64,000 bases of DNA. It comes from Nitrospirota bacterium (GTDB lineage Bacteria > Nitrospirota > UBA9217). Below are positions 1-64,000 of the stretch, in pieces. The stretch lies in NCBI GenBank assembly GCA_963737155.1, contig CAVTRN010000001.1, positions 1,536,001-1,600,000 of the forward strand, read 5' to 3'. Positions within the stretch are counted from its first letter, which is position 1. Every line of letters starts with the position of its first letter. A model generated the notes under the pieces. The model was not told the DNA's origin. It worked only from the letters and a program-made list of their open reading frames with translations, and did no database searches. A program made the position numbers and the translations under genes.

Positions 1-21
1 AAAATAATAAAAGGGGTTATC

Positions 22-258
22 ATGGCAAAACTTAAGAAGGCAACACGTTCGGAGGTTGATTTACTTCAACACGCAGGAATTAAGACATTCGGGGAGTTGG
101 CAGGATTTGATCCGGATAAACTCTATGTTCATCTGGAAAAGATCATTGAGCAGAAAAAACTCTCGGTACGTCTTCCGCGAAAGGAAAAACTCTCGGAATG
201 GAAGGTGCAAGCTAAATGTGAGCTTGCTGGTGATATCATCATAAAGCCCAAACCCTGA
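22..258 (+). CDS. DUF4332-like helix-hairpin-helix protein
   Basis: DLLQHAGIKTFGELA...RLPRKEKLSEWKVQAK resembles the DUF4332 C-terminal repeat; AAGGGG RBS upstream. Confidence 0.65.
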   Translation: MAKLKKATRSEVDLLQHAGIKTFGELAGFDPDKLYVHLEKIIEQKKLSVRLPRKEKLSEWKVQAKCELAGDIIIKPKP

Positions 259-320
259 CCTGTTTGGTGGCCAGATTTTTGGGAATAAAATGATTCAAGC
301 CTATATTGTGAGAGAGTTTT

Positions 321-1136
321 ATGACGGATATCAGAAAACTTGAATCAATTACAGAAGAAGAAGTTCAACAGTTTGAGACCAATAGTATAAATACGATAAC
401 CAGTCTGTGGTCTCAAATAGGGAAAGACTTCAATAATGGGATTGATGATGTCGCAAAACTTACGAATATTTCTCCTAAACGACTGTTGGATTTATTAGTT
501 CGCCAAACTGAAAAGGATAAAAAACTAACAGAAGACTTTTGGCTTAAGCGGCATTCGCTTGATGTTGGAATATTTTTGGGTCTTTGCATTCTCATAGCAT
601 TTATTTTTCAAGCCCCGAAAAGTTGTGTTTCAAGAAGAACATCACTGGCTTTTGGACAAATGGTCGTCTGCGGTGGCACTGAGCTTTTAGCATATCATGT
701 TATTCGTGCCGGCGATGTTACGGTGATGGAAGCCACCATGCAGCCTGAAACCTTTGCAATAACGGAGGACGTGATCGGACGTTACCCGCTGGAATCGATC
801 CAACCGGGTCAGCCATTGAGAAAAAATCAACTCAGTAAGGTTCGCCTTGCAGAATTAGAAGTGAAAGACCGATATCTTGTCTCTCTATCGGTTAAGGCAG
901 GAGCCGTAAGTCCATCGGTAGAGCAAGGATCACATATATCTTTATTGCTATCTATGCGTTCATCTGATAACAAACCTATTCGTGATTCTCTAATTTTGAA
1001 AGACGCGATTGTGTTGTCGCTCGAACAAAAGGGTGATGTAATTTTAGCAGTCGTTGCTATTCCTCAACAAGAGGCGAAGAAGGTAGTACCGATGATACCC
1101 AAGTCCGACGTATTTTTAATGAAACCGCTTCCATAA
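321..1136 (+). CDS. Membrane protein with DUF4332-like N-terminus and SAF/CpaB(RcpC)-like C-terminus
   Basis: HhH-like N-terminus, TM segment VGIFLGLCILIAFIF, SAF-like ELLAYHVIRAGDV...VIGRYPLESIQPGQPL. Confidence 0.6.
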   Translation: MTDIRKLESITEEEVQQFETNSINTITSLWSQIGKDFNNGIDDVAKLTNISPKRLLDLLVRQTEKDKKLTEDFWLKRHSLDVGIFLGLCILIAFIFQAPKSCVSRRTSLAFGQMVVCGGTELLAYHVIRAGDVTVMEATMQPETFAITEDVIGRYPLESIQPGQPLRKNQLSKVRLAELEVKDRYLVSLSVKAGAVSPSVEQGSHISLLLSMRSSDNKPIRDSLILKDAIVLSLEQKGDVILAVVAIPQQEAKKVVPMIPKSDVFLMKPLP

Positions 1137-1286
1137 AGGGAGCAAAGAGAACTTTGTCACTGGCACGAAGCTCGATGTTCGTTTTCACGGGTTCGCGAAA
1201 ATTTCAATTCCCTTCCCTTTTCGCCTTCGCTGACAGCTCAACCAGAGAAAGCACCTTTTACAGCATTAGGCACTGGTTTAGCACAA

Positions 1287-1541
1287 ATGGTTTTAAGTCG
1301 GAATAAAAACGTAAAAGTGCAGGAATTCTATCTTGGTTTAGATTATGACAATGGTGCAGGCTATGGTGCTCGATTAGCAGAGGGTAATTATATCGTCGTG
1401 CAAGCTCCAGATGATAGTATTAATTGGGCAGATTGGGCATATGATCCTGTGAATGCAAGAATTGTAAAAAAGAGCGATGGCAAAACAACGATTCCATATA
1501 ATTACGTTATATTTAGAGTTGCTAAGCATACAGGTGAATGA
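1287..1541 (+). CDS. Hypothetical protein (84 aa)
   Basis: Protein-like composition; no family recognised. Confidence 0.5.
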   Translation: MVLSRNKNVKVQEFYLGLDYDNGAGYGARLAEGNYIVVQAPDDSINWADWAYDPVNARIVKKSDGKTTIPYNYVIFRVAKHTGE

Positions 1542-1649
1542 AGATTTTTTAGGAAGTGACTCCGCCAAGATGAAATAGCAAAAAAACAGAAACGAAGATT
1601 TCCGTCTTTCTAATTTACAATATTTTACTAGATCATAATGGTTCTGAAA

Positions 1650-1721
1650 AAGGGTAAACTAGGGGAAACCTTGGGTTGCAGAGCAACGAGACTAACGAGA
1701 TCTTAAATCAATGTCAGCCGC
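1650..1721 (+). ncRNA. Degenerate c-di-GMP-I (GEMM)-like riboswitch aptamer
   Basis: GGGTAAA-CTAGGG-GAAA-CCTTGG-GTTGCAGAGC...GACTAA...ATGTCAGCCG follows the GEMM layout, with mismatches in the GACGCAAAG block. Confidence 0.4.
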
Positions 1722-1746
1722 CAGAGATAATATCTGGCGGCTTTTT
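1716..1746 (+). terminator. Rho-independent terminator
   Basis: AGCCGCCAGA-N7-TCTGGCGGCT followed by a T run. Confidence 0.7.
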
Positions 1747-2370
1747 ATGCTTTCAATGCCGTTAATGTTTGTTGGCTGCCCTCAATACAAGATCTATTGC
1801 GCTGGTTTATTCGGGACGAGGCATGATAGGTCAGACCCACGTTGTCCTGACGATTGCAATGCACATGGAGAACGGGTTGTTTGTAAAGCGCGTTGGCTTT
1901 AGTGACGCGTTCGAGTCTACGCCTTGCTAGCGCCATTTACTTTGCATTTATCTACGTGGTGGTGGTCCCTCTGGCTTCGGCGGTCGCGGCGTATTAGGTA
2001 TCTTACCACGTGTATTAAGGATCTGCGCTGCTGGAATGCAGATAAGAGCGTCTTTTTCAGTAAACATGCCTATCCCTCCTTTTGGTTGGGTCTCCTTTGA
2101 TTAAAGGTTTTTTTATGGAGTGCGCCCCAGTCGAGCGTATCTTGGAGAAAATCTCCAAATGTAAAGAAGCTTTGGGGACACTACACTAGATGGTTTATTG
2201 CTAAATCCGGAATTTTTTTAGCGATATTACATAATAATTCTGTATCTAACGTAATACCGGCTATCTTAGATGCTTTCGTGATCGCCGTCAAACGCTTTGG
2301 GCCACTATTCCTCAGTCATATATGCATCTACATTTGAATCTCCTTGTTAGTGAGGTTGTCTGTGTTTGGC

Positions 2371-3444
2371 TTATGTTTTATTCTTTTCCGTGCATATTCC
2401 AAGCGGCTCTTTCAGTGCCCCAACTTGTGCCCCCGCCTTTTGCTCTATCGTTGTACCGAATAACTCGACAATATTTTCCAAGCTATAACCAACAAGAAAT
2501 GCATTCATCGGTGTGACAGCATCTGGTGTAACGGTAAACGCGAGTCCGAACAATCCAATTAAGGCAATTAGAATTTTAAGCAGTATATCGCCTTTACGTG
2601 CACTAATGTAGATCAACAAATCATTCACAGGGATAACCGGCGGTAATCCAGATACTTTACTACGTTTAATACTCGAAACACCTATCTGGGTTAATGAACC
2701 AATTAATATTGCACCCCAACAAATTGTTAACGTGACTGCATGTTGAGGTTTTAAAGGCCAATATAAATTAAGCCATGTTCCAAGGTTGCATAAGAGAATT
2801 ATGAATACTATTGCTAGTCCGAATGCTGCCGTTACTGTTAATAAACTCTTGCGTCGTGCTTTAGCTTCTTCCTCGTACTTATATATAAGACCTTTTGCAA
2901 CATTAACAATGCCACCATTAATGACGCTTGGTGCCCAAGCCATATTATTAAGTACGTGGATTCGACCTTCAAGCGACGGAAGTTCGTCTTCAAATATCAC
3001 GTGAAACGGCAAATAATATCCAGGCCTACCTTTTTTAAGCCAGTCATTAACTCGAGCAGGGATCGTCCGATCTCCTACGTGAAACACAATTTCTGAACAT
3101 TGCTCCTGGAGGACGGTTAAATTGAGTAACTGTTCTTGTATATTTGGCGGCACTTGTTCAGGATTCCTAAGTATCTGGTTTCCGCTCATCTGCTCCCACA
3201 CATTAAATATGTGCCGGATAACATCACTGTCTTTATTCTCATTATCAATATTAAGCTTTCCAAGCTCCGATACTAAATTCTCTACATCACTAAATGTCTT
3301 TTTAATATATGCGGTGTTATCTTTCACATTATTATTGCCACCTTTGATACTCGTCAATAATTTATGAAGATCCATCATCTCTGCACGAAGTTCCCGCAGT
3401 GCCTTAATAGTCTTTTCATTCACCTCACGTTCGTGTTCCGTCAT
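2371..3444 (-). CDS. Hypothetical membrane protein (helical N-domain + about 4 C-terminal TM helices)
   Basis: 357 aa ORF, AGGAG RBS, four hydrophobic segments in the C-terminal third. Confidence 0.75.
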   Translation of the reverse strand: MTEHEREVNEKTIKALRELRAEMMDLHKLLTSIKGGNNNVKDNTAYIKKTFSDVENLVSELGKLNIDNENKDSDVIRHIFNVWEQMSGNQILRNPEQVPPNIQEQLLNLTVLQEQCSEIVFHVGDRTIPARVNDWLKKGRPGYYLPFHVIFEDELPSLEGRIHVLNNMAWAPSVINGGIVNVAKGLIYKYEEEAKARRKSLLTVTAAFGLAIVFIILLCNLGTWLNLYWPLKPQHAVTLTICWGAILIGSLTQIGVSSIKRSKVSGLPPVIPVNDLLIYISARKGDILLKILIALIGLFGLAFTVTPDAVTPMNAFLVGYSLENIVELFGTTIEQKAGAQVGALKEPLGICTEKNKT

Positions 3445-3617
3445 TTAGGCTCCTTTAAGTGGCCCTTGATTTCTCAGACAGAGTGGAGAACTGGTTGTTA
3501 CAGTGACCAGTTGCGTAACGTACAAAGTAACAGGTCATTGTGCAGTGGCATTCATCTGCAAGTGAATCCATAACGAGAACCGTACCGCATGCCATCACAA
3601 CATCACCCAAGCGCAGA

Positions 3618-6020
3618 TCAAGGACCTGCAAGCGGATTAATTACCTGTTCGGCAAAGAACAACCAATTTGTCGCGGCTAAGCCCACGCGTTCAGGCGGGC
3701 AATTTTGATATGGAGTATTCAAGCACTGATACAATGGCGAAAGGGTGTTACCGTTTTGTAGCGTGCTGGCTACCAATCCCTGGCCGTCGCCAAAAGGGGC
3801 CGACGCTTGCGCAAGCTGCATTTGTCCGAGATAGAAATCCGCCGGATTTTCAAAGGTTGTCTGGTTGTAAAGGAGATCAACATAGCGCATTGTCTCTACC
3901 GCTTGGCCGGTAAACTCCCAGGCAACTCCGTTTTCGCCGGAGACTGGAGTGGAAACGATATCGAATCCCTGAAACGTTTGGGTTCCAACAGAGATGGTTT
4001 GTGCAAATGTATTGAGAACGTATTGAACGGGGCGAGTCCAATCCATGACTTTGCCATCAGGCAGGGGATAGTTTGAATACCGTGGCGAGCCTGCCATTGC
4101 CAATGTAGTAAAGGTATCCGAATCAAGAAAATCGCAGTCGGGCGATGAGTTTGTGTTGATGATGTCATTGCCTTCCTGGGTGCCAGTAGGACAACTGCCA
4201 GGTCCCGGCGTGGTCACGGGCTTGCTTGTGACCGTCCCGGTGTTGAAGCGTCCATTTGTCATATCAAACATCTCCATGACAAAATCACCTGCGACATTTG
4301 CAGCAGTTGTCCAGGAATTCGTATTGCTCGAATCTAATTTGGCCAAAGCTGTAAATGCGGCAAAGATATCCGCATTGTTCTCCGTCGATTTTCCTCGATT
4401 CAAAAGTTTTGGAACAGGCGCACCGTTGTCCGGATAGCCAACATAGTAACCTCCATAGCCAGTTCCGGTCGTGTCGGTCAAGTTCGATATAATCCAATTT
4501 CCAATCGTGATCGCATCATTCAGATATTTGACGTTTCCGGACTGTTTATATTCGGTCAGTAACGCCAAAATAGCCCATGCATTGTTTCCTCCAGTAGCTC
4601 CATCGAGGACAAGACAATAGGACAGTGCGCCACAGGTGAAACCTGCTAATCGGCTGTCGCCGGCTTTTGCGGAGCCGCCGGAACCTCCACCTTGATCATT
4701 CAGAAGGGCGATGTCGCCGCTCTCATATGCGTTATGAAGTCCACATTGGGTTGCTGCGAGTCCTGAAAAGCATCCGTTCGTGCCGCTAGGAGTGGTCGAT
4801 AAGTAGTCTCCCTCATTGTCGTGGTAGAGTGCGTAGTCAAGGGCATCCGCAACTGTCTGTGCATCGGTGGTATCACCTTGATCAAGGAGGGTTTCGATTG
4901 TCATAGCCGACTCGTAAATTGCCGCAATATTGCGGTTGGCTTGGTCTGGAGGGATTGAAGCCGACGTCTGAGGAACAACGCCGAACGTCTGAGTGCTGAG
5001 CGGCAGGTTCAGAGTTTCTCCCAGTTTGGTTTGGGTGGTCCGGCTAGGGACGGGGGTGAACTGAATATTGTCCAAAAGCACCGTAGCGCCGTTTGGCGCG
5101 TATTGGGAATTGGTCACAACCGTAAACAAAACATGCACGCTATCGAGGGTTGGAGGACAGGACACTGTCCCTCCAGGCGACGACACCAAAGAACTTAGTG
5201 GAATTGTCACCGTCTACCATGTCTGGGGGATTTGTTGGAATTCCGGGGTGACACACTGCCCTACGCCGAACTGTACGGTACCCATATCGGGTGAGCGGAC
5301 ATCGAAAACTATATTTTGCACACCACGGAGATCATAGCCGTTGCCGGTTTGTAAAGAACCCCAGTTCTGCGGCTCCTCGATGTTGACGCCATTGTAGTCT
5401 GTTTGCGCGTCGAATGAAATACGCATCACGGTTCCGTGCACTGTATCGAGGGCGGTGGTGGTTGTCGATGAATAGCATCCAGTGACAGTGTCTGCCGGAT
5501 TGTCAATACAACCAGCGTCTAGGTGTATGGTTGAGGTGGTGCCGGTACTACCTGTAAAGAAACCGGACGGGAAACCGTGGTTGAACCCAGAGTCTTGATC
5601 TTTATAGACATAGAAGCTCGTTTGATTAGCGGTCACCCTTGCTTGGATCTCGTCTTCCGGAGTACCCGGCGTAGCACTGGCTTGGTTTGAGTAAGAACTG
5701 GTTCCACCACTGTTGACGGCTTGCACCACAAAGTAGTAGGTCGTGCCATTGCTTACGGTCGAGTCTTCATAGGTGGTCGTGGTCAAGTCGATAGCGATGC
5801 TGCTGTACGATCCACCGCTGCTGATCGATCTCAGCACGTTGTAGCTGGTCGCCCCTGGCGAAGCAGTCCAAGTCAACGATACTTGTGCATTGCTCGCCGT
5901 TGCCGTGAGGCTAGTTGGTGCAGCAGGCGCAGGTGTGGACTTGGAACCACCTCCGCAACCGAAAAGGGTAAGCCAAAGGAAGAGTGATATTACAAATGAT
6001 GTGCCAGTGCAAAATCGCAT
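3618..6020 (-). pseudogene. Lipoprotein with Fn3, CBM-like and six-hairpin glycosidase-like domains, split by an in-frame TAG
   Basis: ORFs 5214-6020 and 3618-5210 share a frame and are separated only by TAG (5214-5216) + ACG; lipobox LFGC; Fn3 APTSLTATASNAQVSLTW...YYFVVQAVN; W*TVTIPLS; KSTENNAD. Confidence 0.7.
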
Positions 6021-6747
6021 GATATCCCTCTCTTTGCCTAAGTTGACACCGACATCGATGTCTTGTCGCCCTTAGAGTGCGGGCGCTGAGCCGTGTGCTC
6101 TTTTCGCGCTGAGTTTCATTGTCTTGTTTAGGATGAAAACCGCAATTTGTAAAACCATGCAACTGTCGTGAGATACTGGAGGTTGGTTATTAGTTGAAAA
6201 CTTTATCATAAATGCATATTACAAACCGTATTTTGTGCTTCTATTATATTTATTGAAAAAAATCCGCTCTGTCAAGGATTCACCGGTTTCACTGATCAGA
6301 ATCAGAAGGAGAGTGGTTATCATAAACTATCAAGATTTTGGAGCTCAGTCGTGATCCTCATCTCAACCTCAATTCATCAATCTAGGTCTGATAATAATTA
6401 GAAATGTCGTCTTAATTATTATGATTATATTATTTTTAAAAATCATAACACCTTATTTTAAAGTGTGTCTAAAGTGTGTCATTGTTTGCCGTTCATGTCA
6501 ATCGGGGAAACCCTAGTTTTGTGCGATGAAAATCCCAGATCTTTGTTTACGAATATTCTTGGGAAAATGCAAAATGCGTCTTGCAGGGAAGGTGTAGCGC
6601 TGCATCGCTTGCCGCGACAAAAATTTAAGTCTGGTTTCCTATCGCAAGTAAATTATTTCCAACAAAAGCAAAGTATGATATGCTTCTAAATATATTTTCA
6701 AGCCCCGTGTTATAGATATATGGTATTCTATAGCGAGAGACAGAGAG

Positions 6748-7491
6748 GTGACGATGAATCGACCAGAGAGCAAAATGTTTCCCAATGACGTAGCGCGCAA
6801 GCTCAAGAGCTACGTGTACAGACTAATTGACCCTCGAAAGGGTGAGACATTCTATATTGGGAAGGGCAAGGGCAACCGCTTATTTTCGCATATCCAAGCC
6901 GAGCAGAAATTGGTAGGCGACGATCTCGAAAATAAAATAATGCGCATCCGGGAAATACTCAATGCGGGATTAGAGGTCATTCACGTTATACATCGTCACG
7001 GAATGGATAACAAGACCGCCTTCGAAGTTGAATCCGCGCTCATCGGTGCGTATCCGGGGCTCACCAATATCACTGATGGGGCGGGTGGTAATGACTATGG
7101 GGCGATGCACGCGAAGGAGATCATCAGCTTTTATTATAGCAAGCCGGCAATATTCAAACACAAGGCGTTGTTGATTAACGTCAACAGAAGCGCCACCGAG
7201 ACATTGCTGTACGAAGCAACCCGTTACGCCTGGAAGATTAAAAAGGCTACGGCGGAGCAGGCTGAAGTCGTTCTCTCCACCTTAAAGGGTGAGATCGTCG
7301 GAGCCTTCATTGCTCACCGCTGGTTAGAAGCGACAATAAAGAACTTTCCAGGGCGCGCCACAAGACCCGGACGATTCAGATTCGAGGGGAAAGAGGCCCC
7401 TGAGAACATAAAAAAGCTGTACGTGGACAAGCGAGTGCCTGACGAGTACCGCAAGCCTGGGGCTGCGAATCCGATCAAGTATACTTGGTAG
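6748..7491 (+). CDS. LEM-3-like GIY-YIG nuclease domain protein
   Basis: YVYRLIDPR..ETFYIGKGKGNR.F.H and AFEVESALI motifs. Confidence 0.85.
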   Translation: MTMNRPESKMFPNDVARKLKSYVYRLIDPRKGETFYIGKGKGNRLFSHIQAEQKLVGDDLENKIMRIREILNAGLEVIHVIHRHGMDNKTAFEVESALIGAYPGLTNITDGAGGNDYGAMHAKEIISFYYSKPAIFKHKALLINVNRSATETLLYEATRYAWKIKKATAEQAEVVLSTLKGEIVGAFIAHRWLEATIKNFPGRATRPGRFRFEGKEAPENIKKLYVDKRVPDEYRKPGAANPIKYTW

Positions 7492-7492
7492 C

Positions 7493-7585
7493 GCCGAACC
7501 GGACACTGTACCTGACCGTGACCGCCCTACTGGTTTCGCACAACATCAGGCTCTTTCAGCGGCTCCTGCAGGGCGGTTCTGAGGG
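7493..7585 (+). repeat. Degenerate integron attC-like site
   Basis: Starts GCCGAAC-CGGACACTGTACCTGAC right after the stop codon; imperfect dyad ending CAGCGGCTCCTGCAGG; R' box eroded. Confidence 0.4.
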
Positions 7586-7843
7586 CGTCCTTCCATATCG
7601 TGTACACGATGCCTGTAATGTCCAGGTAAAGTCAAATCCGAGTCCGAACGTCATGGATACGCACTATTAGATATCACATTGTAACAAACAGCATGATACA
7701 ATAAGAAAAAGATACCTTTTATACGGATATTGTGGGTATATTATGGTAGTAGAGATCGCATGTATAACGGACTGCAGACAAACTGTTCTTGGCGAATCTA
7801 CGAACGGGGCCGCAGGACTATTACAGCATTCGGGAGTAACAGT

Positions 7844-8374
7844 ATGAGCAGTATATCCCAGTTGATCGCAATGATCAATAAAATGGAGAAGGACGGCGTG
7901 ATTAGGGGCTATGCCATCGGGGGAGCGGTGGGGGCCACGTTTTACCTGGAGCCGGTGGCGACCCTTGATGTAGACATATTTGTGGTCTTTCAACCACAAA
8001 CAAGCCAGCGTCTACTGAGTCTGCAACCGATTTACGATTACCTGACTGCCCGGGGCGGCGTCATGGAGAAAGAGTATGTAGTCATCGCCGGATGGCCTGT
8101 GCAATTTTTGCCACCCACAGGCCCGCTAGTTGAGGAGGCCCTGGCTGATGCCGTTACTGTGCAGGTAGAGGATACGCCAGCGCGAGTTTTCACCGCCGAA
8201 CACCTTGCTGCCGTTGCTCTCCAGACCGGCAGACCCAAGGATAAGGCGCGATTGCTTCAGTTCGTCGAGTCCGGCGCAATCGCCGCTGATCGTTTTAAGA
8301 CCATCCTTGACCGGCACGGTCTCAACAATCAATGGACGGAGTTTAAGAGAACATTCCTATCGGGTGCGAAATGA
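7844..8374 (+). CDS. Nucleotidyltransferase-fold protein
   Basis: YAIGGAVG...ATLDVDIF motif; start moved to ATG 7844 after a GGGAG RBS. Confidence 0.7.
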   Translation: MSSISQLIAMINKMEKDGVIRGYAIGGAVGATFYLEPVATLDVDIFVVFQPQTSQRLLSLQPIYDYLTARGGVMEKEYVVIAGWPVQFLPPTGPLVEEALADAVTVQVEDTPARVFTAEHLAAVALQTGRPKDKARLLQFVESGAIAADRFKTILDRHGLNNQWTEFKRTFLSGAK

Positions 8375-8577
8375 CCTTTGACCTCAAACGAATGCTTGAA
8401 AGCAAAAAAGCGTTGCGCCGCAAACTCGCAAGCCGCCCCTTGGCGGAAAAACTCGCTATGCTTGACGCACTACGCGAACGTGCACTCGTCCTCCGTAAGG
8501 CTGCCGAATCCATGCGTCATTCTGCCGTGCGCGAAGGCGCGAAGGGGGCGAATGACACGATCCTAGAAAAGAAGTAG
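8371..8577 (+). CDS. Small helical protein coupled to the nucleotidyltransferase
   Basis: ATGA overlap with the upstream gene; basic helical 68 aa. Confidence 0.6.
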   Translation: MTFDLKRMLESKKALRRKLASRPLAEKLAMLDALRERALVLRKAAESMRHSAVREGAKGANDTILEKK

Positions 8578-8767
8578 AAAATGTTATTACTTTTTGATTA
8601 GCACAACCCTGATATGATTCGTATTTAAAGTTCACGTTCGAGTCCAGCTTGGGGAGCTAAACACTCCCACACTATCCATCATACTCCGAAATATGCACTG
8701 TATTTTATATTACTCATTTCAAACTTGCCCACTACCTGATTTTCATGAATTATTGAGGTTGTATCAA

Positions 8768-8860
8768 CTACCTCGTCGCAAGCTGCGGAGTATGAGAACC
8801 GTGTTCATCTGAATCATTCACCGCTAGCGGCGGGGAATTTAACCCGAAGAACCGATTAAA
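8768..8860. repeat. REP/IS200-605-end-like palindromic element
   Basis: TACCTCGTCGCAAGCTGCGGAGTAT and CCGCTAGCGGCGGGGAATTT; related copy inverted at 43961-43990. Confidence 0.45.
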
Positions 8861-8870
8861 GAGGGGGCAC

Positions 8871-9059
8871 TTATGTGAGTAGAAGGGGGTGTGATTTTTC
8901 GCGAGCATTCACCCACAGGGGGGGTAGCTGAGCGCCAAAGCCTTCACCGTATTCGTCTCGCAATGTACTGACCAACGTGTAGCTGCGTTTTTTGCGAAAT
9001 TCTCCGTCATTATCTCGCATTCTTTCGTCTATGCCTTTAGGGAAATGCCTTTTCGTCAT
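8871..9059 (-). CDS. Small hypothetical protein, C-terminus probably truncated
   Basis: AGGAGG RBS; MTKRHFPKGIDERMRDNDGEFRKKRS..LV.TLR.EYGEGF is protein-like, the tail is not. Confidence 0.5.
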   Translation of the reverse strand: MTKRHFPKGIDERMRDNDGEFRKKRSYTLVSTLRDEYGEGFGAQLPPLWVNAREKSHPLLLT

Positions 9060-9096
9060 GTTTTGTCCTCCTTATTAGCAAGGTGACCCAATTAGG

Positions 9097-10656
9097 CTAA
9101 GTTTCACATTTAAAATAGATATCACGTGGCAGGCTCTCCAGTGCCTGACATTCCCCCGCAAGGTAGAGGATTGAGGCATTTTGATGTATATATAGTGGAG
9201 ACAAAAAGCTTCGCTCACTAGTCCATCTGGTCAAAGAACGCCCTTTTTTTGCTCCACGATCTGAAATTGAAAACAACTGCTGATATTGGCGAGGTGCGAC
9301 TCCTGTATAAGCAAAGAAGACAACCTTACCTTCCTCCTCTTTACCATATAATGATTCTAACGTGATTTCCTCACGGTAGAGACCGCGCGCTCGGCTTTTG
9401 GGATATGGCTCCAAGTAAACGACTCTTCGAATGCCGGCAGCAATAATATGCTTTGCACAATTGTGGCAAGGGAAGGTCGTGACATACATCGAATGACCGT
9501 CTACAGCGACGCCACTACGCGCTGCGTCGATCAATGCAGTCATTTCTGCGTGCACAGGACGGCTGAATTCGCCAATATCGAGGAATTGTGTTCCTTTGAG
9601 TTCCTTCAATAGACTGTCAGCAAGGTCTCTCGTGGGTTCTATAGCGACCGCCTCTTGCAACCACTTTTTTTGAATAATTTTCTCGATCAATTCAGTCAAA
9701 ACGCTGATCTTAATTTCAGCGGCGCGATTTATGCCCTGCTGAAGAAGATTCTGGTCTCGCAAATCGGGGGAGTTCTGATCCCAGTAAAAACCACCACCGC
9801 GCGGGACTTCATTCATTCCAACTGCTATGATATTTGTGTTCCTAGTTTTGTAGTCGTCGCGAGTGAGACTGACGATAACAGCCCCCACCTGTCGGCTATC
9901 GTCTGAGGACCGGAGTGATACTGCATTTGCTTGGTACATTGTATATTCATCGGGTTTTGGCGTGTGGAAGGGATGGCCGAAGAGCAGATCCACAAATCTT
10001 CGAACTTCATATTCCCCCTTATCAATTCCCAGGTTGGCAAAAAAATCTGCTTAAGGGTAGGTATCGCGAACATTCTGCCCGAAATCATCATCTTGTTTTT
10101 CGTCGATTGAGGTTAGTCAGATGCTTTGGCTTCAAAGCGATCCTCCTTGCCAGCTTGGTACGCTTTTAGTGCCATACGCCGCTGAAGCTCTTCTTTACGC
10201 TGGACGCGAGCCGCATGCCCTGCGATAAGAAGAAAGGAAGCCCCATACACGTGGCGTAGCAGATCGACCTCGTCGGGATGTTTCAGCTGGTGCAGAATAT
10301 ACGCATGCGCCGGTGCGGGCTTATCAGGCTTCCTGAAATTTTACCCCTTTCAGTTCGAATTTCTGCTATACCTGCTAGTGCTAAGGCATCGCCCCTGTGA
10401 AGCCGCTTTCTAAATGCATTGCCCATATTCTGCAGATGCATTATCCGTTCGCCTTCGCCTATTCCCGTTTGATTGACCCAGCCGGTAAAATGAAGTAATA
10501 GGTGAGAGAGCCGAATTTCCACGGCCTGATACCCGAAGATCAACAGCTCCTCCCTGAGCTCACGTGACAATTCATTCAACCGCGTACCTGCGGCGCCGCC
10601 GAGCGCAAAAAAAGTTCGGGTTTATGATTTGATAAAGATAAATTAACGGAGCTCAT
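9097..10656 (-). pseudogene. Anti-phage dCTP deaminase (P-loop-like + deaminase, AvcD-type), disrupted
   Basis: Reconstructed MSSVNLSLSNHKPELF(F)ALGGAAGT...YILHQLKHPDEV..LRHVYG...FGQNVRDTYP*ADFF...RQVGAVI...HAE...TTFPCHNC; apparent 1-nt deletions near 10607-10613, 10327 and 10116 plus in-frame TAA 10051-10053. Confidence 0.85.
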
Positions 10657-11003
10657 ATTTCGTTCCTCCCATGAATCCATTTAATGCGTCCGTTCCGAAT
10701 AAAATAATGACATCGTAGTTTGGAATCCCGATAATCGATACTCGGAGAGATGGTAAGAGAATCTTGTATATTTATTGACCAATATGGCCACCGGTTTTTG
10801 TCGGTGTTCAGCATGATACGGTGCCCATTTTGGCACGGACAGTCAAAGGCAATCCATTTCGGGTTTGAAAGCGCTCCAACTAAGATTGCGCCATTACGTG
10901 GCAACCGCAGCGGAATTTCGTCAGCTGACTCTATCACCCCGACAATTCGCCACCCATGGATGGGAAGCCATTGCCACCATGAAATCTTTAAGACGTTGGC
11001 CAT
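10653..11003 (-). CDS. DUF6527 family protein (Bub-associated)
   Basis: WIAFDCPCQNG...W...LTISPSI...CHYFIRNGRIKW signature. Confidence 0.8.
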   Translation of the reverse strand: MANVLKISWWQWLPIHGWRIVGVIESADEIPLRLPRNGAILVGALSNPKWIAFDCPCQNGHRIMLNTDKNRWPYWSINIQDSLTISPSIDYRDSKLRCHYFIRNGRIKWIHGRNEI

Positions 11004-12376
11004 GTTTGCTCCAAAAACGGCTGTGTCATGCCGATTCCCAGCTTACCCGTAGAAGGATGACAATAATGACCTATCCGAGGTTGCGCAATATTGGTCGAAA
11101 TTTCACGTTCGTGACAGCGCATCAACACTTCGCTCGGACGTGGCTCAGGCCCATAACCGATCAAGCGTTCCAACAACTCGCTTACCGCCGTAGCGCTTAC
11201 GAGCGTTGTAAACGTTACAACAGCCGGCTCTGTTTGCGCCAGTGCAGGTGCGTAACCCTCACCTTCTCGGCGCACTCGTTCATCCGGAGTGAGCAGTTCT
11301 GCGCCTGCGCGGGCGAAATCGATCCGGTCACGGCAGATAAGACAGGCATGTCCAGGAGAGAGAATCGTGACGCGGCCGTCGATACCCGTCAATTGACCAC
11401 TTTCATCGCTGCTTAAAAGTACGCCGCAATCAATTATGGGCGTTAGTAGATAGGTTGCAAGGCGAGATAGCACCAAACGACCCGCATTGTCATCAGTGCA
11501 GCCAAAGACCACATCACACCCAATCAGACTGCGTGCAGCTGATTCTAACGTGACCATTGATTGTACTGTTTCACAACGGAGGTTCGGAGCAATCCGCATG
11601 AGATGTCGATTCAGTATCTGCACTTTTGGTTTTCCGATGTCCGATATAGTTGAGCCATACACTCGCGTTAGATTGCTTTCGGAGAGATCGTCAGGATCCA
11701 CAAGGGTGAGATTCCTGACTCCTAGACGAAGAAGTTGCTCGGCAACAGCTGAACCTGTGCCGCCACACCCGACAATCCCGATAGCAAAATCGCCGAGTGT
11801 TTGTTGGACGGCGGCTCCAAAAGCTCGTACATTCCTGTCGAAAATGGGGGATAGCTGAGGCAGTGAGGAATCATACGCTCGGACTAGTCGCCACCGATTT
11901 CCGACTTGCCATAATCGTTCAATTTGCAATGCGTCGCAACGTTCACGCTGCAAATATCCCGTAAAAAACAAATCGGAAGAATGCAACGAAAAAATTAGTG
12001 TCCCATAATATGGGCTGCCTGAGCGGAGACGAAAGAGGTCAGCGATTTCTCTATCCACAATGTGATCATGTTCGCTGGGTCGCGGCGTTGCGTCCTGACC
12101 AGGGTGCGTATGAACCCAAATGCAGGCGGCACCAAGAGTCTCAGCCTCAGCTAACGCATGTACATAACCTTCTGATCGAATCGTTAGCCCATACTGTTCC
12201 CTCCGGCTATAGGCTTCTTCTCCCACCCATCGCATGCAGCGCGCAAGGAGCCTAATATCGCCGTTTGGGGCCTCGGCAACACCTGCCAACATTACGCCTG
12301 CTGTTTCCTTCGGAAGGCTCGTAATCGATAGAATATCTTCTGCTATATCTTGAGGAATTACGACAGATACCGTCAT
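10988..12376 (-). CDS. JAB peptidase-E1 (ThiF) fusion
   Basis: JAB E...VHTHP...S..D; ThiF GCGGTGS, DPD.L..SNL.R, GCTDD, CLIC; GY at the usual catalytic-residue position. Confidence 0.9.
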   Translation of the reverse strand: MTVSVVIPQDIAEDILSITSLPKETAGVMLAGVAEAPNGDIRLLARCMRWVGEEAYSRREQYGLTIRSEGYVHALAEAETLGAACIWVHTHPGQDATPRPSEHDHIVDREIADLFRLRSGSPYYGTLIFSLHSSDLFFTGYLQRERCDALQIERLWQVGNRWRLVRAYDSSLPQLSPIFDRNVRAFGAAVQQTLGDFAIGIVGCGGTGSAVAEQLLRLGVRNLTLVDPDDLSESNLTRVYGSTISDIGKPKVQILNRHLMRIAPNLRCETVQSMVTLESAARSLIGCDVVFGCTDDNAGRLVLSRLATYLLTPIIDCGVLLSSDESGQLTGIDGRVTILSPGHACLICRDRIDFARAGAELLTPDERVRREGEGYAPALAQTEPAVVTFTTLVSATAVSELLERLIGYGPEPRPSEVLMRCHEREISTNIAQPRIGHYCHPSTGKLGIGMTQPFLEQTWPTS

Positions 12377-12773
12377 TTGGCTGACCCCTGAACAGATTTT
12401 TCAAGATCTTTGCGCAGTAGAGCAATAAAGCTTTCAAGACCGTCAACGCCCGATCGCCACTGTCCAGCTGGAAGATGACGAGACCATCGCTGCCAGCTGC
12501 GGCCTAAATAATGCTCGATCACTTCCGTCGCCTGGATAGGCCGACCATCTGCCCTACGAACAGGAGGATCAAACCACCACATGTCTGGGGGCACATCAGG
12601 GTATCCGGGCTTAAGTCGAAGTAAAAGATCCGATTTATCGCGATCGAAACCCGCAGGTAGTTGATAATCTTTAAAAACTATACACGTCATATTCGCCTCA
12701 GACATGAGGGTATGACTACCATTGCCGACACGATCCGTCAGATACTTTGTGTCATCGGGGGTAATAATGTCAT
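12373..12773 (-). CDS. Prokaryotic E2 (family E) with WSRH active site; apparent frameshift near the 5' end
   Basis: LLLRLKPGYPDVPPDMWW...WQRWSRH; ATG at 12773 joins the frame only if the G5 run at 12757-12761 is G6 (MTLLPPDDTKYL); intact part is 12373-12705. Confidence 0.8.
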
Positions 12774-12788
12774 GATTTCCATTTGACT

Positions 12789-13169
12789 TTATGCTCCTGG
12801 ATTGATTTGCGTCGGCGCTGTGAAAAAACGAAGCCCATTCCGTATCTCTACTATATCCTGGTCGCCTATTTTCCGATCAGTGCCCCCGGGCACTACTTCG
12901 AAGAGATCGCGGTCATGTCCTACAGGCGGCGCAGGCAGTGCGCGCAGTTGCAATCCAGTCATTTGTGTTGCCTCGACTTTATAAGACTTACGGTCAATCT
13001 GAATTTCGAATTGGGTCTCATGGTGGTGATGATCCTCTGCCTCCTTAATTTCCTGGAGTGCCTCATCGATCTCATGCTCCGCCGTATCTTCGGCGGCTCT
13101 TGCGACCTTTAAGTCTGCTTCCGCCTTTTTAAGATGTTCCTCTGCCTGCTCAATTATTTTATCTTCCAT
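12789..13169 (-). CDS. Ubiquitin-like protein (multiubiquitin domain) with N-terminal coiled coil
   Basis: FEIQIDRKSY...MTGLQLRAL...DLFEVVPG..D..I...VEIRNGLRFFTAP..INPG-A; AAGGAG RBS. Confidence 0.85.
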   Translation of the reverse strand: MEDKIIEQAEEHLKKAEADLKVARAAEDTAEHEIDEALQEIKEAEDHHHHETQFEIQIDRKSYKVEATQMTGLQLRALPAPPVGHDRDLFEVVPGGTDRKIGDQDIVEIRNGLRFFTAPTQINPGA

Positions 13170-13458
13170 TTCATACTCCTTATTAAATTGCAATTTTATT
13201 TTGTGGTTTGATAGTTTAAACGTAAAATCGATAATAATGCAAACAGTAAGTAATCACTATTCACGAACACGATAAAACGTAACCATTGAACGAATCTCAG
13301 CTCTCATTCAGCACGATCAAGGCCATCTTCATGTTGGCTATCAATTTCGTGTCCGCCTCCGGAAATAATTTGCCAAGTCAGGTGATGCAAAGTGAATTGT
13401 TCATTTTTTTATTACCTCCTAAATTATAGTTTCGGTCAGTTTTATTCGACCATGATTT

Positions 13459-13528
13459 AGTATCGCAGATACTGCTAAGTTTGTCAAGCAATTAATTTAT
13501 ATCAAGCATTTACTTATTTTGCTTGATA
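13459..13528. promoter_or_regulatory. Candidate operator palindromes in the divergent promoter
   Basis: AGTATC-N3-GATACT (13459-13473); TATCAAGCA-N11-TGCTTGATA (13500-13528); extra TCAAGCA half site at 13484. Confidence 0.5.
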
Positions 13529-13591
13529 AATTGAGCATAGTAGGTTAAAATTTTCCACAAGAAGAAATTGAATGTCCAGAGAGGAGCCATT

Positions 13592-13969
13592 ATGAAAGTG
13601 GAAGAAAAAGAGCGTACTACAATGACTCTCGGCGGATATCTATACAATCAACGACAGCGAAAGAAAATGACGCTCCGAGAGGTTGAGGAGGCTACAGAAC
13701 GTGCTGTCTCCAATGCATACTTAAGTCAATTGGAAAACAACAAGATAGTGAAACCATCGCCGAATATACTTTTCAGTCTTTCTTCAGTTTACGGTATCCC
13801 TTATGCGACTCTTATGGAAAAAGCTGGATATATTTCGGATATGACTGACCGCCAGACGGGTAGACACGGGCGCGTTGCCACTTTTGCAGATGAGAAACTC
13901 ACTCAAGAGGAGGAGGAGATCCTCTTAGAATACCTCGCTTTTTTAAGAAATCGTAGAGATAAAAAGTGA
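13592..13969 (+). CDS. XRE-family HTH regulator (CapH-like)
   Basis: TLREVEEAT..VSNAYLSQLEN..I.KPSP.IL..LS.VY; GAGGAG RBS before ATG 13592. Confidence 0.85.
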   Translation: MKVEEKERTTMTLGGYLYNQRQRKKMTLREVEEATERAVSNAYLSQLENNKIVKPSPNILFSLSSVYGIPYATLMEKAGYISDMTDRQTGRHGRVATFADEKLTQEEEEILLEYLAFLRNRRDKK

Positions 13970-14883
13970 TAAAACGAGACGACTCTTATTTACCACCTGA
14001 CAGGCTCACCGCCGTCAAGAAAGAAGCCAATCGCGCATTAAGAAATGCGGATGCTTATGGTGTGTTTCCCACGCCTATAGAACAAATTTTTGAGATGGCA
14101 AAAGTCGACCTGGCTCCAGAAGACGCTTTCCATACTGGCCTTGTTCGTAGATTTAGAAATAAATTCGGCGATACTCTCAGACGTGCATTATCAAAAGTTA
14201 GTGGAATATTTGACGTCGCAGGACGCATAATCTACGTCGATCAGACCCTCCATGCGGTCAAACAAACCTTTCTCAAATTGCACGAAATCGCGCATTCCTT
14301 TATGCCATGGCAGCGCAACCTGTATTCAGCAATAGAAGATTGTAAAAAAACAATAGAATCAGAACAAGCTGATGCTTTTGATCGGGAGGCGAATGTCTTT
14401 GCTAGCGAAGTATTATTTCAAGGCAATCATTTTATGGAAGAAGCAGCAGACTGTACTTTTGGAATATTGACACCTGTTAATCTCAGCAAAAAATATGGCG
14501 CTTCGATTTATGCAGCAGTCCGCCGATATGTACGAACAAATCCCCGAGCCTGCGCCGTTCTTGTTATTAATAGTCCTATTTTAGCAGAAGTCGATGGATT
14601 CATAGCTACTCTTCGAAGGGTAGAAATGTCGGAAACTTTTTTACTACAATTTGGCAACATTGCGTTCGCGGAACAATTTACGCCTGATGATCAGATAGGC
14701 GCTATGATCCCGATAGAAAAACGAAGAATGACAAGACCACGTATTATTCTTCTTGAAGATATTAATGGAGCAACTCATGAATGTGTTGCAGAAGCATTCA
14801 CTCAGACATATCAGATTTTTATCTTAATTTGTCCCAAATTGAGTTTAACTCGTAAATCAATAGTCGTGCCGCCTTTCAAATAA
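13966..14883 (+). CDS. ImmA/IrrE-family metallopeptidase (CapP-like)
   Basis: FLKLHEIAH (HExxH), REANVFASEVLF; GTGA overlap with the HTH gene region. Confidence 0.85.
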   Translation: MIKRDDSYLPPDRLTAVKKEANRALRNADAYGVFPTPIEQIFEMAKVDLAPEDAFHTGLVRRFRNKFGDTLRRALSKVSGIFDVAGRIIYVDQTLHAVKQTFLKLHEIAHSFMPWQRNLYSAIEDCKKTIESEQADAFDREANVFASEVLFQGNHFMEEAADCTFGILTPVNLSKKYGASIYAAVRRYVRTNPRACAVLVINSPILAEVDGFIATLRRVEMSETFLLQFGNIAFAEQFTPDDQIGAMIPIEKRRMTRPRIILLEDINGATHECVAEAFTQTYQIFILICPKLSLTRKSIVVPPFK

Positions 14884-14913
14884 ATGTCATGTGAGGTCTC
14901 CTTTTTTTATGAC

Positions 14914-15366
14914 TTACGGTTTTTTCGCATCTTCGGCCCGTACCGAGTACGCAAGCATGCGTGCAAAACGGTCGCGATCTAATTCGGCGTTCCCGGTACT
15001 ATACGTGTCGTCTTTCTTGTGCTGAGCCTTGTATTTCTGCCAGAACTTCAATACCTGTTCGGTAATATCGATGGAGTCTGTATTTAACTTTCGCACCTTA
15101 TTGCGGAGAACGAGAGCGTTTATCTCCGACTCGATAGCAACGTATTGATCGACGAACTTGGCATATTGGCGATTCTGTCCATCTGTTTCCAGAAGATTTC
15201 CGTAAAAATGGTCAACCAACTTTGCACATTCAAACGTTGTGCGCTGGGTATCTGCATCATAGGGCGCAATAAGTTGCACACTACATCCAGTGATAAATGT
15301 GATGGACGTGAAAAACAACAAAAACAATAGCGGATATTGGCGAGAGCACTTTGCTTTAGTTTGCAT
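14914..15366 (-). CDS. Hypothetical lipoprotein
   Basis: Signal peptide ending ITGC; AGGAG RBS. Confidence 0.7.
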   Translation of the reverse strand: MQTKAKCSRQYPLLFLLFFTSITFITGCSVQLIAPYDADTQRTTFECAKLVDHFYGNLLETDGQNRQYAKFVDQYVAIESEINALVLRNKVRKLNTDSIDITEQVLKFWQKYKAQHKKDDTYSTGNAELDRDRFARMLAYSVRAEDAKKP

Positions 15367-15491
15367 GTAAGTATCTCCTTAATCAACGCTTAAACCTTCT
15401 GCAGATTGCAAATATCGTTAAAATGCCCGCGGAAAACATTTATCGTTTGGGGGGAATAGTCCTGTAGGCATTCTCGATCTGTGAAACGCAA

Positions 15492-16259
15492 TCAACCATC
15501 TATACCGGCATAATAATTGTAAAACTGCTTAGCTGTTCGTCCGCTTTTACAAGCTCTTAACAGCGAGAACATTCTAGCGGCTTCATGTAGCTTGCTTCTA
15601 TCCCCCCTGTAATTTGGGAAATAACTGTCGATGATTCTCAGGTAGCCTTCCATGTCTGCTTGATAGAACGATAACCAAAGCCCAAACCTATCTGACAACG
15701 ATATCTTTTCTTCAACAGAATCTGTATAATGCAATTCTCCATCAACAATACTTGTCTCTATGTTGTCTTTCATGTGTTCAGGTACTAGATGCCTACGATT
15801 AGAAGTTGCATATAGCAAAACATTGTTTGGTGGCTGCTCGATGGATCCTTCAAGCACGGTCTTCAGGGCAATATATGAGTTCTCATTTTCATCAAAGGAA
15901 AGATCATCGCAGTAAATAATAAATCTTTGCGGAAGTTCTCTTATGTCGTCAACTATGTAAGGTAAATTATACAAATCATTCTTCGATACTTCAATCAAAC
16001 GTAATCCATTTAATTTATATTCGTTCAGTATTGCCTTAATTAGTGATGATTTTCCTGTACCTCTCGCTCCCCACAATAATGCATTGTTGGCCGGCTTGCA
16101 GGAAAGAAATCGCTTTGTATTATTTACCAATTCTTCTTTCTGGTTTTCAATTCCAATCAAGGCAGCTAGAGTAATGGGGTCTATGGCCTTTACAGGACGA
16201 AGCTTACCTTGTTGTTGTCTCCATACAGCTGCATTTATTTGAGACCAGTCTATATCCAT
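15492..16259 (-). CDS. DUF815 family AAA+ ATPase (intact)
   Basis: ANNALLWGARGTGKSSL, IIYCDDLSF, YATSNRRHLVPE, SLSDRFGL. Confidence 0.9.
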   Translation of the reverse strand: MDIDWSQINAAVWRQQQGKLRPVKAIDPITLAALIGIENQKEELVNNTKRFLSCKPANNALLWGARGTGKSSLIKAILNEYKLNGLRLIEVSKNDLYNLPYIVDDIRELPQRFIIYCDDLSFDENENSYIALKTVLEGSIEQPPNNVLLYATSNRRHLVPEHMKDNIETSIVDGELHYTDSVEEKISLSDRFGLWLSFYQADMEGYLRIIDSYFPNYRGDRSKLHEAARMFSLLRACKSGRTAKQFYNYYAGIDG

Positions 16260-16519
16260 AAAAAAATTCCCTCCCACGAAGAGCAAATCATTGTTGATCC
16301 ATGGTCAGTAGCAAGCAATCTAGGATCTGTTTAGCATCGGATTAAAGTTTTGGACATTTGTCATTCATTAGCCCCTTTTCGGGAAAGCTTGATGATTATA
16401 ACGATCTGGCTCTTGCGCTTAATAAGGGTGTTTAAGGCCACCTTACTCTTCCGGAAGATAAAATCAACATGCCAAGAATAATTTCCTTAAAGAGGAAAGA
16501 GTAGTCAAATCGACTGCGC

Positions 16520-16918
16520 TCAACTCTTGCCTTTTCCTGTCTCTTGGCCTGCGCTCTCGATCAAAGAACCCGGTGCGTTGAGAAATGTCTGGTTGACTTG
16601 GGAAAATAGCTGTGTACTGGCCCCCTCGCTGCTGTCTCGGTCCAGTTCCCCTGCTGATTTATAGACAAGCTCCATAACTCTCGCGGCATCAGATGCCTTC
16701 ACACGAGTATCGGTAACAATACATCCGTCCTTGTCTTTCTCTCCAAGGAATCCGGTCATGATCTTCTCGGCGCATTTTGACGCGAGCCTGAGCTTACGAG
16801 GATGGGCTAGACTCTCCTTCCGCAGCTTCGGTAACACTCGTGACACAGATTTAGGGTGATAATCTAGGGCTTTTGCTATTGCGGAATGAGAAAAGCCGTT
16901 CTCTTCAAGTACCAACAT
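16520..16918 (-). CDS. HTH protein, possibly terminase-small-subunit-like
   Basis: GFSHSAIAKALDYHPKSVSRVL HTH; VKASDAARVMELV helix; reading frame stays open upstream without a clear start. Confidence 0.45.
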   Translation of the reverse strand: MLVLEENGFSHSAIAKALDYHPKSVSRVLPKLRKESLAHPRKLRLASKCAEKIMTGFLGEKDKDGCIVTDTRVKASDAARVMELVYKSAGELDRDSSEGASTQLFSQVNQTFLNAPGSLIESAGQETGKGKS

Positions 16919-17049
16919 AGCGGCCCGTTTTATTGCGCTTTCCGGCTTCCTTCCGGTGATTTTATGTGGTTTTTCTATAGGTTCTAAAGTATCGATATTT
17001 TCTCCGCGTATAAGCCAAATTTATCTTGCCCATACTGGTACAAGACAAC

Positions 17050-17970
17050 TTACGGCTTCTGTGCAATAGTTAGAGCCAAGGATGCCTCCCTCTGAAATCC
17101 TTTCGGTAAGCCGTTCATCTGAATGCCTGTGTAATCGCTGCTCAATAATTCGATAGCCCCATGAAATTCCTTCACCCTAAGTTTTTTGCGGAGTTCCCTA
17201 TTAGATTCAACGACCTTCTGATAGTAATCAACCAAAGTTCGACCCAAGTTGTTCGCGGTCACGAGATAAAGCATATGATCGCCCGTAGAGCCGAAATACG
17301 CGTCTATTTCCCAAATTCGTTCCCCGGCTGGTTGGAAGAGGCCAGGCTGCGGCCAGCAAAGGCCTCCGTGGAATATAAGTAAGTAGTTGTTTGTTCCGGG
17401 TTCGTTGATGCACTTGACACGAATAGTTTGCTTGCAATCTTTGCCCGTCTCGTAAATCTTTAGGCTGTCGCCATTCTTTGGACTGATGATAGTCGCCCCG
17501 AGGGTCTCCTGGGATCGGATAAAGGCGGCATTCTGGGAGCGAATCTTCATCGCAAGATCATGCGGGAAGAGAGCAACCTCGACGCCGCGATGCTGAAGTT
17601 TCCACAACCCCTTACCTGTCACGCCTTGATTGGGGTCCAGGATCCCCACGAAAACTTTCCTGATTTCGTTCTGCAGGATCAATTCGGTACAACACTCCAA
17701 TCCTCTCGTTCGGACCTCCGGTGTGCATGGTTCAAGTGTGGTGTATAGTGTCGCTTTCGGCAGCTGAGTCCTATCCTTGACGCCTTTAAGGGCAACGTGC
17801 TCTGCGTGGTCATCGTCGCCTTCTATCCCTGTTCCTCGACGACCGCGTCCAATCACTGTGTCGCCGATAGCAATAACGGCGCCGACTTTTGGGATGCTTT
17901 CCTTGCTCGGGCTGCATTTGTCTGCCCAGTCTATCGCCTCATTCATCAATTTGATGTCAACATTCTCCAT
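17050..17970 (-). CDS. Zn-dependent deaminase (RibD/CMP-deaminase-like N-domain) with uncharacterised beta-rich C-domain
   Basis: PKVGAVI, HAE, LYTTLEPC...CC, GILDPN; no reductase domain. Confidence 0.8.
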   Translation of the reverse strand: MENVDIKLMNEAIDWADKCSPSKESIPKVGAVIAIGDTVIGRGRRGTGIEGDDDHAEHVALKGVKDRTQLPKATLYTTLEPCTPEVRTRGLECCTELILQNEIRKVFVGILDPNQGVTGKGLWKLQHRGVEVALFPHDLAMKIRSQNAAFIRSQETLGATIISPKNGDSLKIYETGKDCKQTIRVKCINEPGTNNYLLIFHGGLCWPQPGLFQPAGERIWEIDAYFGSTGDHMLYLVTANNLGRTLVDYYQKVVESNRELRKKLRVKEFHGAIELLSSDYTGIQMNGLPKGFQREASLALTIAQKP

Positions 17971-18357
17971 GTTCTTCTCTCCCTGTCTACTCTAAATGAT
18001 TTTCAGCGCGCCCTGGCCAATGAAACAACCCGGCACTCTGGTCGCGAACAACTGGGTTACCATAAGTCCCCTCGTTCTACAGAAAGTACTCTTTGATTAA
18101 ACACTTTATCACAATGACATATTTCAATCAGTAAATTAGCATCAAGCTATTGGGTAGATTTTCTAAGATTCATCTATAAGCAGCGCAGCGGCGTTGACTA
18201 TAAATCAATGTAGAATGCGACTTGAAAATTGAACGCGAGCGCGGGTTACGCGCCGCCTTTGATGCGTCGCTGTGGACCCGCTGGTACGAATCAGTGCGTC
18301 GAATGCTACGCTAATATGTTTTTGTCAACAAATGAGATTTGTCCCATCAATATCCTT

Positions 18358-21276
18358 TTATTCTGCCTTATCCGAGGCACTTTTATTTTCCTTGATACCT
18401 TCCGGTTCAGGCTCATAAACATGAGTAGAGAAGCTAGTAAAATCAATTGGCTGTTCTCGCACCCACGGAATAATGTATGTTCCTACAATTTTATGCAATA
18501 CTCTATCTGTTACGCCTAGTTTTTTACAAAGGTGACCCCAGAGTACGATTTTGCGTGCCATACTAATGCTGGATAGCGACATTATCATAAGGTAAAAACT
18601 TAGTAGGAAGTACATAATTATTGGTAACTCAGAATGATTCTTTGTTCTAAGGTATAATTGTGTTTTCACCATCCATAACGTTATTAGGATAACCAATAGT
18701 GTTGGTATCATTCTAAATAAGAATCGTAACCAATTTCGGCCTGATGCTGACATCTTTCTTGGTAGACTATGCAAGAGGGTTTCGCAAAATACGATTGGGC
18801 GTAAGATAATTAATCGAGAAACACTTTCACTTATAATTGTTCTGAATAGACGATTTGCAATGGATATTTCTTTTGTTTTCTGATTAATTTCTTTATTATC
18901 CCTAATTCCGACAAGTAGTTCAGATAGAAAATCAATTGCTACAGGAAGCAAAAGGATGTCCTCGATACTCAAATATGTGGCCCTCAAGATTGCTTGAGCC
19001 TTTTCAGAGGTTGCATTTTGAATCCTATCTGCGATAACAGAAGCAACAAGATATTCCATGAATGATTTATGTCCAAATCGGAATGTACCAGGAGCAGCCG
19101 GGTCATCTGCTAAGAGGCCGCACGCCCGAACATCTGTTTTGACATGTTCGATACCAAATTCGTTATCTTGTAAACGGATGTGTAATGGTTTTGTGGTTTC
19201 CCCTGATGTTGCGGGTGAATCAGTCGAGACTGATAGTGGAATGGAATTTATTAAAGCGCTTATAGTTTCATTAAGCTGCGTTGCAGTAATCTGATTAGGA
19301 AGTCGTTTTGATGCCATGCAAGCTGCAATACCTGTCATAAAATACTCTCGTTCCAGTGTGGTAAGTGCCATAAACTCTGGTGAGCCAAACTCCTTCAAGC
19401 CTTGTCGTCGATAGCTGTGCCTTATAAATAAATCCATAACGAAAGCAGAAGTAAGTTCGTCAACTTTTTCAAAAAGACGTTCCTTTTCCCAAAGTACAGC
19501 CACTATATGCAATAGAGAAGGTCTTGATACAAGTTCTCTAAAACGAGAATTATTTTCGACTAGAGTATGAATTTGGTAAATTATTGTTGGCTTATAACTT
19601 CTTAAAGCCTCCTTAACTTGCTGAGAATTAAATGGCGCTAGCCGTAACGCTTCACAATATGGACTTTCCCCTACAGGCTTACTAATTCCAAGTGCTGCTA
19701 TCATTTCTTCTTCATCAAGGAAAAAGTTTGGTCGGCCTGTGATTAGTATTTTTGCATTTGGATAAGCAAATTGCCAAAGTGTTCTGAAGTGTTTGAGTCG
19801 CATCTCGAGGTCACCTACTAAAGCCATTTCATCGAATCCCTCAAAAACCAGAACAAGTCTTCCAGCAATAAGCAAACGTAATAGAGCTTGAGGGTTTATG
19901 CCATATTGTGCCGTCCAAGCACCTAGAAATTGGAGTGGGGTCAAATTTCGCGGACTAGTCCCTCTAAGTTCAATTAATATGGGAATACGATTGGACGAGT
20001 TTTGCCACTTTTTTATTAGGTGATAAGCCCACATAACAGTTGCCGTACTTTTCCCTTGTCCATACTCACCCAATAGCGCAATTTGCCGTTGACCGGTTGC
20101 ATCTAGCCAGGTATTTAGATATTCTTCTGCGTTGCGGTTATGCTTTTCGCCATTCTGAATAAAAAAAATAGAAGATGGAACATACACATCACAAAGGGTT
20201 AAGTCTGAGTCAGGTAAATGGTTAATTGTAACTCTTCGCCTAATATCGTTGAAGTAATCCTTGAAATCAATCAAACAATCAAGAAGACTATCTTCAGTTT
20301 CATAACGAATGAATGTGTTATTCCAATTAACAATCGGCTTATTGGTATGCGTTTTTGTTGCGACTATTATCTCGCCAACATTTTTATTATCATGTGAAGC
20401 TATTCGATCAACATACGATAGAAATTCCCTTAGCTTGCTTTCATTTACTTCTTCTAGAAGTGGATTTAAGAAAACCAAATCACCAGTATTAACGTTTGTT
20501 CCCACCCAACAGTTTGAACTATCATGCCAACCGTTATCAAGATCGAACGCATAAGAAGACGACGACAGGCGAACTAACTCCTTCGCTTGGTCTTTCCAAG
20601 CCAATGTATCTCTTACCGATTCTAATTGGGGAATGAACTGTTTTGGATTTATCTCTGTGTATACTTGTAAGGGAGATTCTCGCCTCAAAAGACGTTTGAG
20701 TTCATTCATCCCTTCCATAAAAAAATTTAGGAATTCAGAACGTTGTTCATGTCGATGCTGCTCAATGCTCTTAAGTCCATGCCAGTTCTTTTGTAGTTGG
20801 TGAAGTGTCCAAATAAGAATAATATAAAGTGTAATAATAAAAGCGTAATCAATCCATCGCGTATTTGATTGAAATACGGTCTTGTCAATAAACACACAGT
20901 AGAAAGCATTAGGAATCGACCACGGCATGAGGCCAGTTAGTAGCGATGCAACTAAAAATAGGCTCGCAAATATTGATGTGAAAAATAATAATAAAGAGAG
21001 TTCCTCGCGTAAATGTCGGCTCTGATAGATCCAGACCGACAGGCTACTTTTTATAAAGAGCAATGTGATAATTATCATTATGATACAATATGGGAGTGAA
21101 AAGTTATAATCTAATAAGTCTTTGTTAGATTGAGTGGTTTGTTGAAATATCCCACTCTTGTATTCAATTACTAGAAGGATAATTCCAACTAATATCGAGG
21201 TGGCAATGTTCACAAATATGCTTTTTAATAAGTTAGGAGTGGGATGATTTCCCTGTTCGTTCTTTGTTTTTGACAT
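18358..21276 (-). CDS. NACHT-domain NTPase with N- and C-terminal TM segments
   Basis: Walker A GEYGQGKST, Walker B LVFEGFDEM, KILITGRPNFF, RPSLL, FRFGHKSFMEYL. Confidence 0.85.
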   Translation of the reverse strand: MSKTKNEQGNHPTPNLLKSIFVNIATSILVGIILLVIEYKSGIFQQTTQSNKDLLDYNFSLPYCIIMIIITLLFIKSSLSVWIYQSRHLREELSLLLFFTSIFASLFLVASLLTGLMPWSIPNAFYCVFIDKTVFQSNTRWIDYAFIITLYIILIWTLHQLQKNWHGLKSIEQHRHEQRSEFLNFFMEGMNELKRLLRRESPLQVYTEINPKQFIPQLESVRDTLAWKDQAKELVRLSSSSYAFDLDNGWHDSSNCWVGTNVNTGDLVFLNPLLEEVNESKLREFLSYVDRIASHDNKNVGEIIVATKTHTNKPIVNWNNTFIRYETEDSLLDCLIDFKDYFNDIRRRVTINHLPDSDLTLCDVYVPSSIFFIQNGEKHNRNAEEYLNTWLDATGQRQIALLGEYGQGKSTATVMWAYHLIKKWQNSSNRIPILIELRGTSPRNLTPLQFLGAWTAQYGINPQALLRLLIAGRLVLVFEGFDEMALVGDLEMRLKHFRTLWQFAYPNAKILITGRPNFFLDEEEMIAALGISKPVGESPYCEALRLAPFNSQQVKEALRSYKPTIIYQIHTLVENNSRFRELVSRPSLLHIVAVLWEKERLFEKVDELTSAFVMDLFIRHSYRRQGLKEFGSPEFMALTTLEREYFMTGIAACMASKRLPNQITATQLNETISALINSIPLSVSTDSPATSGETTKPLHIRLQDNEFGIEHVKTDVRACGLLADDPAAPGTFRFGHKSFMEYLVASVIADRIQNATSEKAQAILRATYLSIEDILLLPVAIDFLSELLVGIRDNKEINQKTKEISIANRLFRTIISESVSRLIILRPIVFCETLLHSLPRKMSASGRNWLRFLFRMIPTLLVILITLWMVKTQLYLRTKNHSELPIIMYFLLSFYLMIMSLSSISMARKIVLWGHLCKKLGVTDRVLHKIVGTYIIPWVREQPIDFTSFSTHVYEPEPEGIKENKSASDKAE

Positions 21277-21431
21277 GCTCAGTATTCTCCTAATTTTAAC
21301 AAGTTAGTATAGGGACGGAAACCGCCCCGATAAGCACGAAATTTCGGTGTTAACGAGTTTAGCAATTAATGCGCCATATCGTTTTCATAATCCAGACAAC
21401 TATATGCCTGTCACCCTGCTTTGTCAACGAC

Positions 21432-21466
21432 TGCGCGGAGTAATGCGCGGAGTAATGCGTGAAGTA
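21432..21466 (+). repeat. Tandem 12-bp direct repeat
   Basis: TGCGCGGAGTAA x2 + TGCGTGAAGTA. Confidence 0.6.
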
Positions 21467-21897
21467 TTTTATTAGGTATTTCAACTACTACTAAATGGTG
21501 GGCATCGCTCAGTGGAAACTTGGAGAAGATTGAGGCATTGAAGAAAATAGCTGGAATCATGTTCCACCCGGTCAAATTCTCAAAAGGGGTCATGGGGGGC
21601 ATAGCTAGGATAGGAGTCTTCTACTCATCTCGGCGCGTCCCTATGTAGGGTTGCCCACTCTCCTACCATGCCTGAGACACGACCGCCTTCGCCTGTCCCC
21701 TCTGGTCTCCCTGACCAGAAAAAGGATGGCCCCAGGTTGTCCAAGGGCCATTATTAGACTGTAACTCTTTTTGTAACCGTCATAACGAAAATATACCAAC
21801 TTGCCCCCTCATCATCCAACACGGTAAAGACAAAAAAACCGCAATGAATCACTATCATTCATGCGTTCTCAGTCACTTACCTGTTTTGGATTTTACT

Positions 21898-21951
21898 GAC
21901 TCAAAATCATCCGGGGGGAACTCCATGTCGGTTCGATTCCGACCGCCGGCA
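21898..21951 (+). other. 3' half of tRNA-Leu(CAA): att-site duplicate, not a complete tRNA
   Basis: GACTCAAAATC anticodon arm, long variable arm, GTCGGTTCGATTCCGAC T-arm, GCCGGCA acceptor strand; no D-arm or 5' strand upstream. Confidence 0.8.
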
Positions 21952-22129
21952 CTATTCTTTTTCAAGTAGTTACGCAAGCTGTCCTTCCTTCTCACTCCCC
22001 TCTAAATTGGCTACTATAACCTCTTTATAACTGTTAGCACACCAGTTATGACTCTCGTCCTTTTGCATGCGCACCACGGCAACCTTTCCCATTCCACTGC
22101 GTAAGTCAGACTCGTTATAATAGTTAATT

Positions 22130-22867
22130 CCAAAGCTAAACCCCCGGCTTCGCCGGGGAGAATAGAAAAAGCTATGCTGTAGTATTTGAAAAAGAAAAGC
22201 TCCTTTCCTACAATAAGACCGCTGTTCCGATGGTCATCGTAAGAAAGGAGCAACCAGGTGAAGGAAAGTTTAGCACACACAGTCCATGATTGTAAATACC
22301 ATATTGTATTTGTGCCTAAGCTCAGGAGAAAAGTCATATACGGACGGCTTCGACAGGAAGTTGGCCCGATACTGCGTCGGTTGTGCGAATACAAAGGGGT
22401 GGGCATTTTAGAAGGGAAAGCCTGTATAGACCACATCAATTTGTGTCTGTCGATACCGCCCAAGTATGCAGTAGCGACCATTGTGGGGTATATAAAGGGA
22501 AAAAGCGCGATGATTGTGTTTGAACGGTACAGCAAACACAAGCGGAATTTCAAAGGTCATAGTTTTTGGGCACGCGGGTACTATGTCAGTACGGTGGGGC
22601 TGGATGAAGCGAAGATACGGAAATATATCAAGGATCAGGAAATCAACGAAGCAATTGTGGATAAGTATGATCGGGATGTCCATGACCCTTCTAGGGGTGC
22701 CCGTAGCAAGAGCAATTAGCAGCAATAAACCACGTGACGCGAATGGCTATCGGAACAGCCAAGTGCACCACGATGGACAGAAAAAGAAGATAACCCCTTA
22801 AGGGGTGCAAGTAACACTGCCCCTATGGGGCTTAAGCAAGCCACCGGCTACGCCGGTGGTCATGACT
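22130..22867 (+). mobile_element. IS200/IS605-family element (tnpA only)
   Basis: Subterminal hairpins CCCCGGC-TTC-GCCGGGG (22142-22158) and CCACCGGC-TAC-GCCGGTGG (22841-22859); exact ends approximate. Confidence 0.8.
22258..22719 (+). CDS. tnpA: IS200/IS605 Y1 transposase
   Basis: CKYHIVFVPK.RRK, SIPPKYAV, FWARGYYVSTVG, YIKDQE; HuH motif reads HIN. Confidence 0.92.
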   Translation: MKESLAHTVHDCKYHIVFVPKLRRKVIYGRLRQEVGPILRRLCEYKGVGILEGKACIDHINLCLSIPPKYAVATIVGYIKGKSAMIVFERYSKHKRNFKGHSFWARGYYVSTVGLDEAKIRKYIKDQEINEAIVDKYDRDVHDPSRGARSKSN

Positions 22868-23658
22868 AAAAATCTTTCATGTAGGTAGTAGGCAGAGTGG
22901 TATGGGAAATGTGCAACATGAAATTCGTACTTTGTGATATTTTTATTTAGCTATACCTTCTGTACTAATAATGCCTCCCGAATGGAGTGCAAATATGAAG
23001 TGATTTCGTGATAATTACAGAACTATTCTTCTCGTCGGCGGTGATATTGGCGTTCTCATGTGGGCGGCCATAGAAATAGTTCTTCACTTATTGTAATTAA
23101 CCCCTAAGAATACAAACTAGGTACTAATAACTATTATTGTTTTTTTGTGATATTTGCGGTATTGGCCTATACCCATATTTTTTCACTACAAAAACAGCTG
23201 CCAATGGGGACTATTTTTGGAAATACAGATTGCACGACGGAGCAGCTGATTGATCTGCAAGACCAGTTTGTCGCTTGGTCAGCTCAGTGCACAAAACGAA
23301 CCGGGGTATCGGGGAAGCTGTAGGAGAAGTCAAAAGATTTCAAGATGACACTCCGCCAGAAGTCGTTGCAGCAGTGCTCGTTAAGTTGACTTCGGATTTC
23401 TTCGCACGTGAGTGGAAATTGGGTAAGACGGTACATTAATTACCATCATAAATAATTTTCGGAAGATAGCGTATCGAGCGCCACAAATGCCCGTCGGGTT
23501 GACGACATGTTGAACCAGAGTTCTATTCGATAACTTTTCACTAGTTTTACCGTCCTTGCTGCGCTGATAAGTAAAAAAGCCTGCCAAATAAATATGGCAA
23601 GCTTTTCTTTAATGCAGGCACGAAATTGTGCCATATACTAAATTTTTCTATAGTCGCT

Positions 23659-23979
23659 TCAAGCAACTTTTTTACTTAAGTTTCTGTAATGATGTTTATG
23701 GTAATCTTTTCTACTCACAACATACGAGAATGAGGAAGAATCCTTATGTATGTAAACCTTTCCCATAAATTGATCATCCGTTAATAGCTCTACAATTGCA
23801 TTAATGTTAGATGTAGACTCTACGTTAATTTTGCATTTAGTAGTAAATTTATCAGAAAGCGCAACAGAAAAACGATCAATAGTCCCGATTAGATCTTTTC
23901 GAATTTTACGATAGTGGAACTGTCGCGCAACAAATAACCCAACAACGACAAAAAGAACAGCAACATTAAAAGTATTCAT
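23659..23979 (-). CDS. Hypothetical protein with N-terminal TM anchor
   Basis: VAVLFVVVGLFVA; GAGG RBS; third gene of an AT-rich operon. Confidence 0.6.
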   Translation of the reverse strand: MNTFNVAVLFVVVGLFVARQFHYRKIRKDLIGTIDRFSVALSDKFTTKCKINVESTSNINAIVELLTDDQFMGKVYIHKDSSSFSYVVSRKDYHKHHYRNLSKKVA

Positions 23980-23992
23980 ATTTGTTGTAACC

Positions 23993-24160
23993 TCATCTAT
24001 TTCTGACTATAGCATCAGTTAGCTTGTCGAGTGTATTCTTAATTATTTTTACCTCTGGGGTGCCATTCCAGTTTTTAATTGTATCTAAGATAAAATAAAA
24101 AACAAGTAGAATAGATATTAGATTGGAAACATTCCCTATGTAATTTTTAAAAAAATTCAT
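23993..24160 (-). CDS. Small single-TM protein (55 aa, below the ORF-track cutoff)
   Basis: MNFFKNYIGNVSNLISILLVFYFILDTIKNWNGTPEVKIIKNTLDKLTDAIVRNR*; TAATG coupling to the upstream gene. Confidence 0.6.
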   Translation of the reverse strand: MNFFKNYIGNVSNLISILLVFYFILDTIKNWNGTPEVKIIKNTLDKLTDAIVRNR

Positions 24161-24819
24161 TATTCAATATTCCAGCTTTGTTTTTTTCTCTTGAACCAAT
24201 CTAACTCATCTTTATATTTTTTAAAAGCTTCCAAAAGAATATCAAGACCACTTTCTGTAACTTCAAAAACAAATTGATTATCATCCTTTGTCGAGAGTTT
24301 AATCTCACATATGGGGTATAAATCTAACACTTTATTTTTATCAGTGGGATCTACAATAGATCTAAGACTAGTTACACCAACTATATTGCTAAGTTTCGGA
24401 ACTACCAAACCAACATGTTCTTTTTGAAGAGATTTAATTGCTTTTAGATCATCATAGATGAAATATTTCTCAAGAGATTGAATAACAGAATTGTCTAGTT
24501 CTTTTCCTTTAAAGAATTTAGAAGTTAACGTTTTTATGTCATTAATCGTATCACTAGTTTGCATCCTCTTAAGAAGCTGACTTCTTCTAATAAACTTCAA
24601 TAATTCAACAGCGGCTTTTACTTTTTCTGGATTCTCAAATTTATCAAAAAGTGAATTTACTAATTCGTCAGACTTTGCGCGATTCTGTAAAGATTCTGCT
24701 TCTGCAAGAGTAGTGGCTATATCATTCAACTGCTCAGCTGGCATTGAAGTTAATGTGCTGAAATCTACAAAGAAGTCATTACTTAAATCAACTAAATCAT
24801 CGATTAATTTTATTTTCAT
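24160..24819 (-). CDS. COMMD-like protein (helical N-domain + COMM-like C-domain)
   Basis: PKLSNIVGVTSLR...PICEIKLST...FVFEVTESGLDILLEAFKKYKDEL matches the COMM beta-beta-beta-alpha pattern; 219 aa; CDS is secure, family is inferred. Confidence 0.55.
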   Translation of the reverse strand: MKIKLIDDLVDLSNDFFVDFSTLTSMPAEQLNDIATTLAEAESLQNRAKSDELVNSLFDKFENPEKVKAAVELLKFIRRSQLLKRMQTSDTINDIKTLTSKFFKGKELDNSVIQSLEKYFIYDDLKAIKSLQKEHVGLVVPKLSNIVGVTSLRSIVDPTDKNKVLDLYPICEIKLSTKDDNQFVFEVTESGLDILLEAFKKYKDELDWFKRKKQSWNIE

Positions 24820-24997
24820 ATTTACACTAATAGTTTTTGATAAGTTGATTAATTGTTTCAGCAGTATCCCTATTAAATAAGATGTAACAAATAGACTCGT
24901 ATAAACTACCTACTCAGTGAAGAATTTATGTATTATTAAATATTCTTTTTAAAAAGTCAATAATCTTTATAATAATAATGAACCGTCGGATTCCGAA

Positions 24998-26520
24998 GAC
25001 GAGGTCAAGCTTTTAGTTGAAATTATCTGAGTGGCCCGTTCCCTTCGGCTAAAGTATTTTTATCGGTTCAACGGTGTAAATCATCGCTGTTTATAAAATC
25101 GGATTCGTAGGATCGCCATATGTGAGTTTTCTGAGGCCGAGCCATACCTAACCATCCCCCTTTACGCAGCCTCTTTGACTGTTAGGTCATTTAATTCTTC
25201 CGCTTCGATCCGTTTCATCACGTCCGCGATGAAGGCGTGGCCCTTGATCTTTCTGAATCCTTGTTCAGCATATAAGAGGACAGAAGCGAGCCAGCGCTGC
25301 ATCATCTTGCTGTCGCGGTAGCGCTTTATATTGCCTTCTGCTTTTCTCACCGTGGAAAACATGCTCTCGATAGGATTGGTAGAATGCAACGTCTTCCTCA
25401 AGAGAGCGGGGACCTTCAATCGATGAAGGGTGAGAATGTCTTCTATCGCTTCCATGAGCGAATCAGCCGCCGACTCATTAATGCCCCGAAGCCATTTCTC
25501 CATGTCCAGAAGCATCTGACGAGCGTCCGCGTAATTATTCTGCTCCAGGGCTGTCCGGAACCTCCAGTGTGCGCCTTTCCGGTATTTCTTCGGCAAATGA
25601 TGCTGTATATTCCGGTCCTTGTGGATCGTGCACCGCTGATGGATGAGTTTCTTACCGAAGCGATCCCGGAGTGCCTTGATTACGCCCTTGCCGCCATCGG
25701 TAACCCAGATGATTCGTCGTGAAAGTATCAGACCTCGCCGCTCTATATCAGAAAACAGCTCTTCACACAGTTCATGGTTCTCCGTCGCCCCCTGCCAGAA
25801 CCCCAATGTCTGCTTCTTTCCGGCAATATCAAGCCCCAGCGCCACGATGAATGCCTCTCCGCCGCGGTGAACAGTGTCTAAAAAGACCGCAAAGGGAACG
25901 AATGACGTGAGTGACCGTTCCTTAAACTCCTGAAGCTGTTTTGCTGTTGCCGCGACGATATGGCTCGATACCGTGCTGGCGGACACTCCAAATGCTCGTG
26001 CCGTATCTACAACTGTCTCCGCATACTTCCGGCATGATATGCCCCGAAGCACCTTTCCAAGCAATTCTTCTGCGAAGACTTCCGGTTTTTTCATCTTCTG
26101 ATAGCTCTGCAGTACAATCTCACCCGCCGGACCTCGAAGCCGAGGGTGGGTCACCGGGATCTTCTGATCTCCGATATAGACGGAACCGCCCTGGCTAGCC
26201 CACTTCCGCAGATCGGGACTGTTAGGCTGGTAGTCGGGGCCGGCAATCTCCTCCCGCTCGATGTACATGATCGTCTCTGCCATCATTCTGCCCATTTCCT
26301 TCATGCATTCATCAAAACCCTGTTTCCCTTTTGCGAAGACACAATACATCTGTTCGATGATCTCCCGCCTTCCGTATGCCTCTTCAATTCCTCGTATTGC
26401 CTTTTTTCTCTTCCTTGTGGTATCCTTCATTGAGTGGCTCCTTTCTTTTTTCTCTCTCTACCGTGGATTATGCCACGGGGGAGCCACTCTTTTCAATTTC
26501 AACTAAAAACAGTATAACCT
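24998..26520 (-). mobile_element. IS256-family element
   Basis: Imperfect IRs sharing TTTTAGTTGAAATT...GAGTGGC; flanking direct repeat GGATTCCGAA at 24988-24997 and 26521-26530. Confidence 0.85.
25162..26430 (-). CDS. IS256-family transposase
   Basis: VFLDTVH, VTDGGKG, HQRCTIHK.RN, STNPIES. Confidence 0.92.
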   Translation of the reverse strand: MKDTTRKRKKAIRGIEEAYGRREIIEQMYCVFAKGKQGFDECMKEMGRMMAETIMYIEREEIAGPDYQPNSPDLRKWASQGGSVYIGDQKIPVTHPRLRGPAGEIVLQSYQKMKKPEVFAEELLGKVLRGISCRKYAETVVDTARAFGVSASTVSSHIVAATAKQLQEFKERSLTSFVPFAVFLDTVHRGGEAFIVALGLDIAGKKQTLGFWQGATENHELCEELFSDIERRGLILSRRIIWVTDGGKGVIKALRDRFGKKLIHQRCTIHKDRNIQHHLPKKYRKGAHWRFRTALEQNNYADARQMLLDMEKWLRGINESAADSLMEAIEDILTLHRLKVPALLRKTLHSTNPIESMFSTVRKAEGNIKRYRDSKMMQRWLASVLLYAEQGFRKIKGHAFIADVMKRIEAEELNDLTVKEAA

Positions 26521-26846
26521 GGATTCCGAATCCATACATAGTTATAGTAATGGACACATGAAGTTTATCTACCAGATTAACTTCGATAATATCACTTCTT
26601 TTGTAAACATTATACCATGAAGATAGCTCATTCATCAACAGTGATTATGCGTGCGAATTGACTCACAATAAATGGAAAAGTCAGAAAAACCGATCGATTT
26701 ATTTATTATTATTGGGTATTCGTAACGTAGTGTGGATTCCCTCTGGTTTAATGCCCTGTGCACATCGTGGCAAAATCGTAAAATAGTGTTGAAATTCACA
26801 AATTGACAATGTATACTCAAATCGTAATCTAGTGTGGGAGGCACTT

Positions 26847-27152
26847 ATGTTAAAAACTAATATTCAAATCCCGATGATAAAAATCGAAGAGTTCTGCCTC
26901 AAATGGAAAATCAAGGAATTTTCTTTGTTCGGTTCGGTACTCACGGAAGATTTTCGTCCCGACAGCGACGTGGATGTGCTGGTGACGTTCGAGCGGGGTG
27001 GCAGTATTACGTTTGACAATCGCGTGGACATGCTGGACGAGCTGAAGGCAATATTTGGAAGAGAAGTTGACCTTGTCGAGAAAAAGGCCATCAGCAATCC
27101 TTTCCGCAGGCACTCGATCCTCACGACAAAGGAGGTCCTGTATGCGGCCTAA
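26847..27152 (+). CDS. MNT nucleotidyltransferase antitoxin (MntA-like)
   Basis: LFGSVLTEDFRPDSDVDVLV; FGREVDLV; GGAGG RBS. Confidence 0.9.
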   Translation: MLKTNIQIPMIKIEEFCLKWKIKEFSLFGSVLTEDFRPDSDVDVLVTFERGGSITFDNRVDMLDELKAIFGREVDLVEKKAISNPFRRHSILTTKEVLYAA

Positions 27153-27504
27153 TGAACGGGATGCCGCATATCTCCTGGACATGCTTCAGGCAGCAGAGAA
27201 GGTCCGCCGTTTTGTTAACGGGATAAAACAGGAGGAGTTTGCTGAAAACGGGGTGCTACGTGATGCCATCGAACGCAATATCGAGATCATCGGAGAGGCC
27301 GCTCGCAAAGTGACGGAGGCGTTTAAAAAGCATCATCCTGAAATTCCTTGGCGCAAGATAATTGCCCAGCGCAACGTGCTAGTTCACGAGTACGATAAGA
27401 TTGGTGTGGATGAAATGTGGAGTGTGGTGACGTTTCATGTACCAAACCTGATAGAGAATCTTGCGCCGTTGATACCTCCCACGCCGCCGGAGGTCGAATC
27501 CTAA
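27142..27504 (+). CDS. HEPN/DUF86 RNase toxin (HepT-like)
   Basis: IEIIGEAA, IPWRKI..QRNVLVHEY (RX4H); GGAGG RBS. Confidence 0.9.
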   Translation: MRPNERDAAYLLDMLQAAEKVRRFVNGIKQEEFAENGVLRDAIERNIEIIGEAARKVTEAFKKHHPEIPWRKIIAQRNVLVHEYDKIGVDEMWSVVTFHVPNLIENLAPLIPPTPPEVES

Positions 27505-28814
27505 TGCCTATCAATATTCTCAATCTAAACGCCTATGAGATCATAAATTTCAAAGAAACAGAGCATGATTATCATATATATGCGAGGACCAAGGTACCGT
27601 CAACCATATGCCCTCACTGCGGATCAAATAATGTCGTAGGGCATGGGTCCGATGACATCACTGTAAAAGATATGACGATACATGGCAAGCGAGTAGGCGT
27701 GTATATCGGCGTACGTAGGTATAAATGCCGGGGCTGCGGTAAAACCTTTACTGAAGCACTGCCTCATATAAATAGCAAAAGACTAATGACAGATCGACTT
27801 GTTCAATATGTCGGCGGCCAGGCACTTAGCCGTACTTTCACAAGCATAGCAGATGAGATTGGAGTCGCAGAAGGTACTATACGGAACATTTTTCGTGACT
27901 ATGTGAACGAACTTGAAAAAACAGTCCGATTCGAGATACCACAGTGGATGGGTATCGATGAGATTCATATTATTAAGAAACCCAGAGCTGTCATCAGCAA
28001 TATCGAGAACAACACAATCGTAAATATCTTACCTGATCGGAATAAAAAGACTGTCATCAAATATCTAAACGGTCTTGATGGTAAAGATCGTGTTCGATAT
28101 GTCGCAATGGATATGTGGAAGCCCTATCGAGATGCTGTCAATACAGTATTCCCAGACGCTACCATAGTCATAGACAAGTTTCATGTTGTCAGAATGGCAA
28201 ACGAGGCGGTTGAAAAAGTGCGTAAATCAATTCGGCAATCTCTCACGTCAGCCCAACGTCGAACACTCATGCACGATCGATTCGTCTTGTTGAAGAGACA
28301 AAAAGACTTGTCTGCAAAAGAAATACTTATACTAGCGACATGGTTCGCCAATTATCAGGATATTAAAGAGGTTTACGAGGTTAAAGAGCAATTCTTCAAT
28401 ATATGGGATGCAAAAGACAAAAACGAAGCGCTTGGCTTATATAACGGATGGCAGCAGAGCATACCTCAAAATCTTCTCGAAGCCTACCATCCATTAATTA
28501 CTGCAACAGAAAACTGGCAGGAGGAAATTTTTGCGTACTTTGATCATAAAATCACGAACGCTTATACCGAGTCTCTCAACAATTTAATAAGGGTCATGAA
28601 TCGATTGGGCCGTGGTTATTCCTTTGACGCCCTTAGAGCAAAAATTCTCTTCACAGAATCTATGCACAAGATTAAAAGATCTGCGTTTAAAAAATGGCCA
28701 GCAGATAACTTAATGTGTTTCCGGACGGAATCCACATTGGACAATCAGCCGGAAATTAATTACGGGGTGGATATATCCACACTAACAGAACTGATTGAGT
28801 CCGGAGCCTTTTGA
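27504..28814 (+). CDS. ISL3-family transposase
   Basis: CPHC...C..C zinc finger, GIDE, AMDMWKPY, DKFHVV, TNAYTESLN; TAATG-coupled start. Confidence 0.93.
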   Translation: MPINILNLNAYEIINFKETEHDYHIYARTKVPSTICPHCGSNNVVGHGSDDITVKDMTIHGKRVGVYIGVRRYKCRGCGKTFTEALPHINSKRLMTDRLVQYVGGQALSRTFTSIADEIGVAEGTIRNIFRDYVNELEKTVRFEIPQWMGIDEIHIIKKPRAVISNIENNTIVNILPDRNKKTVIKYLNGLDGKDRVRYVAMDMWKPYRDAVNTVFPDATIVIDKFHVVRMANEAVEKVRKSIRQSLTSAQRRTLMHDRFVLLKRQKDLSAKEILILATWFANYQDIKEVYEVKEQFFNIWDAKDKNEALGLYNGWQQSIPQNLLEAYHPLITATENWQEEIFAYFDHKITNAYTESLNNLIRVMNRLGRGYSFDALRAKILFTESMHKIKRSAFKKWPADNLMCFRTESTLDNQPEINYGVDISTLTELIESGAF

Positions 28815-28847
28815 CCTCCCACCCACACCAAATTACGAATACCCTTA

Positions 28848-30572
28848 TTATTTTACACTCCCCGCTACCCACTTAAGTAAATCCCTAGACCATCTAAAAT
28901 AATATTCTGGCCCCTTCTTCGACGGATGGCGCTTTGATTTCAGTTTAACGTTTTTTTCACTGAATTCCTTAATCATTTTCTTTAAGTGAATACAGTTTAC
29001 ATATTTTTGCATTAAATCTTTAGCATGTTGCACTAAAATATTAATGTCATCACTCGATACCAATACATAAGTACCTGGACCATTGGGCAAGTTCCTATGG
29101 TCGACTTCTACAAGACAGACATTTCTCCCTTTGTAATTAAACGTTGCACATCTATAAAGCCGCATATCCCAATTGCAGTTTTTATAGCTTTCCCTCTGCG
29201 TTAACCTCTTTGTTTGTTTTTTCCCACGCCGTTCGGGAACATCCCTTTCTGGAAACATTTCCCAGCTCTGAACACCTTCAGCATCACTAAGATAATTCAT
29301 TAACTCGTTAAAATTCTCTAAACAGAAATATGCCTTTTGCTCATCACTATTTTCGGTTTTCCCCCTGCTCCTCTTCTCCACATTGGCTTTCCGCGCAAGC
29401 GTTTCATTCTCGGCGTTCGGGTCTTCAATGACGCTCATGGGAACATCACCTAATACTTCTTCCGCGGTACGGGCATCACCCTCAGCAGCCTTTTCATTAT
29501 CCACCTCGGGGATGATAACATGAGCAATTTTTATTTTTTTTAGGTTAGAGTTTCGTTCTTCTTTAAGGGAACCAATGATAACGGGTTGCAACTGTGAGGA
29601 AGGCGGTTTGTTCGTGACGAGGTCAATTGTCTTATACGTCCGCGTAGGACGAAGGACTTCAGTTGCTTTGGGAGCCTTTTTCCTCGCACTTCGTTGTATT
29701 TCTAAGTTATCGAAACTGAAGGAGCTGTCTTCCTTCAATATCTCGAAAACAATTATCTTATTCTTTTGTCTCGTCGTATCATCGAATTCTAACCCCCTCA
29801 CTTCCATGTTAATAACTTGCTGAACAGGAAAGTCAAATTTAAGGGGAACAAATTCATTATTTTCTCCTGAAGATATCGCTTCTGAGTGGCGTTGGAGCAT
29901 ACCAGCATATACGGCATTCCACCTCTTCAACGAAAATTTGTTAGTGGCAAATCGAACAATATAAGGAGCATCATATTCGTTGGCGTTCGATTTCAAGTGA
30001 ATAGTTGCTTTATGAGTTTCTAAATCGACTTTAGCATACTCATATAAGCCCTCAAGTCTCCCGAAGAAAAGCTGTCGCCGCATGGCGGATGAGGTGAAGT
30101 AATACCTCGCACCGAGGACTGCACAGGGGAATATGAGCATGCTTTTCTCATCTTCAAAAATGACACAGGGTTGTCTCTTGCAATATTTTGAATAATCAAC
30201 GTGCTTTTCTCCCCGACTGAAGGAATGACTAAGATTATACTCGTCGTCTGTCAGCACATCAGATACCGAGCAGATCCGGTTTTTGTCTGTTGATGTAAAA
30301 GTAACCGGGAAAACTTCTCCAAGGGGTTTAATATCATCTACAAAATTTGTATCTTGATAATGGAGGCCTATAGCGAAATAATCATGTAAAAATTCCGGAA
30401 AGATATCCTCCGTTAAATACATATTGCTATTAATGTCTTTAAAAAGGACCTTGTAAAAGTTCTTACCTGCGACCGTTGAAATATCCATGATCCAAAGGAG
30501 TCTAAAGACTCGGTCTGGATGTTTTGTACTCATCTTAGGGAGCTTTGTAGATTTGATTGATCTCTCGATCAT
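28848..30572 (-). CDS. TnsE-like Tn7 target-selection protein (putative)
   Basis: 574 aa; LIFPCAVLGARYYFTSS in the N-domain; C-domain VCLVEVD...RHP...RW; lies next to a TGT end. Confidence 0.55.
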   Translation of the reverse strand: MIERSIKSTKLPKMSTKHPDRVFRLLWIMDISTVAGKNFYKVLFKDINSNMYLTEDIFPEFLHDYFAIGLHYQDTNFVDDIKPLGEVFPVTFTSTDKNRICSVSDVLTDDEYNLSHSFSRGEKHVDYSKYCKRQPCVIFEDEKSMLIFPCAVLGARYYFTSSAMRRQLFFGRLEGLYEYAKVDLETHKATIHLKSNANEYDAPYIVRFATNKFSLKRWNAVYAGMLQRHSEAISSGENNEFVPLKFDFPVQQVINMEVRGLEFDDTTRQKNKIIVFEILKEDSSFSFDNLEIQRSARKKAPKATEVLRPTRTYKTIDLVTNKPPSSQLQPVIIGSLKEERNSNLKKIKIAHVIIPEVDNEKAAEGDARTAEEVLGDVPMSVIEDPNAENETLARKANVEKRSRGKTENSDEQKAYFCLENFNELMNYLSDAEGVQSWEMFPERDVPERRGKKQTKRLTQRESYKNCNWDMRLYRCATFNYKGRNVCLVEVDHRNLPNGPGTYVLVSSDDINILVQHAKDLMQKYVNCIHLKKMIKEFSEKNVKLKSKRHPSKKGPEYYFRWSRDLLKWVAGSVK

Positions 30573-30729
30573 GCCGTATAGAAGAGCAAAGGATCTCCTA
30601 ATGGATGAAACAATACTTTATGTATTGCGCGGGACACCTTTGACTGGGCTAGATTAGAGAAAAATGGCGATAAGAGAGCGAGAATGCTTATTTTGGGGGG
30701 ATTAAGCGGACTTGTTTCACGGGTACCAC

Positions 30730-30800
30730 TATTTGTTGTGTCTTTTATTGAGCCAGTTGCAATATATTTTGTGTAGTTGCAATAACTAATAGCTATGACA
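30730..30800 (-). mobile_element. Tn7-like transposon end
   Basis: Minus strand TGTCATAGCTATTAGT-TATTGCAACT-N10-TATTGCAACT (20-bp period; plus-strand AGTTGCAATA at 30755 and 30775); coincides with the DUF815 break and the GC shift. Confidence 0.7.
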
Positions 30801-31294
30801 CCGCCGTCCATGATCGTTTTCATTTCCTTGTAATCGACCTGTCCCTCTTCGAAGGACAGATCGTCAATGAAGAGAATGAACCGGTAAGGAGTGCTCCGTT
30901 CAAGAAGATCATACATCTCCTGAATCGTGAGAATATCGTGCTTGTAGACCTGGATCATCCGGAGTGATGAGTTGTAAAAAACCGTAAGCAGGGACTTTAT
31001 AAGCGACGATTTGCCTGTACCGCGCTCACCCCAGAGCATAACGTTGTTTGCCTTGTTGCCGTCGATGAAATTCTTCGTATTGTGGATGACTGCCTTTTTG
31101 ATCGAATCGATGCCGATCAGGTCGCCTGTATCGATCTGGACCGGCCGCCTGACCGGGTTCATGGATTTCCGCTTTCCGTCCCAGAGAAAGGCCTTATAGC
31201 CGTCAAAATACGGTGTTTCCGGTCCGCTGTCCACGTAACGATCAAGCAGTTTGTCAAGTTTGGTTAGAATTTGCCCGATGTCGGCTTTGTCCAT
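30801..31294 (-). pseudogene. DUF815 AAA+ ATPase, 3' truncated by insertion
   Basis: NNVMLWGERGTGKSSL, LFIDDLSF, KTIMDGG, then homology stops before YATSNRRHL. Confidence 0.85.
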
Positions 31295-31457
31295 GATCTG
31301 CACTATACTCCTGTGTGTCCACGGGCGACTTTGTTGCACTGTAAATCCAAAGCACCGTTCACCCACGGTTTAATGTTTTAAAAAAGCTCCGGATACTAAG
31401 CCTCGATCAAAAAAAGAGGGATAACCGTTTTTAGCCTTCTTTAAGATACTTTTGTTC

Positions 31458-32573
31458 TTATTTCGATTTCATCTTCACCGGCTCATAGGTGCAAAACGGT
31501 TCGGCCGCAAGATAGTCGCCAGAAATAGCATACGCCCGGGCGCGGCAGCCGCCGCAGACACGGCGGTACTCGCAGATTCCGCACTTACCGTGGTAGTGAT
31601 CAAGGTCGCGCATCTCCTTGAAAAGCTGCGAAGTGTTCCAGATCGTGGAAAAGGGTTCTTTTTTGATGTTGCCGGCCTCTTCCTCAAGGAACCCGCAAAT
31701 CTGCACCTTGCCGACGTGAGACACAAAAGCGAAACTCTGGCCGCCCATGCAGCCCTTGGTCATTGCATCGAGGCCATGAGATTCGGGCGTGACGATTTTC
31801 CCCTTTTCCTTCTCCCCCTGTCGGAAGATGCGGTAATAGTGGGGAGCGCAGGTAGGCTTGAACTGGATAGGGACTTTGTCCCGCATTTCATAGAACCACT
31901 TGAGCGTGCTCTCATACTCCGCTGGCGGGATTTCCTGGTCGATCAATTCCTTGCCACGGCCCGTGGGCACGAGCAGAAAGGGATGATACGCAACCGCGCC
32001 GAGCTTGATAACCATATCGAGCAGCTTCGGCAAGTCTTTAACGTTGTGTTTCGTTATGGTGGTATTCACCTGGAACTCCAGGCCGACCTTCTTGAAATTC
32101 TCAATAGCCTTCATTACACTCTCGAAGGCACCTTCCACACGGCGGAAGTTGTTATGCTGCTCCGCGGTAAGGCCGTCGATCGAGAGTGAAACACGCATGA
32201 TGCCCGAGTCCTTCATCTTCTGCGCTAGCTCCTCGGTCACCAGAAGACCGCAGGGTGCCATAACCATCCGGAGGCCGATAGAAGTGCCGTGTTTGGCGAT
32301 ATCGTAAATATCCGGCCGCATCATGGGCTCTCCGCCTGTCAGGATGATGATCGGGTCGCTGAAGGATTTGACGTCGTCCAGAAAACGAATGCATTCCTCA
32401 GTTGCCAGCTCGCCCGGATAGGGCCCGTATTTGGCCGCAGCCCGGCAGTGGATGCAGTTCAGTACGCAACTACGCGTCGTTTCCCAAGCAATAAGCCTCG
32501 GAAGATACTTCTTTTCTTTATTCTCGGTCACGGGATGACCGTGAGGCGCTTTCTCAGCACGGGGATGGGACAT
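31458..32573 (-). CDS. ahbD: Heme b synthase (radical SAM/SPASM)
   Basis: PRLIAWETTRSCVLNCIHCRA, KPTCAPHYYRI, KGCMGGQSFAFVSH.G.VQICG, CGGCRARA. Confidence 0.85.
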   Translation of the reverse strand: MSHPRAEKAPHGHPVTENKEKKYLPRLIAWETTRSCVLNCIHCRAAAKYGPYPGELATEECIRFLDDVKSFSDPIIILTGGEPMMRPDIYDIAKHGTSIGLRMVMAPCGLLVTEELAQKMKDSGIMRVSLSIDGLTAEQHNNFRRVEGAFESVMKAIENFKKVGLEFQVNTTITKHNVKDLPKLLDMVIKLGAVAYHPFLLVPTGRGKELIDQEIPPAEYESTLKWFYEMRDKVPIQFKPTCAPHYYRIFRQGEKEKGKIVTPESHGLDAMTKGCMGGQSFAFVSHVGKVQICGFLEEEAGNIKKEPFSTIWNTSQLFKEMRDLDHYHGKCGICEYRRVCGGCRARAYAISGDYLAAEPFCTYEPVKMKSK

Positions 32574-32970
32574 AAACCTCTCCTTTTTTGGGAAAGCTAA
32601 ATTTCAAAATCCGGCCTTCAGACGGTGTAGCGTCATTTTGAACTTTGAGCTTTGAAATTCGAACAGTTTATATTAACCAATTGGTAGGGATTAGTAAAGA
32701 TCAAATTCAGGCGCAAACTCGGTTTCGGCACTGCGCTTTTGCCCGGTAGAGGGTATCGTCAGCTCGCTGAATCAGCCCTTCCGATTAGGGAAAGATAATC
32801 TCGGTCGGCAACCATGACTACCGTGGTTTCATCGAGGATCAATAAAAGAGGCGATCAAAGTCGCGCCCCGCCTGAGCCGAAGGTCGATCATGAGCAGGAT
32901 CGAAAACCGTTCGTGATATGCATTAGACTTTTTGTTCAGACATGGAACGCATTTCATAATAGTAACAAAA

Positions 32971-33624
32971 TTAGGGCTGTTCAGCCCTGAAGAGTTTCTT
33001 CAATTCCGCCAGTTCGCGGATCACATAGTCCGGCCCCACCTTCCGCAGCTCTTCTTCAGGTCGAAAGCCATAGGTTACAGAACAGGTGATGACGCCGGCC
33101 GCCTTACCAGCCTGAACATCCGTTGTCCCGTCACCCACAATCACAGCCCGCTCTTTCGGCATCCCGAAATCCGACAGAACTCTCAGCACAGAATCCGGGG
33201 CTGGCTTGAGGGACAGGCCGGAATCAGCGCCAATCACGAGTTTGAAATACTTTGCAATGTCTAATTGCTCGAGCAGCGGCGCGACAAATTCCGTCGTCTT
33301 GTTGCTAATCACCGCCATGTGAAGAGATTTAAAATGTTCAAGTGTATCAGACACGGTCGGATACAGCCGGGAGCGCACTACCAAGTTCTCGCGGTGGTGC
33401 TTTTTATAAATAGCGACGGCCTCGTAAATATTCTCCGTTTTCCCTCCGAGGGAGCGGATCATCAGCGTTTCGATTCCGTCACCCACATATCGGCGAACAG
33501 TATCTTCCGTCAAGGGCATCCGGCCAAGCCGATTGAGCGTGAAATTGACTGAGGCCGCAATGTCCTCGAGTGTGTTTACGAGGGTTCCATCTAGGTCGAA
33601 TATGAGGAGACCGATAGGTTTCAT
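32971..33624 (-). CDS. gph: HAD-family phosphatase (phosphoglycolate phosphatase-like)
   Basis: IFDLDGTL, SNK, KPAP, VGDGTTD. Confidence 0.8.
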   Translation of the reverse strand: MKPIGLLIFDLDGTLVNTLEDIAASVNFTLNRLGRMPLTEDTVRRYVGDGIETLMIRSLGGKTENIYEAVAIYKKHHRENLVVRSRLYPTVSDTLEHFKSLHMAVISNKTTEFVAPLLEQLDIAKYFKLVIGADSGLSLKPAPDSVLRVLSDFGMPKERAVIVGDGTTDVQAGKAAGVITCSVTYGFRPEEELRKVGPDYVIRELAELKKLFRAEQP

Positions 33625-33745
33625 GATGAGGGCAAAGAACGATACGGAACCACAAGGATTCGCTGGAAAGACCGTTCGCGTCTTAAACTTTTCAGCCGTC
33701 ACACCACAGTTTAAGTGTTCCGGCTGTTCGAGGGCTAAACAGCGT

Positions 33746-34621
33746 TCACGAGGTCGTTGTCATTCCCAAATACTTCATTGGGTTTTCCGATCCGAACTGG
33801 ACGGCCCATTCCTGCGGAATTCCGAGTAGTGTCAGGTTATTGACGGCATCAGCCAGCGGGATACCGCTGCCCAGAAGTGTGCCGCCCGCACCCCGGATTG
33901 GTCCGTTTCCCCAACCGACTCCCATGACCGAGTCGGAAACGAGAAGGATCTTATCCAGACCTTTCATGTCGAAGATCATTTTCAGGCTTTGTCGGTGTAG
34001 GTGCGCCATGTCCGCGATGATCTCAACATAGATGTCCTCGTCCATGATCCCGAACCCGGCAAGGCCGGGCTCCCGATGATGAAAACCCCGCATGGCATTG
34101 AAGAGGTGGGTAATGCCCGTGGCCCCCGCCCGCTTGCCTTCTTCCGCTTGGTCGAACGATGCATCGCTGTGGCCCATGTGGACTAGGAAACCTTTTTCAC
34201 GGCTCATTTCGATCAGACGCAACGCGCCCGGCAGCTCGGGGGCAATCGTAATGATCTTGATGATGTCTTCGAAATCCTCCACAAGCTGCCTGAATGCCTC
34301 GACCGAGGGATCGAGAAAACTGTTTTTATCCAGCGACCCTGCCCGCTCCGGGTTCAGGAAGGGACCCTCCAGATTCACGCCAAGGATGGTGGCGCCCTCT
34401 CGCTGAACCGACATCGCGCGCCGGACAGCTGCCATGTTCTCGCGCATAATCTCGATGGATCCGGGATAGAGCGTCGGCAGCAGGGCCGACGTCCCGCGAT
34501 GGCCATGTATACACGCTACCTGGAGGATATCGTCCTGCCGTCTTGTGCGCGTATCATACTTTTCGGCGCCATGTACGTGAATATCGATAAGATACGGCTT
34601 GCTTCCGATAGCGTAGGCCAT
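33746..34621 (-). CDS. nagA: N-acetylglucosamine-6-phosphate deacetylase
   Basis: IDIHVHG, LEGPFL, TIAPE, GHSDA, THLFNAM. Confidence 0.85.
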   Translation of the reverse strand: MAYAIGSKPYLIDIHVHGAEKYDTRTRRQDDILQVACIHGHRGTSALLPTLYPGSIEIMRENMAAVRRAMSVQREGATILGVNLEGPFLNPERAGSLDKNSFLDPSVEAFRQLVEDFEDIIKIITIAPELPGALRLIEMSREKGFLVHMGHSDASFDQAEEGKRAGATGITHLFNAMRGFHHREPGLAGFGIMDEDIYVEIIADMAHLHRQSLKMIFDMKGLDKILLVSDSVMGVGWGNGPIRGAGGTLLGSGIPLADAVNNLTLLGIPQEWAVQFGSENPMKYLGMTTTS

Positions 34622-34694
34622 AGAAATATCCCGAGTTTGAGTTCAATGTACAAAGTGCTCAGTTCATAGTACAATGCCGGTATATATATGGATG

Positions 34695-34931
34695 CTAGGT
34701 GATCTTCCCCCTGCGCGAAAAGAATTCCGAAAGCGCTAGGCGCACCACGGCACCACGGTCCCATGGCTGTCTGAGCTCTTTCGTCATCTCAACAGCAATC
34801 TCATCAAGCGCATCCAGATGCTCGTCTTCAAGAAGGAGCGTCACCTCAACCAACTCATGATGCTCGTGCCCCTCATTGCCATTATAACCCGCTGTGTGAC
34901 GTTTGTGTGCGTGAACGTGTTTATCATCCAT
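34695..34931 (-). CDS. His-rich small protein with ribbon-helix-helix-like C-terminus
   Basis: HVHAHKRH...HEHHE then VTLLLEDEHLDALDEIA...DRGAVVRLALSEF. Confidence 0.6.
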   Translation of the reverse strand: MDDKHVHAHKRHTAGYNGNEGHEHHELVEVTLLLEDEHLDALDEIAVEMTKELRQPWDRGAVVRLALSEFFSRRGKIT

Positions 34932-34988
34932 GAAGCACCTCACTATGACGGAGGAAACCAGAGCGTGATGGCACCTTCCGTCTTCGGC

Positions 34989-35903
34989 CTAGAACAGTAT
35001 TCTCATCATTACGGGCATCGTAAAGAATAACGACACAGTCGATACGGCAATGCACGCTGCGGCAAGCGGGACATCGAGATTGAATTCATCGGCGATCACA
35101 AGAGACAACACCATAACCGGCATAGCGCCTTCAATGGTCACAGCCTGAAGAACTTTCCCGGTGATGCCGAGCCGCGAAGCAATCCACCATGCCACAACAG
35201 GAGCAAGAAATAACTTGATTGCGATGGCCGGAATGGCTATGGGGAGTCGTTTAAAATCGCGAAAGTCGAGCGCTAACCCCACGGTAAATGTCATAATCGG
35301 GATCACGGCCATTCCCATGAGCCCCGCCGTGTCCAATACAAGCTGCGGAATCAACACACCGCTGAGACGAACCGCAATCCCGGCGGCCGCGGCCCAAAGT
35401 GGCGGGAGCATAACTACCCGTTTGAGCGATGCAGCGAACGATACGGTTTTGCCGCTTCCGTACCGTGCCGAGAGGAAAACTCCTGCTGTCAGCAGAAGAG
35501 GCGTCGATGCCAGGAGATCATACAGGATAGCCACATAACCGTGTTCCCTGCCGAGCATCTCTGTAATGACCGGCAGGCCGAGATACGTTACATTCCCGTA
35601 AGTAGCTGCAAGAATCATGACACCGAAAGCCGACTTGGGAATGTTTCTGAATCCAGGCATCAGCTTATAAACCGCAAATACTGCCGCTGTGCACAGAAGA
35701 ACGACTGCGGCGGCAGCGAGCGGTATGGTAACGAAGTTCACATCGGCATGGGCTGTTGCCACGAGTCCGAAGACAAGGGCGGGCAGGAAAACATAAAGCA
35801 CTGCAACGCTCATTACTTGCCGAACCTGGTGACGATCAAGCCCTCCGGGATCGAAAAATCTCCATGCATATCCTGCTGCGATGACCAGACCGAATGAATA
35901 CAA
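34989..35903 (-). CDS. AEC (auxin efflux carrier) family transporter
   Basis: YVFLPALVF, GNVTYLGLP, KLFLAP, AMP; about 10 TM segments. Confidence 0.88.
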   Translation of the reverse strand: MYSFGLVIAAGYAWRFFDPGGLDRHQVRQVMSVAVLYVFLPALVFGLVATAHADVNFVTIPLAAAAVVLLCTAAVFAVYKLMPGFRNIPKSAFGVMILAATYGNVTYLGLPVITEMLGREHGYVAILYDLLASTPLLLTAGVFLSARYGSGKTVSFAASLKRVVMLPPLWAAAAGIAVRLSGVLIPQLVLDTAGLMGMAVIPIMTFTVGLALDFRDFKRLPIAIPAIAIKLFLAPVVAWWIASRLGITGKVLQAVTIEGAMPVMVLSLVIADEFNLDVPLAAACIAVSTVSLFFTMPVMMRILF

Positions 35904-36588
35904 AACTTTATTGATACACTACTCCTTATATCGATTATACCAGCAACTAGCCGAAGATTGAACAGGAATTTTCATGCTGACATCCTCCCCTGGATGAAGT
36001 CCGGGGATTTAACAGCAGAGGGGCACACCCCTACTTTCCATGTTTTATGGTATCATTGGTCTACAGTAATTAAAACAATATTAGACAAGCAATCATTGTG
36101 TATCACATTTATCACATTTGAATGTTCATTTTGTCTTTGAGACTAAGTACAGACGACACATATTCGTGTTTACGGAATGCTTAAGTTTATAGGACTTAAG
36201 CATGCTTGTGCGCCATCAGATGCTGGATAATCGTTCCTGTCTTGCGTTTGTATCTTTGCTGGCAGCTATATATCCTTGCGCAAAAAGAAGTGATTATAGA
36301 GGGTCTTCATGCTCCTCGACAATAAGAGTAACTGATTTATTTTGCGAAAAATGCCGCCATTTTTTTGTGATTCGTTGATGCCGAAACCAACTTCCGCAAC
36401 AGCGTATGAGACTCTATATCCCTTGCAGTTCAGTGATCAAGATGCCGTTGTTGTTGCGATTGTAGATTATTATTCTCTGGTGAAGACACCCTGCAGCAAA
36501 TTGCCATATTTACTTCGAAAGTCTGGACGAACGTATTCCCGCGTAATTACTGAACCGGCATGATAATAGTTCCATGCGGTTTTGAAAG

Positions 36589-36861
36589 TTAACATAATTT
36601 TTTTTCGCATAATGACGCAGATTTATATGCCATAATATGGCACGATTTTTCTCGAATTGCAAATGCATTGTCGAAGTTTAGCAATGCTCTCCAAAACTTA
36701 TGGTCACTTGCTAATAAATCTGTCATTAACAGCGGTAAAAGCTCAGCAGTTGTTGTATGTAACGAGAAAAGAACGCTGTCGTTAAAATGCGCTTTAAATT
36801 GACGATTAAAATAAATGGTGATACCATTGTTTTGTACGGGAACATCCATATTGTCCTCCAT
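36589..36861 (-). CDS. Hypothetical protein
   Basis: 90 aa ORF with GGAG RBS; no family recognised. Confidence 0.35.
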   Translation of the reverse strand: MEDNMDVPVQNNGITIYFNRQFKAHFNDSVLFSLHTTTAELLPLLMTDLLASDHKFWRALLNFDNAFAIREKSCHIMAYKSASLCEKKLC

Positions 36862-37326
36862 TTTTTTGGTTTTAATTTCTCCAAAACTATTGCTACTATA
36901 AAATGAAGGGCAATTTATGCTACTTTATATCCAAGCCTTTTTCCACTCTACTAGATTTAATGCGTTGTAGTCATCAGCCCGTTCTGTTTTGAATTGGGTT
37001 ACAATGCCGAAAATGACCCCGGAAGTCTGGGCTGAAAAGTTTGGGTCTGCTTTATCAGACAATCTGAACAGGGAGGATGAGGAACCTTCCACATCCATTC
37101 AACTCCCTGAACATGTGACAAACCACGAGATCAATCAACATGATGTGGGAAGGACAATGTTTGTCTTTTGGAGGACATCGCAGCCGGAAGGTAGAAGGCA
37201 TTGAGGTTCCCTGGCGCCGGTTTATCTGCGTAAGGGACGTCTTCAGGAAGTGCGGAATCAGGCCATTCAATGAAGAAATACGTGTAAATTGGCTAGCATA
37301 TTTTGATCGAGGAAGGGAATCCATCC

Positions 37327-39090
37327 ATGCTGGGTGATGATCGAAGACTAAGATATAGAAGCGTTAGCACTGTCATTTGTCTCATATTATTTCTCGCGGG
37401 AAGCGCTATTGGCCTCTATTACTGGCTTGTCGCAGGCCGCGTTCCGGGGCAGGTGATCCTGGAAATAGACTTTGATAAAGGGATAGCCGAATATGTGCCA
37501 GATGATCCCCTTGCCCGTCTTGTGCTAAAGCAAAAAATTCATTTGCGTGACATTGTGGAAGCGCTGCAGAAAGCCGCGACCGACGATCGGGTCAAGGGGC
37601 TTGTGGCACGGGTTGGCGGCTCGACGCTTAAACTGGCAGGAGTACAAGAAGTGCGTGATGCAGTCGTCTCCTTCCGGGCCACAGGAAAACCCGCGATCTG
37701 CTATGCCGAAACGTTCGGTGAGTTTGGGCCGGGAAATGTCTCGTACTATCTTGCGACGGCCTTTGACGAGATCTATCTGCAGCCGTCCGGCGATGTGGGG
37801 CTCACGGGGCTTATCTACGAACAGCCCTTTATTCGGGGAACATTGGATAAGCTGGGCATCGTTCCACGTGTTGATGGCAGAAAAGAATATAAAAGTTTTC
37901 GGTATATGTTCACGGAAACCAAATATCTGCCGCCGCATCGCGAAGAGATTGTCCAGGTGATGGACTCCCAGTTTTCACAGATCGTCAAAGGGATTGCAGT
38001 TTCGCGCAAGAATTCAGAAGATAACGTACGGTTGCTAGCCGACAGGGGGCCCTTCGCTGGTCAGGAGGCTGTGGATGCAAAGCTTGTGGACGGGCTCGCG
38101 TATCGCGACGAAGTTTACGATAAGATCAAGGCCAAAGCGGGAGCGAAGGCCGAATTTCTCGATCTGGCTGAATACCTGAAACGAGCGGGAAGCCCGAACG
38201 AAAAGGGAACGACCGTTGCCCTCATATACGCAGTGGGTGCGATTGAGCGCGGAAAAAGCGGTTACAATGCAGTAACCGGCGAGATTGTTTTGGGTTCTGA
38301 TACTATTTCCTCGGCGCTTAGAGAGGCGGCGAAGGACAAGGACGTCAAGGCCATACTGCTCAGGATTGACAGCCCTGGCGGGTCCTACGTTGCGTCAGAC
38401 ACGATCTGGCGCGAGACAGTAAAAGCCAGGAAAGAGGGTAAGCCACTTATCGTGTCGATGGGAGACGTGGCCGCTTCGGGCGGTTATTTCATCGCTCTGG
38501 CTGCGGACACAATCGTTGCCCAGCCCGCGACGATTACGGGATCCATCGGCGTGTTTGGTGGGAAGTTGGTGACCACGGGCTTTTGGAAAAAACTTGGCGT
38601 AACATGGGACGAAGTGCACACGAGCCAGAACGCCGACGCATGGACCATGACCAAGGATTTTACACCTGCACAGAAAGCCCGCTTCGAGGAATGGCTCGAC
38701 CGGGTGTACGGTGATTTTACGTCAAAGGTAGCCGAGGGAAGAAATCTTACCAAAGAAGCTGTGGAGAAAATTGCAAAAGGCAGGATCTGGACTGGAGAAG
38801 ATGCGAAAAAAAACGGGCTTGTTGATGAACTCGGAGGTTATCCCATTGCGCTGAAGAGTGTGCGTAAGGCACTGAAACTCTCCGATAATGCTCTGATCAA
38901 ATTGAAAGTATATCCTGAGCAAAAATCGTTGCTCAAGCTTCTTTTGGAGCTGAAGTCTGCCACAGGCGAAGACGAAGATTCAACTGCCATTACTCGCACG
39001 CTCAAGGAACTTCAACCGATAGCAAGAACTATCAAGACACTTGGATACTCCTCACAATCTGATATACTAAGGTTGCAGGAATTTGAATAA
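37327..39090 (+). CDS. sppA: Signal peptide peptidase SppA, 67K type
   Basis: Two S49 domains; RIDSPGGS, SMGDVAASGGY, TGSIGV, GRIWTG. Confidence 0.92.
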   Translation: MLGDDRRLRYRSVSTVICLILFLAGSAIGLYYWLVAGRVPGQVILEIDFDKGIAEYVPDDPLARLVLKQKIHLRDIVEALQKAATDDRVKGLVARVGGSTLKLAGVQEVRDAVVSFRATGKPAICYAETFGEFGPGNVSYYLATAFDEIYLQPSGDVGLTGLIYEQPFIRGTLDKLGIVPRVDGRKEYKSFRYMFTETKYLPPHREEIVQVMDSQFSQIVKGIAVSRKNSEDNVRLLADRGPFAGQEAVDAKLVDGLAYRDEVYDKIKAKAGAKAEFLDLAEYLKRAGSPNEKGTTVALIYAVGAIERGKSGYNAVTGEIVLGSDTISSALREAAKDKDVKAILLRIDSPGGSYVASDTIWRETVKARKEGKPLIVSMGDVAASGGYFIALAADTIVAQPATITGSIGVFGGKLVTTGFWKKLGVTWDEVHTSQNADAWTMTKDFTPAQKARFEEWLDRVYGDFTSKVAEGRNLTKEAVEKIAKGRIWTGEDAKKNGLVDELGGYPIALKSVRKALKLSDNALIKLKVYPEQKSLLKLLLELKSATGEDEDSTAITRTLKELQPIARTIKTLGYSSQSDILRLQEFE

Positions 39091-39192
39091 TTCTGAGAAG
39101 TTGAAATCACAATGCGGTGATGTATGCCTGCTGGTTTTTTTAGAGATGAATTCACTTTACCACATGTACTTCACTGATTAAAGGAGTAGGCC

Positions 39193-40134
39193 ATGAGATT
39201 TTTGCTGAGAGCTCTTTTCGTATTGACGTTGTTGACCGTACTTTCCGGGTGTTTTAATATCAAGGTCAACGTTATCCCAGAGGTGCTGCCTCTAAAGGAA
39301 CGATTAATCTCGGGCGAGGGTAAGGACAAGATTGTTCTCATCGATATCTCCGGGGTCATCACGAGCGCGGAAGACGGTTCTTTCTTAAGTACGACGAAGG
39401 AACCGGGGATGCTAGCCCAGGTACGCGAAGAACTCGATCAGGCGCGCAGTGACAAGAACGTCAAGGCCGTCGTGCTGAGAATCAATAGCCCCGGAGGCGG
39501 CGTCACAGCGTCGGATACACTCTATCATGAAATAAAAAAATACAAGAAGGAAACGGGCGTGAAGGTCGTCGCCCACTTTTTGGATATGGGAACGTCGGGA
39601 GCCTACTATGTCGCTCTCGCATCCGACCAGATCATAGCGCAGCCTACAAGCATTGTCGGCAGCATCGGAGTGACCATGCTCCGTATAGATGCAACAGGAC
39701 TGATGCAGAAGATAGGTGTTCAGGCGCTGCAGATTTCGTCGGGAGAATGGAAGAGCATGGGTTCCCCCTTCCGTCAAATCTCGCCGGAGGAAACGCAGCT
39801 TTTTCAAAACATGATCGATAATCTCTACGGTAAGTTTGTGGATGCTGTCGCCGATCAGCGGAATATGGTGCCTGACCGGGTTCGGGAAATCGCTGACGGG
39901 CGTATTTATACAAGCCAGGAGGCCAAGGACAAAGGCCTCATCGATGGCATTGGTTACCTCGAGGATTCCCTGGAAAAAGCGAAGAGCCTGGCGAATGTGA
40001 CGAAGGCCCGAGTCGTGACCTATTCCCGTCCCGGTGAATATCGAGCCAATATCTATTCAAGGAACCTCATCAACATTAATGTCGGAGAATTTGCTAGGCC
40101 AGGCGTGACTTTCGCATACGTGTGGTTTCCCTGA
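39193..40134 (+). CDS. sppA: Signal peptide peptidase SppA, 36K type, lipoprotein
   Basis: Lipobox LSGC; RINSPGG, GTSGAYY, GSIGV. Confidence 0.9.
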   Translation: MRFLLRALFVLTLLTVLSGCFNIKVNVIPEVLPLKERLISGEGKDKIVLIDISGVITSAEDGSFLSTTKEPGMLAQVREELDQARSDKNVKAVVLRINSPGGGVTASDTLYHEIKKYKKETGVKVVAHFLDMGTSGAYYVALASDQIIAQPTSIVGSIGVTMLRIDATGLMQKIGVQALQISSGEWKSMGSPFRQISPEETQLFQNMIDNLYGKFVDAVADQRNMVPDRVREIADGRIYTSQEAKDKGLIDGIGYLEDSLEKAKSLANVTKARVVTYSRPGEYRANIYSRNLININVGEFARPGVTFAYVWFP

Positions 40135-40345
40135 TCATTACAACAAAGCGTGCAGTTGGAGCTAACCGGACGTTACTTTGTAACTAATGGGAGCAGGTGC
40201 CTACCTGATATAATCTATTTAGCATTTGCCTCGGCTTCAGGCCTCGAGAAGGCCAAGAACATCGTCTTTTCAGTAACCTGGGTACTTTTCTTTTTTTATC
40301 CGAGATTTATTGGAAATAATTCCCAATTGAAAGGTTATTCGTAAA

Positions 40346-43300
40346 TTACTTTATCTCCTGTTCCTTTTCCTTCGGCAATATTGGCGAAATAATATCAACA
40401 GGTAGCTTGATGAAGGTCTCCAGGAGATTCATGATCCGCGTGCCTACAGCAGTGGGAGAGAGAAAGACGACGTCGGGGTTCGCGAGATCGCCGGAGACAT
40501 GGACCGGGATCGAGATGAGCGTGCCGCCCATGATATTGCCGATAAGAGGGGTGTTCCGAATGACCCAATTAATCGTTGAAAAAGGCGCCACGAGGACGGT
40601 GAGGTCCATCTGTTTCTTCACGAGATTTATCTCGCCTTGAGCGATGAGGTCCATCGATTCCCCGCCGATAAATGCTTTATCAACGATAAATTTCCCCTTA
40701 TGGATATTCCCGCTCACTATCAAGGAATGATAGGGGAAGCCGTTTCCCCCCAGATCAGGGGCCTGACCACGAAATACTTCAAGCACGCTCAGAACGGAAA
40801 ATATTTTTTGCAGGGTAGGATAGCGGTAAATTCTTCCATCCATAGCCTCAAAATCCACTCTGCCTTCTAGGGACGAGAGTAGATCCTCACCCGTTCCCTG
40901 CGCCTGGATTTTCGAACTTAAGTCAAAGGTTCCGCTAAGATGAACTTCCTCGCCGGCCAGACAGTCGATAGTGGATGCAAGAGGTTCTTTCTTTGCCACA
41001 GGAGTAAAAGCAAAAGATATGCTTTCCTGGGAGATTAGAATTGTCCCTGGCATTGAAAGTCCGCAGGTCTTGGTGTTGGTAAATTTCATATTTACCCCGC
41101 CCGAGTTCACGGTTATGACAGCTTGAGCAGGAGCAAAGGTAAAGCGTCCGAATTTAACATACGCCGAATTGGCACGAAGGTTCCCCTCTATGGGCGGCAC
41201 GGGAAAAGATCTGACTTCTTGACCGGTGTTTCTTTTGCCGAGCTGCTCTAGGACTTGTTGGATAGCTTGTATTTCAATGCCGTCAGAGGTGAGGTCCATG
41301 TTGAAAGCGATTCCCGCCTCCGAGGTTGCTGCAACGCCTGCCATGGAGTAATGATTCTTGCCCCATGTAACATCGGCGGAGTCGATGGTGAGTACGTGGT
41401 TGTCGGCATGGGCAGCGAATTTGTCTACTGTAATCGGGAGCGGCATGCTCCAGGGGATGGAAATGTTGTCACCAGCAAGTTTCCCCTTTACTCGAGACTG
41501 AAGCGGTTGATCCGCATGGATCACCGCGTGAATATCGCCATGCATTGTCCCTTTGCCGAAGGTTCCCTGTTTGAATATTCTCCCCAAAGTCGCCTGCGCA
41601 AGAAGGCCCGAGAAGGAAACGTCCACTACCTGCTTTTGCCAATTCATGGTCATGGACGCCCGTGTCTCTTGATCCGTGATCGTTAGTCTGTGGATAGCGA
41701 AATCCGCGCCGTGCTGTGAAAGATTTATGTAAAGCACTGGCCCGTTTGCCACTGATGCATTTCCCGTAATCGATATGCCTGTTGTTCTCCCCCAGACTAG
41801 ATGGCAATCGGTAAGAGCAAGGGGAGCATTGATCATGAGCGCAGGTGGTAGCTCGAGTTGGTCAAAAACCCAATCAAGAGTTTTCCTGCCTGCTCTCCCG
41901 CTCAAGGTAAGGTCGATGCGACGCAAGGTGTTGGTAATGCGGCTGACCAGGGCCGTTCCGGTCATTGTCGAATCAAGAATTGTCGCCTCTTGCAGCCCGA
42001 AGGACAATTTATCGGGGACAAGACTGAAATTCCCTCTTAACAGACCGATCCGTCCCGGCAGCAAGGAAGAACTAAAAACAATTCGGTCAAGACTGCCGAG
42101 TGCGGAGATTTTCCATGTCTCGGGCCTGAACAGGGGTCCCTTGAAACTCATTGAGGATATGGTTATCATACCATCGAGCTCGTTTACGCCATGGAGAATT
42201 TTATACAATGAGTTGTACTTTGACCGCCATTGGAAAAATTCGCCAAGATGAATGATGGCTCCGCCGTCGAGAACCTCAAGGGCGGGTTCTTTGCGCCCCG
42301 TTATGCTCGCGGTAATATGGGACAGCGATGACTTGCCGAGGTGCACGGACGCCTCGGAAATGGTAATTTTATTCTCTTCCGCCATGAATTCTCCATTTAC
42401 AGCCAGGGGTGAGGGAAGACGAGAAGAGTTGACGACGATGTCTTTTGCTGCTCCCGCTATCTTCAGGCTCCACGCCGCGGGATGGAGAAGGGGGCCGCTG
42501 AGCCGAATCGATGACAAGGTGACCGTTCCAGCCAAGTCTTTTACCTCGTTCGAAAAGGTGCCCAACGTCTTGTACTTATTTTGCCACTGAAAAATCTCGG
42601 GAAGGTTGATCTCTGCGCGGCCGTTGTAAACGTCGAAGACTGGTGTCGTGCTCTCCACAATCCGGGCGGAAATTTGATCAAGAGATGACGCGCCCATGTG
42701 GACGGATAGCCCGGAAGCTGACAGCGTATTGTCGTCAATGACGAACCGGCTGCTGACGTACACGGGAGCAGGTATCCATGGCGATTCCGCGACGAGGCTT
42801 TTCACTTCACCCTCTATTTTTTTTCGCCATTCCTCGGGGCGGTCGACCGGTCCGCTGATCTGCATCGACGAGATGGTAAGAACGCCGCGTAGTGATCGAA
42901 CGTTTTTCAGCACGGGGATCAGGCTTTCCGAGGACGACAGCCAGGGATATATTTCATCGAGTGCAACCGTCGCGTGGCCTGACAAGACTTCCAGTTGGGG
43001 AATCCCGTTCCATGCCAGATTTGCGGAAAATCCGGAAAGGGAAGACCGGCCCATAGAAACAGTGAGATCCTTGACTCCCGAATTCACCTCATTAAAGGAA
43101 TAAGTCCCGCTGAGCAAAAAATTCCCCCACTGTTCAGTGGAAGCCTTGACGAAAATCTTCATATCGCCGGGGGGCGCGTTGAAATGCACGGTAACATTCC
43201 GGAGAGAGAGAACATCCTGGCGGCTTCCTCTAAATAGGAATTTGCCCATATCCATTTCCACGACAAGACCCGAGCCGATTGCCTGCAAATAAGCCAGCAC

Positions 43301-43720
43301 AGAGCGGATATTTTTTTTTGACTCCTCCAGGGATGGAAGTTCAGATGATGTCGACTCGGTGATCGTTGCAGGTAGGATGATTCTGACATCGGGCTTGATG
43401 ATCTGAATCCTCGAAAATAGAAGTTTGCCTTTGATGAGCGGCATGATTTGAGGATAAATGCTGAGCGACTGAAGCGATCCTCGGAAAGTCCTGGGATAGG
43501 CGAGGAGCATTTTCTTGATTACCACATGGGGACGGGGGAAGAGTGAAAGATCGATTCTTTCATAAGACATCTTTCCGCCGAGTTTCCTTGAAACGGTGTC
43601 TTGAATCCCGCTTTTCACTGATGCCGAATTCAAATAAATCGGAGTCACGATGAACGCTGCGACCATAAGAGCCATTACGATGCCTGAAGACAAGAGCAGT
43701 ATTTTTTTTCTGGTTGTCAT
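40346..43720 (-). CDS. AsmA-like (YhdP/DUF3971-type) protein
   Basis: N-terminal TM anchor, long beta-repeat body, C-terminal AsmA_2-like region (G.INL....MDLTVLVAPF...V.G.L.NP.V). Confidence 0.8.
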   Translation of the reverse strand: MTTRKKILLLSSGIVMALMVAAFIVTPIYLNSASVKSGIQDTVSRKLGGKMSYERIDLSLFPRPHVVIKKMLLAYPRTFRGSLQSLSIYPQIMPLIKGKLLFSRIQIIKPDVRIILPATITESTSSELPSLEESKKNIRSVLAYLQAIGSGLVVEMDMGKFLFRGSRQDVLSLRNVTVHFNAPPGDMKIFVKASTEQWGNFLLSGTYSFNEVNSGVKDLTVSMGRSSLSGFSANLAWNGIPQLEVLSGHATVALDEIYPWLSSSESLIPVLKNVRSLRGVLTISSMQISGPVDRPEEWRKKIEGEVKSLVAESPWIPAPVYVSSRFVIDDNTLSASGLSVHMGASSLDQISARIVESTTPVFDVYNGRAEINLPEIFQWQNKYKTLGTFSNEVKDLAGTVTLSSIRLSGPLLHPAAWSLKIAGAAKDIVVNSSRLPSPLAVNGEFMAEENKITISEASVHLGKSSLSHITASITGRKEPALEVLDGGAIIHLGEFFQWRSKYNSLYKILHGVNELDGMITISSMSFKGPLFRPETWKISALGSLDRIVFSSSLLPGRIGLLRGNFSLVPDKLSFGLQEATILDSTMTGTALVSRITNTLRRIDLTLSGRAGRKTLDWVFDQLELPPALMINAPLALTDCHLVWGRTTGISITGNASVANGPVLYINLSQHGADFAIHRLTITDQETRASMTMNWQKQVVDVSFSGLLAQATLGRIFKQGTFGKGTMHGDIHAVIHADQPLQSRVKGKLAGDNISIPWSMPLPITVDKFAAHADNHVLTIDSADVTWGKNHYSMAGVAATSEAGIAFNMDLTSDGIEIQAIQQVLEQLGKRNTGQEVRSFPVPPIEGNLRANSAYVKFGRFTFAPAQAVITVNSGGVNMKFTNTKTCGLSMPGTILISQESISFAFTPVAKKEPLASTIDCLAGEEVHLSGTFDLSSKIQAQGTGEDLLSSLEGRVDFEAMDGRIYRYPTLQKIFSVLSVLEVFRGQAPDLGGNGFPYHSLIVSGNIHKGKFIVDKAFIGGESMDLIAQGEINLVKKQMDLTVLVAPFSTINWVIRNTPLIGNIMGGTLISIPVHVSGDLANPDVVFLSPTAVGTRIMNLLETFIKLPVDIISPILPKEKEQEIK

Positions 43721-43960
43721 GGATAGAGTCCTGAGATAGCCGTGCCTTTATTCCGAGCTTTTGTCTTTCTATTATACGTGAGGCTGCGCTCCAGATCAAT
43801 CAAATGAATATCACCCTGGCCTGAAACTTTTTAGGCGCTTTTTTGCCTATTGCAGTCGCAGTAGGAAAATCCATCCTTGAGAAAGTCCGTTATGAATCAG
43901 AAAAGAGTCAGCAGCACTTGCAGTTCTGATTTTACTAGTCATGGGGATTTTTTGAACTTG

Positions 43961-43990
43961 CTATTCTCCGTAGCTTGCTGCGAGGTATTG
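43961..43990. repeat. REP-like palindrome (copy related to 8768)
   Basis: Revcomp TACCTCGCAGCAAGCTACGGAGAAT. Confidence 0.45.
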
Positions 43991-44135
43991 ATTTATTCGC
44001 ACCTGTAAGATAAGTCCAAAAGCATTTGCAGCAAAGTTCAACATTCCTATGCCGGAGGACCAAGGAGTGAAGCTTACATACCGGATGAGGACGAAGCATT
44101 AAGGGGTGAGGGGCAGAAGTGATAGATATTACTTC

Positions 44136-44940
44136 TACGACCACTTTTTGCGCCAGGAATATAATGAGTACGGTAATCCCGGCTATAACGAGACGTAACG
44201 CGGGATAGCCCTATTTCTATTCGAGTTTAGGCAGGATTATGAAATACATGCTATAAACTCCGGTAATGAAGGTAAGCGGTATACAGATAAGTGAGATTAT
44301 GGCAAGGGCTATCACCACTTCGTTCAGATGGTTGCTAAAGTTTGACATGTACATGTCAAGAATACCGGTTTCTAAGACGGATTTATTATGAACTCCATTT
44401 TTAGCACCTCGAGCTTTTCGACGATTACGAAGTACTGGTCCAAGTGGTGTCGGACAGGGCATAGGGAGACAATCGGCGCCCATTTGCAGCTGCTGCCCTT
44501 GCCGTTCCTGATGGGGTCGCGACTACAGTTATAGCATCCTCCTCGATATTTTCTGGAACGAGAGTATGAATTTGGACCCATAATGATGCAGATATGCTCG
44601 GTTAATATCTCTCCGTTCTTGCCGCTCGCAAGCATTTTAAGTACGTATGGGGTCGCTGAAGTCCTCCAGCCGCAGGCAAGGCTTCAGGATGACTTCCGTA
44701 AGCAGCCTTTGCAGCCATAAACATTCTCAGTTTTTCGAAGAACCGATACCTTATGGCCTCCATCGACATTAATCCAGGTGACGGTGGGTTTGTTCTTTTA
44801 GGGGATGTAGGCACCGATGGAAAGGTGTCTTGTTAGGAAAAAGCTTGTCTCGTTGAAATCGCCGCGGTGCATATCGATTTTTTCATTTTTTTCGTCGCTG
44901 TAACGCAGCGATTCGATAGAGAGGGCCGTCCTTATCGCAC
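44136..44940 (-). pseudogene. corA: Degraded CorA Mg/Co transporter
   Basis: Fragments KPTVTWINVDG, TEHICIIMGPN, LDMYMSNFSNHLNEV..LAIIS.ICIPLTFITGVYSMYF..LPKL..GYP spread over several frames with stops. Confidence 0.75.
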
Positions 44941-44982
44941 TTTGTTATAGAATGCTCCGTATGGTTAGGTTCACCGGCCGCG

Positions 44983-45942
44983 TCACCGTGTTTCCACCTG
45001 GTTTTTTCCGGCCCGCTTCGCTATATACAACCCCATATCGGCCCGCTGCAGCACCGACTCCAGCGTGTCTCCATCAACATATTCCGTGACACCGGCCGAG
45101 ATCGTGATTGGCTCAGATATTGAGAATTGGTTCTTTGAGATGGTTTGCCTCAGCCGTTCCGCCTGCGTGCGCCCCTGTTCCTTTGCGGTGTGAGGAAGTA
45201 AAACGATGAACTCGTCGCCACCGCGGCGATAGAGGCTGTCGTTGTCGCGGATAAAATGGGTGACCACACCCTCCAGCTCCTTGAGAATGTCGTCGGCTTT
45301 AACGTTGCCGTAAGCATCATTTATTCGCTTCAGAGAGTCAACATTAAAAACAACAACGGACAGATTCACTTTGTACCGCTTCGCCCGCGCTAACTCATCG
45401 TTGAATCCTTTTTCCAGCTTGTCTCGGTTGAATGCTACCCGTGTCATCGTTTCCGGTGCCGACAGGCGTTTCAACTGCTGTTTCATCTGATCAAGGTGCT
45501 CGGCTAGCTGTGTCAGTTTCGCTTCGGCGGTTTTTCGCTCGGTAATATCGCGAGTAGCTCCCACGAAAGCGACCAACACACCATTCTCTATCACGGGATT
45601 GATCGTGATTTCCGTCCAGATAATATGCCCGTTCTTGCAGATTTGCTGAACGTCCGGCAGCACCACGGAGGAAAACCTGCCCTGCTCGCCCGACTTTGCA
45701 TATTCGGTTGTCGCCTTGAGCACGTATTTCTGCGACTCATCGGTGAGAAACGTAAACAAGTGCTGGCCGATTACTTCGAACGTGTCATACCCGCGCTGTC
45801 CCTTGTCGCTCGAACTGATATAGGTAAAGACGAGTCGAGGGTCAAGTTCCCAGATTACATCTTTGATGTTTTCCATGATGTACTTTGAGCGTTTGTTCTG
45901 CCAGTTTACATCTTCAGCATTGCTCATCATTGTCCCCTGCAT
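44983..45942 (-). CDS. PAS-PAC + GGDEF diguanylate cyclase
   Basis: PAS/PAC RDITERK; RxxD I-site and GGDEF; first metal-binding Asp reads Asn (FNVD). Confidence 0.88.
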   Translation of the reverse strand: MQGTMMSNAEDVNWQNKRSKYIMENIKDVIWELDPRLVFTYISSSDKGQRGYDTFEVIGQHLFTFLTDESQKYVLKATTEYAKSGEQGRFSSVVLPDVQQICKNGHIIWTEITINPVIENGVLVAFVGATRDITERKTAEAKLTQLAEHLDQMKQQLKRLSAPETMTRVAFNRDKLEKGFNDELARAKRYKVNLSVVVFNVDSLKRINDAYGNVKADDILKELEGVVTHFIRDNDSLYRRGGDEFIVLLPHTAKEQGRTQAERLRQTISKNQFSISEPITISAGVTEYVDGDTLESVLQRADMGLYIAKRAGKNQVETR

Positions 45943-46185
45943 ACAAATAGTCCGCGCTAAAATCCTTCACCGATGCGGTATGCGGGCTGTTTCCCGTGTG
46001 CACCAGGTTTAGACAGTACTCTCTTCTTGTTCATTGAACGTCGCGTATTCAAATGCAGGGTTCGTAGCAGACTGAACCGGCCCTGCCGCACCCACATGAG
46101 TTGATGCGTAACCGCTGTCTACGGCCGCATGAATCTATCCGAAGTGTCCGTAGGGTATACTGAGGCAAGCATGAAGGTCGGGCGA

Positions 46186-46518
46186 CTATCGGATGTTTTC
46201 TATTGAGATCGTTCCTGAACCGAGGAGTCGTGAAAGAAGAATGTATCCGCCGCAGGGCCGGGCCTGTGGGTCCTGCGCAAAGTCGCAGTCATTCTCACCG
46301 AAATCACAGGCGCCGCACAGCACTCTTGCCATGAGATCAGGTGCAGCCTCATCGCAGTTTATAAGTTTTGCTCCCCCAGTGACTACAGCCTCGCCCGACC
46401 GTATTAATCGATCAACGATAAGAGCCCCCCTGCAGAGCATCTCTTCGTTTTTGCCCGGCTTGTAGTAGACGCAGTAAGGGAGACAAAGTACTCGAACCAA
46501 AGCTTCGTTTTTGGCCAT
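46186..46518 (-). CDS. Cys-rich hypothetical protein
   Basis: C..YC.YYKPGK.E...C.G and C..CDF...DCDF......PCGG. Confidence 0.7.
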   Translation of the reverse strand: MAKNEALVRVLCLPYCVYYKPGKNEEMLCRGALIVDRLIRSGEAVVTGGAKLINCDEAAPDLMARVLCGACDFGENDCDFAQDPQARPCGGYILLSRLLGSGTISIENIR

Positions 46519-46565
46519 GTTGTTTCATTATAACAAAAACAGGCCCTCGGTGCTATAATAACTTC

Positions 46566-47696
46566 ATGAATTATTACCTGGCAAGACGGGCTGTTCTAAA
46601 ATGGCTTGAAAACCCTTCGGTGTATCAGCTTGCAAAAGATGAGCTGTACGAGCTCGATGACGAATCTTTTCGTTTCTTCCAAAATTGCTCTTCCAAAGAC
46701 GGGTGCTCATCAAAAAACAGCGCATTTGTCGATTACTGCGTAGAGGAAGGCCTACTCACCACGGAAAAAGTGTTTCATACAGGGTCTGTGGTCGAGCGCG
46801 CGCCGGTACCGTCCCTTCGCTATCTTGAACTCCAGATCACTGATGCCTGCAATCTTGCCTGCAAACATTGTTATATCAATAGCAGTCAACGCCATGAACT
46901 TTCGGCTGATGAGGTGTATTCCGTTTTAGGAGAGTTTCAGAATATGCAAGGTTTACGGGTCCTTATCACGGGAGGCGAACCACTTGTGCACGGGAACTTC
47001 GACGAGATCAATGAAATGCTCCCCGATTTCTTTCTTCGCAAGGTTCTTTTCACAAACGGAACGCTCCTGAAAAAAGACGGAATAAACACGCTGAAGTTCG
47101 ACGAATTTCAGGTGAGCATCGACGGCATGGAAGAGGCGCACGATTATGTTCGTGGACCGGGGACATTCAAACGATCGCTGAAGACGATACGACGTGCGCT
47201 TGATGCGGGGTTTGATGTCTCCATTTCAACTATGATTCACCGTAGCAACCTGTCGGATTTCGACAGTATGGAGCATATGTTCAAAACAATGGGGATAAAG
47301 GACTGGACCGTGGATGTGCCTGTTTCGGTCGGCCGTCTTGAGGAGAACAGTAATCTGATTATAAGCCCTGAAGAAGGCGGCAAGTATCTAGGATATGGGT
47401 ACGGCGGCGGTCTCCATTTGTCCAGCAAGGGGTTTGGTTGCGGATTGCATTTGATGTCCGTCATGGCTGACAGGAGGATCGCGAAATGCACGTTTTATCA
47501 TGATGAAGCAGTAGGTTCGCTGGAGCATGGCTTACGGGCTGCGTGGACGAAGATTCGTCCGGTATCTCTCAACGAGCTGTCCTGTGCCTGCGAGTACCGG
47601 GAAATATGCAGGGGAGGCTGTCGCTATCGGGCGGAAGTGCTGGAAGGAAAAGGAGGAAAAGACCTGTACCGGTGTATGCTTTATGGTATAATATAA
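46566..47696 (+). CDS. Radical SAM/SPASM-domain protein
   Basis: CNLACKHC, ITGGEP, C-terminal CG...KC...C.C....CRGGCRYRA; short N-terminal extra domain. Confidence 0.9.
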   Translation: MNYYLARRAVLKWLENPSVYQLAKDELYELDDESFRFFQNCSSKDGCSSKNSAFVDYCVEEGLLTTEKVFHTGSVVERAPVPSLRYLELQITDACNLACKHCYINSSQRHELSADEVYSVLGEFQNMQGLRVLITGGEPLVHGNFDEINEMLPDFFLRKVLFTNGTLLKKDGINTLKFDEFQVSIDGMEEAHDYVRGPGTFKRSLKTIRRALDAGFDVSISTMIHRSNLSDFDSMEHMFKTMGIKDWTVDVPVSVGRLEENSNLIISPEEGGKYLGYGYGGGLHLSSKGFGCGLHLMSVMADRRIAKCTFYHDEAVGSLEHGLRAAWTKIRPVSLNELSCACEYREICRGGCRYRAEVLEGKGGKDLYRCMLYGII

Positions 47697-47803
47697 CTCA
47701 TTCTATACTTCTTTCTCCTTATCCCTTTAAAGCAGAGTTTAAAAAGACTTTTTGGAAGATAACGTTGTTTCATCGATAAAAAATAAAGAAAGGAGGATAT
47801 CAT

Positions 47804-47866
47804 ATGACAATCAGAAAAGTGACGAAAAAAATGGCGGTAACCTGCAAATGCAAAAGCTCTTGCTGA
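47804..47866 (+). CDS. Putative RiPP precursor peptide MTIRKVTKKMAVTCKCKSSC
   Basis: Perfect AAGGAGG RBS; directly downstream of the rSAM/SPASM gene; followed by a hairpin. Confidence 0.65.
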   Translation: MTIRKVTKKMAVTCKCKSSC

Positions 47867-47894
47867 CGAAAAATCCTTCAAGGCATCAAACCAG

Positions 47895-47935
47895 AACGAG
47901 CTCGACAGACCACTGCCGAGCTCGTTATTATTTTA
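47895..47935 (+). terminator. Terminator hairpin
   Basis: AACGAGCTCG-N12-CGAGCTCGTT followed by an AT-rich run, between convergent genes. Confidence 0.6.
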
Positions 47936-47993
47936 TTAGTCTTATTTCCCAAGGGACGCGCCGACTCCTCCATTTATCCTGGCATGACCAATT

Positions 47994-48269
47994 TTAAGCG
48001 GTCTTCCTGCTGAAAACCTGCCGTTCTTCGAAGTTCCTGATGAACTGAGCGACCTGGATGCCGAGAGAAACGCACTTAATGCCATTCATGCAATCATCTG
48101 CGTCCTGCTTTTCGAGATGGGTGGTGAGTGTTTCTGTTCCCCGTTTGAAAGTCAGAATATAAGCATTGGTCTGTTCGTCAAAATTCAATCCCACAGAAAC
48201 CTTATGGTCTTCGATTTCCGGATACATTTCCCGAATTTTGTCTTCTAGTGCGGCATTTGTGAATATCAT
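47994..48269 (-). CDS. Conserved-looking hypothetical protein (91 aa)
   Basis: AGGAGG RBS; KIREMYPEI...TTHLEKQDADDCM.G.KCV.LG. Confidence 0.75.
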   Translation of the reverse strand: MIFTNAALEDKIREMYPEIEDHKVSVGLNFDEQTNAYILTFKRGTETLTTHLEKQDADDCMNGIKCVSLGIQVAQFIRNFEERQVFSRKTA

Positions 48270-48386
48270 TGTTCCCTCCTTCGTCCTTCGCTCAGTGAAT
48301 GGGAATCGAAGCATCGGCGCCGCCCTCAGGAAAGTCCTTTGCTGCCGATGATCCATTTTCGCGCATCGCGACAGAGAAAAGTGACG

Positions 48387-48875
48387 TCATCCGCCTTCTA
48401 CGATGCCCCGTTCCTCCCAGAGGAACCAGTTTCCCGTGTCCGAAAGGAACTGGTACGTGTTTGCAAAAATATCATAGTGCTGCTTTTCTTCTCGAATCAG
48501 GCGCCGGAACAGCTCTTTTTCTTTTTCTGTCTTTACCTGATTCAGCGTCTTTTCATAGAATTGCTTGCCCTCTTTTTCCATCTGCATGGCGATCTTGAAT
48601 GCTTCGAGTTCGTCCTGTGTCGCCTCAACTTTTTTCATCATTTCATTCTTCAGGGATTCAAAGATAGTCTTAACGCTGGTGATCGGGCTCACATCCTCGT
48701 GGGAGATGTTGAGACCCTTGATGATTTCTGAAATCATTTGCAGGTGTCGTTTCTCGTCTTCTGTTACCGATTCGAACATCTTTCTGCCGGCCGTGTATTT
48801 AGTTTTTCGCGCTGCTTCCATATAAAATGCTATTGCGTCAGTTTCCATCTTCTTTGCAATTTCGAGAGCATTCAT
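48387..48875 (-). CDS. Ferritin-like/rubrerythrin family protein
   Basis: Duplicated A..ME....FY...EKRH / EKQH diiron motifs. Confidence 0.88.
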   Translation of the reverse strand: MNALEIAKKMETDAIAFYMEAARKTKYTAGRKMFESVTEDEKRHLQMISEIIKGLNISHEDVSPITSVKTIFESLKNEMMKKVEATQDELEAFKIAMQMEKEGKQFYEKTLNQVKTEKEKELFRRLIREEKQHYDIFANTYQFLSDTGNWFLWEERGIVEGG

Positions 48876-49121
48876 CCCTTCCTCCTTGATGTAAAGCATC
48901 TAATGCTTGAGACATTTCACAGCACCGCAATAATTCTCTCTCGTGGGTTCTGCAGACGCGTTCCTCTACCCCTTCGCAATGCTGAATTAAGTATATCATA
49001 ATCAGAAAAAGGCATCAACGCGGCCCTGGACGGAACGAGAGAGAGGATGTAATTTTGTTCAGGCCAGTAAGGAGTTTCCCTTTCCGCTCGGATTGGGTTA
49101 GGAAGCAGCGACGGGCGCGGG

Positions 49122-50243
49122 CTACTTTCTCGGTTTTTCTCCAAAGACCTCTTTCACTTTATCGAAAAAACCTTTTGTGATCGGTGTTGCTCCATCCGTA
49201 TTTAAGCGGTCGAATTCCTGGAGCAACTCTTTTTGTCTTGCAGAAAGCTTGGTCGGGATTTCAACGATAATCCGGCAGAGCTGGTCTCCGGACCCCGAAC
49301 CGCGCAGATGGGGGAACCCCTTGCCTTTGAAGCGGAAAACATGTCCTGGCTGGGTGCCGGCAGGTATTTTTAATTTCGAGTTGCCTGTGAGAGTTGGCAC
49401 ATCTAGCTCGGTGCCCAAGGTGGCCTGGGTAAAGCTGATCGGAACTTCACAAACGACGTCCTGTCCTTCCCGTATGAACAGGGCATGGTCTTCCACCGTA
49501 ATAAACACGTAAAGATCTCCGGGAGGCCCCCCGTAGGAGCCTATTTCTCCCTCGCCGCTCAAACGGATCGTATTGCCGGTCTCGACACCGGGAGGAATCT
49601 TCACCGATAGGGTCCGTTCCCGTTCAATGCGCTTTTTCCCGTTACAGGCAGAGCAGGGGTCGGTGATTACCCTGCCTTCCCCTCCGCAGCGCGAGCAGGT
49701 ACGACTGATGCTGAAAAATCCCTGCTGTGTACGGATCTGTCCAGCTCCACGGCAGTTTGTGCAGACCTTGATATCGTCTTTTGATTTTGCGCCGGTGCCG
49801 TCACATTCAGGACAGCGTTCCCAGCGGGGAACCCGGATTTTTGTGGATGTCCCGAAGGCCGCTTCTTCAAACAAGATCTTGAGATTGTACCGTAGATCGT
49901 CACCGGCCGTTGCTCGCGCCCGACCACGTCCGCTGCCGAAGAAATCCTCGAAGATGTCACCGAAGATGTCGCCCATGCCCATCCCCGCGCCGAACCCACC
50001 AAAGCCCGGCCCAGTTCCCTGGGCACCCGGCGCAACGCCGTACTGGTCATAGTAAGCCCGCTTCTGCGGATCGGATAGGATTTCGTAAGCTTCGCTGATT
50101 TCTTTGAATTTTTCTTCAGCAGCCTTGTTGTCTGGATTCTTATCGGGATGAAATTCGAGTGCAAGTCTGCGGTATGCCCGCTTGAGCTCTGCGTCAGTGG
50201 CGTTTTTGTGAACACCGAGCAATGCGTAATAGTCCTTTGCCAT
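49122..50243 (-). CDS. dnaJ: Chaperone DnaJ
   Basis: J domain HPD, G/F region, four CxxCxGxG-type repeats. Confidence 0.97.
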
Positions 50244-50433
50244 AAATCCTTTCAAATCGAAGCACATCATTTCGAGGAAGCAGCGACCCAAAAGGAAGCA
50301 ATACTGAAGAGGGCTGCTCCTCACGAGTGCAACCGAACTCTGTTTCGCGTCATCCTATGCGTTTCGATCCACTGCCGCGCTTAAAAAAAAGAGGATAACA
50401 GGCAATCCCCGTTATCCCCGGAAAAAATCGCAG

Positions 50434-52359
50434 TTATTTCTTGTCCTTGTCCACTTCCTCAAACTCCGCATCCACGACTTTCTCACTGGATGCTTTCCCG
50501 TCGCCACCCGGTGCGGACGTGGAGGCGCCTGCGCCGGACTGGTCCTGCTCCCTGTTCATTTTGGAGTAGACTTCCTCCGCAAGCTTATGTGACGCTCGGG
50601 AGAGCTCCGCCACCGCCCGTTTGATGGCATCGATATCGCTTCCGTCCTTCACTTTCCGTGCTTCTTCGAGGGCCTTCTGAATGTCGGCCTGTTCGGCATC
50701 CGTCAGTTTGGAGCCGTACTCTGCAACGGACTTCCCCACAGAATACACAAGCGTATCCACTTCATTCCGAGCTTCGGCGAGCTCTTTCTTTTTCTTGTCA
50801 TCGGCGGCGTGAGCATCCGCTTCCTTGATCGCTTTATCAATCTCATCCTTGCTCATGCCCGATGACGCCGTAATTTTGATGGACTGTTCTCTTCCCGTGC
50901 CAAGGTCCTTTGCCAGCACGTGGACAATGCCATTCGCGTCGATGTCGAATGTGACTTCGACTTGGGGGATTCCGCGAGGTGCTGGCGGAATGCCCACGAG
51001 TTCGAATCGGCCAAGCGTCTTGTTGTCCGCTCCCATTTCGCGTTCACCCTGAAGCACGTGGATGGAGACCGCAGTCTGATTGTCCGAGGCGGTGGAGAAA
51101 ACCTGGCTCTTCTTCGTCGGAATCGTCGTGTTCCGCTCGATGAGGCGCGTGGTTACGCCTCCCAGGGTTTCAATGCCGAGGGAAAGAGGCGTAACATCGA
51201 GAAGCAAAACGTCCTTGACCTGGCCCGTAAGCACAGCACCCTGGATGGCAGCGCCGATCGCCACGACTTCATCGGGATTAACACCGCGGTGTGGTTCTTT
51301 CTTGAAAAATTCCTTCACCGTGGAAATGACCTTGGGCATGCGTGTCATGCCGCCCACGAGCACCGCTTCATTTATCTGGCCGATATTCTTTCCAGCATCG
51401 TTGAGCGCTTTCTTCACCGGTTCTATGCTCTTGCTGACGAGGTCATCAACGAGCTGTTCGTACCGAGACCGTGAGAGCTTGTACAGAAGGTGCTTCGGGC
51501 CTGTGGCATCGGCGGTAATAAAGGGGAGATTTATCTCAGTCTCCATGACTGTTGAGAGCTCTATCTTGGCTTTTTCAGCTGCTTCCTTGAGCCGTTGGAG
51601 CGCCATCTTGTCTTTCTTGAGGTCGATGCCCTGGTCCTTGAGGAATGAGTCGGCGAGCCACTTGATGACGCGGTCATCAAAATCATCGCCGCCTAGGAAC
51701 GTGTCTCCGTTAGTTGATTTCACTTCGAATACGCCTTCGCCCAGCTCTAGGATGGAGATGTCGAAGGTGCCGCCGCCAAGGTCATAAACTGCGATCGTCT
51801 CGTCCTTCTTTTTATCGAGACCGTAGGCTAGCGACGCCGCCGTTGGCTCGTTGATGATGCGCAGAACGTTCAGGCCCGCGATTTTCCCAGCATCCTTGGT
51901 GGCTTGACGCTGGCTGTCATTGAAGTAAGCCGGCACAGTCACTACCGCATCGATCACCTTTTCTCCCAAGTAATCCTCGGCGGTCTGCTTCATTTTTTGG
52001 AGAATCATCGCCGAGATTTCGGCAGGACTGAAAACTTTGCCCCGAACCTCTACATGGGCATCGCCGTTGGCTGCCTTCACAATCTTGTATGGAAGGTGTT
52101 TCATCGCGACCTGCACCTCGGCAGAATCGTATTTCCGGCCGATCAGCCGTTTGATCGAAAAAATCGTGTTATCAGGGTTCGTGATGGACTGCCGCTTGGC
52201 GATCTGGCCGACGAGCCGCTCGCCGCCTTCGGTAATGGCAACGACCGATGGCGTGGTCCTACTCCCCTCCGAGTTCGCGATTACGACCGGCTCCCCGCCT
52301 TCCATAACGGCGACGCAGGAGTTCGTAGTACCCAAATCAATGCCGATAACTTTTGCCAT
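50434..52359 (-). CDS. dnaK: Chaperone DnaK
   Basis: [24 protein letters not shown]. Confidence 0.99.
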
Positions 52360-52479
52360 GATATCCTCCTTGATTATCTCTGAATCAGAAAACGTGAATA
52401 CTCAGTTATCAGAATTCAGTTTATGAACTTCTCTCGACACGCCTCACATTCTAATCTTCGATGCCGGAGTTTTACTCAC

Positions 52480-53088
52480 TCAATCACAAATCGGCCCCGT
52501 CTCTTTCGGTGGGGGGTTTTTCGCGACGCCGACCTTCGCGTGGCGTATTATTTTGTCAAAATATAGATAGCCTTCCTGGAACACCTGCACGACCGTGTTT
52601 TCGGGCGCGTCCGAGGTTGGCACCTGCGTCACGGCGTCATGCTTTGCGGGGTCAAAGAGTTCCCCTGCAGCATTGAAGGATTTGATTCCGAATTTTTCAA
52701 GAATGTCTCGGAACTGTTTGTATACTAGCTCGACGCCCTGCCGCAGTCCTTCGTTCACTTCTCCTGTCTCTGATGACTCTGAAGCATGTTTCAACGCCAA
52801 ACCCAAGTGGTCCACTACAGATAGAAGTTCCAGCGCCAGCTGTTCGTTAGCATACTTACGGAAGTCGGCGAGGTCCCGTTGCATCCTTTTCCGATAATTC
52901 TCAAAATCAGCATAGGTCCGCAGGTATTTGCCGTTCGCTTCCGCCGCTTCCCTGGTTTTTTGTTCCAATGCCTGCGTCAATTTTTCGATGACTGTAGAGG
53001 ATTCCTCCTCCTGTGCCTTCGTCTCGTCATCCTCAGGAGGAACAACCTCGATGTCTTTATTTGATATATCGTCATATTTATTGCTCAT
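52480..53088 (-). CDS. grpE: Nucleotide exchange factor GrpE
   Basis: ADFENYRKR, FDPAKHDAV, GY.....IR.AKV.V. Confidence 0.97.
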   Translation of the reverse strand: MSNKYDDISNKDIEVVPPEDDETKAQEEESSTVIEKLTQALEQKTREAAEANGKYLRTYADFENYRKRMQRDLADFRKYANEQLALELLSVVDHLGLALKHASESSETGEVNEGLRQGVELVYKQFRDILEKFGIKSFNAAGELFDPAKHDAVTQVPTSDAPENTVVQVFQEGYLYFDKIIRHAKVGVAKNPPPKETGPICD

Positions 53089-54131
53089 CGGTCTATGCCC
53101 CTCTGAAATCGCTCATCCAGGAGTTTCGAAAGTAGCTTTGCTGTATAGTCGACGACCTGGATGACCTGTTTATAGTGCATTCTCGTAGGTCCAATCACGC
53201 CGAGGGTTCCTAGGACGTTTGCGCCTGTTTTGTAACTGCTTACGACCATGCTGCACCCCTGCATCTCGAAATAAGGGTTCTCGGACCCGATAAAGACTTT
53301 AATGCCCTTAGCTGCGACGCTCCATTCCAGGAGCTTGAGCAGTTTGTACTTGTCTTCAAAGGCTTTAAACAGCGCCCGCATTCTCTCGACGTTTGCGAAT
53401 TCCGGCGTCTCGAGAATCTGAGATGCTCCACCGATATAGATTTTTTCGCTGTCTCGCTCCTGTACCTCCCGGCTGGCGCGATACGTTTCGTCCATCAACT
53501 GCGCGAAAAGGAGTCTCTCTTCGCGTATTTTCTCGATCAGACTCTCCTTGATTTCGTTTAAAGTCCAGCGCTCTAGTTCCTCGTCGAGGTAGACGCTAAA
53601 CCTGTTTAGATCGTGCTGCCGGATGCTTTCGTCAAGTTCGATGAGCTTGTTCTGAACAATACCACTAGCGGTTACGAAAATGATCAGAACTTGTTTACCC
53701 CGCAGCCTCATGAACTCGATGTGCCGATATGTCGCTTCAGGCTCACTTGGAGCGACTACGACCCCCGCGCACCGCGAAAGAACGGCAAGAAAGCGGCTCG
53801 CTTCCTCCATCAGTTCATTCAGGTTTTCCCCACGCAGGCCAGGCGTCTGACGCAACTGATCATCAAGCTCCTCGGCCTCTTTCTCAATACTGATCAGACT
53901 GTCAATATAGTAACGATAGCCCTGATCTGTGGGTATCCTGCCTGCTGATGTGTGAGGGTGGGTCAGGAATCCGAACTCCTCGAGTTCTGCCATGATATTG
54001 CGAAGCGTAGCGGAACTGACACCGAAATCATACTGCTTAACCAGCACATTGGATCCAATAGGCAAACCGCTGGCAATGTAGCTATCTATAACAGCCTGGA
54101 GCACCTTTCTATTTCGTTCATCGAGATCCAT
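53085..54131 (-). CDS. hrcA: Heat-inducible repressor HrcA
   Basis: SSATLRNIMAELEE.G.L.HPHTSAGRIPT, GVIGPTRM.Y. Confidence 0.97.
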   Translation of the reverse strand: MDLDERNRKVLQAVIDSYIASGLPIGSNVLVKQYDFGVSSATLRNIMAELEEFGFLTHPHTSAGRIPTDQGYRYYIDSLISIEKEAEELDDQLRQTPGLRGENLNELMEEASRFLAVLSRCAGVVVAPSEPEATYRHIEFMRLRGKQVLIIFVTASGIVQNKLIELDESIRQHDLNRFSVYLDEELERWTLNEIKESLIEKIREERLLFAQLMDETYRASREVQERDSEKIYIGGASQILETPEFANVERMRALFKAFEDKYKLLKLLEWSVAAKGIKVFIGSENPYFEMQGCSMVVSSYKTGANVLGTLGVIGPTRMHYKQVIQVVDYTAKLLSKLLDERFQRGIDR

Positions 54132-54193
54132 AAGCAATGCTTATTTATGCTAAAACAAGAAATCGTATCCTGATCATCTGTTAATTTTCTTAA

Positions 54194-54220
54194 TTAGCAC
54201 TCATCATAATAGAGTGCTAA
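54194..54220. promoter_or_regulatory. CIRCE operator
   Basis: Perfect TTAGCACTC-N9-GAGTGCTAA. Confidence 0.97.
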
Positions 54221-54221
54221 T

Positions 54222-54250
54222 AATTTATCATAGAGACAGTTTTGTGTCAA
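54222..54250 (-). promoter_or_regulatory. Sigma70 promoter of the hrcA operon
   Basis: TTGACA-N17-TAAATT immediately upstream of CIRCE. Confidence 0.75.
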
Positions 54251-54735
54251 GCACTTATTTTATTATTGGATTTCATATAGATATAATTTAAAACGAGCTT
54301 GATTCAGAACGCTTATAAGAGGACCCTCAACCTTATACCATGGCAGAAAAACCATCCAGAAGTACATTATTCCTAATAACGCGTTAAAACGCGATAGTAT
54401 AAAATTCAGCCGAAATGCATTTAGAACGCTATAATCCGTCCGAAATGGACGGTTTCTGGAAGAAGCCATTTGCTCATCCTTTTTTACGTATAAACTATGT
54501 TAAATGACATGCAAACAATGCTTTTTTCAAAGATACTCGCCTAATGCTATCCACGGCATGATGCTTCTTCAACGGTTTTGCAACAAACTCAGACGTCCTT
54601 ATTTTATTCGTCGAGGCAGGTCATTTACGACAGCTTGGATTCGTGCTGAATAGAACACGGTTCATCAAACGGTTCCAGACGTATCATCATCCTGAATGCT
54701 TCTCATCGAGCCGGTTTTTCTCTAATATTAGTGCA

Positions 54736-54762
54736 TTAGCACCTTAACAACGAGAGCGATAA
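54736..54762. promoter_or_regulatory. Degenerate second CIRCE
   Basis: TTAGCACct-N9-GAGcGaTAA (14/18 match). Confidence 0.45.
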
Positions 54763-55094
54763 TTAGTTAACATATTGATTTACCGTTGTTTTATAAAGCT
54801 GTCCTGAAACACCCTGCAGCTCTACTGCTGGGACGCAAAGGAAATCCTGACGAAGCCAAGATAAGTCTTCAGCCTCTTTGCTCCTTTTTTTAATGTTCCG
54901 AAGTCCCGCAGCTCTGCTGCGGGGTAAACCACTTAGTAAAGGGTGTTCAGGGAATTTAATGAGGAGCGATACATTCTCGCTCGTTCAGGCAATCCCCTCG
55001 GAGGAGTTTATATTCTCACTCAATGGATCAATGAAAAATTGAAGCAACTTATTGACTTTGCGTGAAACTATAGTGTCAACTACTGTTTTCATAG

Positions 55095-55862
55095 CTATTC
55101 TTTCTTGTTGAATGATAGTGCCGCGAGAGCCATCATTATAACGGATAAAGAGCTGACGACGAAAATGTCCAGAGAGAGCGGGAATTCTTGGCCGAGGGGA
55201 GGGGCGCTATCCCGGAGAAGGGCATGCTTCAATGCATCAATGCCGTAAGTAAGGGGGTTGATGAGTGTAAGATGGCGGAGGGTGCTTGGCAATGAGGTGA
55301 CTGGATACATGGCGCCGGAAAGGAAAAGCATGGGCATCACGAGGAAGTTCATGATGATATTGAACCCGTCAAATGACGTTAGCCTTGTGGCAATCAAGAT
55401 GCCCAGCGAGGTTATGCAGAATGAAACAAGGGTGGATATAGCTACTACCTCAAGAAGTTGCGTAATAGTCAAATGAATCCCGAGAAATGGAGTCAGCAGC
55501 AGGATGATAATAGCCTGGGCCACGGAAATCAAAGTTCCGGAAATCGCTTTCCCCACGACTATAGAGATCCGAGAAATCGGCGCTACAAGCATTTCTTTCA
55601 TGAATCCGAATTCCCTGTCCCAGACGATCGAAATGGACGAGAAAATGGACGAAAAGAGGATGGTCATGCCTATCATGCCGGGAAAGATGAACTGCAGATA
55701 AGAGAATCCCACATGAGGCCTGATGAGCGAACCCATGCCGTTTCCAACAACGAAGAGCCATAGGATGGGTCGAGCCAGCGTGCCGAGAAGCCGGCTTTTC
55801 TCCCGGAAGAACTTTTTGAATTCCCGCAAACAGATTACGTAAATCGGCCGCACCTGGATCAT
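55095..55862 (-). CDS. ABC-2 type exporter permease
   Basis: DREFGFMKEMLVAP, FLSGAMYP, NPLTY. Confidence 0.92.
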   Translation of the reverse strand: MIQVRPIYVICLREFKKFFREKSRLLGTLARPILWLFVVGNGMGSLIRPHVGFSYLQFIFPGMIGMTILFSSIFSSISIVWDREFGFMKEMLVAPISRISIVVGKAISGTLISVAQAIIILLLTPFLGIHLTITQLLEVVAISTLVSFCITSLGILIATRLTSFDGFNIIMNFLVMPMLFLSGAMYPVTSLPSTLRHLTLINPLTYGIDALKHALLRDSAPPLGQEFPLSLDIFVVSSLSVIMMALAALSFNKKE

Positions 55863-56842
55863 CGCTGGGCTCTCCGGTGGCTGCGCACGAATTCTCGGGT
55901 CGTTTCCTTATTATCATTGAGGACGTCATCCCTGATAGTTCTGCCGGTCAGTTTAAGAAATACATCATTCAAGGTCGGTTTCTTGAGACTTACGGACAGG
56001 GTCTGCATCGGCAGCGTGCGAATCAGCTTAGGGATGAGCTCCTCGCTTTTTTCCGCATCGAGCGACAGCCCTCCGTTCTCCTCGCGAGCAGTTATATGAA
56101 ATAACTTCTCAATCTCCTGGATTGCGCGACTGTTGTCCGATGTCACAAGATGGATTATTTCACCATGCACCATCTGTTTGAGTCTGGTCGGTGTGTCGAG
56201 CGCGATGATTTTGCCATGGTCGATGATGGCGATGCGGCCGCAATTTTCCGCCTCCTCCATGTAATGTGTGGTCATGAAGATGGTTATTTTTTCCTGTTTT
56301 CGGAGTGTGCTGATGAAGTCCCAAATGGTGTTTCGCGTCTGGGGGTCGAGTCCGATGGTCGGCTCATCGAGAAACAGCACTCGGGGATAGTGAAGGAGTC
56401 CGCGGGCTATTTCAAGCCTGCGCTTCATACCACCGGAGAAGTATTTGACCAGATCGTGTTTTCTGCCTTGGAGTTCGACGACGGAGAGCATCTCGTCAAT
56501 TCGCTTCTCGGCTAGCTTGCTGTCAAGGTTGTAAAGGTAAGCGTGAAATTTGAGATTTTCATACGCGGTCAGCCCTGCGTCCAGCGTCGTGTCCTGAAAA
56601 ATGAGGCCGATAGAGGAGCGCACCTTGTCAGGACTTCTGACGCAGTCGAAACCGGCGATCTCGGCTTTTCCTAGGGTTGGTGAGAGGAGGGTGCATAGGA
56701 TGTTGATGGTCGTTGTTTTCCCCGCGCCGTTGGGGCCGAGAAAGCCGAAAACCTCTCCCTCGTCCACGGAAAACGAGATGCCATCGACGGCATTAAGGAT
56801 TTTGAACTGTTTGACAAGATTTTGAACACTGATAATGACCAT
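55859..56842 (-). CDS. ABC exporter ATP-binding protein (DrrA-like)
   Basis: GPNGAGKTT, FSGGMKRR, LFLDEPT, TTHYMEEA. Confidence 0.94.
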   Translation of the reverse strand: MVIISVQNLVKQFKILNAVDGISFSVDEGEVFGFLGPNGAGKTTTINILCTLLSPTLGKAEIAGFDCVRSPDKVRSSIGLIFQDTTLDAGLTAYENLKFHAYLYNLDSKLAEKRIDEMLSVVELQGRKHDLVKYFSGGMKRRLEIARGLLHYPRVLFLDEPTIGLDPQTRNTIWDFISTLRKQEKITIFMTTHYMEEAENCGRIAIIDHGKIIALDTPTRLKQMVHGEIIHLVTSDNSRAIQEIEKLFHITAREENGGLSLDAEKSEELIPKLIRTLPMQTLSVSLKKPTLNDVFLKLTGRTIRDDVLNDNKETTREFVRSHRRAQR

Positions 56843-56883
56843 GTCTTATGAACGTTGAACTCCATTTTCCATACTGTTTTTTA

Positions 56884-58506
56884 TTACCACTCCGCCTTGT
56901 TTTGCGGCACGTACCAGTGGATAAAATTATACATGATGCCGAGGGGCTCGACCTTGACGCCCTTGAACCGCTTGTGCACAATCGGCGTCGCATCGGGAAC
57001 ATATAGAAAAGCATAGGGTTGTTCTTCTGCCAGGATTGCGTGGATTCGGTAGTAGATTTTTTTTCGTTTTTCAATGTCGAACGTCTGGCGACCTTCGACA
57101 AGCAAGCGGTCGACTTCGGAATTCTTGTAACCGATAAAATTGTATTCACCTTTTTTAGTTTTACTTGAATGCCAGATATCATAGATATCCGGGTCACGCC
57201 CCATGCTCCAGCCCAGGATGATGGCGTCAAAAGAGCGCTTATCGATCTGCTCCAGGAACGCCTGCCACTCCATAACCCGGATTTTCACATCAATGCCAAG
57301 AGCCTTCATGTTCTGCTGAATCATTTCGGCCGTACGAATACGTTCGTTGTTCCCCTGGTTGGTCATAATGGTAAATCGGAATGGTTTGCCATGCTTCTCC
57401 AAAATGCCATCGCTGTTCAGGTCTTTCCAACCGACATCCGCGAGCATGCGCCGCGCTTGTGCCGGATCGTAGTCGTAGCTTTTTGCGTTGGGGTTATATG
57501 CCCAGGACACATAGGAGAAAGGGCCGGTGCAGGGCCTACCCAGCCCGAGCAGAATCCCGTCAATGATACCCTGACGGTTTATGGCATAAGAAAGCGCCTG
57601 TCTAACTTTGATTTCGCTGAACAGGGGATTCCGCAGATTGTAACCCAAATATGTGAATGCATTTGCGGGATAGCGGAACTTAACGTAGTTTTCCTTAATT
57701 CGGCGTGTCTCACTATCGCGCAGATACTGAAGCGGGTTCAAGCCCATCATATCCACCCCGCCGGAGAGCAACTCCTCGAACATGGTAGTGCTGTCGGGGA
57801 TGATGCGGTAGATATACTGGTCGATATTCGGCATACCTTCGAAATAATCCTTGTTTGCATCGAGAACGATTTTCTGGCCTGAAATCCATTCCCTGAATTT
57901 ATACGGACCGGTACCGACGGGGTGACGGTTGAACGGGTCTGTATTGATGTCCTTTCCGTCCAGCAGATGCTTTGGGATCATGCCCACGGCCCAGCTTTCC
58001 AGAGCGGGAGAAAAGGGCTCCTTATACGTCACCCGGAAAACATATTTATTGACGACCTCTGCTTTGGAAACCGCTGTGTACGAACTGCTGTAGGGGGTGA
58101 CCACTTTGGGATCGATGAATTTCTGATAGGTAAAGAGGCAATCCTCGGCGGAGAATTCCACGCCATCGTGCCATTTGACGCCCTCGCGGAGATAAAAGGT
58201 TATAGTCTTGCCGCCGTTTGATATCTCCCATCGCTTGGCAAGGTCACCTATCAGCTTGATGTCCTTATCGTACTTGACCAGACCGTTGAATATTTGGTCG
58301 TTAATTGTACCAGATGCATTGTCATTGGCAATGACCGGATTTAGCCGGCGCGCATCGCCGATGGAAGCCTCAACGAAGGTATTCTGGTTGCGTTCAACTT
58401 TCTCGCCGCAGGAGGCGAATAAAAAGCCGAGAGTGAATACGATGATCCATAAAGTACCCAGAGCAAAAGTGAGCGATATGCGCGTATGGAAATGATTATT
58501 TTTCAT
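56884..58506 (-). CDS. Peptide ABC transporter substrate-binding protein (family 5)
   Basis: Lipobox-like FASC; LREGVKWHDG, PVGTGPY, VRQALSYAINR. Confidence 0.92.
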   Translation of the reverse strand: MKNNHFHTRISLTFALGTLWIIVFTLGFLFASCGEKVERNQNTFVEASIGDARRLNPVIANDNASGTINDQIFNGLVKYDKDIKLIGDLAKRWEISNGGKTITFYLREGVKWHDGVEFSAEDCLFTYQKFIDPKVVTPYSSSYTAVSKAEVVNKYVFRVTYKEPFSPALESWAVGMIPKHLLDGKDINTDPFNRHPVGTGPYKFREWISGQKIVLDANKDYFEGMPNIDQYIYRIIPDSTTMFEELLSGGVDMMGLNPLQYLRDSETRRIKENYVKFRYPANAFTYLGYNLRNPLFSEIKVRQALSYAINRQGIIDGILLGLGRPCTGPFSYVSWAYNPNAKSYDYDPAQARRMLADVGWKDLNSDGILEKHGKPFRFTIMTNQGNNERIRTAEMIQQNMKALGIDVKIRVMEWQAFLEQIDKRSFDAIILGWSMGRDPDIYDIWHSSKTKKGEYNFIGYKNSEVDRLLVEGRQTFDIEKRKKIYYRIHAILAEEQPYAFLYVPDATPIVHKRFKGVKVEPLGIMYNFIHWYVPQNKAEW

Positions 58507-58561
58507 TCTTAAAAATTTATGCGGTAGCAGGTCTTATCGTGCCGCATGAATAGTCTTCATG

Positions 58562-58594
58562 GAAAAAACAAAAGGGTAGGCAAGGGGCCTACCC
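58562..58594 (-). terminator. Terminator after secG
   Basis: GGGTAGGC-N5-GCCTACCC with a T run on the minus strand. Confidence 0.7.
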
Positions 58595-58629
58595 CGTGAG
58601 CTTATCGGAGATTGTCATTTCATGTGCAA

Positions 58630-58962
58630 CTATTTTGCCGGTGAGGGAGTCGGCACCTGCTGCGTGTGTGGGACAAGAGGCAGCGAAGGTGCAGTCTGCG
58701 TCTGTGCCGGCGAAACGTTTTCCATGACCGAGCTCTTTTTTGTCGTCGTCAAAGCGAGACCCAGCGATGTGAACATGAACACGATCGCTGCTCCCGTGGT
58801 CAGCTTTGCCATAAAACTCTGGGCGCCCCGAGGACCGAAAACCGTCTGCGATGCGCCGCCGAATGAAGCACCAATGTCTGCTCCCTTGCCCTTCTGTAAG
58901 AGAACCATCCCGATTAGGATGGCGGAAACGATGACGTGAAGTGATACAAGAAAAATGCGCAT
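58630..58962 (-). CDS. secG: Preprotein translocase subunit SecG
   Basis: VLLQKGKGADIGASFGGASQTVFG. Confidence 0.96.
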   Translation of the reverse strand: MRIFLVSLHVIVSAILIGMVLLQKGKGADIGASFGGASQTVFGPRGAQSFMAKLTTGAAIVFMFTSLGLALTTTKKSSVMENVSPAQTQTAPSLPLVPHTQQVPTPSPAK

Positions 58963-59012
58963 TGCTTAACTACCTCCCTTTGTATAACTGCTTAAACCGT
59001 TTTTAGCATGCA

Positions 59013-59774
59013 TTACTTGAAATTCACAAGTGCTGCGAAGGACTCAGGCTTGAGACTCGCTCCGCCTACAAGAGCGCCGTCAATGTCTGGTTTGGCCATT
59101 AGCGCAGACACGTTCTCCGGTGTTACACTGCCGCCGTATTGAATGCGAATACCTTCGGCTACATGGGTATCGTATAGGGATTTTACCTTCTGCCGGATAA
59201 AAGCATGTATCTCGTTTGCCTGGTCCGGGGTCGCGGTTTTTCCCGTGCCGATCGCCCAGACGGGTTCATAGGCGACAATGACCTTCGTCATTTCAGCAGT
59301 GGTCACGCCCTTGAGTGCTCCGGTGACCTGGCGGTCGATCACGTCATGCGCCCTGCCGGCTTCCCGTTCACTTAGGAGCTCGCCCACGCAGACGATAGGG
59401 AGAAGTCCTTTATTCAAGGCCTGCCGGATCTTCTTGTTTGCCGTTTCGTCGGTTTCTCCAAAAAATTGCCGACGTTCACTATGGCCTATAATAACATACT
59501 TGCAGCCCAAATCCAACAGCATTTCAGCGGATATCTCACCGGTAAACGCTCCTTTGTCCTCCCAGAACAGGTTCTGAGCCGATAGCGACATGTTCGTCCC
59601 CTTGATGGTATCGCTTACGGCATGAAGAGCCGTAAAGGCCGGGGCAAGCACGATTTCTCGGTCCGTTACGCCGACAACGAGCGGAATGAGCTTGGCGGCC
59701 AGGCTTTGTGCCTCGACCACGGTCTTATTCATCTTCCAGTTGCCTGCAATGATCAGTTTGCGTTTTGGATTCAT
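59013..59774 (-). CDS. tpiA: Triosephosphate isomerase
   Basis: AGNWKM, GHSERR, AYEPVWAIGTG, YGGSV. Confidence 0.98.
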   Translation of the reverse strand: MNPKRKLIIAGNWKMNKTVVEAQSLAAKLIPLVVGVTDREIVLAPAFTALHAVSDTIKGTNMSLSAQNLFWEDKGAFTGEISAEMLLDLGCKYVIIGHSERRQFFGETDETANKKIRQALNKGLLPIVCVGELLSEREAGRAHDVIDRQVTGALKGVTTAEMTKVIVAYEPVWAIGTGKTATPDQANEIHAFIRQKVKSLYDTHVAEGIRIQYGGSVTPENVSALMAKPDIDGALVGGASLKPESFAALVNFK

Positions 59775-59884
59775 GGGGCTCCTTTTATTGAAAAAAGGTT
59801 TACCGCGGAGAACGCTCAGGACGCGAGATGACCCTGATTCCGGAATCCGGGAGTTGACTCCGGTGTCTCGGCGGCGAAACGTTT

Positions 59885-61078
59885 TTATTCCTTGTCATCC
59901 GTCAGCGCCGCGAGGCCGGGTAACTCCTTGCCTTCTAACAGCTCCAGCGATGCGCCACCTCCGGTGGAGATGAAGGTAATGCTGTCTGAAACCCCGGCTT
60001 TATGCACGGCCACGTCCGTGTCGCCACCTCCCACGATGGTCGTCGCGTAGGCCTCCGCCACGGATCGCGCTATGGCGAAGGTTCCGCGGGAATAGGCGTC
60101 CTTTTCAAACATGCCCATCGGGCCGTTCCAGATGATGGTTTTAGCATCTTGGATCGCTTCCGAGAAGAGCCTGGTTGTGGCCGGTCCAATGTCAAGGCCG
60201 ACCCATCCCTTCGGAATCTCCTGGGATGTAACGATTTTGGATTCCGCCCCGTCATTCATGTTCTCCGCAGCGACAAAGTCAACGGGCAGGTAAAATTTAA
60301 CGCCTTTTTCGCGAACGCCTTTCCTGAGTCGCTGGGCCATCTCAAGCATTTCCGGTTCAACGAGCGAGGCGCCCACGTCCTGCCCGCGAGCCTTGATGAA
60401 CGTGAAAGCCATAGCGCCGCCCACGATGATCTTGTCGACCTTGTTCTGGAGGTTTTCGATCACGCCGATCTTGCCCGAGACCTTGGCTCCGCCCAGGATT
60501 GCGACAAAGGGACGAACGGGATTCGCAACAGTCTTCTGGAGATATTCGATTTCCTTCTTCATGAGGAAACCGGCTACTGATTGTTTCACGTGTTTTGTAA
60601 TGCCGTATGTGGAAGCATGGGAGCGGTGAGCGGTTCCAAAGGCGTCGTTCACGTACACATCGGTGAAGGCCGCGAGGGCTTTTGAGAATCCATCGTCGTT
60701 CTGCTCCTCTTCGACATGAAATCTCAGGTTCTCAAGGAGTAAGACATCGCCGGGACGCATCCCCGCGACGAGGTGCTCCACCTCAGGGCCGATGCAGTCT
60801 TTGGCAAATTTTACTTCCTTGCTGAGGAGACGATTTAGCCGCAGAGCCACGGGTGCCAGGCTGTACTTGGGACTCGGTTTGCCTTTAGGGCGTCCGAGGT
60901 GTGACGCAAGGATAACCTTTGCGCCTGCATCAAGGGCATAGTTAATCGTTGGGAGTGTGGAACGGATACGGCCGTCGTCGGTGATGTTTCCGTTCTCGTC
61001 AAGCGGCACGTTGAAGTCAGCGCGGATGAAAACCCGCTTGCCCTTGAGATCGACTTTTTCAATGGTCTTTTTGTCCAC
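59885..61078 (-). CDS. pgk: Phosphoglycerate kinase
   Basis: RADFNVP, LLENLRF, NDAFGTAHR, STGGGASL. Confidence 0.98.
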   Translation of the reverse strand: MDKKTIEKVDLKGKRVFIRADFNVPLDENGNITDDGRIRSTLPTINYALDAGAKVILASHLGRPKGKPSPKYSLAPVALRLNRLLSKEVKFAKDCIGPEVEHLVAGMRPGDVLLLENLRFHVEEEQNDDGFSKALAAFTDVYVNDAFGTAHRSHASTYGITKHVKQSVAGFLMKKEIEYLQKTVANPVRPFVAILGGAKVSGKIGVIENLQNKVDKIIVGGAMAFTFIKARGQDVGASLVEPEMLEMAQRLRKGVREKGVKFYLPVDFVAAENMNDGAESKIVTSQEIPKGWVGLDIGPATTRLFSEAIQDAKTIIWNGPMGMFEKDAYSRGTFAIARSVAEAYATTIVGGGDTDVAVHKAGVSDSITFISTGGGASLELLEGKELPGLAALTDDKE

Positions 61079-61138
61079 GCCGGCCCCCCCAAAAATTCGG
61101 TATAAACTGGTAAAAACGATCGCTTTTTTTGAACGGAA

Positions 61139-63555
<2,417 letters not shown>

Positions 63556-64000
63556 TGATAACGTCCTTGCCCTCATGCAAGCCTGAAATGCATCTGAAAA
63601 GACTTATTTTATAGCACAGCGCTTGTTTTATTGTCAATATATTATATTTTCAAAATCTCGCAAGGGCAATAATGCCCTTGACCGGCCTCCGGTTTGTCAG
63701 TATAATATAAATAAATCATTCTTGTTTACATGCAGGTCACCGCACAAATCGTCGACTACACTCCCTAAAAAAAGATAAGGTATGAAGATATATGCAAAAA
63801 ATGGGAAAGAGGTTGTCATTGGGAAGAAGTAAGGGGTACTTGCACGCTACAGGCCCCCAGTTTCGGTTCATCCTTTTTCTCATTGGCCTGCTGATATCCT
63901 ATACTATTTTGCTCCGTGTGTTTCAGAAGCTTGCCGAGATTGTGCAACTCCCTATCTTCCTGCCTATCTCGCTTATTGTACTTCTAATTTTCATTGGCAT

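Follow-up and report, generated by a model that had tools for sequence, protein, structure and literature searches.

The window, meaning the whole 64,000-nt stretch of DNA that was analysed, contains what we read as the decaying copy of a Bub operon that is conserved and horizontally mobile, with a dCTP deaminase as its last gene, dependent on the Ubl machinery that the genes before it encode (rough probability 55%). The existence of Bub (6E/DUF6527) operons was predicted in 2006, and Bub was shown in 2024 to conjugate Ubl by unusual oxyester chemistry (PMC11601596). According to passages of the same preprint, the targets and the biological role remain to be defined (bioRxiv 10.1101/2024.11.21.623953 = PMC11601596).

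Anatomy of the operon and its regulators

The operon is encoded on the minus strand. The Ubl (BubA-like, 12789-13169/13193) matches PF14452 Multi_ubiq (2.1e-11). Its sequence consists of a helical, E/K/A-rich N-terminal stretch, for which residue composition indicates a putative coiled coil, followed by a His run and one beta-grasp domain, and ends in ...QINPG and a single Ala. The Ubls of relatives keep QINPG, followed by variable tails that range from 0 to about 25 residues. The E2 gene (BubB-like, 12373-12782) has a 5' frameshift and matches PF14462 Prok-E2_E (3.6e-32). The JAB-E1 fusion (BubCD-like, 10988-12376) is intact with 462 aa and matches ThiF (7.5e-38) and Prok-JAB of Pfam. An alignment of 51 homologues showed the JAMM residues E24, H89, H91, S101 and D104 to be invariant, as well as the crossover-loop residues G374-Y375, in which Tyr stands instead of Cys. 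The best PDB match of this protein is the Citrobacter BubCD 9ea4 (phmmer, 1.8e-26), and the GY of both proteins align. BubE (DUF6527, 10653-11003; PF20137, 8.2e-19) is intact with 116 aa, a length equal to that of the homologue at locus L005. It contains the motifs CPC...H and PSI...RCH (...SPSI...RCHY), which at motif level give a Ser/His dyad and putative zinc-binding Cys; the pattern PS[IV]...C.H is present in the eight BubE sequences compared (relatives and window).

The deaminase gene (AvcD-type, 9097-10656, minus strand; PADLOC dCTPase, 2.3e-80) is a pseudogene, the ATG of which (10656-10654) overlaps the TGA of BubE (10655-10653) in an ATGA. Behind an AAGGAGG, a small ORF of 62 aa (8871-9059, minus strand) follows. 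It had no Pfam or PADLOC match, and in a search of 5.8 billion proteins the sole match was the ORF itself. A 69-aa relative of this small ORF sits upstream of the Ubl in L005/L091, and the ORF itself is unlikely to belong to the conserved module.

Most of this anatomy had been read correctly in a first-pass annotation made from the letters alone, namely the Ubl ending in INPG-A, the JAB-E1 fusion with GY, the DUF6527 protein with SPSI...CH, the overlap of the deaminase ATG with the DUF6527 TGA and the small protein after the deaminase. Its observation is partly confirmed: the E2 with WSRH was recognised by motif and family, but a 5' 1-nt deletion went unseen. The 'P-loop + deaminase' gene is an AvcD-type deaminase. 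The glycine-rich N-terminal motif of this gene reads GAAGTRL, which we take not to be a canonical Walker A. Damage to the deaminase (three deletions and a TAA) was implied only by the word 'repaired'.

Upstream of the Bub operon and divergent from it, a CapH-like XRE-type HTH repressor (13568-13969, plus strand; Pfam HTH_3, 1.1e-8; PADLOC capH, 2.9e-4) is encoded, the stop codon of which is overlapped by the gene for a CapP-like metallopeptidase (Peptidase_M78/IrrE-like, 13966-14883, plus strand; PF06114, 3.6e-6; PADLOC capP, 1.5e-14). The genes are arranged as in CapH/CapP regulator pairs, and the corresponding function is predicted. The divergent intergenic region contains an inverted repeat (13473-13537; 19-nt arms, 84% complementary), a candidate operator. 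It overlaps promoter-like hexamers on both strands, which are consensus matches only, and the total of the promoter scan (10 sites versus 7.4 expected) is not significant.

Decay of the copy in the window

In the E2 gene, a 1-nt deletion in the C-run 12761-12757 was found by DNA alignment with five relatives. Through this deletion the ancestral start (ATG at 12773 or 12782) and about 24-27 N-terminal residues are lost, and a premature TGA occurs at 12740-12738. The remaining ORF (12705-12373, minus strand) of 110 aa still contains WSRH and covers only positions 21-122 of the PF14462 profile. The N-terminal segment, out of frame in the window, is present in 86/86 distinct relatives; that of one relative aligns to the Citrobacter BubB 9eae_C, and Citrobacter BubB is also the best PDB match of a relative's E2. 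Of 112 E2-like ORFs, 109 contain WSRH, among them that of the window; the motif aligns to Citrobacter BubB, and the E2 has no catalytic Cys.

For the deaminase, tblastn with intact homologues required three frames plus an in-frame TAA, the alignment spanning residues 17-521 of the homologue P0002. The three shifts were assigned as 1-nt deletions by eye (all minus strand). At 10607-10613 there are 7 T where the homologue frame needs 8; at 10329-10333 (about 10330) the frame changes between ...GKISG and KPDKPAPA... through a deletion in GGAAG; and at 10116-10118 (about 10117) it changes between ...AKASD and LTSIDEK..., without a homopolymer. The TAA (10051-10053, minus strand; TYP*ADFF) replaces a Lys of P0002 in the tblastn alignment. 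Taken together, the E2 and deaminase genes thus contain five lesions within some 2 kb, four 1-nt deletions and a stop. The C-terminal deaminase ORF of 298 aa keeps HAE (VHAEM) and PCHNC, both of which are invariant in 45 deaminase sequences. With NCBIfam NF041025 the window fragment scores 239.7 bits, under the cut-off of 400, and the intact relative L005 scores 411.7 (PADLOC dCTPase, 1e-140).

Judged by the assembled sequence against its homologues, the deaminase of the window is a pseudogene. E2 and deaminase both appear inactivated and, therefore, the Bub system in this window is regarded as not functional.

Recurrence of the Bub-deaminase pairing

Two sets of loci were compared, each comprising the best 80 by similarity to window proteins; both are non-random and include near-duplicates. 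The BubCD-started set was drawn from 193 relatives by similarity to the window protein, the deaminase-started set (metagenome loci) from 518 relatives with identity measured to P0002. Loci with at least 600 nt of upstream sequence were considered informative. Among the best 80 of 193 BubCD-started loci, 12 have a deaminase downstream on the same strand and 68 are Bub loci without deaminase; where BubCD is at least 69% identical, the deaminase is present downstream in 8/10 loci.

Seen from the deaminase, the association depends on identity. Bub or SDH genes are located upstream on the same strand in 31/31 informative loci where the deaminase reaches 50% identity to P0002 (about 25 distinct loci after accounting for six near-duplicate pairs). 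Between 45 and 50% identity, Bub or SDH genes are upstream in three of four loci, the exception being L125, where a DDE transposase abuts the deaminase and homology to L126 sets in 22 nt into the ORF. Below 45%, such genes are upstream in none of 17 informative loci. Between the top-120 deaminase and the top-120 BubCD protein matches, 35 identical 'longest contig' values are shared.

The deaminase follows the preceding gene at a distance of -32 to +86 nt in 45 of 49 loci, and an ATGA overlap with BubE, the same as in the window, occurs in 11 loci. L019 and L038 contain an additional, complete E2 gene, which shares 8 nt with the start of the deaminase gene. Flanking genes vary between loci on both the upstream and the downstream side while the Bub-deaminase core persists. 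The 58 upstream ORFs of 19 loci gave 4 Peptidase_M78, 4 HTH_3 and 3 Peptidase_S24 matches. A ClpP-like SDH protease is found at the deaminase position, instead of the deaminase or in addition to it, in 48 scanned loci. The hosts of the Bub loci cover many phyla, and the pairing is found in three gene orders and two divergent Bub lineages, the distant one having the same four Bub genes according to Pfam. Because of this recurrence, the linkage is considered conserved and almost certainly functional. The adjacency is not unique to this genome, a possibility which the first-pass annotation had raised against its own proposal.

Co-divergence of Bub and deaminase genes

Trees were computed as quick searches using LG+G4 with SH-aLRT support only. 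In the deaminase tree (65 rows), one clade of 43 rows unites all Bub-linked rows (SH-aLRT 99). Separate from it is a clade of 18 rows (98), which comprises 11 rows lacking Bub, 6 whose flank is too short to judge and L143, in which a BubCD-like gene lies downstream of the deaminase on the opposite strand. The window deaminase is placed within a 7-row clade (99) of Bub-linked genes and, congruent with this, the window groups with L002, L003 and L005 in the BubCD tree (96). Distances of BubCD and deaminase were compared in Mantel tests, giving r = 0.58 in the close lineage (1/2000 permutations as high) and r = 0.59 in the distant lineage (25/2000 permutations). The two Bub lineages carrying the deaminase are only about 30-35% identical. 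Between them the p-distance is 0.74 for BubCD but only 0.49 for the deaminase, and deaminase divergence between the lineages equals that within them.

Comparison with known systems

With the Type I Bub operon of Citrobacter sp. RHBSTW-00271 (PMC11601596), the window operon has in common a Ubl with C-terminal Gly, a Cys-less Ser-x-His E2 (WSRH), a JAB-E1 with crossover-loop Tyr and DUF6527; trimming of the Ubl and oxyester chemistry are predicted on this basis. CapH and CapP are frequent neighbours there (31% of 544 Bub operons, PMC11601596), and CapH/CapP-like genes also lie beside the window operon. Type I Bub is defined by a Ubl-E2 fusion, BubAB (PMC11601596), which in the passages concerned of Iyer et al. 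2006 (PMC1779556) is listed only for some species. In the window, in contrast, Ubl and E2 are separate genes (stop at 12791-12789, E2 in another frame), equally so in the closest relatives, and not all genes are intact, E2 being 5'-truncated. Further differences are a Ubl with one beta-grasp domain and a helical N-terminus, a BubCD only distantly related to the Citrobacter protein (phmmer value given above) and the dCTP deaminase at the end of the operon, whereas the main text of the preprint names neither a deaminase nor an effector.

The last gene shares with AvcD and the single-gene dCTP deaminases (NF041025; PADLOC dCTPase) a two-domain structure with a C-terminal dCMP-deaminase fold, HAE and PCxxC. 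The N-terminal domain is NTPase/kinase-like and the C-terminal one a Zn deaminase; for intact copies, deamination of dCTP/dCMP and a role in defence are predicted from the family. A single-gene anti-phage dCTP deaminase was reportedly described by Tal et al. in 2022. AvcD/AvcI (AvcID) of Vibrio cholerae is a type III toxin-antitoxin system (PMC10511110); for an AvcI-like small RNA, no Rfam match was obtained in the region 6000-18000 with E up to 0.1, and Rfam may not include AvcI. The window copy, a pseudogene, has neither an uninterrupted frame nor a full-length score above the NF041025 cut-off, which its intact relative L005 passes. Unlike AvcD, the Bub-linked genes form a clade of their own, are only about 35-42% identical to plasmid-borne genes of E. 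coli, Klebsiella and Vibrio, and do not stand alone in the loci examined, save at the IS junction of L125.

CBASS has no separate role for a Ubl, since the cyclase acts as such via its own C-terminus, using thioester chemistry, Cap2 being the E1-E2 and Cap3 the JAB protein. Type II CBASS (PMC10097602) likewise combines Ubl-like conjugation and deconjugation enzymes with a nucleotide-acting defence enzyme in one operon and may serve as a precedent for effector regulation by conjugation. Here, however, the Ubl is separate, the reported chemistry is oxyester and the deaminase partner has a non-Gly C-terminus; the likeness is one of analogy, not membership. Bil (bacterial ISG15-like) is also a defence operon with stand-alone Ubl, E2, JAB and E1, and conjugates its Ubl during infection (introduction of PMC11601596). 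It differs by Cys-based E1 and E2 and by the absence of DUF6527, and that introduction reports no nucleotide-depleting enzyme for it.

Proposed mechanism and alternative explanations

The following steps apply to the intact relatives, not to the broken copy of the window. Upon a DNA-damage or phage signal, CapP would cleave CapH and the operon would be derepressed, as expected from these families. The JAB domain would trim the Ubl tail after Gly. With the chemistry of the Bub preprint, E1 would adenylate the Ubl, which would pass via Tyr375 and the E2 Ser (WSRH) to lysines, and BubE would reverse the conjugation. The co-translated deaminase, if it acts like its family, would convert dCTP/dCMP to deoxyuridine nucleotides and starve phage replication. 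It may be the effector of the operon, its activity or stability being set by conjugation and deconjugation of Ubl; such control would resemble, by analogy, the tuning of the cyclase by Cap2/Cap3 in type II CBASS. While anatomy, lesions and conserved linkage are observed, both the dependence of the deaminase on Bub and its direction are inferred. The interpretation of the first-pass annotation, which had offered effector, conjugation target or co-induced second defence layer, is partly supported; the deaminase may be effector, target or parallel arm. A more specific and still tentative version, to which we give somewhat less than an even chance, is that Ubl conjugation acts as a covalent switch on the deaminase, attached by Bub E1/E2 and removed by BubE or JAB, so that destruction of dCTP would be switched on or off in the course of an infection. 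In that case the Bub lineage would serve as a regulatory chassis in which the last gene is an exchangeable effector, either a dCTP deaminase or a ClpP-like SDH protease or the two together, and the first physiological substrate and output of the Bub pathway would be at hand.

Against dependence it counts that most sampled Bub loci (68/80) manage without a deaminase and that the SDH protease fills its position, or joins it, in 48 scanned loci. In addition, no conserved lysine or insertion specific to the clade was found in the Bub-linked deaminases. Tight operon linkage and co-divergence are equally expected for a pair that is merely synergistic and co-regulated.

Such a pair would consist of two independent defence arms on one regulated transcript, co-induced and synergistic, neither acting on the other. 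Bub would tag proteins of the phage or of the host, just as a tail protein is tagged by Bil, and the deaminase would separately deplete dCTP. Apart from the Bub operons without deaminase (68/80), this is favoured by AvcD-type deaminases standing alone, both below 45% identity (17/17 informative loci) and on plasmids of E. coli, Klebsiella and Vibrio, and by upstream regulators of DNA-damage type in part of the loci. Exclusivity is, however, one-way: 34/35 informative loci of the clade are Bub-embedded, the exception being an IS junction, whereas free shuffling of defence genes should leave some stand-alone clade members. The presence of the deaminase in two Bub lineages about 30-35% identical, with its own divergence equal between and within them, and the dedicated second E2 coupled to it in L019 and L038 also speak against separate arms, which we consider less likely than dependence. 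Mere hitch-hiking in one mobile defence island, leaving the adjacency without functional meaning, would fit the neighbours in the window (NACHT, a second deaminase-like ORF, GIY-YIG and a Mutator transposase) and the failure to find the operon in 40 relatives searched, 14 of them of the same genus. Yet the core persists while the neighbours on both sides change, in three gene orders and two Bub lineages, BubCD and deaminase co-diverge, and start-stop overlaps are conserved; this reading is already disfavoured and, in our estimate, has hardly any chance of being correct.

The remaining alternative concerns the decay only: the frameshifts would have arisen during assembly, and the organism itself would carry an undamaged operon. 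In its favour, each of the four shifts is the loss of a single nucleotide, as is usual for errors in long-read assemblies. Two of these deletions affect homopolymers (T7, C5), and another affects a run of two bases (AA). Nevertheless, one deletion is outside any homopolymer, the TAA, as the fifth lesion, arose by substitution, and the Ubl, BubCD and BubE genes among the broken ones are full-length and intact. In the same genome, long housekeeping frames adding up to about 19 kb contain no stop, e.g., rpoB (1337 aa), dnaE (1173) and four aminoacyl-tRNA synthetases (950, 926, 830 and 657 aa). Because these long genes are intact, assembly noise is improbable. The preferred reading of a decaying copy leaves E2 and deaminase broken and the other genes intact, which is ordinary gene loss and of little interest alone.

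Novelty and significance

In agreement with the first-pass annotation, which knew of no description of this combination, the literature searched contained no paper combining DUF6527/Bub with a dCTP deaminase, and the words 'deaminase' and 'effector' had 0 occurrences in the two Bub preprints. Intact Bub-deaminase pairings recur in many environmental bacteria and therefore point to a working partnership. A deaminase clade found only within Bub operons offers a concrete handle on the role of Bub, i.e., a candidate for the effector or a substrate, easily followed through dCTP/dUTP pools, toxicity and plaque assays, and intact natural operons exist in L002, L005 and L087. PADLOC and NCBI names treat the Bub-linked genes as single-gene 'anti-phage dCTP deaminase'; because the deaminase is named as a single-gene system, the five-gene unit is missed by defence-system finders.

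Organization of the operon

ORF, Pfam and PADLOC searches placed six reading frames on the minus strand of the window, from 13193 to 8871. The Ubl (BubA; PF14452), which most likely starts at the ATG at 13169, combines a helical N-terminus rich in E/K/A with a His run and a single beta-grasp domain, and its end is QINPG-A. It is followed on the same strand by an E2 (BubB; PF14462) with the motif WSRH, a JAB-E1 fusion (BubCD; 462 aa, ThiF and Prok-JAB), a DUF6527 protein (BubE; 116 aa, PF20137), an AvcD-type dCTP deaminase (PADLOC dCTPase, 2.3e-80, on the C-terminal ORF) and a small ORF of 62 aa (8871-9059). Ubl, BubCD and BubE are full-length. Residues G374-Y375 of the E1 and the JAMM residues were invariant among 51 homologues, and the best PDB match of BubCD was Citrobacter BubCD (9ea4, 1.8e-26), to whose GY that of the window was aligned. 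The overlap of deaminase start and BubE stop proposed in the first-pass annotation was confirmed in the sequence, the ATG (10656-10654) overlapping the TGA (10655-10653).

Divergently, on the plus strand, lie two overlapping genes, for an XRE-type HTH protein and an M78 peptidase, matched by PADLOC as capH and capP. CapP-type proteases cleave CapH upon DNA damage. The 375-nt gap between these genes and the Ubl contains an inverted repeat with 19-nt arms that overlaps promoter-like hexamers, the latter being consensus matches only.

Decay of the deaminase and E2 genes

Intact homologues found with the 298-aa C-terminal deaminase ORF as query are 523-570 aa long, and several are named 'anti-phage dCTP deaminase' by NCBI. 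When three of them were aligned to the window by tblastn, three frames were required (10609-10316, 10331-10116 and 10116-9109). Compared with the homologues, the gene on the minus strand has lost one nucleotide each at 10613-10607 (seven T where eight are needed), at about 10330 (GGAAG) and at about 10117 (outside a homopolymer). A TAA at 10053-10051 stands where P0002, the intact homologue used as identity reference, has Lys (tblastn).

The first-pass annotation had described the operon largely correctly and missed the damage to the E2. In relatives, the E2 starts approximately 25 codons upstream of the window ORF and begins with (M)xLPxxDxxYL. This N-terminal segment is present in 86 of 86 distinct E2s from related loci and can be aligned with the solved chain of Citrobacter BubB. 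The window retains it in a shifted frame behind a run of C (12761-12757) that has one base fewer than in five aligned relatives; the ancestral frame reaches a stop at 12740-12738.

A genetic code alternative or programmed frameshifting in the deaminase was rejected, because the homologues are single ORFs, three shifts and a stop would have to be accommodated and the E2 is damaged too. Whether the lesions are errors of the assembly is a separate question from how the linkage is read. Such errors are improbable, since the frames of rpoB, dnaE and four aminoacyl-tRNA synthetases of the same genome (1337, 1173, 950, 926, 830 and 657 aa) are open without any stop. A search of public runs gave three soil-metagenome runs from a single study and no RNA run; contigs from two of them (X1 and X2) match the window without differences at 8800-8973 and 9323-9926, the extent of their coverage, with all lesion sites outside. 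The window's own copy of the operon is a relic.

Linkage of deaminase and Bub genes in other loci

A first hint of recurrent pairing was that the best 120 deaminase matches and the best 120 BubCD matches had 35 longest-contig values in common. Two sets of relative loci (L-numbers) were then compiled. For the BubCD-based set, one genome per species was searched with a BubCD alignment as query, and the operon proteins were placed by tblastn in the best 80 of 193 relatives. For the deaminase-based set, metagenome contigs were searched with a deaminase alignment, and the genes upstream were examined in the best 80 of 518 relatives.

The first-pass annotation had left room for an adjacency unique to this genome; the pairing recurs in both sets. 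Among the best 80 BubCD relatives, the deaminase lies downstream on the same strand in 12 loci, among them eight of the ten loci with a BubCD at least 69% identical to that of the window. According to record titles, the hosts of the 12 loci belong to Thermodesulfobacteriota, Acidobacteriota, Gemmatimonadota, Alpha- and Gammaproteobacteria. In the best 80 of the deaminase-based set, all 31 loci with a deaminase at least 50% identical to P0002 and at least 600 nt of upstream sequence have Bub or SDH-protease genes on the same strand ahead of the deaminase; about 25 distinct loci remain once six near-duplicate pairs are taken into account. Such genes were found upstream in 3/4 loci at 45-50% identity and in 0/17 below 45%, where four loci have Bub-like genes in other arrangements. 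The exception at 45-50%, L125, has a DDE transposase directly upstream of the deaminase and matches the Bub-linked L126 at 99.4% identity, starting 22 nt into the deaminase ORF. This locus represents an IS junction rather than a stand-alone deaminase gene.

Three gene orders occur: BubE-deaminase, as in the window, BubE-SDH protease-deaminase, and BubE-SDH protease-second E2-deaminase (L019, L038). Protease and deaminase also occur together in L004 and L084. In 45 of 49 loci, the deaminase starts between -32 and +86 nt from the preceding gene; in the remaining four, all genome loci, a protease slot of roughly 1 kb intervenes. BubE and deaminase overlap by ATGA in 11 loci. The second E2 (L019:10614-11033, L038:10635-11054) is a complete Prok-E2_E with WSRH, overlaps the deaminase start by 8 nt and is present in addition to the canonical E2 upstream of BubCD.

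An SDH-type gene of ~300-325 aa, absent from the window, lies within about 30 nt after BubE on the same strand in 48 of 48 scanned loci, taken from 80 Bub loci (e.g., L004:9721-10647). It matches PF01972 (ClpP-like SDH-type serine proteinase) and, below the cut-off, NCBIfam Clp_like_SDH (5.8e-18). L048 and L078, outside the 48 scanned, have an ORF of equal size at equal coordinates. PADLOC has no model for this gene, and the main text of the Bub preprints mentions neither ClpP nor SDH. A protease of Clp fold that follows a ubiquitin-like tagging system may merit a study of its own.

Phylogeny

A quick IQ-TREE run with SH-aLRT support was performed on 65 deaminases. All Bub-linked rows fell within one clade of 43 (support 99). 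A separate clade of 18 (98) comprised 11 rows without Bub genes, six with a flank too short to tell, and L143, where a BubCD-like gene lies downstream, on the other strand. The window fragment was placed in a clade of seven (99) with L082, L087, L002, L110, L003 and L005. In a BubCD tree of 79 distinct genome loci and the window, the window grouped with L002, L005 and L003 (96).

By Pfam, a distant Bub lineage, here called BubX, comprises the same four genes (Ubl, Prok-E2_E, JAB-ThiF and DUF6527). Its BubCD shares only about 30-35% identity with that of the window; the Ubl (78-85 aa) lacks the helical N-terminus, the E2 has 129-135 aa and the DUF6527 protein 116-161 aa. The deaminase is the last gene in the metagenome loci L097-L099, L101, L103, L111-L112, L114-L115, L117-L122 and L126. 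Pairwise distances of BubCD and deaminase were correlated in both lineages, with r = 0.58 in the close one (a value reached by 1 of 2000 permutations) and r = 0.59 in the distant one (25 of 2000). Between the lineages, the p-distance was 0.74 for BubCD and 0.49 for the deaminase, the latter no more than within one lineage, and the BubX-linked deaminases are nested among the other Bub-linked ones. These two findings indicate that the deaminase switched Bub lineages yet kept its Bub context. In L134 the deaminase comes before the Bub genes, and in L121 a Schlafen/AlbA_2-domain gene follows it.

Comparison with known systems

At sequence level, the Bub part of the window has the features of a Type I-like Bub operon except that Ubl and E2 are separate genes and that the E2 is broken. 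Homology assigns the deaminase to the NF041025/AvcD family, the intact relative in L005 scoring 411.7 against a cut-off of 400. From other members, the Bub-linked deaminases differ in forming a separate clade and the window copy in being a pseudogene.

BubCD trims and adenylates the Ubl, which is carried as Tyr and Ser oxyesters and deconjugated by BubE, as described in the main text of PMC11601596. AvcD-type enzymes deaminate dC nucleotides, starving phage replication, as set out in PMC10511110. The operon descriptions of Iyer et al. 2006 (PMC1779556) list only the four core genes. In the main text of the two Bub preprints, including PMC11601596, the words 'deaminase' and 'effector' are absent; Table S1, with 544 operons and their neighbours, could list such genes. 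The literature search found no paper linking Bub/DUF6527 or the SDH protease with a dCTP deaminase, or linking such a protease with a Ubl system; an earlier mention in supplementary tables is possible. Bub operons with a dCTP deaminase of their own seem to form a variant of a known system that has so far gone undescribed.

Interpretation of the linkage

Three mutually alternative readings of the linkage were weighed. In the loci examined, deaminases of the Bub-linked clade are never found outside Bub operons; they were re-captured by a second Bub lineage and have their own coupled E2 in two loci. For these reasons we infer, with a probability of roughly 55%, that this clade relies on the Ubl machinery, in the simplest case as an effector controlled by conjugation. 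From what is known of the families, CapP would cleave CapH on DNA damage, BubCD would trim and adenylate the Ubl, Tyr/Ser oxyesters would pass it on and BubE would remove it again. The deaminase would act on dC nucleotides and starve phage replication, its activity or stability being set by Ubl conjugation and deconjugation. With this variant, Bub pathways have a first candidate output.

The main rival is that two independent, synergistic arms share one regulated transcript. The 68 of the best 80 BubCD relatives that lack the deaminase speak for it; set against the exclusive Bub context of the deaminase clade, we consider it possible and less probable than dependence. Pure hitch-hiking is very improbable, as flanks and architectures vary. 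The interpretation in the first-pass annotation, by which the deaminase may be effector, conjugation target or second defence layer, is partly supported; its view that the combination was undescribed agrees with the literature search.

Additional searches

The Bub-linked deaminases have 19 clade-specific conserved positions, none of which is a lysine, and lack any sizeable insertion; no lead to an acceptor site emerged. A complex prediction of the L005 E2, Ubl beta-grasp domain and deaminase, run without controls, gave a score of 0.00 and a mark of 0.32, which speaks neither for nor against. A PDB sequence search with the L005 deaminase returned dCMP deaminase domains only and no AvcD-type structure. 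In viral contigs, the BubCD alignment gave 19 pattern matches and no relatives. Plasmids carry BubCD relatives (best match 62%, in Phenylobacterium). All plasmid deaminases, those of E. coli, Klebsiella and Vibrio included, stay below 45% identity; hence no annotated record of the pairing was found on plasmids, and the experimentally studied deaminases fall among the stand-alone members of the family. Rfam gave no match in 6000-18000.

Flanking genes and surroundings

The flanks of Bub-deaminase loci are heterogeneous. Among 58 upstream ORFs of 19 such loci, Peptidase_M78 was matched four times, HTH_3 four times and Peptidase_S24 three times. A damage-responsive regulator is therefore common and not fixed, and CapH/CapP was rejected as a fixed part of the module.

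The small ORF (8871-9059) matched only itself in a word-index search. Its first 39 residues are 74% identical to a 69-aa ORF (L005:6796-7005) that lies ahead of the Ubl in L005/L091. Towards the C-terminus the two diverge; since the window has a run of seven C there, the small ORF may be frameshifted as well. Since this only relative is located upstream of the Ubl, the ORF was dismissed as a module member.

The operon was not found in any of 40 related genomes, including 14 of the same genus, and is therefore accessory here. No tRNA gene was detected in the 64 kb. Nearby lie a GIY-YIG (LEM-3-like) nuclease-domain ORF (6748-7491, plus strand) and, on the minus strand, a DUF815 AAA ATPase (15492-16286) and a Mutator-family transposase (25162-26430), surroundings consistent with a mobile or defence island. 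Stretches of 27-60 nt within 8800-8916, immediately downstream of the small ORF, recur with 84-96% identity in the related genomes G006, G011, G021 and G022, which lack the operon, and may be a dispersed intergenic repeat or an island boundary. A second ORF with a cytidine/dCMP-deaminase fold (17050-17970, minus strand; 306 aa; PF00383, 1.3e-12) has RibD-N-like and Inv-AAD matches and an uncharacterised C-terminal half. It adjoins a NACHT-domain protein of 972 aa (18358-21276, minus strand), with which it may form another defence pair in the same island.

Follow-up and report, generated by a model that had tools for sequence, protein, structure and literature searches.

Does the DUF815 gene of this Nitrospirota bacterium serve as an attachment site for a Tn7-like element, and does the divergent DUF815 copy carried on the inserted DNA make up for the gene that the insertion breaks? 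The question arose from the window, the 64,000-nt stretch of DNA analysed here (C1:1536001-1600000), and from a first-pass annotation of it made from the sequence alone. The explanation that we favour overall, with somewhat better than even confidence, is that a Tn7-family transposon inserted into DUF815 by TniQ homing and that its cargo copy would replace the lost function. The features of the window are listed in Table 1.

The first-pass annotation had the native gene broken at a TGT end after KTIMDGG, and this is what we found, with the boundary at 30801: the coding sequence of the 5' half, ...ATCATGGACGGCGG, abuts the element sequence TGTCATAGCTATTAGTTATTGCAACT... at window position 30800. 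The DDLSF codons end 50 nt short of the element, where about 45 bp had been estimated, and the insertion codon falls between Walker B and sensor 1. As had been predicted, the 3' half (YATSNRKHL...) lies just past the other transposon end, 97 kb leftward and outside the window, beside tnsA-tnsB-tnsC-tniQ genes, which had also been expected on that side. The two halves cover PF05673 profile positions 3-138 (5') and 131-247 (3'). At 73-84% identity to the congeners (73-76% between the 5' half and the single DUF815 of five of them), the interrupted gene is the DUF815 ortholog native to the host. The junctions read ...GACGGCGG/TGTCAT...element...GTGACA/GGCGGTCTGGAA, with terminal sequences TGTCAC... 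and ...ATGACA, i.e. TGT...ACA ends. The predicted 5-bp duplication CCGCC is present at both flanks (C1:1469653-57 and 1566801-05), one copy being the last 5 nt of the native 5' half (30801-30805, CCGCC on the plus strand). The Tn7-like insertion in the host DUF815 gene is real, and the ends, the duplication and the tns genes bear out its Tn7-like character: it is one 97,143-bp Tn7-family transposon (G000:C1:1469658-1566800), which runs on for 66.3 kb beyond the window's left edge.

Table 1. Features of the element and its target gene within the window.
Feature	Position	Strand	Description
5' half of host DUF815 gene	30801..31294	-	Ends KTIMDGG; Pfam DUF815 (PF05673) E 1.4e-45, profile 3-138/249
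Transposon left end	30560..30800	-	Terminus 5'-TGTCATAGC...; two TTGCAACT repeats at 30755-30764 and 30775-30784
TnsE-like gene, 574 aa	28848..30572	-	At left end; reads inward, strand opposite tns operon
ISL3-family IS	26714..28844	+	22-nt inverted repeats; Pfam DDE_Tnp_ISL3 9.4e-65
IS256-like (Mutator family) transposase	25162..26430	-	Pfam PF00872 4.9e-35
IS200-like Y1 transposase	22258..22719	+	Pfam PF01797 2.1e-33
Genes upstream of cargo DUF815	16520..21276	-	Pfam
NACHT NTPase with membrane N-terminus	18358-21276	-	Pfam
Cytidine-deaminase-like protein	17050-17970	-	Pfam
Small HTH protein	16520-16918	-	Pfam
Cargo DUF815, full length	15492..16286	-	PF05673 E 9.6e-100, 333 bits (cut-off 23.8), profile 2-247
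Further cargo of the same element	1..15491	.	Pfam and PADLOC
HTH + CapP-like M78 peptidase pair	13568-14883		Pfam/PADLOC
DUF6527/E1-JAB/E2/multiubiquitin operon	10653-13193		Pfam/PADLOC
dCTP-deaminase-like gene	9097-9993		Pfam/PADLOC
PD-T4-3	6748-7491		Pfam/PADLOC

The empty site is preserved in relatives. When the flanks are joined with a single copy of the duplication, the result is the sequence present in all five congeners, ...ATCATGGACGG(C/A)GG(G/T/C)CT..., and the gene order rSAM-DUF815-Usp is identical in these five genomes. In addition, soil run X2 yielded a 796-nt contig with an intact empty site, in which the 5' half directly continues into ...TTTGTTCCAG, the 3' half; this contig differs from the host at 9 positions in 222 nt (roughly 96% identity).

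Clear repeats were observed at the left end only, where TATTGCAACT occurs in exactly two copies. With one mismatch allowed, seven matches were counted in the window, which is not above chance since 12 of 100 shuffles reach seven; the repeat by itself therefore proves little and the case is carried by other evidence. The left end closely resembles that of the comM-inserted relative L091 (TGTCATTTCTTAAATATATTGCAACTCACTCAAATATATTGCAA). A leftward search for CCGCC-TGT with repeats, suggested in the first-pass annotation, recovered the end and the duplication; the right end is AT-rich and has weak repeats only, plus two AAGTTGCA/AAGTTGAC motifs near tnsA. By manual count, no more than 15 of the 26 terminal bases agree between the two ends. 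Each tns gene and the TnsE-like gene are present in a single copy in the genome. Within the element we found no second tns gene set, second tnsB/tnsC remnants, inner ends (including any left-type end) or inner ...ACA-CCGCC-TGT... junction; two matches to the right-type pattern both fall in coding DNA, and this pattern occurs 41 times genome-wide. The suspicion that the two DUF815 copies belong to different elements did not hold, both falling to a single element, and the tRNA att fragment thought to separate them was absent from the results of ARAGORN (no tRNA in the window) and Rfam (no match at E<=1 in window 13000-31400).

The tnsA-tnsB-tnsC(TniB)-tniQ genes are neighbours on one strand just inside the far (right) end, outside the window. 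TnsA matches PF08722 (1.6e-7), PF08721 (2e-6) and NF033179 (2.2e-18). TnsB (652 aa) matches Mu-transpos_C (1.7e-8) and, weakly, IS481-type DDE families, and is 35-90% identical to the TnsB of 47 related loci. TnsC matches TniB (PF05621, 4.5e-68) and the short TniQ (365 aa) matches PF06527 (7.2e-19); the structure model of TniQ is poor (pLDDT 64), its best fold matches, which are weak, being TnsD and TniQ chains. Downstream of tniQ there are ORFs of 136 and 96 aa without family match, followed by an HNH protein, and, by ORF size, position and Pfam, a TnsF-sized gene is absent from this place both here and in most of 13 relatives checked. The 574-aa protein encoded at the opposite end had no sequence match in Pfam, NCBIfam or PDB. 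However, the top seven Foldseek matches of its AF2 model (pLDDT 74.9) are all to the TnsE C-terminal domain (5d17, 5d16 and 9d5l: prob 1.00, TMt 0.56-0.66). Homologues were found past tniQ, one each, in the genomes of all five relatives, and also in L021, L020 and L046. This gene is a conserved left-end gene of the transposon family, with a TnsE-like fold as predicted by the model.

The full-length, divergent and AT-richer DUF815 that had been described about 15 kb inside the island proved to lie 14.5 kb from the left element end, with a G+C content of 38.7% versus 49.0% and 55.7% in the native halves. It shows only 41-44% identity to the native halves and the congeners, and in the alignment its Walker A, Walker B (DDLSF) and sensor 1 (YATSNRRHL) motifs are intact; by sequence, it is a foreign gene of a different subfamily from that of the host. 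Its relatives include ten metagenome protein clusters (81-89% identity) and the sole DUF815 of genome G373 (71%). As the cargo-type gene is the only DUF815 in G373, the subfamily can serve alone. Every other genome in the phylum sample that has DUF815 has a single copy, which makes a chance second copy unlikely. The cargo-type DUF815 probably accompanies a related element: a 48,016-nt JGI contig is on record for a cargo DUF815 match (P0031, 86%), as well as for a TniQ match (P0004, 66%) and a TnsE-like match (P0152, 40%), a one-contig origin being judged from the equal size of 48,016 nt only. Another pair is nearly equal in size, with P0029 (87%) on a 16,353-nt contig and TniQ P0002 (78%) on one of 16,356 nt.

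The rest of the cargo, which amounts to about 85 kb, comprises defence genes, RHS genes, regulators and IS elements. The ISL3-family IS, a secondary insertion into the cargo, contains a passenger toxin-antitoxin pair of the MNT/HepT type (Pfam NTP_transf_2, HepT-like). A second copy of the IS256-like transposase, with the same Pfam score, is located at C1:1506453-1507721. Neither the cargo DUF815 nor the NACHT, deaminase-like and HTH genes upstream of it matched any PADLOC defence model.

The survey covered 401 genomes of the phylum, among them all 64 of the family; 105 genomes other than the host have DUF815. None of these 105 carries a second insertion into DUF815, and DUF815 was not found within about 10 kb of any of 68 loci with TniQ relatives, so that the survey for DUF815 interrupted at the same codon returned no further case. 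The gene is missing in 29 of 63 family genomes, including five rated 100% complete (G019, G020, G041, G042 and G119), and G213 has lost the 3' half without replacement; DUF815 looks dispensable in many relatives. We found no functional study of DUF815 in the literature, nor any link between DUF815 and Tn7 there or in the supplements of Tn7 surveys, in agreement with the earlier view of it as a possible undescribed target. The element falls in a small Tn6022-related clade whose members are mostly in comM. This gene was found in 10 of 23 right flanks examined in relatives, with the right end facing the 3' part of comM, which starts at Mg_chelatase profile position 84-95. The best GTDB relatives of TniQ (48%) and of the TnsE-like protein (40%) come from the same genome, G401. 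The closest GTDB relatives are inserted elsewhere: L013 is in a methyltransferase gene, and for L011 the flank gave no family match. The element of G402 shows no paralog of the gene it disrupts, so disruption with replacement is not shared by the clade as a whole. A contig from wetland run X7 matches the left end over 201 nt at about 90% identity and then continues into unrelated sequence.

What could have directed the element to DUF815? At attTn7, TnsD recognises a conserved coding sequence that the right end faces at a few tens of bp. Here, the tnsA-proximal end faces the DUF815 3' half, and the codons for YATSNRKHL, the invariant sensor-1 motif, occupy the stretch 32-58 nt away from the duplication. 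Since this orientation and distance match both TnsD at attTn7 and the comM insertions of the clade, the insertion was probably made by a TniQ homing pathway. A dedicated DUF815 attachment site is plausible. It is also plausible, from the sequences compared, that the cargo copy compensates for the native gene: with somewhat less than even confidence, we propose that the intact DUF815 of the foreign subfamily may now perform the role of the gene that was lost, which would cut the cost of insertion or bind the host to the element. More tentatively still, a sub-lineage of the comM type may have retargeted TniQ homing to DUF815, with an insertion-proof DUF815 of the other subfamily as near-core cargo, so that each homing event would swap the host gene for the one on the transposon. 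Such a strategy of gene replacement or addiction in a bacterium would be one that has so far been proposed for a single archaeal element.

The presence of a TnsE-like selector makes a non-homing insertion possible. The whole arrangement could accordingly be a one-off, due to a TnsE-like pathway or an off-target landing, with the cargo DUF815 as an unlinked passenger among about 90 genes. The single occurrence in the 401 genomes and 68 related loci fits such an event, as do the use of comM or other sites by relatives, the X7 contig with its related left end beside other DNA, the apparent dispensability of DUF815 and the fact that screening many windows yields coincidences. Against this, it is very unlikely (order 1e-4 by our estimate) that an element which happens to carry this single-copy family would strike, at random, a target of roughly 0.8 kb within 4.8 Mb of genome; moreover, the orientation and motif distance are those of the clade's comM insertions, and a related element seems to bring the cargo-type DUF815 along as well. 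We consider a one-off unlikely.

Slightly less likely is a true homing site at which the cargo DUF815 does not compensate but serves the element otherwise, for instance as an ATPase of defence or regulation, or is an allele immune to insertion that persisted by chance. Its low identity to the native gene, the defence-type neighbours (NACHT, deaminases, CapP-like pair) and the non-essentiality of DUF815 in the family speak for this. However, it is missed by the PADLOC defence models, and its subfamily provides the sole DUF815 of G373 and, per source names, of Methylobacter and Methylovulum MAGs, and therefore looks like an ordinary housekeeping form. Very improbable, in our view, is a composite of stacked or nested Tn7-like elements that lost inner ends and one tns set, in which case the tns genes would have come from another element than the cargo DUF815. 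In its favour, repeated homing at one site would give the same outer duplication, the end tips are poorly alike, the matches on the 48,016-nt contig (40% for TnsE-like versus 66% for TniQ) hint at mosaicism, and 97 kb is far above the medians of 14-29 kb given for Tn7-like elements in PMC8649781. Nevertheless, the same source records elements of up to 140 kb and at least five IS copies account for part of the size, while the genome has a single tns set and TnsE-like gene, no inner left-type end was found in the element, and the left end with its gene follows the usual pattern of the clade.

The favoured reading, homing into DUF815 with a replacing cargo copy, can be set beside known systems. 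Like prototype Tn7, the element has TGT...ACA ends, a 5-bp duplication, two selectors (TniQ-domain and TnsE-like) and a tnsA-side right end facing conserved coding sequence. The insertion of Tn7, however, lies downstream of glmS, which stays intact, whereas here the target is destroyed. TnsD exceeds 500 aa, in contrast to the short TniQ found here. According to PMC10293859, Tn6022/AbaR-type elements encode TnsA, TnsB, TnsC, a short TniQ (369 aa) and tnsE on the opposite strand, and inactivate the AAA+ ATPase gene comM near a conserved ATPase motif, all of which resembles the arrangement described here. They differ in having TnsF (about 498 aa, an inactive tyrosine-recombinase fold) directly after tniQ, where nothing of that size occurs here, and in hitting comM at Walker B instead of DUF815 between Walker B and sensor 1; a target homologue carried as cargo is a further difference here. 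A preprint (bioRxiv 10.1101/2025.07.27.667033) describes a Tn7-like element, Heimdallarchaeial in origin, that has inserted into a DNA methylase gene and brings along another methylase of 75% identity; its authors propose replacement or addiction. Both elements insert inside the target, not beside it, and carry an intact homologue of it; that one, however, is archaeal, 13.9 kb long and has an att site confirmed by transposition in E. coli, whereas ours is bacterial, 97 kb long, carries a copy of a distant subfamily (41-44%) and would have reached its site by putative homing.

Interest in Tn7-like elements stems from the way they pick conserved sites where landing is safe, and from their use as tools for programmable insertion. 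If the insertion was a one-off, we are left with a well-delimited defence island of 97 kb, ordinary in kind. If DUF815 is a real homing site, a new protein-guided target would be added, and a short TniQ without TnsF that switches between comM and DUF815 would provide a natural pair for mapping a change in TniQ specificity. If the cargo copy of the target travels with the element, bacteria would have their first case of "destroy and replace", an idea raised for one archaeal element in bioRxiv 10.1101/2025.07.27.667033. Real homing would also give a handle on DUF815 itself, whose two subfamilies may be interchangeable.

A Tn7-family transposon of 97,143 bp, with termini TGT...ACA and CCGCC on either side, splits the DUF815 gene of the studied Nitrospirota genome (G000). 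On the minus strand, the coding sequence of the 5' half (...AAAACGATCATGGACGGCGG) abuts TGTCATAGCTATTAGTTATTGCAACTACACAAAATATATTGCAACT with no gap, and the native DDLSF codons end 50 nt short of this junction with the element; the far junction, on the same strand, reads ...TTTGTGACA, then GGCGG, then TCTGGAACAAATCCCGGCAAACGTACTGTTCTATGCAACATCGAATCGGAAACATCTG. Since the element meets a DUF815 half at both junctions, its limits are those listed in the table. The CCGCC target-site duplication (TSD) predicted in the first-pass annotation is present at both flanks, the expected 3' half with its YATSNR.HL motif was located beyond the far end, and tnsA, tnsB, tnsC and tniQ, also predicted, are all found just inside that end. 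The tRNA att fragment reported between the DUF815 copies was not recovered, with no ARAGORN hit in the window and no Rfam hit at E<=1 in 13000-31400. Exactly three DUF815 matches are present in the genome, namely the cargo gene and the two native halves, and the G+C content is 49.0% and 55.7% in the native halves, 49.4% in the genome and 38.7% in the cargo DUF815. A 10-nt end repeat has two exact copies at the left end; with one mismatch allowed it has 7 matches in the window, a number that does not exceed chance expectation, since at least 7 were also obtained in 12 of 100 shuffled sequences.

When the native halves were compared with the single DUF815 of five genomes of the same genus, identities of 73-76% and 80-84% were obtained, versus only 41-43% for the cargo DUF815. 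The gene order radical-SAM, DUF815, Usp is conserved in all five congeners, and the same genes flank both halves in G000. By these comparisons, the interrupted DUF815 belongs to the host itself. The unbroken sequence of the congeners, ...ATCATGGACGG(C/A)GG(G/T/C)CT(G/T)GA..., corresponds to both G000 flanks joined with one TSD copy. In addition, a 796-nt contig of the soil metagenome run X2, with 9 differences in 222 aligned bases, passes from the 5' half at window position 30800 directly into ...GAACAGTACGTTTGCCGGAATTTGTTCCAG, with one difference from the flank of the G000 3' half; this contig shows the site unoccupied in a close relative.

Features of the element, its cargo and the split DUF815 gene (positions are those of the window unless C1, the contig, is named)
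Feature	Position	Strand	Size	Remarks
Element	C1:1469658-1566800		97,143 bp	
Native DUF815, 3' half	C1:1469322-1469666	same as 5' half		profile 131-247; 97 kb left
tnsA	inside far end		224 aa	
tnsB	inside far end		652 aa	
tnsC	inside far end		302 aa	TniB 4.5e-68
tniQ	inside far end		365 aa	7.2e-19
Receptor gene split by IS256-like copy	C1:1504756-1508165			outside window
RHS genes, orphan tips, ISL3 copy	C1:1509113-1528972			outside window
PD-T4-3	6748-7491			
dCTP-deaminase-like gene	9097-9993			
Ubiquitin-like operon	10653-13193			
Cargo DUF815	15492-16286	-		full length; PF05673 E 9.6e-100, profile 2-247
IS256-like element	25162-26430			
ISL3-family IS	26714-28844			22-nt inverted repeats
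ORF at left end	28848-30572		574 aa	
Native DUF815, 5' half	start 31294	-		PF05673 E 1.4e-45, profile 3-138 of 249 only

The four core genes share one direction, and each of them, like the left-end gene, has a single copy in the genome. No inner left-type end was found inside the element by pattern search, and the right-type pattern, which occurs 41 times genome-wide, has two inner matches, both in coding DNA. According to PMC8649781, Tn7-like elements have median sizes of 14-29 kb, with records up to 140 kb. The 574-aa protein gave no match in Pfam, NCBIfam or PDB sequences. Its AF2 model (8 homologs, pLDDT 74.9) was compared by Foldseek, and the top seven hits were all the TnsE C-terminal domain (5d17, 5d16, 9d5l; prob 1.00, TMt 0.56-0.66). 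One homolog each, on the opposite strand and 10-52 kb past tniQ, was found in all five relatives' genomes searched, and others in the related loci L021, L020 and L046. The left end of locus L091, TGTCATTTCTTAAATATATTGCAACTCACTCAAATATATTGCAA, is very like that of the studied element and adjoins comM, with GCGGC as TSD. A contig of the wetland metagenome run X7 matches the left end over 201 nt (30598-30798) at about 90% identity; two bases short of the terminus it changes to AT-rich DNA of unrelated sequence, and it has no ACA at the position where the studied element ends. A second X7 contig aligns with part of the tnsE-like gene at 97% identity. Contigs of the four runs compared left parts of the window uncovered. 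The predicted model of TniQ was poor (pLDDT 64).

The cargo codes for an HNH protein, Mrr, a RelA/SpoT-TPR protein, a type IIG/I methylase, a two-component system, a NACHT protein, a CapP-like pair and two large RHS proteins with extra tips (1483 and 1322 aa), behind which lie orphan RHS-tip ORFs and a copy of ISL3. Its IS elements are two ISL3, two IS256, one IS4-like and one IS200. The IS256-like copy that splits a TonB-dependent receptor gene is a second copy of the one in the window, and the Pfam scores of their transposases are equal. The ISL3-family element next to the left-end gene carries MNT/HepT toxin-antitoxin passengers, the pair lying upstream of the transposase gene and overlapping it. 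The operon coding for DUF6527, an E1(ThiF)-JAB fusion, a prokaryotic E2 and a multiubiquitin protein forms a dense defence stretch with its dCTP-deaminase-like and PD-T4-3 neighbours.

The TniQ family is small, with 27 proteins at E<=1e-5 in a set of 5.8 billion proteins. TniQ alone as query against genome contigs gave no relative; the locus search was made with a 14-sequence alignment, the 27-sequence one being too diverse, and yielded 68 related loci (17 genome and 51 metagenome). No relative was found in the viral contigs searched, and plasmids held neither a close TniQ (best 29%) nor a close cargo-type DUF815 (best 48%). The 100 plasmid matches in Acinetobacter, set aside as unrelated to Tn7, are probably due to the DUF815 located next to oxa23, an arrangement described for a prophage. 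The right flanks of 23 loci were scanned against Pfam: ten hold the 3' part of comM, beginning at position 84-95 of the Mg_chelatase profile, one its 5' part (L063), one a methyltransferase gene (L013) and four other families (L024, L025, L044, L065), while seven gave no Pfam match. An ORF considered as the target in the L011 flank was rejected as a spurious frame. Therefore, the clade mainly inserts in comM, with several target switches. A short TniQ of about 320-420 aa together with a TnsE-like left-end gene is seen in the comM-inserting clade (L011-L060, e.g. L015, L017, L021, L039). According to Faure et al. (PMC10293859), TniQ of Tn6022 is likewise short (369 aa), its tnsE gene lies on the opposite strand, and TnsF (498 aa) is encoded after tniQ, whereas no TnsF-sized ORF follows tniQ in the studied element or in most of 13 relatives checked. 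In L028 (2638-6381), the closest relative among loci with DNA (TnsB 90%, TnsC 88%), tniQ is broken by an insert of about 2.5 kb. TniQs that target comM could not be told apart from those with other targets by comparing N- and C-terminal identities. TSDs vary among the relatives, and neither a preferred one nor a sequence common to the comM and DUF815 sites was found.

The proposal that DUF815 is a recurrent attachment site was not borne out by the survey, since no further insertion of such an element was found in the 105 other DUF815-bearing genomes among 401 of the phylum, or in the 68 related loci. The sample includes all 64 genomes of the family, and DUF815 is single-copy in all 106 genomes that have it except G000; tblastn found no DUF815 in the 68 loci. 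In the congener G012, DUF815 lies divided between two overlapping contig ends (L085/L086; C429, C328; 16 nt of overlap) 17 nt upstream of the site, which is a break in the assembly and does not point to an insertion. It may be a branch in the assembly that stems from strain variation at the site. In G213, which belongs to the same family, a TnpB-like (IS605-type) remnant (L084, G213:C6, 6633-8582) cuts DUF815 eight codons upstream of the site; the 3' half is deleted and the genome has no other DUF815. Matches in G004 and G175 are partial, that of G004 beginning at a contig end. No link between DUF815 (also COG2607, PF05673) and Tn7 was found in the literature searched or in the text supplements of PMC8649781 and PMC10293859, whose non-text supplements may list more sites.

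Whether inserted in DUF815 or in comM, both AAA+ genes, the elements have their tnsA-side end towards the 3' part of the gene. By manual count, the distance between GVLFLDE of comM and the TSD is about 39 nt (L017/L091), and YATSNRKHL of DUF815 lies 32-58 nt from the TSD of the studied element. At attTn7, TnsD binds roughly +23 to +58, and the geometry of the studied element resembles this arrangement, with a conserved motif a few tens of bp from the insertion. At the insertion site, the cargo gene reads GAAGGATCC and the host gene GACGGCGGT; about 12 of 39 bases differ in the sensor-1 stretch (manual count).

The cargo DUF815 retains GARGTGKSS, DDLSF and YATSNRRHL. Closest to it are ten metagenome protein clusters (81-89% identity), followed at 70-78% by proteins that their sources name as Methylobacter, Methylovulum and Nitrospirota MAG proteins. 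Since the sole DUF815 of G373, a genome of the same phylum, is 71% identical to the cargo copy, this subfamily is able to stand alone. Clusters P0031 (cargo-type DUF815, 86%), P0004 (TniQ, 66%) and P0152 (TnsE-like, 40%) each trace to a single JGI contig of 48,016 nt, and P0029 (DUF815, 87%) and P0002 (TniQ, 78%) to contigs of 16,353 and 16,356 nt, respectively; P0152 and P0004 are distinct from the proteins of genome G401 (46% and 45%). The equal contig sizes, the sole link here, suggest that the same DUF815 is also cargo of a related element. Three observations speak against compensation being needed: DUF815 is absent in 29 of the 63 genomes of the family, including five with a completeness rating of 100%; the loss in G213 went unreplaced; and in the relative G402 no paralog of the disrupted methyltransferase is seen. 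The idea that a Tn7-like element disrupts a gene and replaces it is already in print for one Heimdallarchaeial case, in which a methylase gene is disrupted and a replacement carried at 75% identity; the preprint (bioRxiv 10.1101/2025.07.27.667033) draws parallels to Tn5053 and to telomeric transposons. For the studied element, the insertion, the limits and the assignment to the Tn7 family are established. From the geometry, the improbability of coincidence and the linkage by equal-sized contigs, we consider it fairly probable that the element homes to DUF815. On the same grounds, the cargo DUF815 might functionally replace the host gene that the element disrupts, a role that we propose tentatively.

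Follow-up and report, generated by a model that had tools for sequence, protein, structure and literature searches.

A candidate bacterial COMMD-like protein encoded with two small predicted membrane proteins in a compact, AT-rich mobile cassette

A three-gene cassette of a soil bacterium, in the 64,000-nucleotide stretch of DNA analyzed here (the window), starts with a gene, A, whose product on structural and sequence grounds is very probably a true, if very divergent, bacterial homolog of the COMMD fold. It is followed by two genes, B and C, for small predicted membrane proteins. The same gene set recurs in a metagenome locus (L002), and A, B and C probably represent a conserved functional unit.

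RESULTS

Three tightly packed reading frames make up the cassette

The open reading frames (219, 55 and 106 aa) lie where the first-pass annotation had placed them:

24160-24819, minus strand: gene A, predicted cytoplasmic COMMD-like protein of 219 aa, with an HN domain (residues ~14-136) followed by a COMM domain
23993-24160, minus strand: gene B, predicted bitopic membrane protein of 55 aa, the best conserved of the cassette
23659-23979, minus strand: gene C, 106 aa, with an N-terminal membrane anchor and a predicted cytoplasmic domain of ~85 aa
24932-24960, minus strand: sigma-70-like promoter candidate (TTGACT, 17-nt spacer, AATAAT; 10/12 consensus match)

Together the three genes cover 98.9% of 23659-24819. 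The gene A stop overlaps the gene B start in the sequence TAATG, and a GAGG Shine-Dalgarno sequence is located 12 nt 5′ of the gene C ATG. The GC content is 0.297 (23659-24996) versus 0.471 for the entire window. The AT-rich layout and both junctions are as originally described, and the peptide strings quoted for the 219-aa protein are found in the gene A translation. Given the local base composition, frames of 219, 106 and 55 codons would stay open by chance with probabilities of 4e-9, 9e-5 and 8e-3, respectively, so gene B by itself could be open by chance; against this, its product is 65% identical to its L002 counterpart and 78% identical to a third homolog (P0008). The promoter candidate is situated ~110 nt 5′ of gene A and within the unique segment described below. 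It is a consensus match only and, as the region holds 9 sigma-70-like sites versus 6.9 ± 2.8 in shuffles, weak evidence by itself.

The gene A product is predicted to adopt a COMMD-like fold

The AF2 model of the gene A protein, built without templates (pLDDT 81.5), consists of seven helices followed by three strands and a 27-residue helix. All seven helices fall within residues 14-136, ahead of the COMM domain, as is characteristic of an HN domain. The strands (143-156, 164-177 and 182-187) and the final helix (189-215), with block pLDDT values of 85-89, form the three-stranded antiparallel β-sheet and extended α-helix that define a COMM domain. The first-pass annotation had staked its fold call on this C-terminal domain, which is thus predicted to be of the COMM type.

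A Foldseek search of the PDB with this model returned 18 matches at E ≤ 1e-3, and those listed are all either human CCC/Commander COMMD chains (8f2r, 8p0w, 8esd) or the bacterial octamer (9q6a, 9q6c), with a probability of 1.00. The E values of the COMMD and COMMD-like chains range from 2.8e-7 to 5e-5, with 8f2r_D as the best match (2.8e-7) and 9q6a as the second. The COMM domain aligns with COMMD9 (6bp6) over 82 columns (TM 0.71, 3.4 Å) and with the COMM parts of 8esd_F, 8f2r_F and 8p0w_F at TM 0.55-0.63. Full-length COMMD chains align over 201-223 columns, but the corresponding TM-scores are only 0.31-0.41 (rmsd 13-16 Å), which is not a tight superposition and fits a different orientation of the HN and COMM domains in the monomer model. 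In the structural alignments the gene A protein is 9-17% identical to COMMD chains and 14-16% identical to 9q6a.

Searching PDB sequences with the family profile likewise gave 9q6a as the best match, at nearly full length (positions 12-216, E 0.0084), with four more COMM-domain entries among the 10 matches listed. Pfam COMM_domain is matched by four of the six family members at E ≤ 1 (best E 4.7e-4), and COMM_HN is matched weakly by one of the six (E 0.12). The gene A protein itself (P0001) does not reach the gathering score of COMM_domain (PF07258; 13.5 bits, cut-off 22.4, E 0.085), and a PF07258 scan of 401 genomes is uninformative, as it gave 0 matches even for the window's own gene A and in the control genomes. 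Prokaryotic COMMD-like proteins are described as sharing under 20% identity and eluding sequence methods (PMC13392464), so the Pfam cut-off is not defining for the prokaryotic group. Among the clusters of a protein atlas, unnamed hypothetical proteins come nearest (0.90-0.92), ahead of clusters carrying COMM_domain (0.84 and 0.76); with a recognition value that does not reach the mark, these are leads only. A viral fold search (BFVD) gave 0 matches at E ≤ 1e-3.

A Trp in the first COMM strand is conserved in eukaryotic COMMD proteins. The first-pass annotation had reported it missing here, and the gene A protein indeed lacks it, yet the fold call is upheld by structure and sequence alike: the AF2 monomer, its COMMD matches in Foldseek and the best family-profile match, 9q6a. 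Since another family member (P0006) has a Trp at the first-strand position in the family alignment, and several prokaryotic COMMD-like proteins are described as having few or no Trp (PMC13392464), its absence is not disqualifying.

Genes B and C encode predicted single-span membrane proteins

Each of the two proteins has one hydrophobic segment above the Kyte-Doolittle threshold of 1.6, at residues 7-25 of B (1.87) and residues 3-21 of C (1.84). In both loci 0-1 K+R precede the segment and 2-5 are found in the following 15 residues (0 before versus 5 after in gene C). By the positive-inside rule of thumb, used in place of a dedicated predictor, B and C are predicted to be oriented N-out/C-in, with cytoplasmic tails at residues ~27-55 of B and ~22-106 of C.

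Gene B is the best conserved gene of the cassette, with 30 of its 55 positions invariant. These include four polar residues in the TM region (N10, N13, S16 and D26), and the predicted cytoplasmic tail is conserved as NW.G.PE..IIK.TL.KLT. Comparison with the L002 copy gives a pN of 0.21 and a pS of 0.80 (saturated); judged from these differences in the coding sequence, gene B is under purifying selection. Gene C is 33% identical to a 124-aa ORF of L002 (E 3e-9), and its AF2 model is poor (pLDDT 54.7). Neither B nor C shows similarity to CCDC22 or CCDC93. A complex prediction with two copies of A and with B as the partner, run without controls, scored 0.02 versus a mark of 0.32 and bears on binding in neither direction.

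The gene arrangement is conserved in a second locus

Among 1.84 billion proteins, the family of gene A has six representatives at 50% clustering. The closest homolog, at 34% identity, is located in L002, where it is followed by a 55-aa ORF corresponding to B and the 124-aa ORF corresponding to C. The gene order, the tight A-B coupling and the Shine-Dalgarno sequence ahead of C are the same as in the window, in agreement with the earlier expectation that the two TM genes would be linked to A homologs. As A and C have diverged to 34% and 33% identity and synonymous sites are saturated, the arrangement must have been kept over a long time. Genomic context was readable for two of the six representatives (the window and L002) and inferred for one more. 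The third B homolog (P0008) and a COMM-domain fragment (P0004) each derive from an ENA contig of 1,399 bp and, given the equal lengths, are probably from one contig. The analysis of context left out P0003, P0005 (encoded in an NCBI record of 23,960 bp) and P0006 (14 contigs), which are more distant, and the A-B-C linkage may be confined to the closest sub-branch.

A word-indexed protein search with gene A returned only gene A itself, and the family-profile search yielded three matches among 7,999 candidates scored, none of them new. The word-indexed search with gene B returned itself and P0008; the L002 copy was missing, indicating that small ORFs are under-called in that collection. P0002 and P0005 had no match in the genome-contig collection, searches of IMG/VR viral contigs (queries P0001, P0006 and the B alignment) returned no relative of A or B, and tblastn of gene A against a plasmid collection found none. 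The cassette's own 4.84-Mb genome contains one family-profile match to gene A, within the ≤2 COMMD-like genes per prokaryotic genome, and B and C are likewise single-copy. Of 400 other sampled genomes of the phylum, none was found to carry an A-like gene, and the gene B profile gave two matches over 401 genomes, at per-genome E values of 0.003 and 0.0096, about the chance expectation, both in genomes without an A-like gene.

One soil-metagenome DNA run contains five short pieces at 100% identity. They come from the same strain, possibly from the source sample, and therefore give no independent support for the cassette. No RNA sequencing run is among those listed for the cassette sequence.

The cassette lies between two unlike insertion sequences in a defence-rich region

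The cassette forms part of a segment bounded by two IS ends:

22868-24996: unique segment of 2.1 kb between the two IS ends, comprising the cassette and ~790 bp
~23640-24996: cassette part of the unique segment, GC 0.30
22868-23658: rest of the unique segment, ~790 bp, GC 0.38-0.43, no recognizable gene
24997-26430, minus strand: mapped part of an IS256-family (Mutator-type) element, near end at 24997/24998, transposase ORF 25162-26430 (Transposase_mut, E 4.9e-35)
22258-22867, plus strand: mapped part of an IS200-type element, near end at ~22867, Y1 transposase ORF 22258-22719 (Y1_Tnp, E 2.1e-33)

Rfam, tRNA and Pfam searches of the remaining unique segment found nothing. The terminal 163-164 nt of the IS256-type element are 100% identical at 10 other places in the genome, where the other copies show the IS end only, without the cassette, and the IS200-type end (22800-22867) recurs in the same genome and in relatives. 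Of the queried stretch only these two ends recur; its middle was not found in 14 other genomes of the genus. In both loci the GC content of the cassette (0.26-0.37) is lower than that alongside (0.38-0.58). Judged from its GC content, its single copy and its absence from the 14 genomes of the genus, the cassette is horizontally mobile, foreign in composition and strain-specific in its presence. The first-pass annotation had described it as transposon cargo. It does lie between two IS ends, but these belong to different families (IS200-type Y1 and IS256/Mutator-type), and such unlike flanks rule out a composite transposon.

The defence-island setting proposed for the cassette is borne out by its surroundings, which are rich in defence-type genes: a dCTPase (PADLOC, 2.3e-80), an E1-E2-like ThiF, a CapP-like peptidase, PDC-S09 MNT and HepT, and a NACHT-TM protein. 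The cassette genes themselves have 0 families each in PADLOC-DB 2.0 at E ≤ 1, and neither A, B nor C has a meaningful match in PADLOC, PHROGs, Pfam or NCBIfam.

DISCUSSION

Bacterial COMMD-like proteins were described in 2026 with their function unknown (PMC13392464), which agrees with the first-pass statement that prokaryotic homologs are known and lack an assigned role. Because solved structures already exist, in the form of octameric or decameric rings (PMC13392464), the novelty of the fold itself is lower. The gene A protein shares with them (9q6a) a length of ~220 aa, an HN domain followed by a COMM domain, one gene per genome and an unknown function, but it is only 14-16% identical to 9q6a and belongs to a tiny sub-family of six representatives. 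It also differs from the proteins of PMC13392464 in that its gene shares a conserved operon with the genes for two small bitopic membrane proteins. No such context is described in the main text of that article (where the word 'operon' does not occur and 'transmembrane' is confined to the eukaryotic introduction), although its Dataset S1, which covers 250 bacterial and 111 archaeal COMMD-like genes, and Tables S4-S5 may list gene neighbors. Across the accounts in PMC13392464, PMC12962969 and a preprint (10.64898/2026.02.02.703414), as far as they go, hints from gene context are limited to a loose association with T6SS-like genes in Myxococcota. Thus, the gene context may be new, while the fold is not.

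The two-domain fold is also common to gene A and eukaryotic COMMD1-10 of CCC/Commander (8f2r, 8p0w, 8esd, 6bp6). Their rings are held by CCDC22 and CCDC93 and act at membranes, a possible parallel to B and C. The gene A protein is 9-17% identical to the eukaryotic chains and, in contrast to their ten paralogues, presumably a homo-oligomer of one gene, and compared with CCDC22/CCDC93, B and C are only 55 and 106 aa long and TM-anchored.

In the explanation that we tentatively favor, the gene A protein would dimerize via its COMM domain and build a homo-oligomeric ring like those of the solved bacterial COMMD-like proteins, as we infer from its homology with 9q6a/9q6c (PMC13392464). The cytoplasmic tails of B and C would dock or stabilize this ring at the cytoplasmic membrane, on its inner face, and the product would be a small COMMD complex tethered to the membrane, an accessory and probably conflict-related cargo of a mobile cassette. 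Taken as a whole, this explanation falls just short of an even chance. That A, B and C form a physical membrane-tethered complex is a tentative proposal, somewhat more apt to be wrong than right, and both the contact between them and a physiological role would follow from the arrangement by inference. A bolder version, in which the cassette would encode a minimal prokaryotic COMMD-CCDC22-CCDC93 core, its ring clasped and tethered by B and C and acting at the membrane as a phage-exclusion or abortive-infection system that spreads on mobile DNA, we regard as decidedly unlikely.

Defence and addiction modules with small single-TM effectors form a general class with which the cassette shares a compact operon, small TM proteins, mobile AT-rich DNA and defence-island surroundings, but, unlike those modules, none of its genes is recognized by the defence, phage or protein family models named above. 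If the cassette were an anti-phage abortive infection or exclusion system, the gene A ring would serve in the cytoplasm as sensor or scaffold and, upon infection, free or activate B (and C), whose TM helices would oligomerize and depolarize the membrane. This reading, which overlaps our favored explanation and adds a specific role, is unlikely, though it draws on the density of defence-type genes in the region, the AT-rich, strain-specific and sporadic nature of the cassette and the invariant polar residues of B, which might suit a self-associating or pore-lining helix. The region is at the same time an IS dumping ground, which makes co-location weak, and the two or three loci are too few for enrichment statistics near defence genes. 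A, B and C match no PADLOC or PHROG family of known function and contain no recognizable phage-sensing or enzymatic domain, and in a simple pore-forming effector the conservation of B would not usually exceed that of A. COMMD terms are also absent from the defence literature among the matches listed for a combined COMMD and defence search.

An addiction or toxin-antitoxin-like module, in which B would be a membrane toxin neutralized by A and/or C that stabilizes the mobile DNA carrying it, would account for the size and architecture of B (55 aa and one TM, like small membrane toxins), for an A-B translational coupling that would fix their ratio, and for the mobile-element genes that adjoin the cassette in both loci. 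It has a small chance of being correct, as three genes rather than two are conserved, small hydrophobic toxins do not typically have a cytoplasmic tail as long and as strongly conserved as that of B, there is no match to a TA family, and no COMMD-like antitoxin appears in the 'COMMD-like' literature among the matches listed. We assign a similarly small chance to A being a lone soluble oligomeric scaffold, with B and C as unrelated membrane genes travelling along. Such a scaffold would be in line with the lineages examined in PMC13392464, whose main text reports no predicted complexes of COMMD-like proteins with neighboring gene products. However, gene set, order and coupling persist despite the low identity of A and C, the saturated synonymous sites imply that the arrangement was kept for long, and B and C were not found without A, neither in their own genome, where they are single copies, nor in 400 genomes of the phylum, apart from the two chance-level matches to B.

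It is slimmer still that the cassette serves a small mobile replicon of the filamentous-phage-like or rolling-circle type, in membrane assembly, export or superinfection exclusion, and that the window holds a stranded remnant. A 311-aa ORF neighboring the L002 cassette does match phrog_10883 (2.7e-13) and, weakly and below the cut-off, REP_ORF2-G2P (7.2e-4), but it is convergent and has a GC content of 0.53 versus 0.26-0.37 for the cassette, and is thus probably a separate unit. Moreover, the ends of L002 do not overlap as those of a circle would, and the viral contig, plasmid and viral fold searches yielded no relatives (of A or B, of A, and of the A fold at E ≤ 1e-3, respectively).

Chlamydial CT584/Cpn0803 (4mlk, 3q9d) are likewise bacterial, with a helical N-domain and a COMM-like C-domain; they form hexamers via the HN domain and are called 'not strictly COMMD-like' in the discussion of PMC13392464. 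That A is a convergent look-alike of this or the Whirly/Pur-alpha type and not a COMMD homolog, as its 9-17% identity and sub-threshold Pfam score might suggest, is highly improbable, since CT584/Cpn0803 (3q9d_B E 1.5e-2, 4mlk E 3.6e-2; TM 0.18-0.26) rank below every full-length COMMD chain, far from 2.8e-7 to 5e-5, both domains match COMMD in the correct order over 205-223 columns, and independent sequence profiles also favor COMMD.

Returning to the membrane-tethered ring, the cassette supplies specific candidate partners for a COMMD-like protein and thereby a testable clue to what such proteins do in bacteria; it fits a 1.2-kb construct and is directly testable. If B and C do not bind A, the latter would simply add a further divergent protein to a family described only recently, with its gene in a mobile defence-rich region. 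If they do, this would address the suggestion that extra components may stabilize bacterial COMMD rings (PMC13392464), tie the prokaryotic family to membranes and bear on the origin of Commander. Finally, should the cassette encode a minimal CCC-like core, it would link a prokaryotic COMMD-like protein to a function and to membranes for the first time, and suggest that COMMD rings already associated with membranes through partners before eukaryotes arose.

A divergent COMMD-like protein and two small membrane proteins

The first-pass annotation had described an operon of three ORFs, a COMMD-like protein followed by two small membrane proteins, and the three ORFs we find agree exactly with its coordinates, all on the minus strand.

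Elements of the cassette
24160-24819, minus strand: gene A, ORF of 219 aa
23993-24160, minus strand: gene B, ORF of 55 aa
23659-23979, minus strand: gene C, ORF of 106 aa
24960-24932, minus strand: sigma-70-like promoter candidate upstream of A (10/12, a consensus match only)

The start of B overlaps the stop of A (TAATG), GAGG lies upstream of C, and no terminator-like site was found on the minus strand downstream of C. The stretch is 98.9% coding with a GC content of 29.7%, against 47.1% for the window. Given the local composition, the chance of an open frame is 4e-9 for 219 codons, 9e-5 for 106 and 8e-3 for 55; B is the sole ORF of the three that could be open by chance, and it is also the best conserved of them.

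COMM_domain is the best Pfam match of A, below the cut-off (13.5 vs 22.4 bits, E 0.085); A has no match in PADLOC or NCBIfam, and its PHROGs matches (best E 0.007) are weak and involve families whose function is unknown. Searched exhaustively with HMMER, 1.84 billion representatives yielded five relatives besides A at E ≤ 1e-3, namely P0002 (34% identity, E 3e-24), P0003, P0004 (a 79-aa fragment), P0005 and P0006. COMM_domain is matched by four of these six proteins including A (best E 4.7e-4), and COMM_HN, weakly, by one. The top PDB match of the six-protein profile is 9q6a, 'COMMD-like protein MBK5214510' (profile positions 12-216, E 0.0084), with COMMD9, COMMD4 and two other 'COMM domain-containing protein' entries also among the ten matches listed.

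The template-free AlphaFold2 model of A (pLDDT 81.5) consists of seven helices followed by three strands and a long helix at the C-terminus, exactly the topology given for the family in the main text of PMC13392464. Foldseek returned 18 PDB matches for this model at E ≤ 1e-3, and those listed are human CCC/Commander COMMD subunits or chains of 9q6a and 9q6c, all at probability 1.00. TM-scores over full-length COMMD chains reach a modest 0.31-0.41, which is expected for a monomer model set against subunits out of rings; the COMM domain alone aligns to 6bp6 with a TM-score of 0.71 (3.4 Å). A convergent fold fares worst among the rival readings, as CT584 and Cpn0803, the look-alikes from Chlamydia, trail COMMD chains in Foldseek by four to five orders of magnitude. 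Together the Pfam and profile matches, the predicted topology and the Foldseek matches bear out the proposed COMMD-like fold and establish its homology to COMMD, and A is very probably a divergent member of the prokaryotic family. The missing conserved Trp, earlier raised as a reservation, is no argument against membership, because the main text of PMC13392464 describes several prokaryotic members as poor in Trp or lacking it, and P0006 carries one in the first-strand column of the family alignment A1.

Several phage proteins of 68-81 aa in BFVD, among them A0A6J5NV93 (uncultured Caudovirales phage) and A0A1J0GVR4 (Streptomyces phage BRock), align to the COMM domain of the A model alone (probability 1.00, TM-score 0.59-0.62, E 0.02-0.05) and could represent stand-alone COMM-like domains.

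B and C each contain a single hydrophobic segment close to the N-terminus; A has none above threshold. By the positive-inside rule, the flanking charges (0-1 K+R before the segment and 2-5 within the following 15 residues, in the window as well as in a homologous metagenome contig, L002) would place the conserved tails of B and C in the cytoplasm, the compartment shared with A.

Conservation of the three-gene unit

L002 (2,532 bp) is the sole homologous locus read beside the window, and it has the same A-B-C layout.

Homologous cassette on L002
53-718: homologue of A
720-887: 55-aa ORF, 65% identical to B
902-1276: 124-aa ORF, 33% identical to C (E 3e-9)
1528-2463, minus strand: convergent 311-aa ORF, phrog_10883 (2.7e-13, unknown function)

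The A/B junction reads TAATATG in L002 rather than TAATG, and at the B/C junction both loci have a stop codon, a purine-rich SD and then ATG. A third homologue of B, P0008, is 78% identical; like the COMM-domain fragment P0004 it is an ENA singleton on a 1,399-bp contig, and the two most likely come from one contig. A-B-C linkage thus holds in both readable loci (2/2), plus the one inferred from P0004 and P0008, in a count covering the closer A relatives and leaving out the more distant P0003, P0005 and P0006. The cassette is a conserved three-gene unit. Across the three B sequences 30 of 55 positions are invariant, including polar residues inside the transmembrane segment and most of the tail behind it, and the comparison with the L002 counterpart (pS 0.80, saturated; pN 0.21) shows B to be under purifying selection. 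Mere hitch-hiking of B and C beside A has to be weighed against this linkage and conservation.

A mobile segment among defence-type genes

The cassette lies in 2.1 kb of unique sequence between the end of an IS200-type element (22800-22867) and that of an IS256-family element (24997-25160). A search of 14 further genomes of the genus (completeness 74-99%) did not recover this segment; in a sample of 400 further genomes from the phylum we found no A-like gene and no credible match to B, and B and C are single-copy in their own genome. Cassette GC is 0.26-0.37 against 0.38-0.58 in adjoining DNA at both loci, a foreign composition. The neighbouring 311-aa ORF of L002 has a GC of 0.53 and a weak rolling-circle REP_ORF2-G2P match (7.2e-4, below cut-off). 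The IS-bounded unique segment, strain-specific presence, AT-rich composition and phage-family neighbour indicate that the cassette moves horizontally. The earlier reading as transposon cargo holds only in part; cargo of a composite transposon is unsupported, as the flanking IS elements belong to two different families.

Copies of the IS256-family end with 100% identity lie at 10 further sites in the genome (11 with the window copy, which spans at least 24997-26430), and copies ~90% identical occupy at least nine places in the congener G087, a sign that the element has recently been expanding. Within the otherwise unique segment, ~44 nt (23501-23545) have 87-91% identity in the congeners G087 and G139 and match no RNA family or tRNA.

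The term 'defence island' was fair, with seven defence-type entries within ~15 kb of the cassette.

Defence-type entries
9097-9993, minus strand: cytidine/dCMP-deaminase family, PADLOC dCTPase (dCTP deaminase defence) model, 2.3e-80
10988-12376, minus strand: E1-like ThiF protein, many PADLOC E1-E2 models, best 1e-19
13568-14883, plus strand: CapP-like M78 peptidase, 1.5e-14
17050-17970, minus strand: second cytidine/dCMP-deaminase-family protein (Pfam MafB19, Inv-AAD), no PADLOC match
18358-21276, minus strand: 972-aa NACHT protein with TM segments (NACHT NTPase E 1.9e-6), no PADLOC match
26832-27504, plus strand: MNT/HepT toxin-antitoxin pair, overlapping ORFs; MNT a nucleotidyltransferase (PADLOC PDC-S09, 3e-26)
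Within ~15 kb: radical-SAM protein, weak viperin-model matches

The MNT/HepT pair is wedged between IS256-type and ISL3-type elements. An overlapping 133-aa ORF precedes the M78 peptidase and could be a CapH-type partner. The 972-aa protein, with a central NACHT, a weak N-terminal match to the three-TM YLATT and hydrophobic stretches towards the C-terminus, resembles a membrane-embedded STAND/NACHT protein.

DUF815 (AAA-type) genes
15492-16286, minus strand: DUF815 gene
28848-31366, minus strand: second DUF815 gene (profile positions 3-138 of 249 only)

The second overlaps by 4 nt a 574-aa ORF with no Pfam or PADLOC match, and the two could form a two-gene system.

A possible membrane-tethered ring

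By homology with the ten characterised prokaryotic proteins in the main text of PMC13392464, nine of which are reported as octamers or decamers or as mixtures containing such species, A would assemble through its COMM domain into a homo-oligomeric ring. B and C may then bind this ring with their predicted cytoplasmic tails and keep it at the membrane, consistent with the authors' comment that bacterial rings may depend on further components for their stability and with the eukaryotic precedent, in which two partner proteins engage the HN domains. We regard such a physical complex of A, B and C as tentative, somewhat short of an even chance. The three-gene unit may have a conflict-related role; rival readings are a toxin-antitoxin-like module and a function serving a mobile replicon, and an anti-phage system, as first suggested, is unlikely.

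The COMMD-like fold itself is not new, as the bacterial family already has a published description, with structures from crystallography and cryo-EM (PMC13392464; PDB 9q6a, 9q6c, 9q6d). The main text of that paper contains no occurrence of 'operon', 'phage', 'defence' or 'defense', and confines 'transmembrane' to its eukaryotic introduction; our literature search, at the level of main texts and among the papers listed, returned no conserved operon in which small membrane proteins accompany a COMMD-like gene, and no link to defence. The cassette, on the basis of two to three loci, is a concrete lead that can be tested cheaply and addresses an openly stated question.
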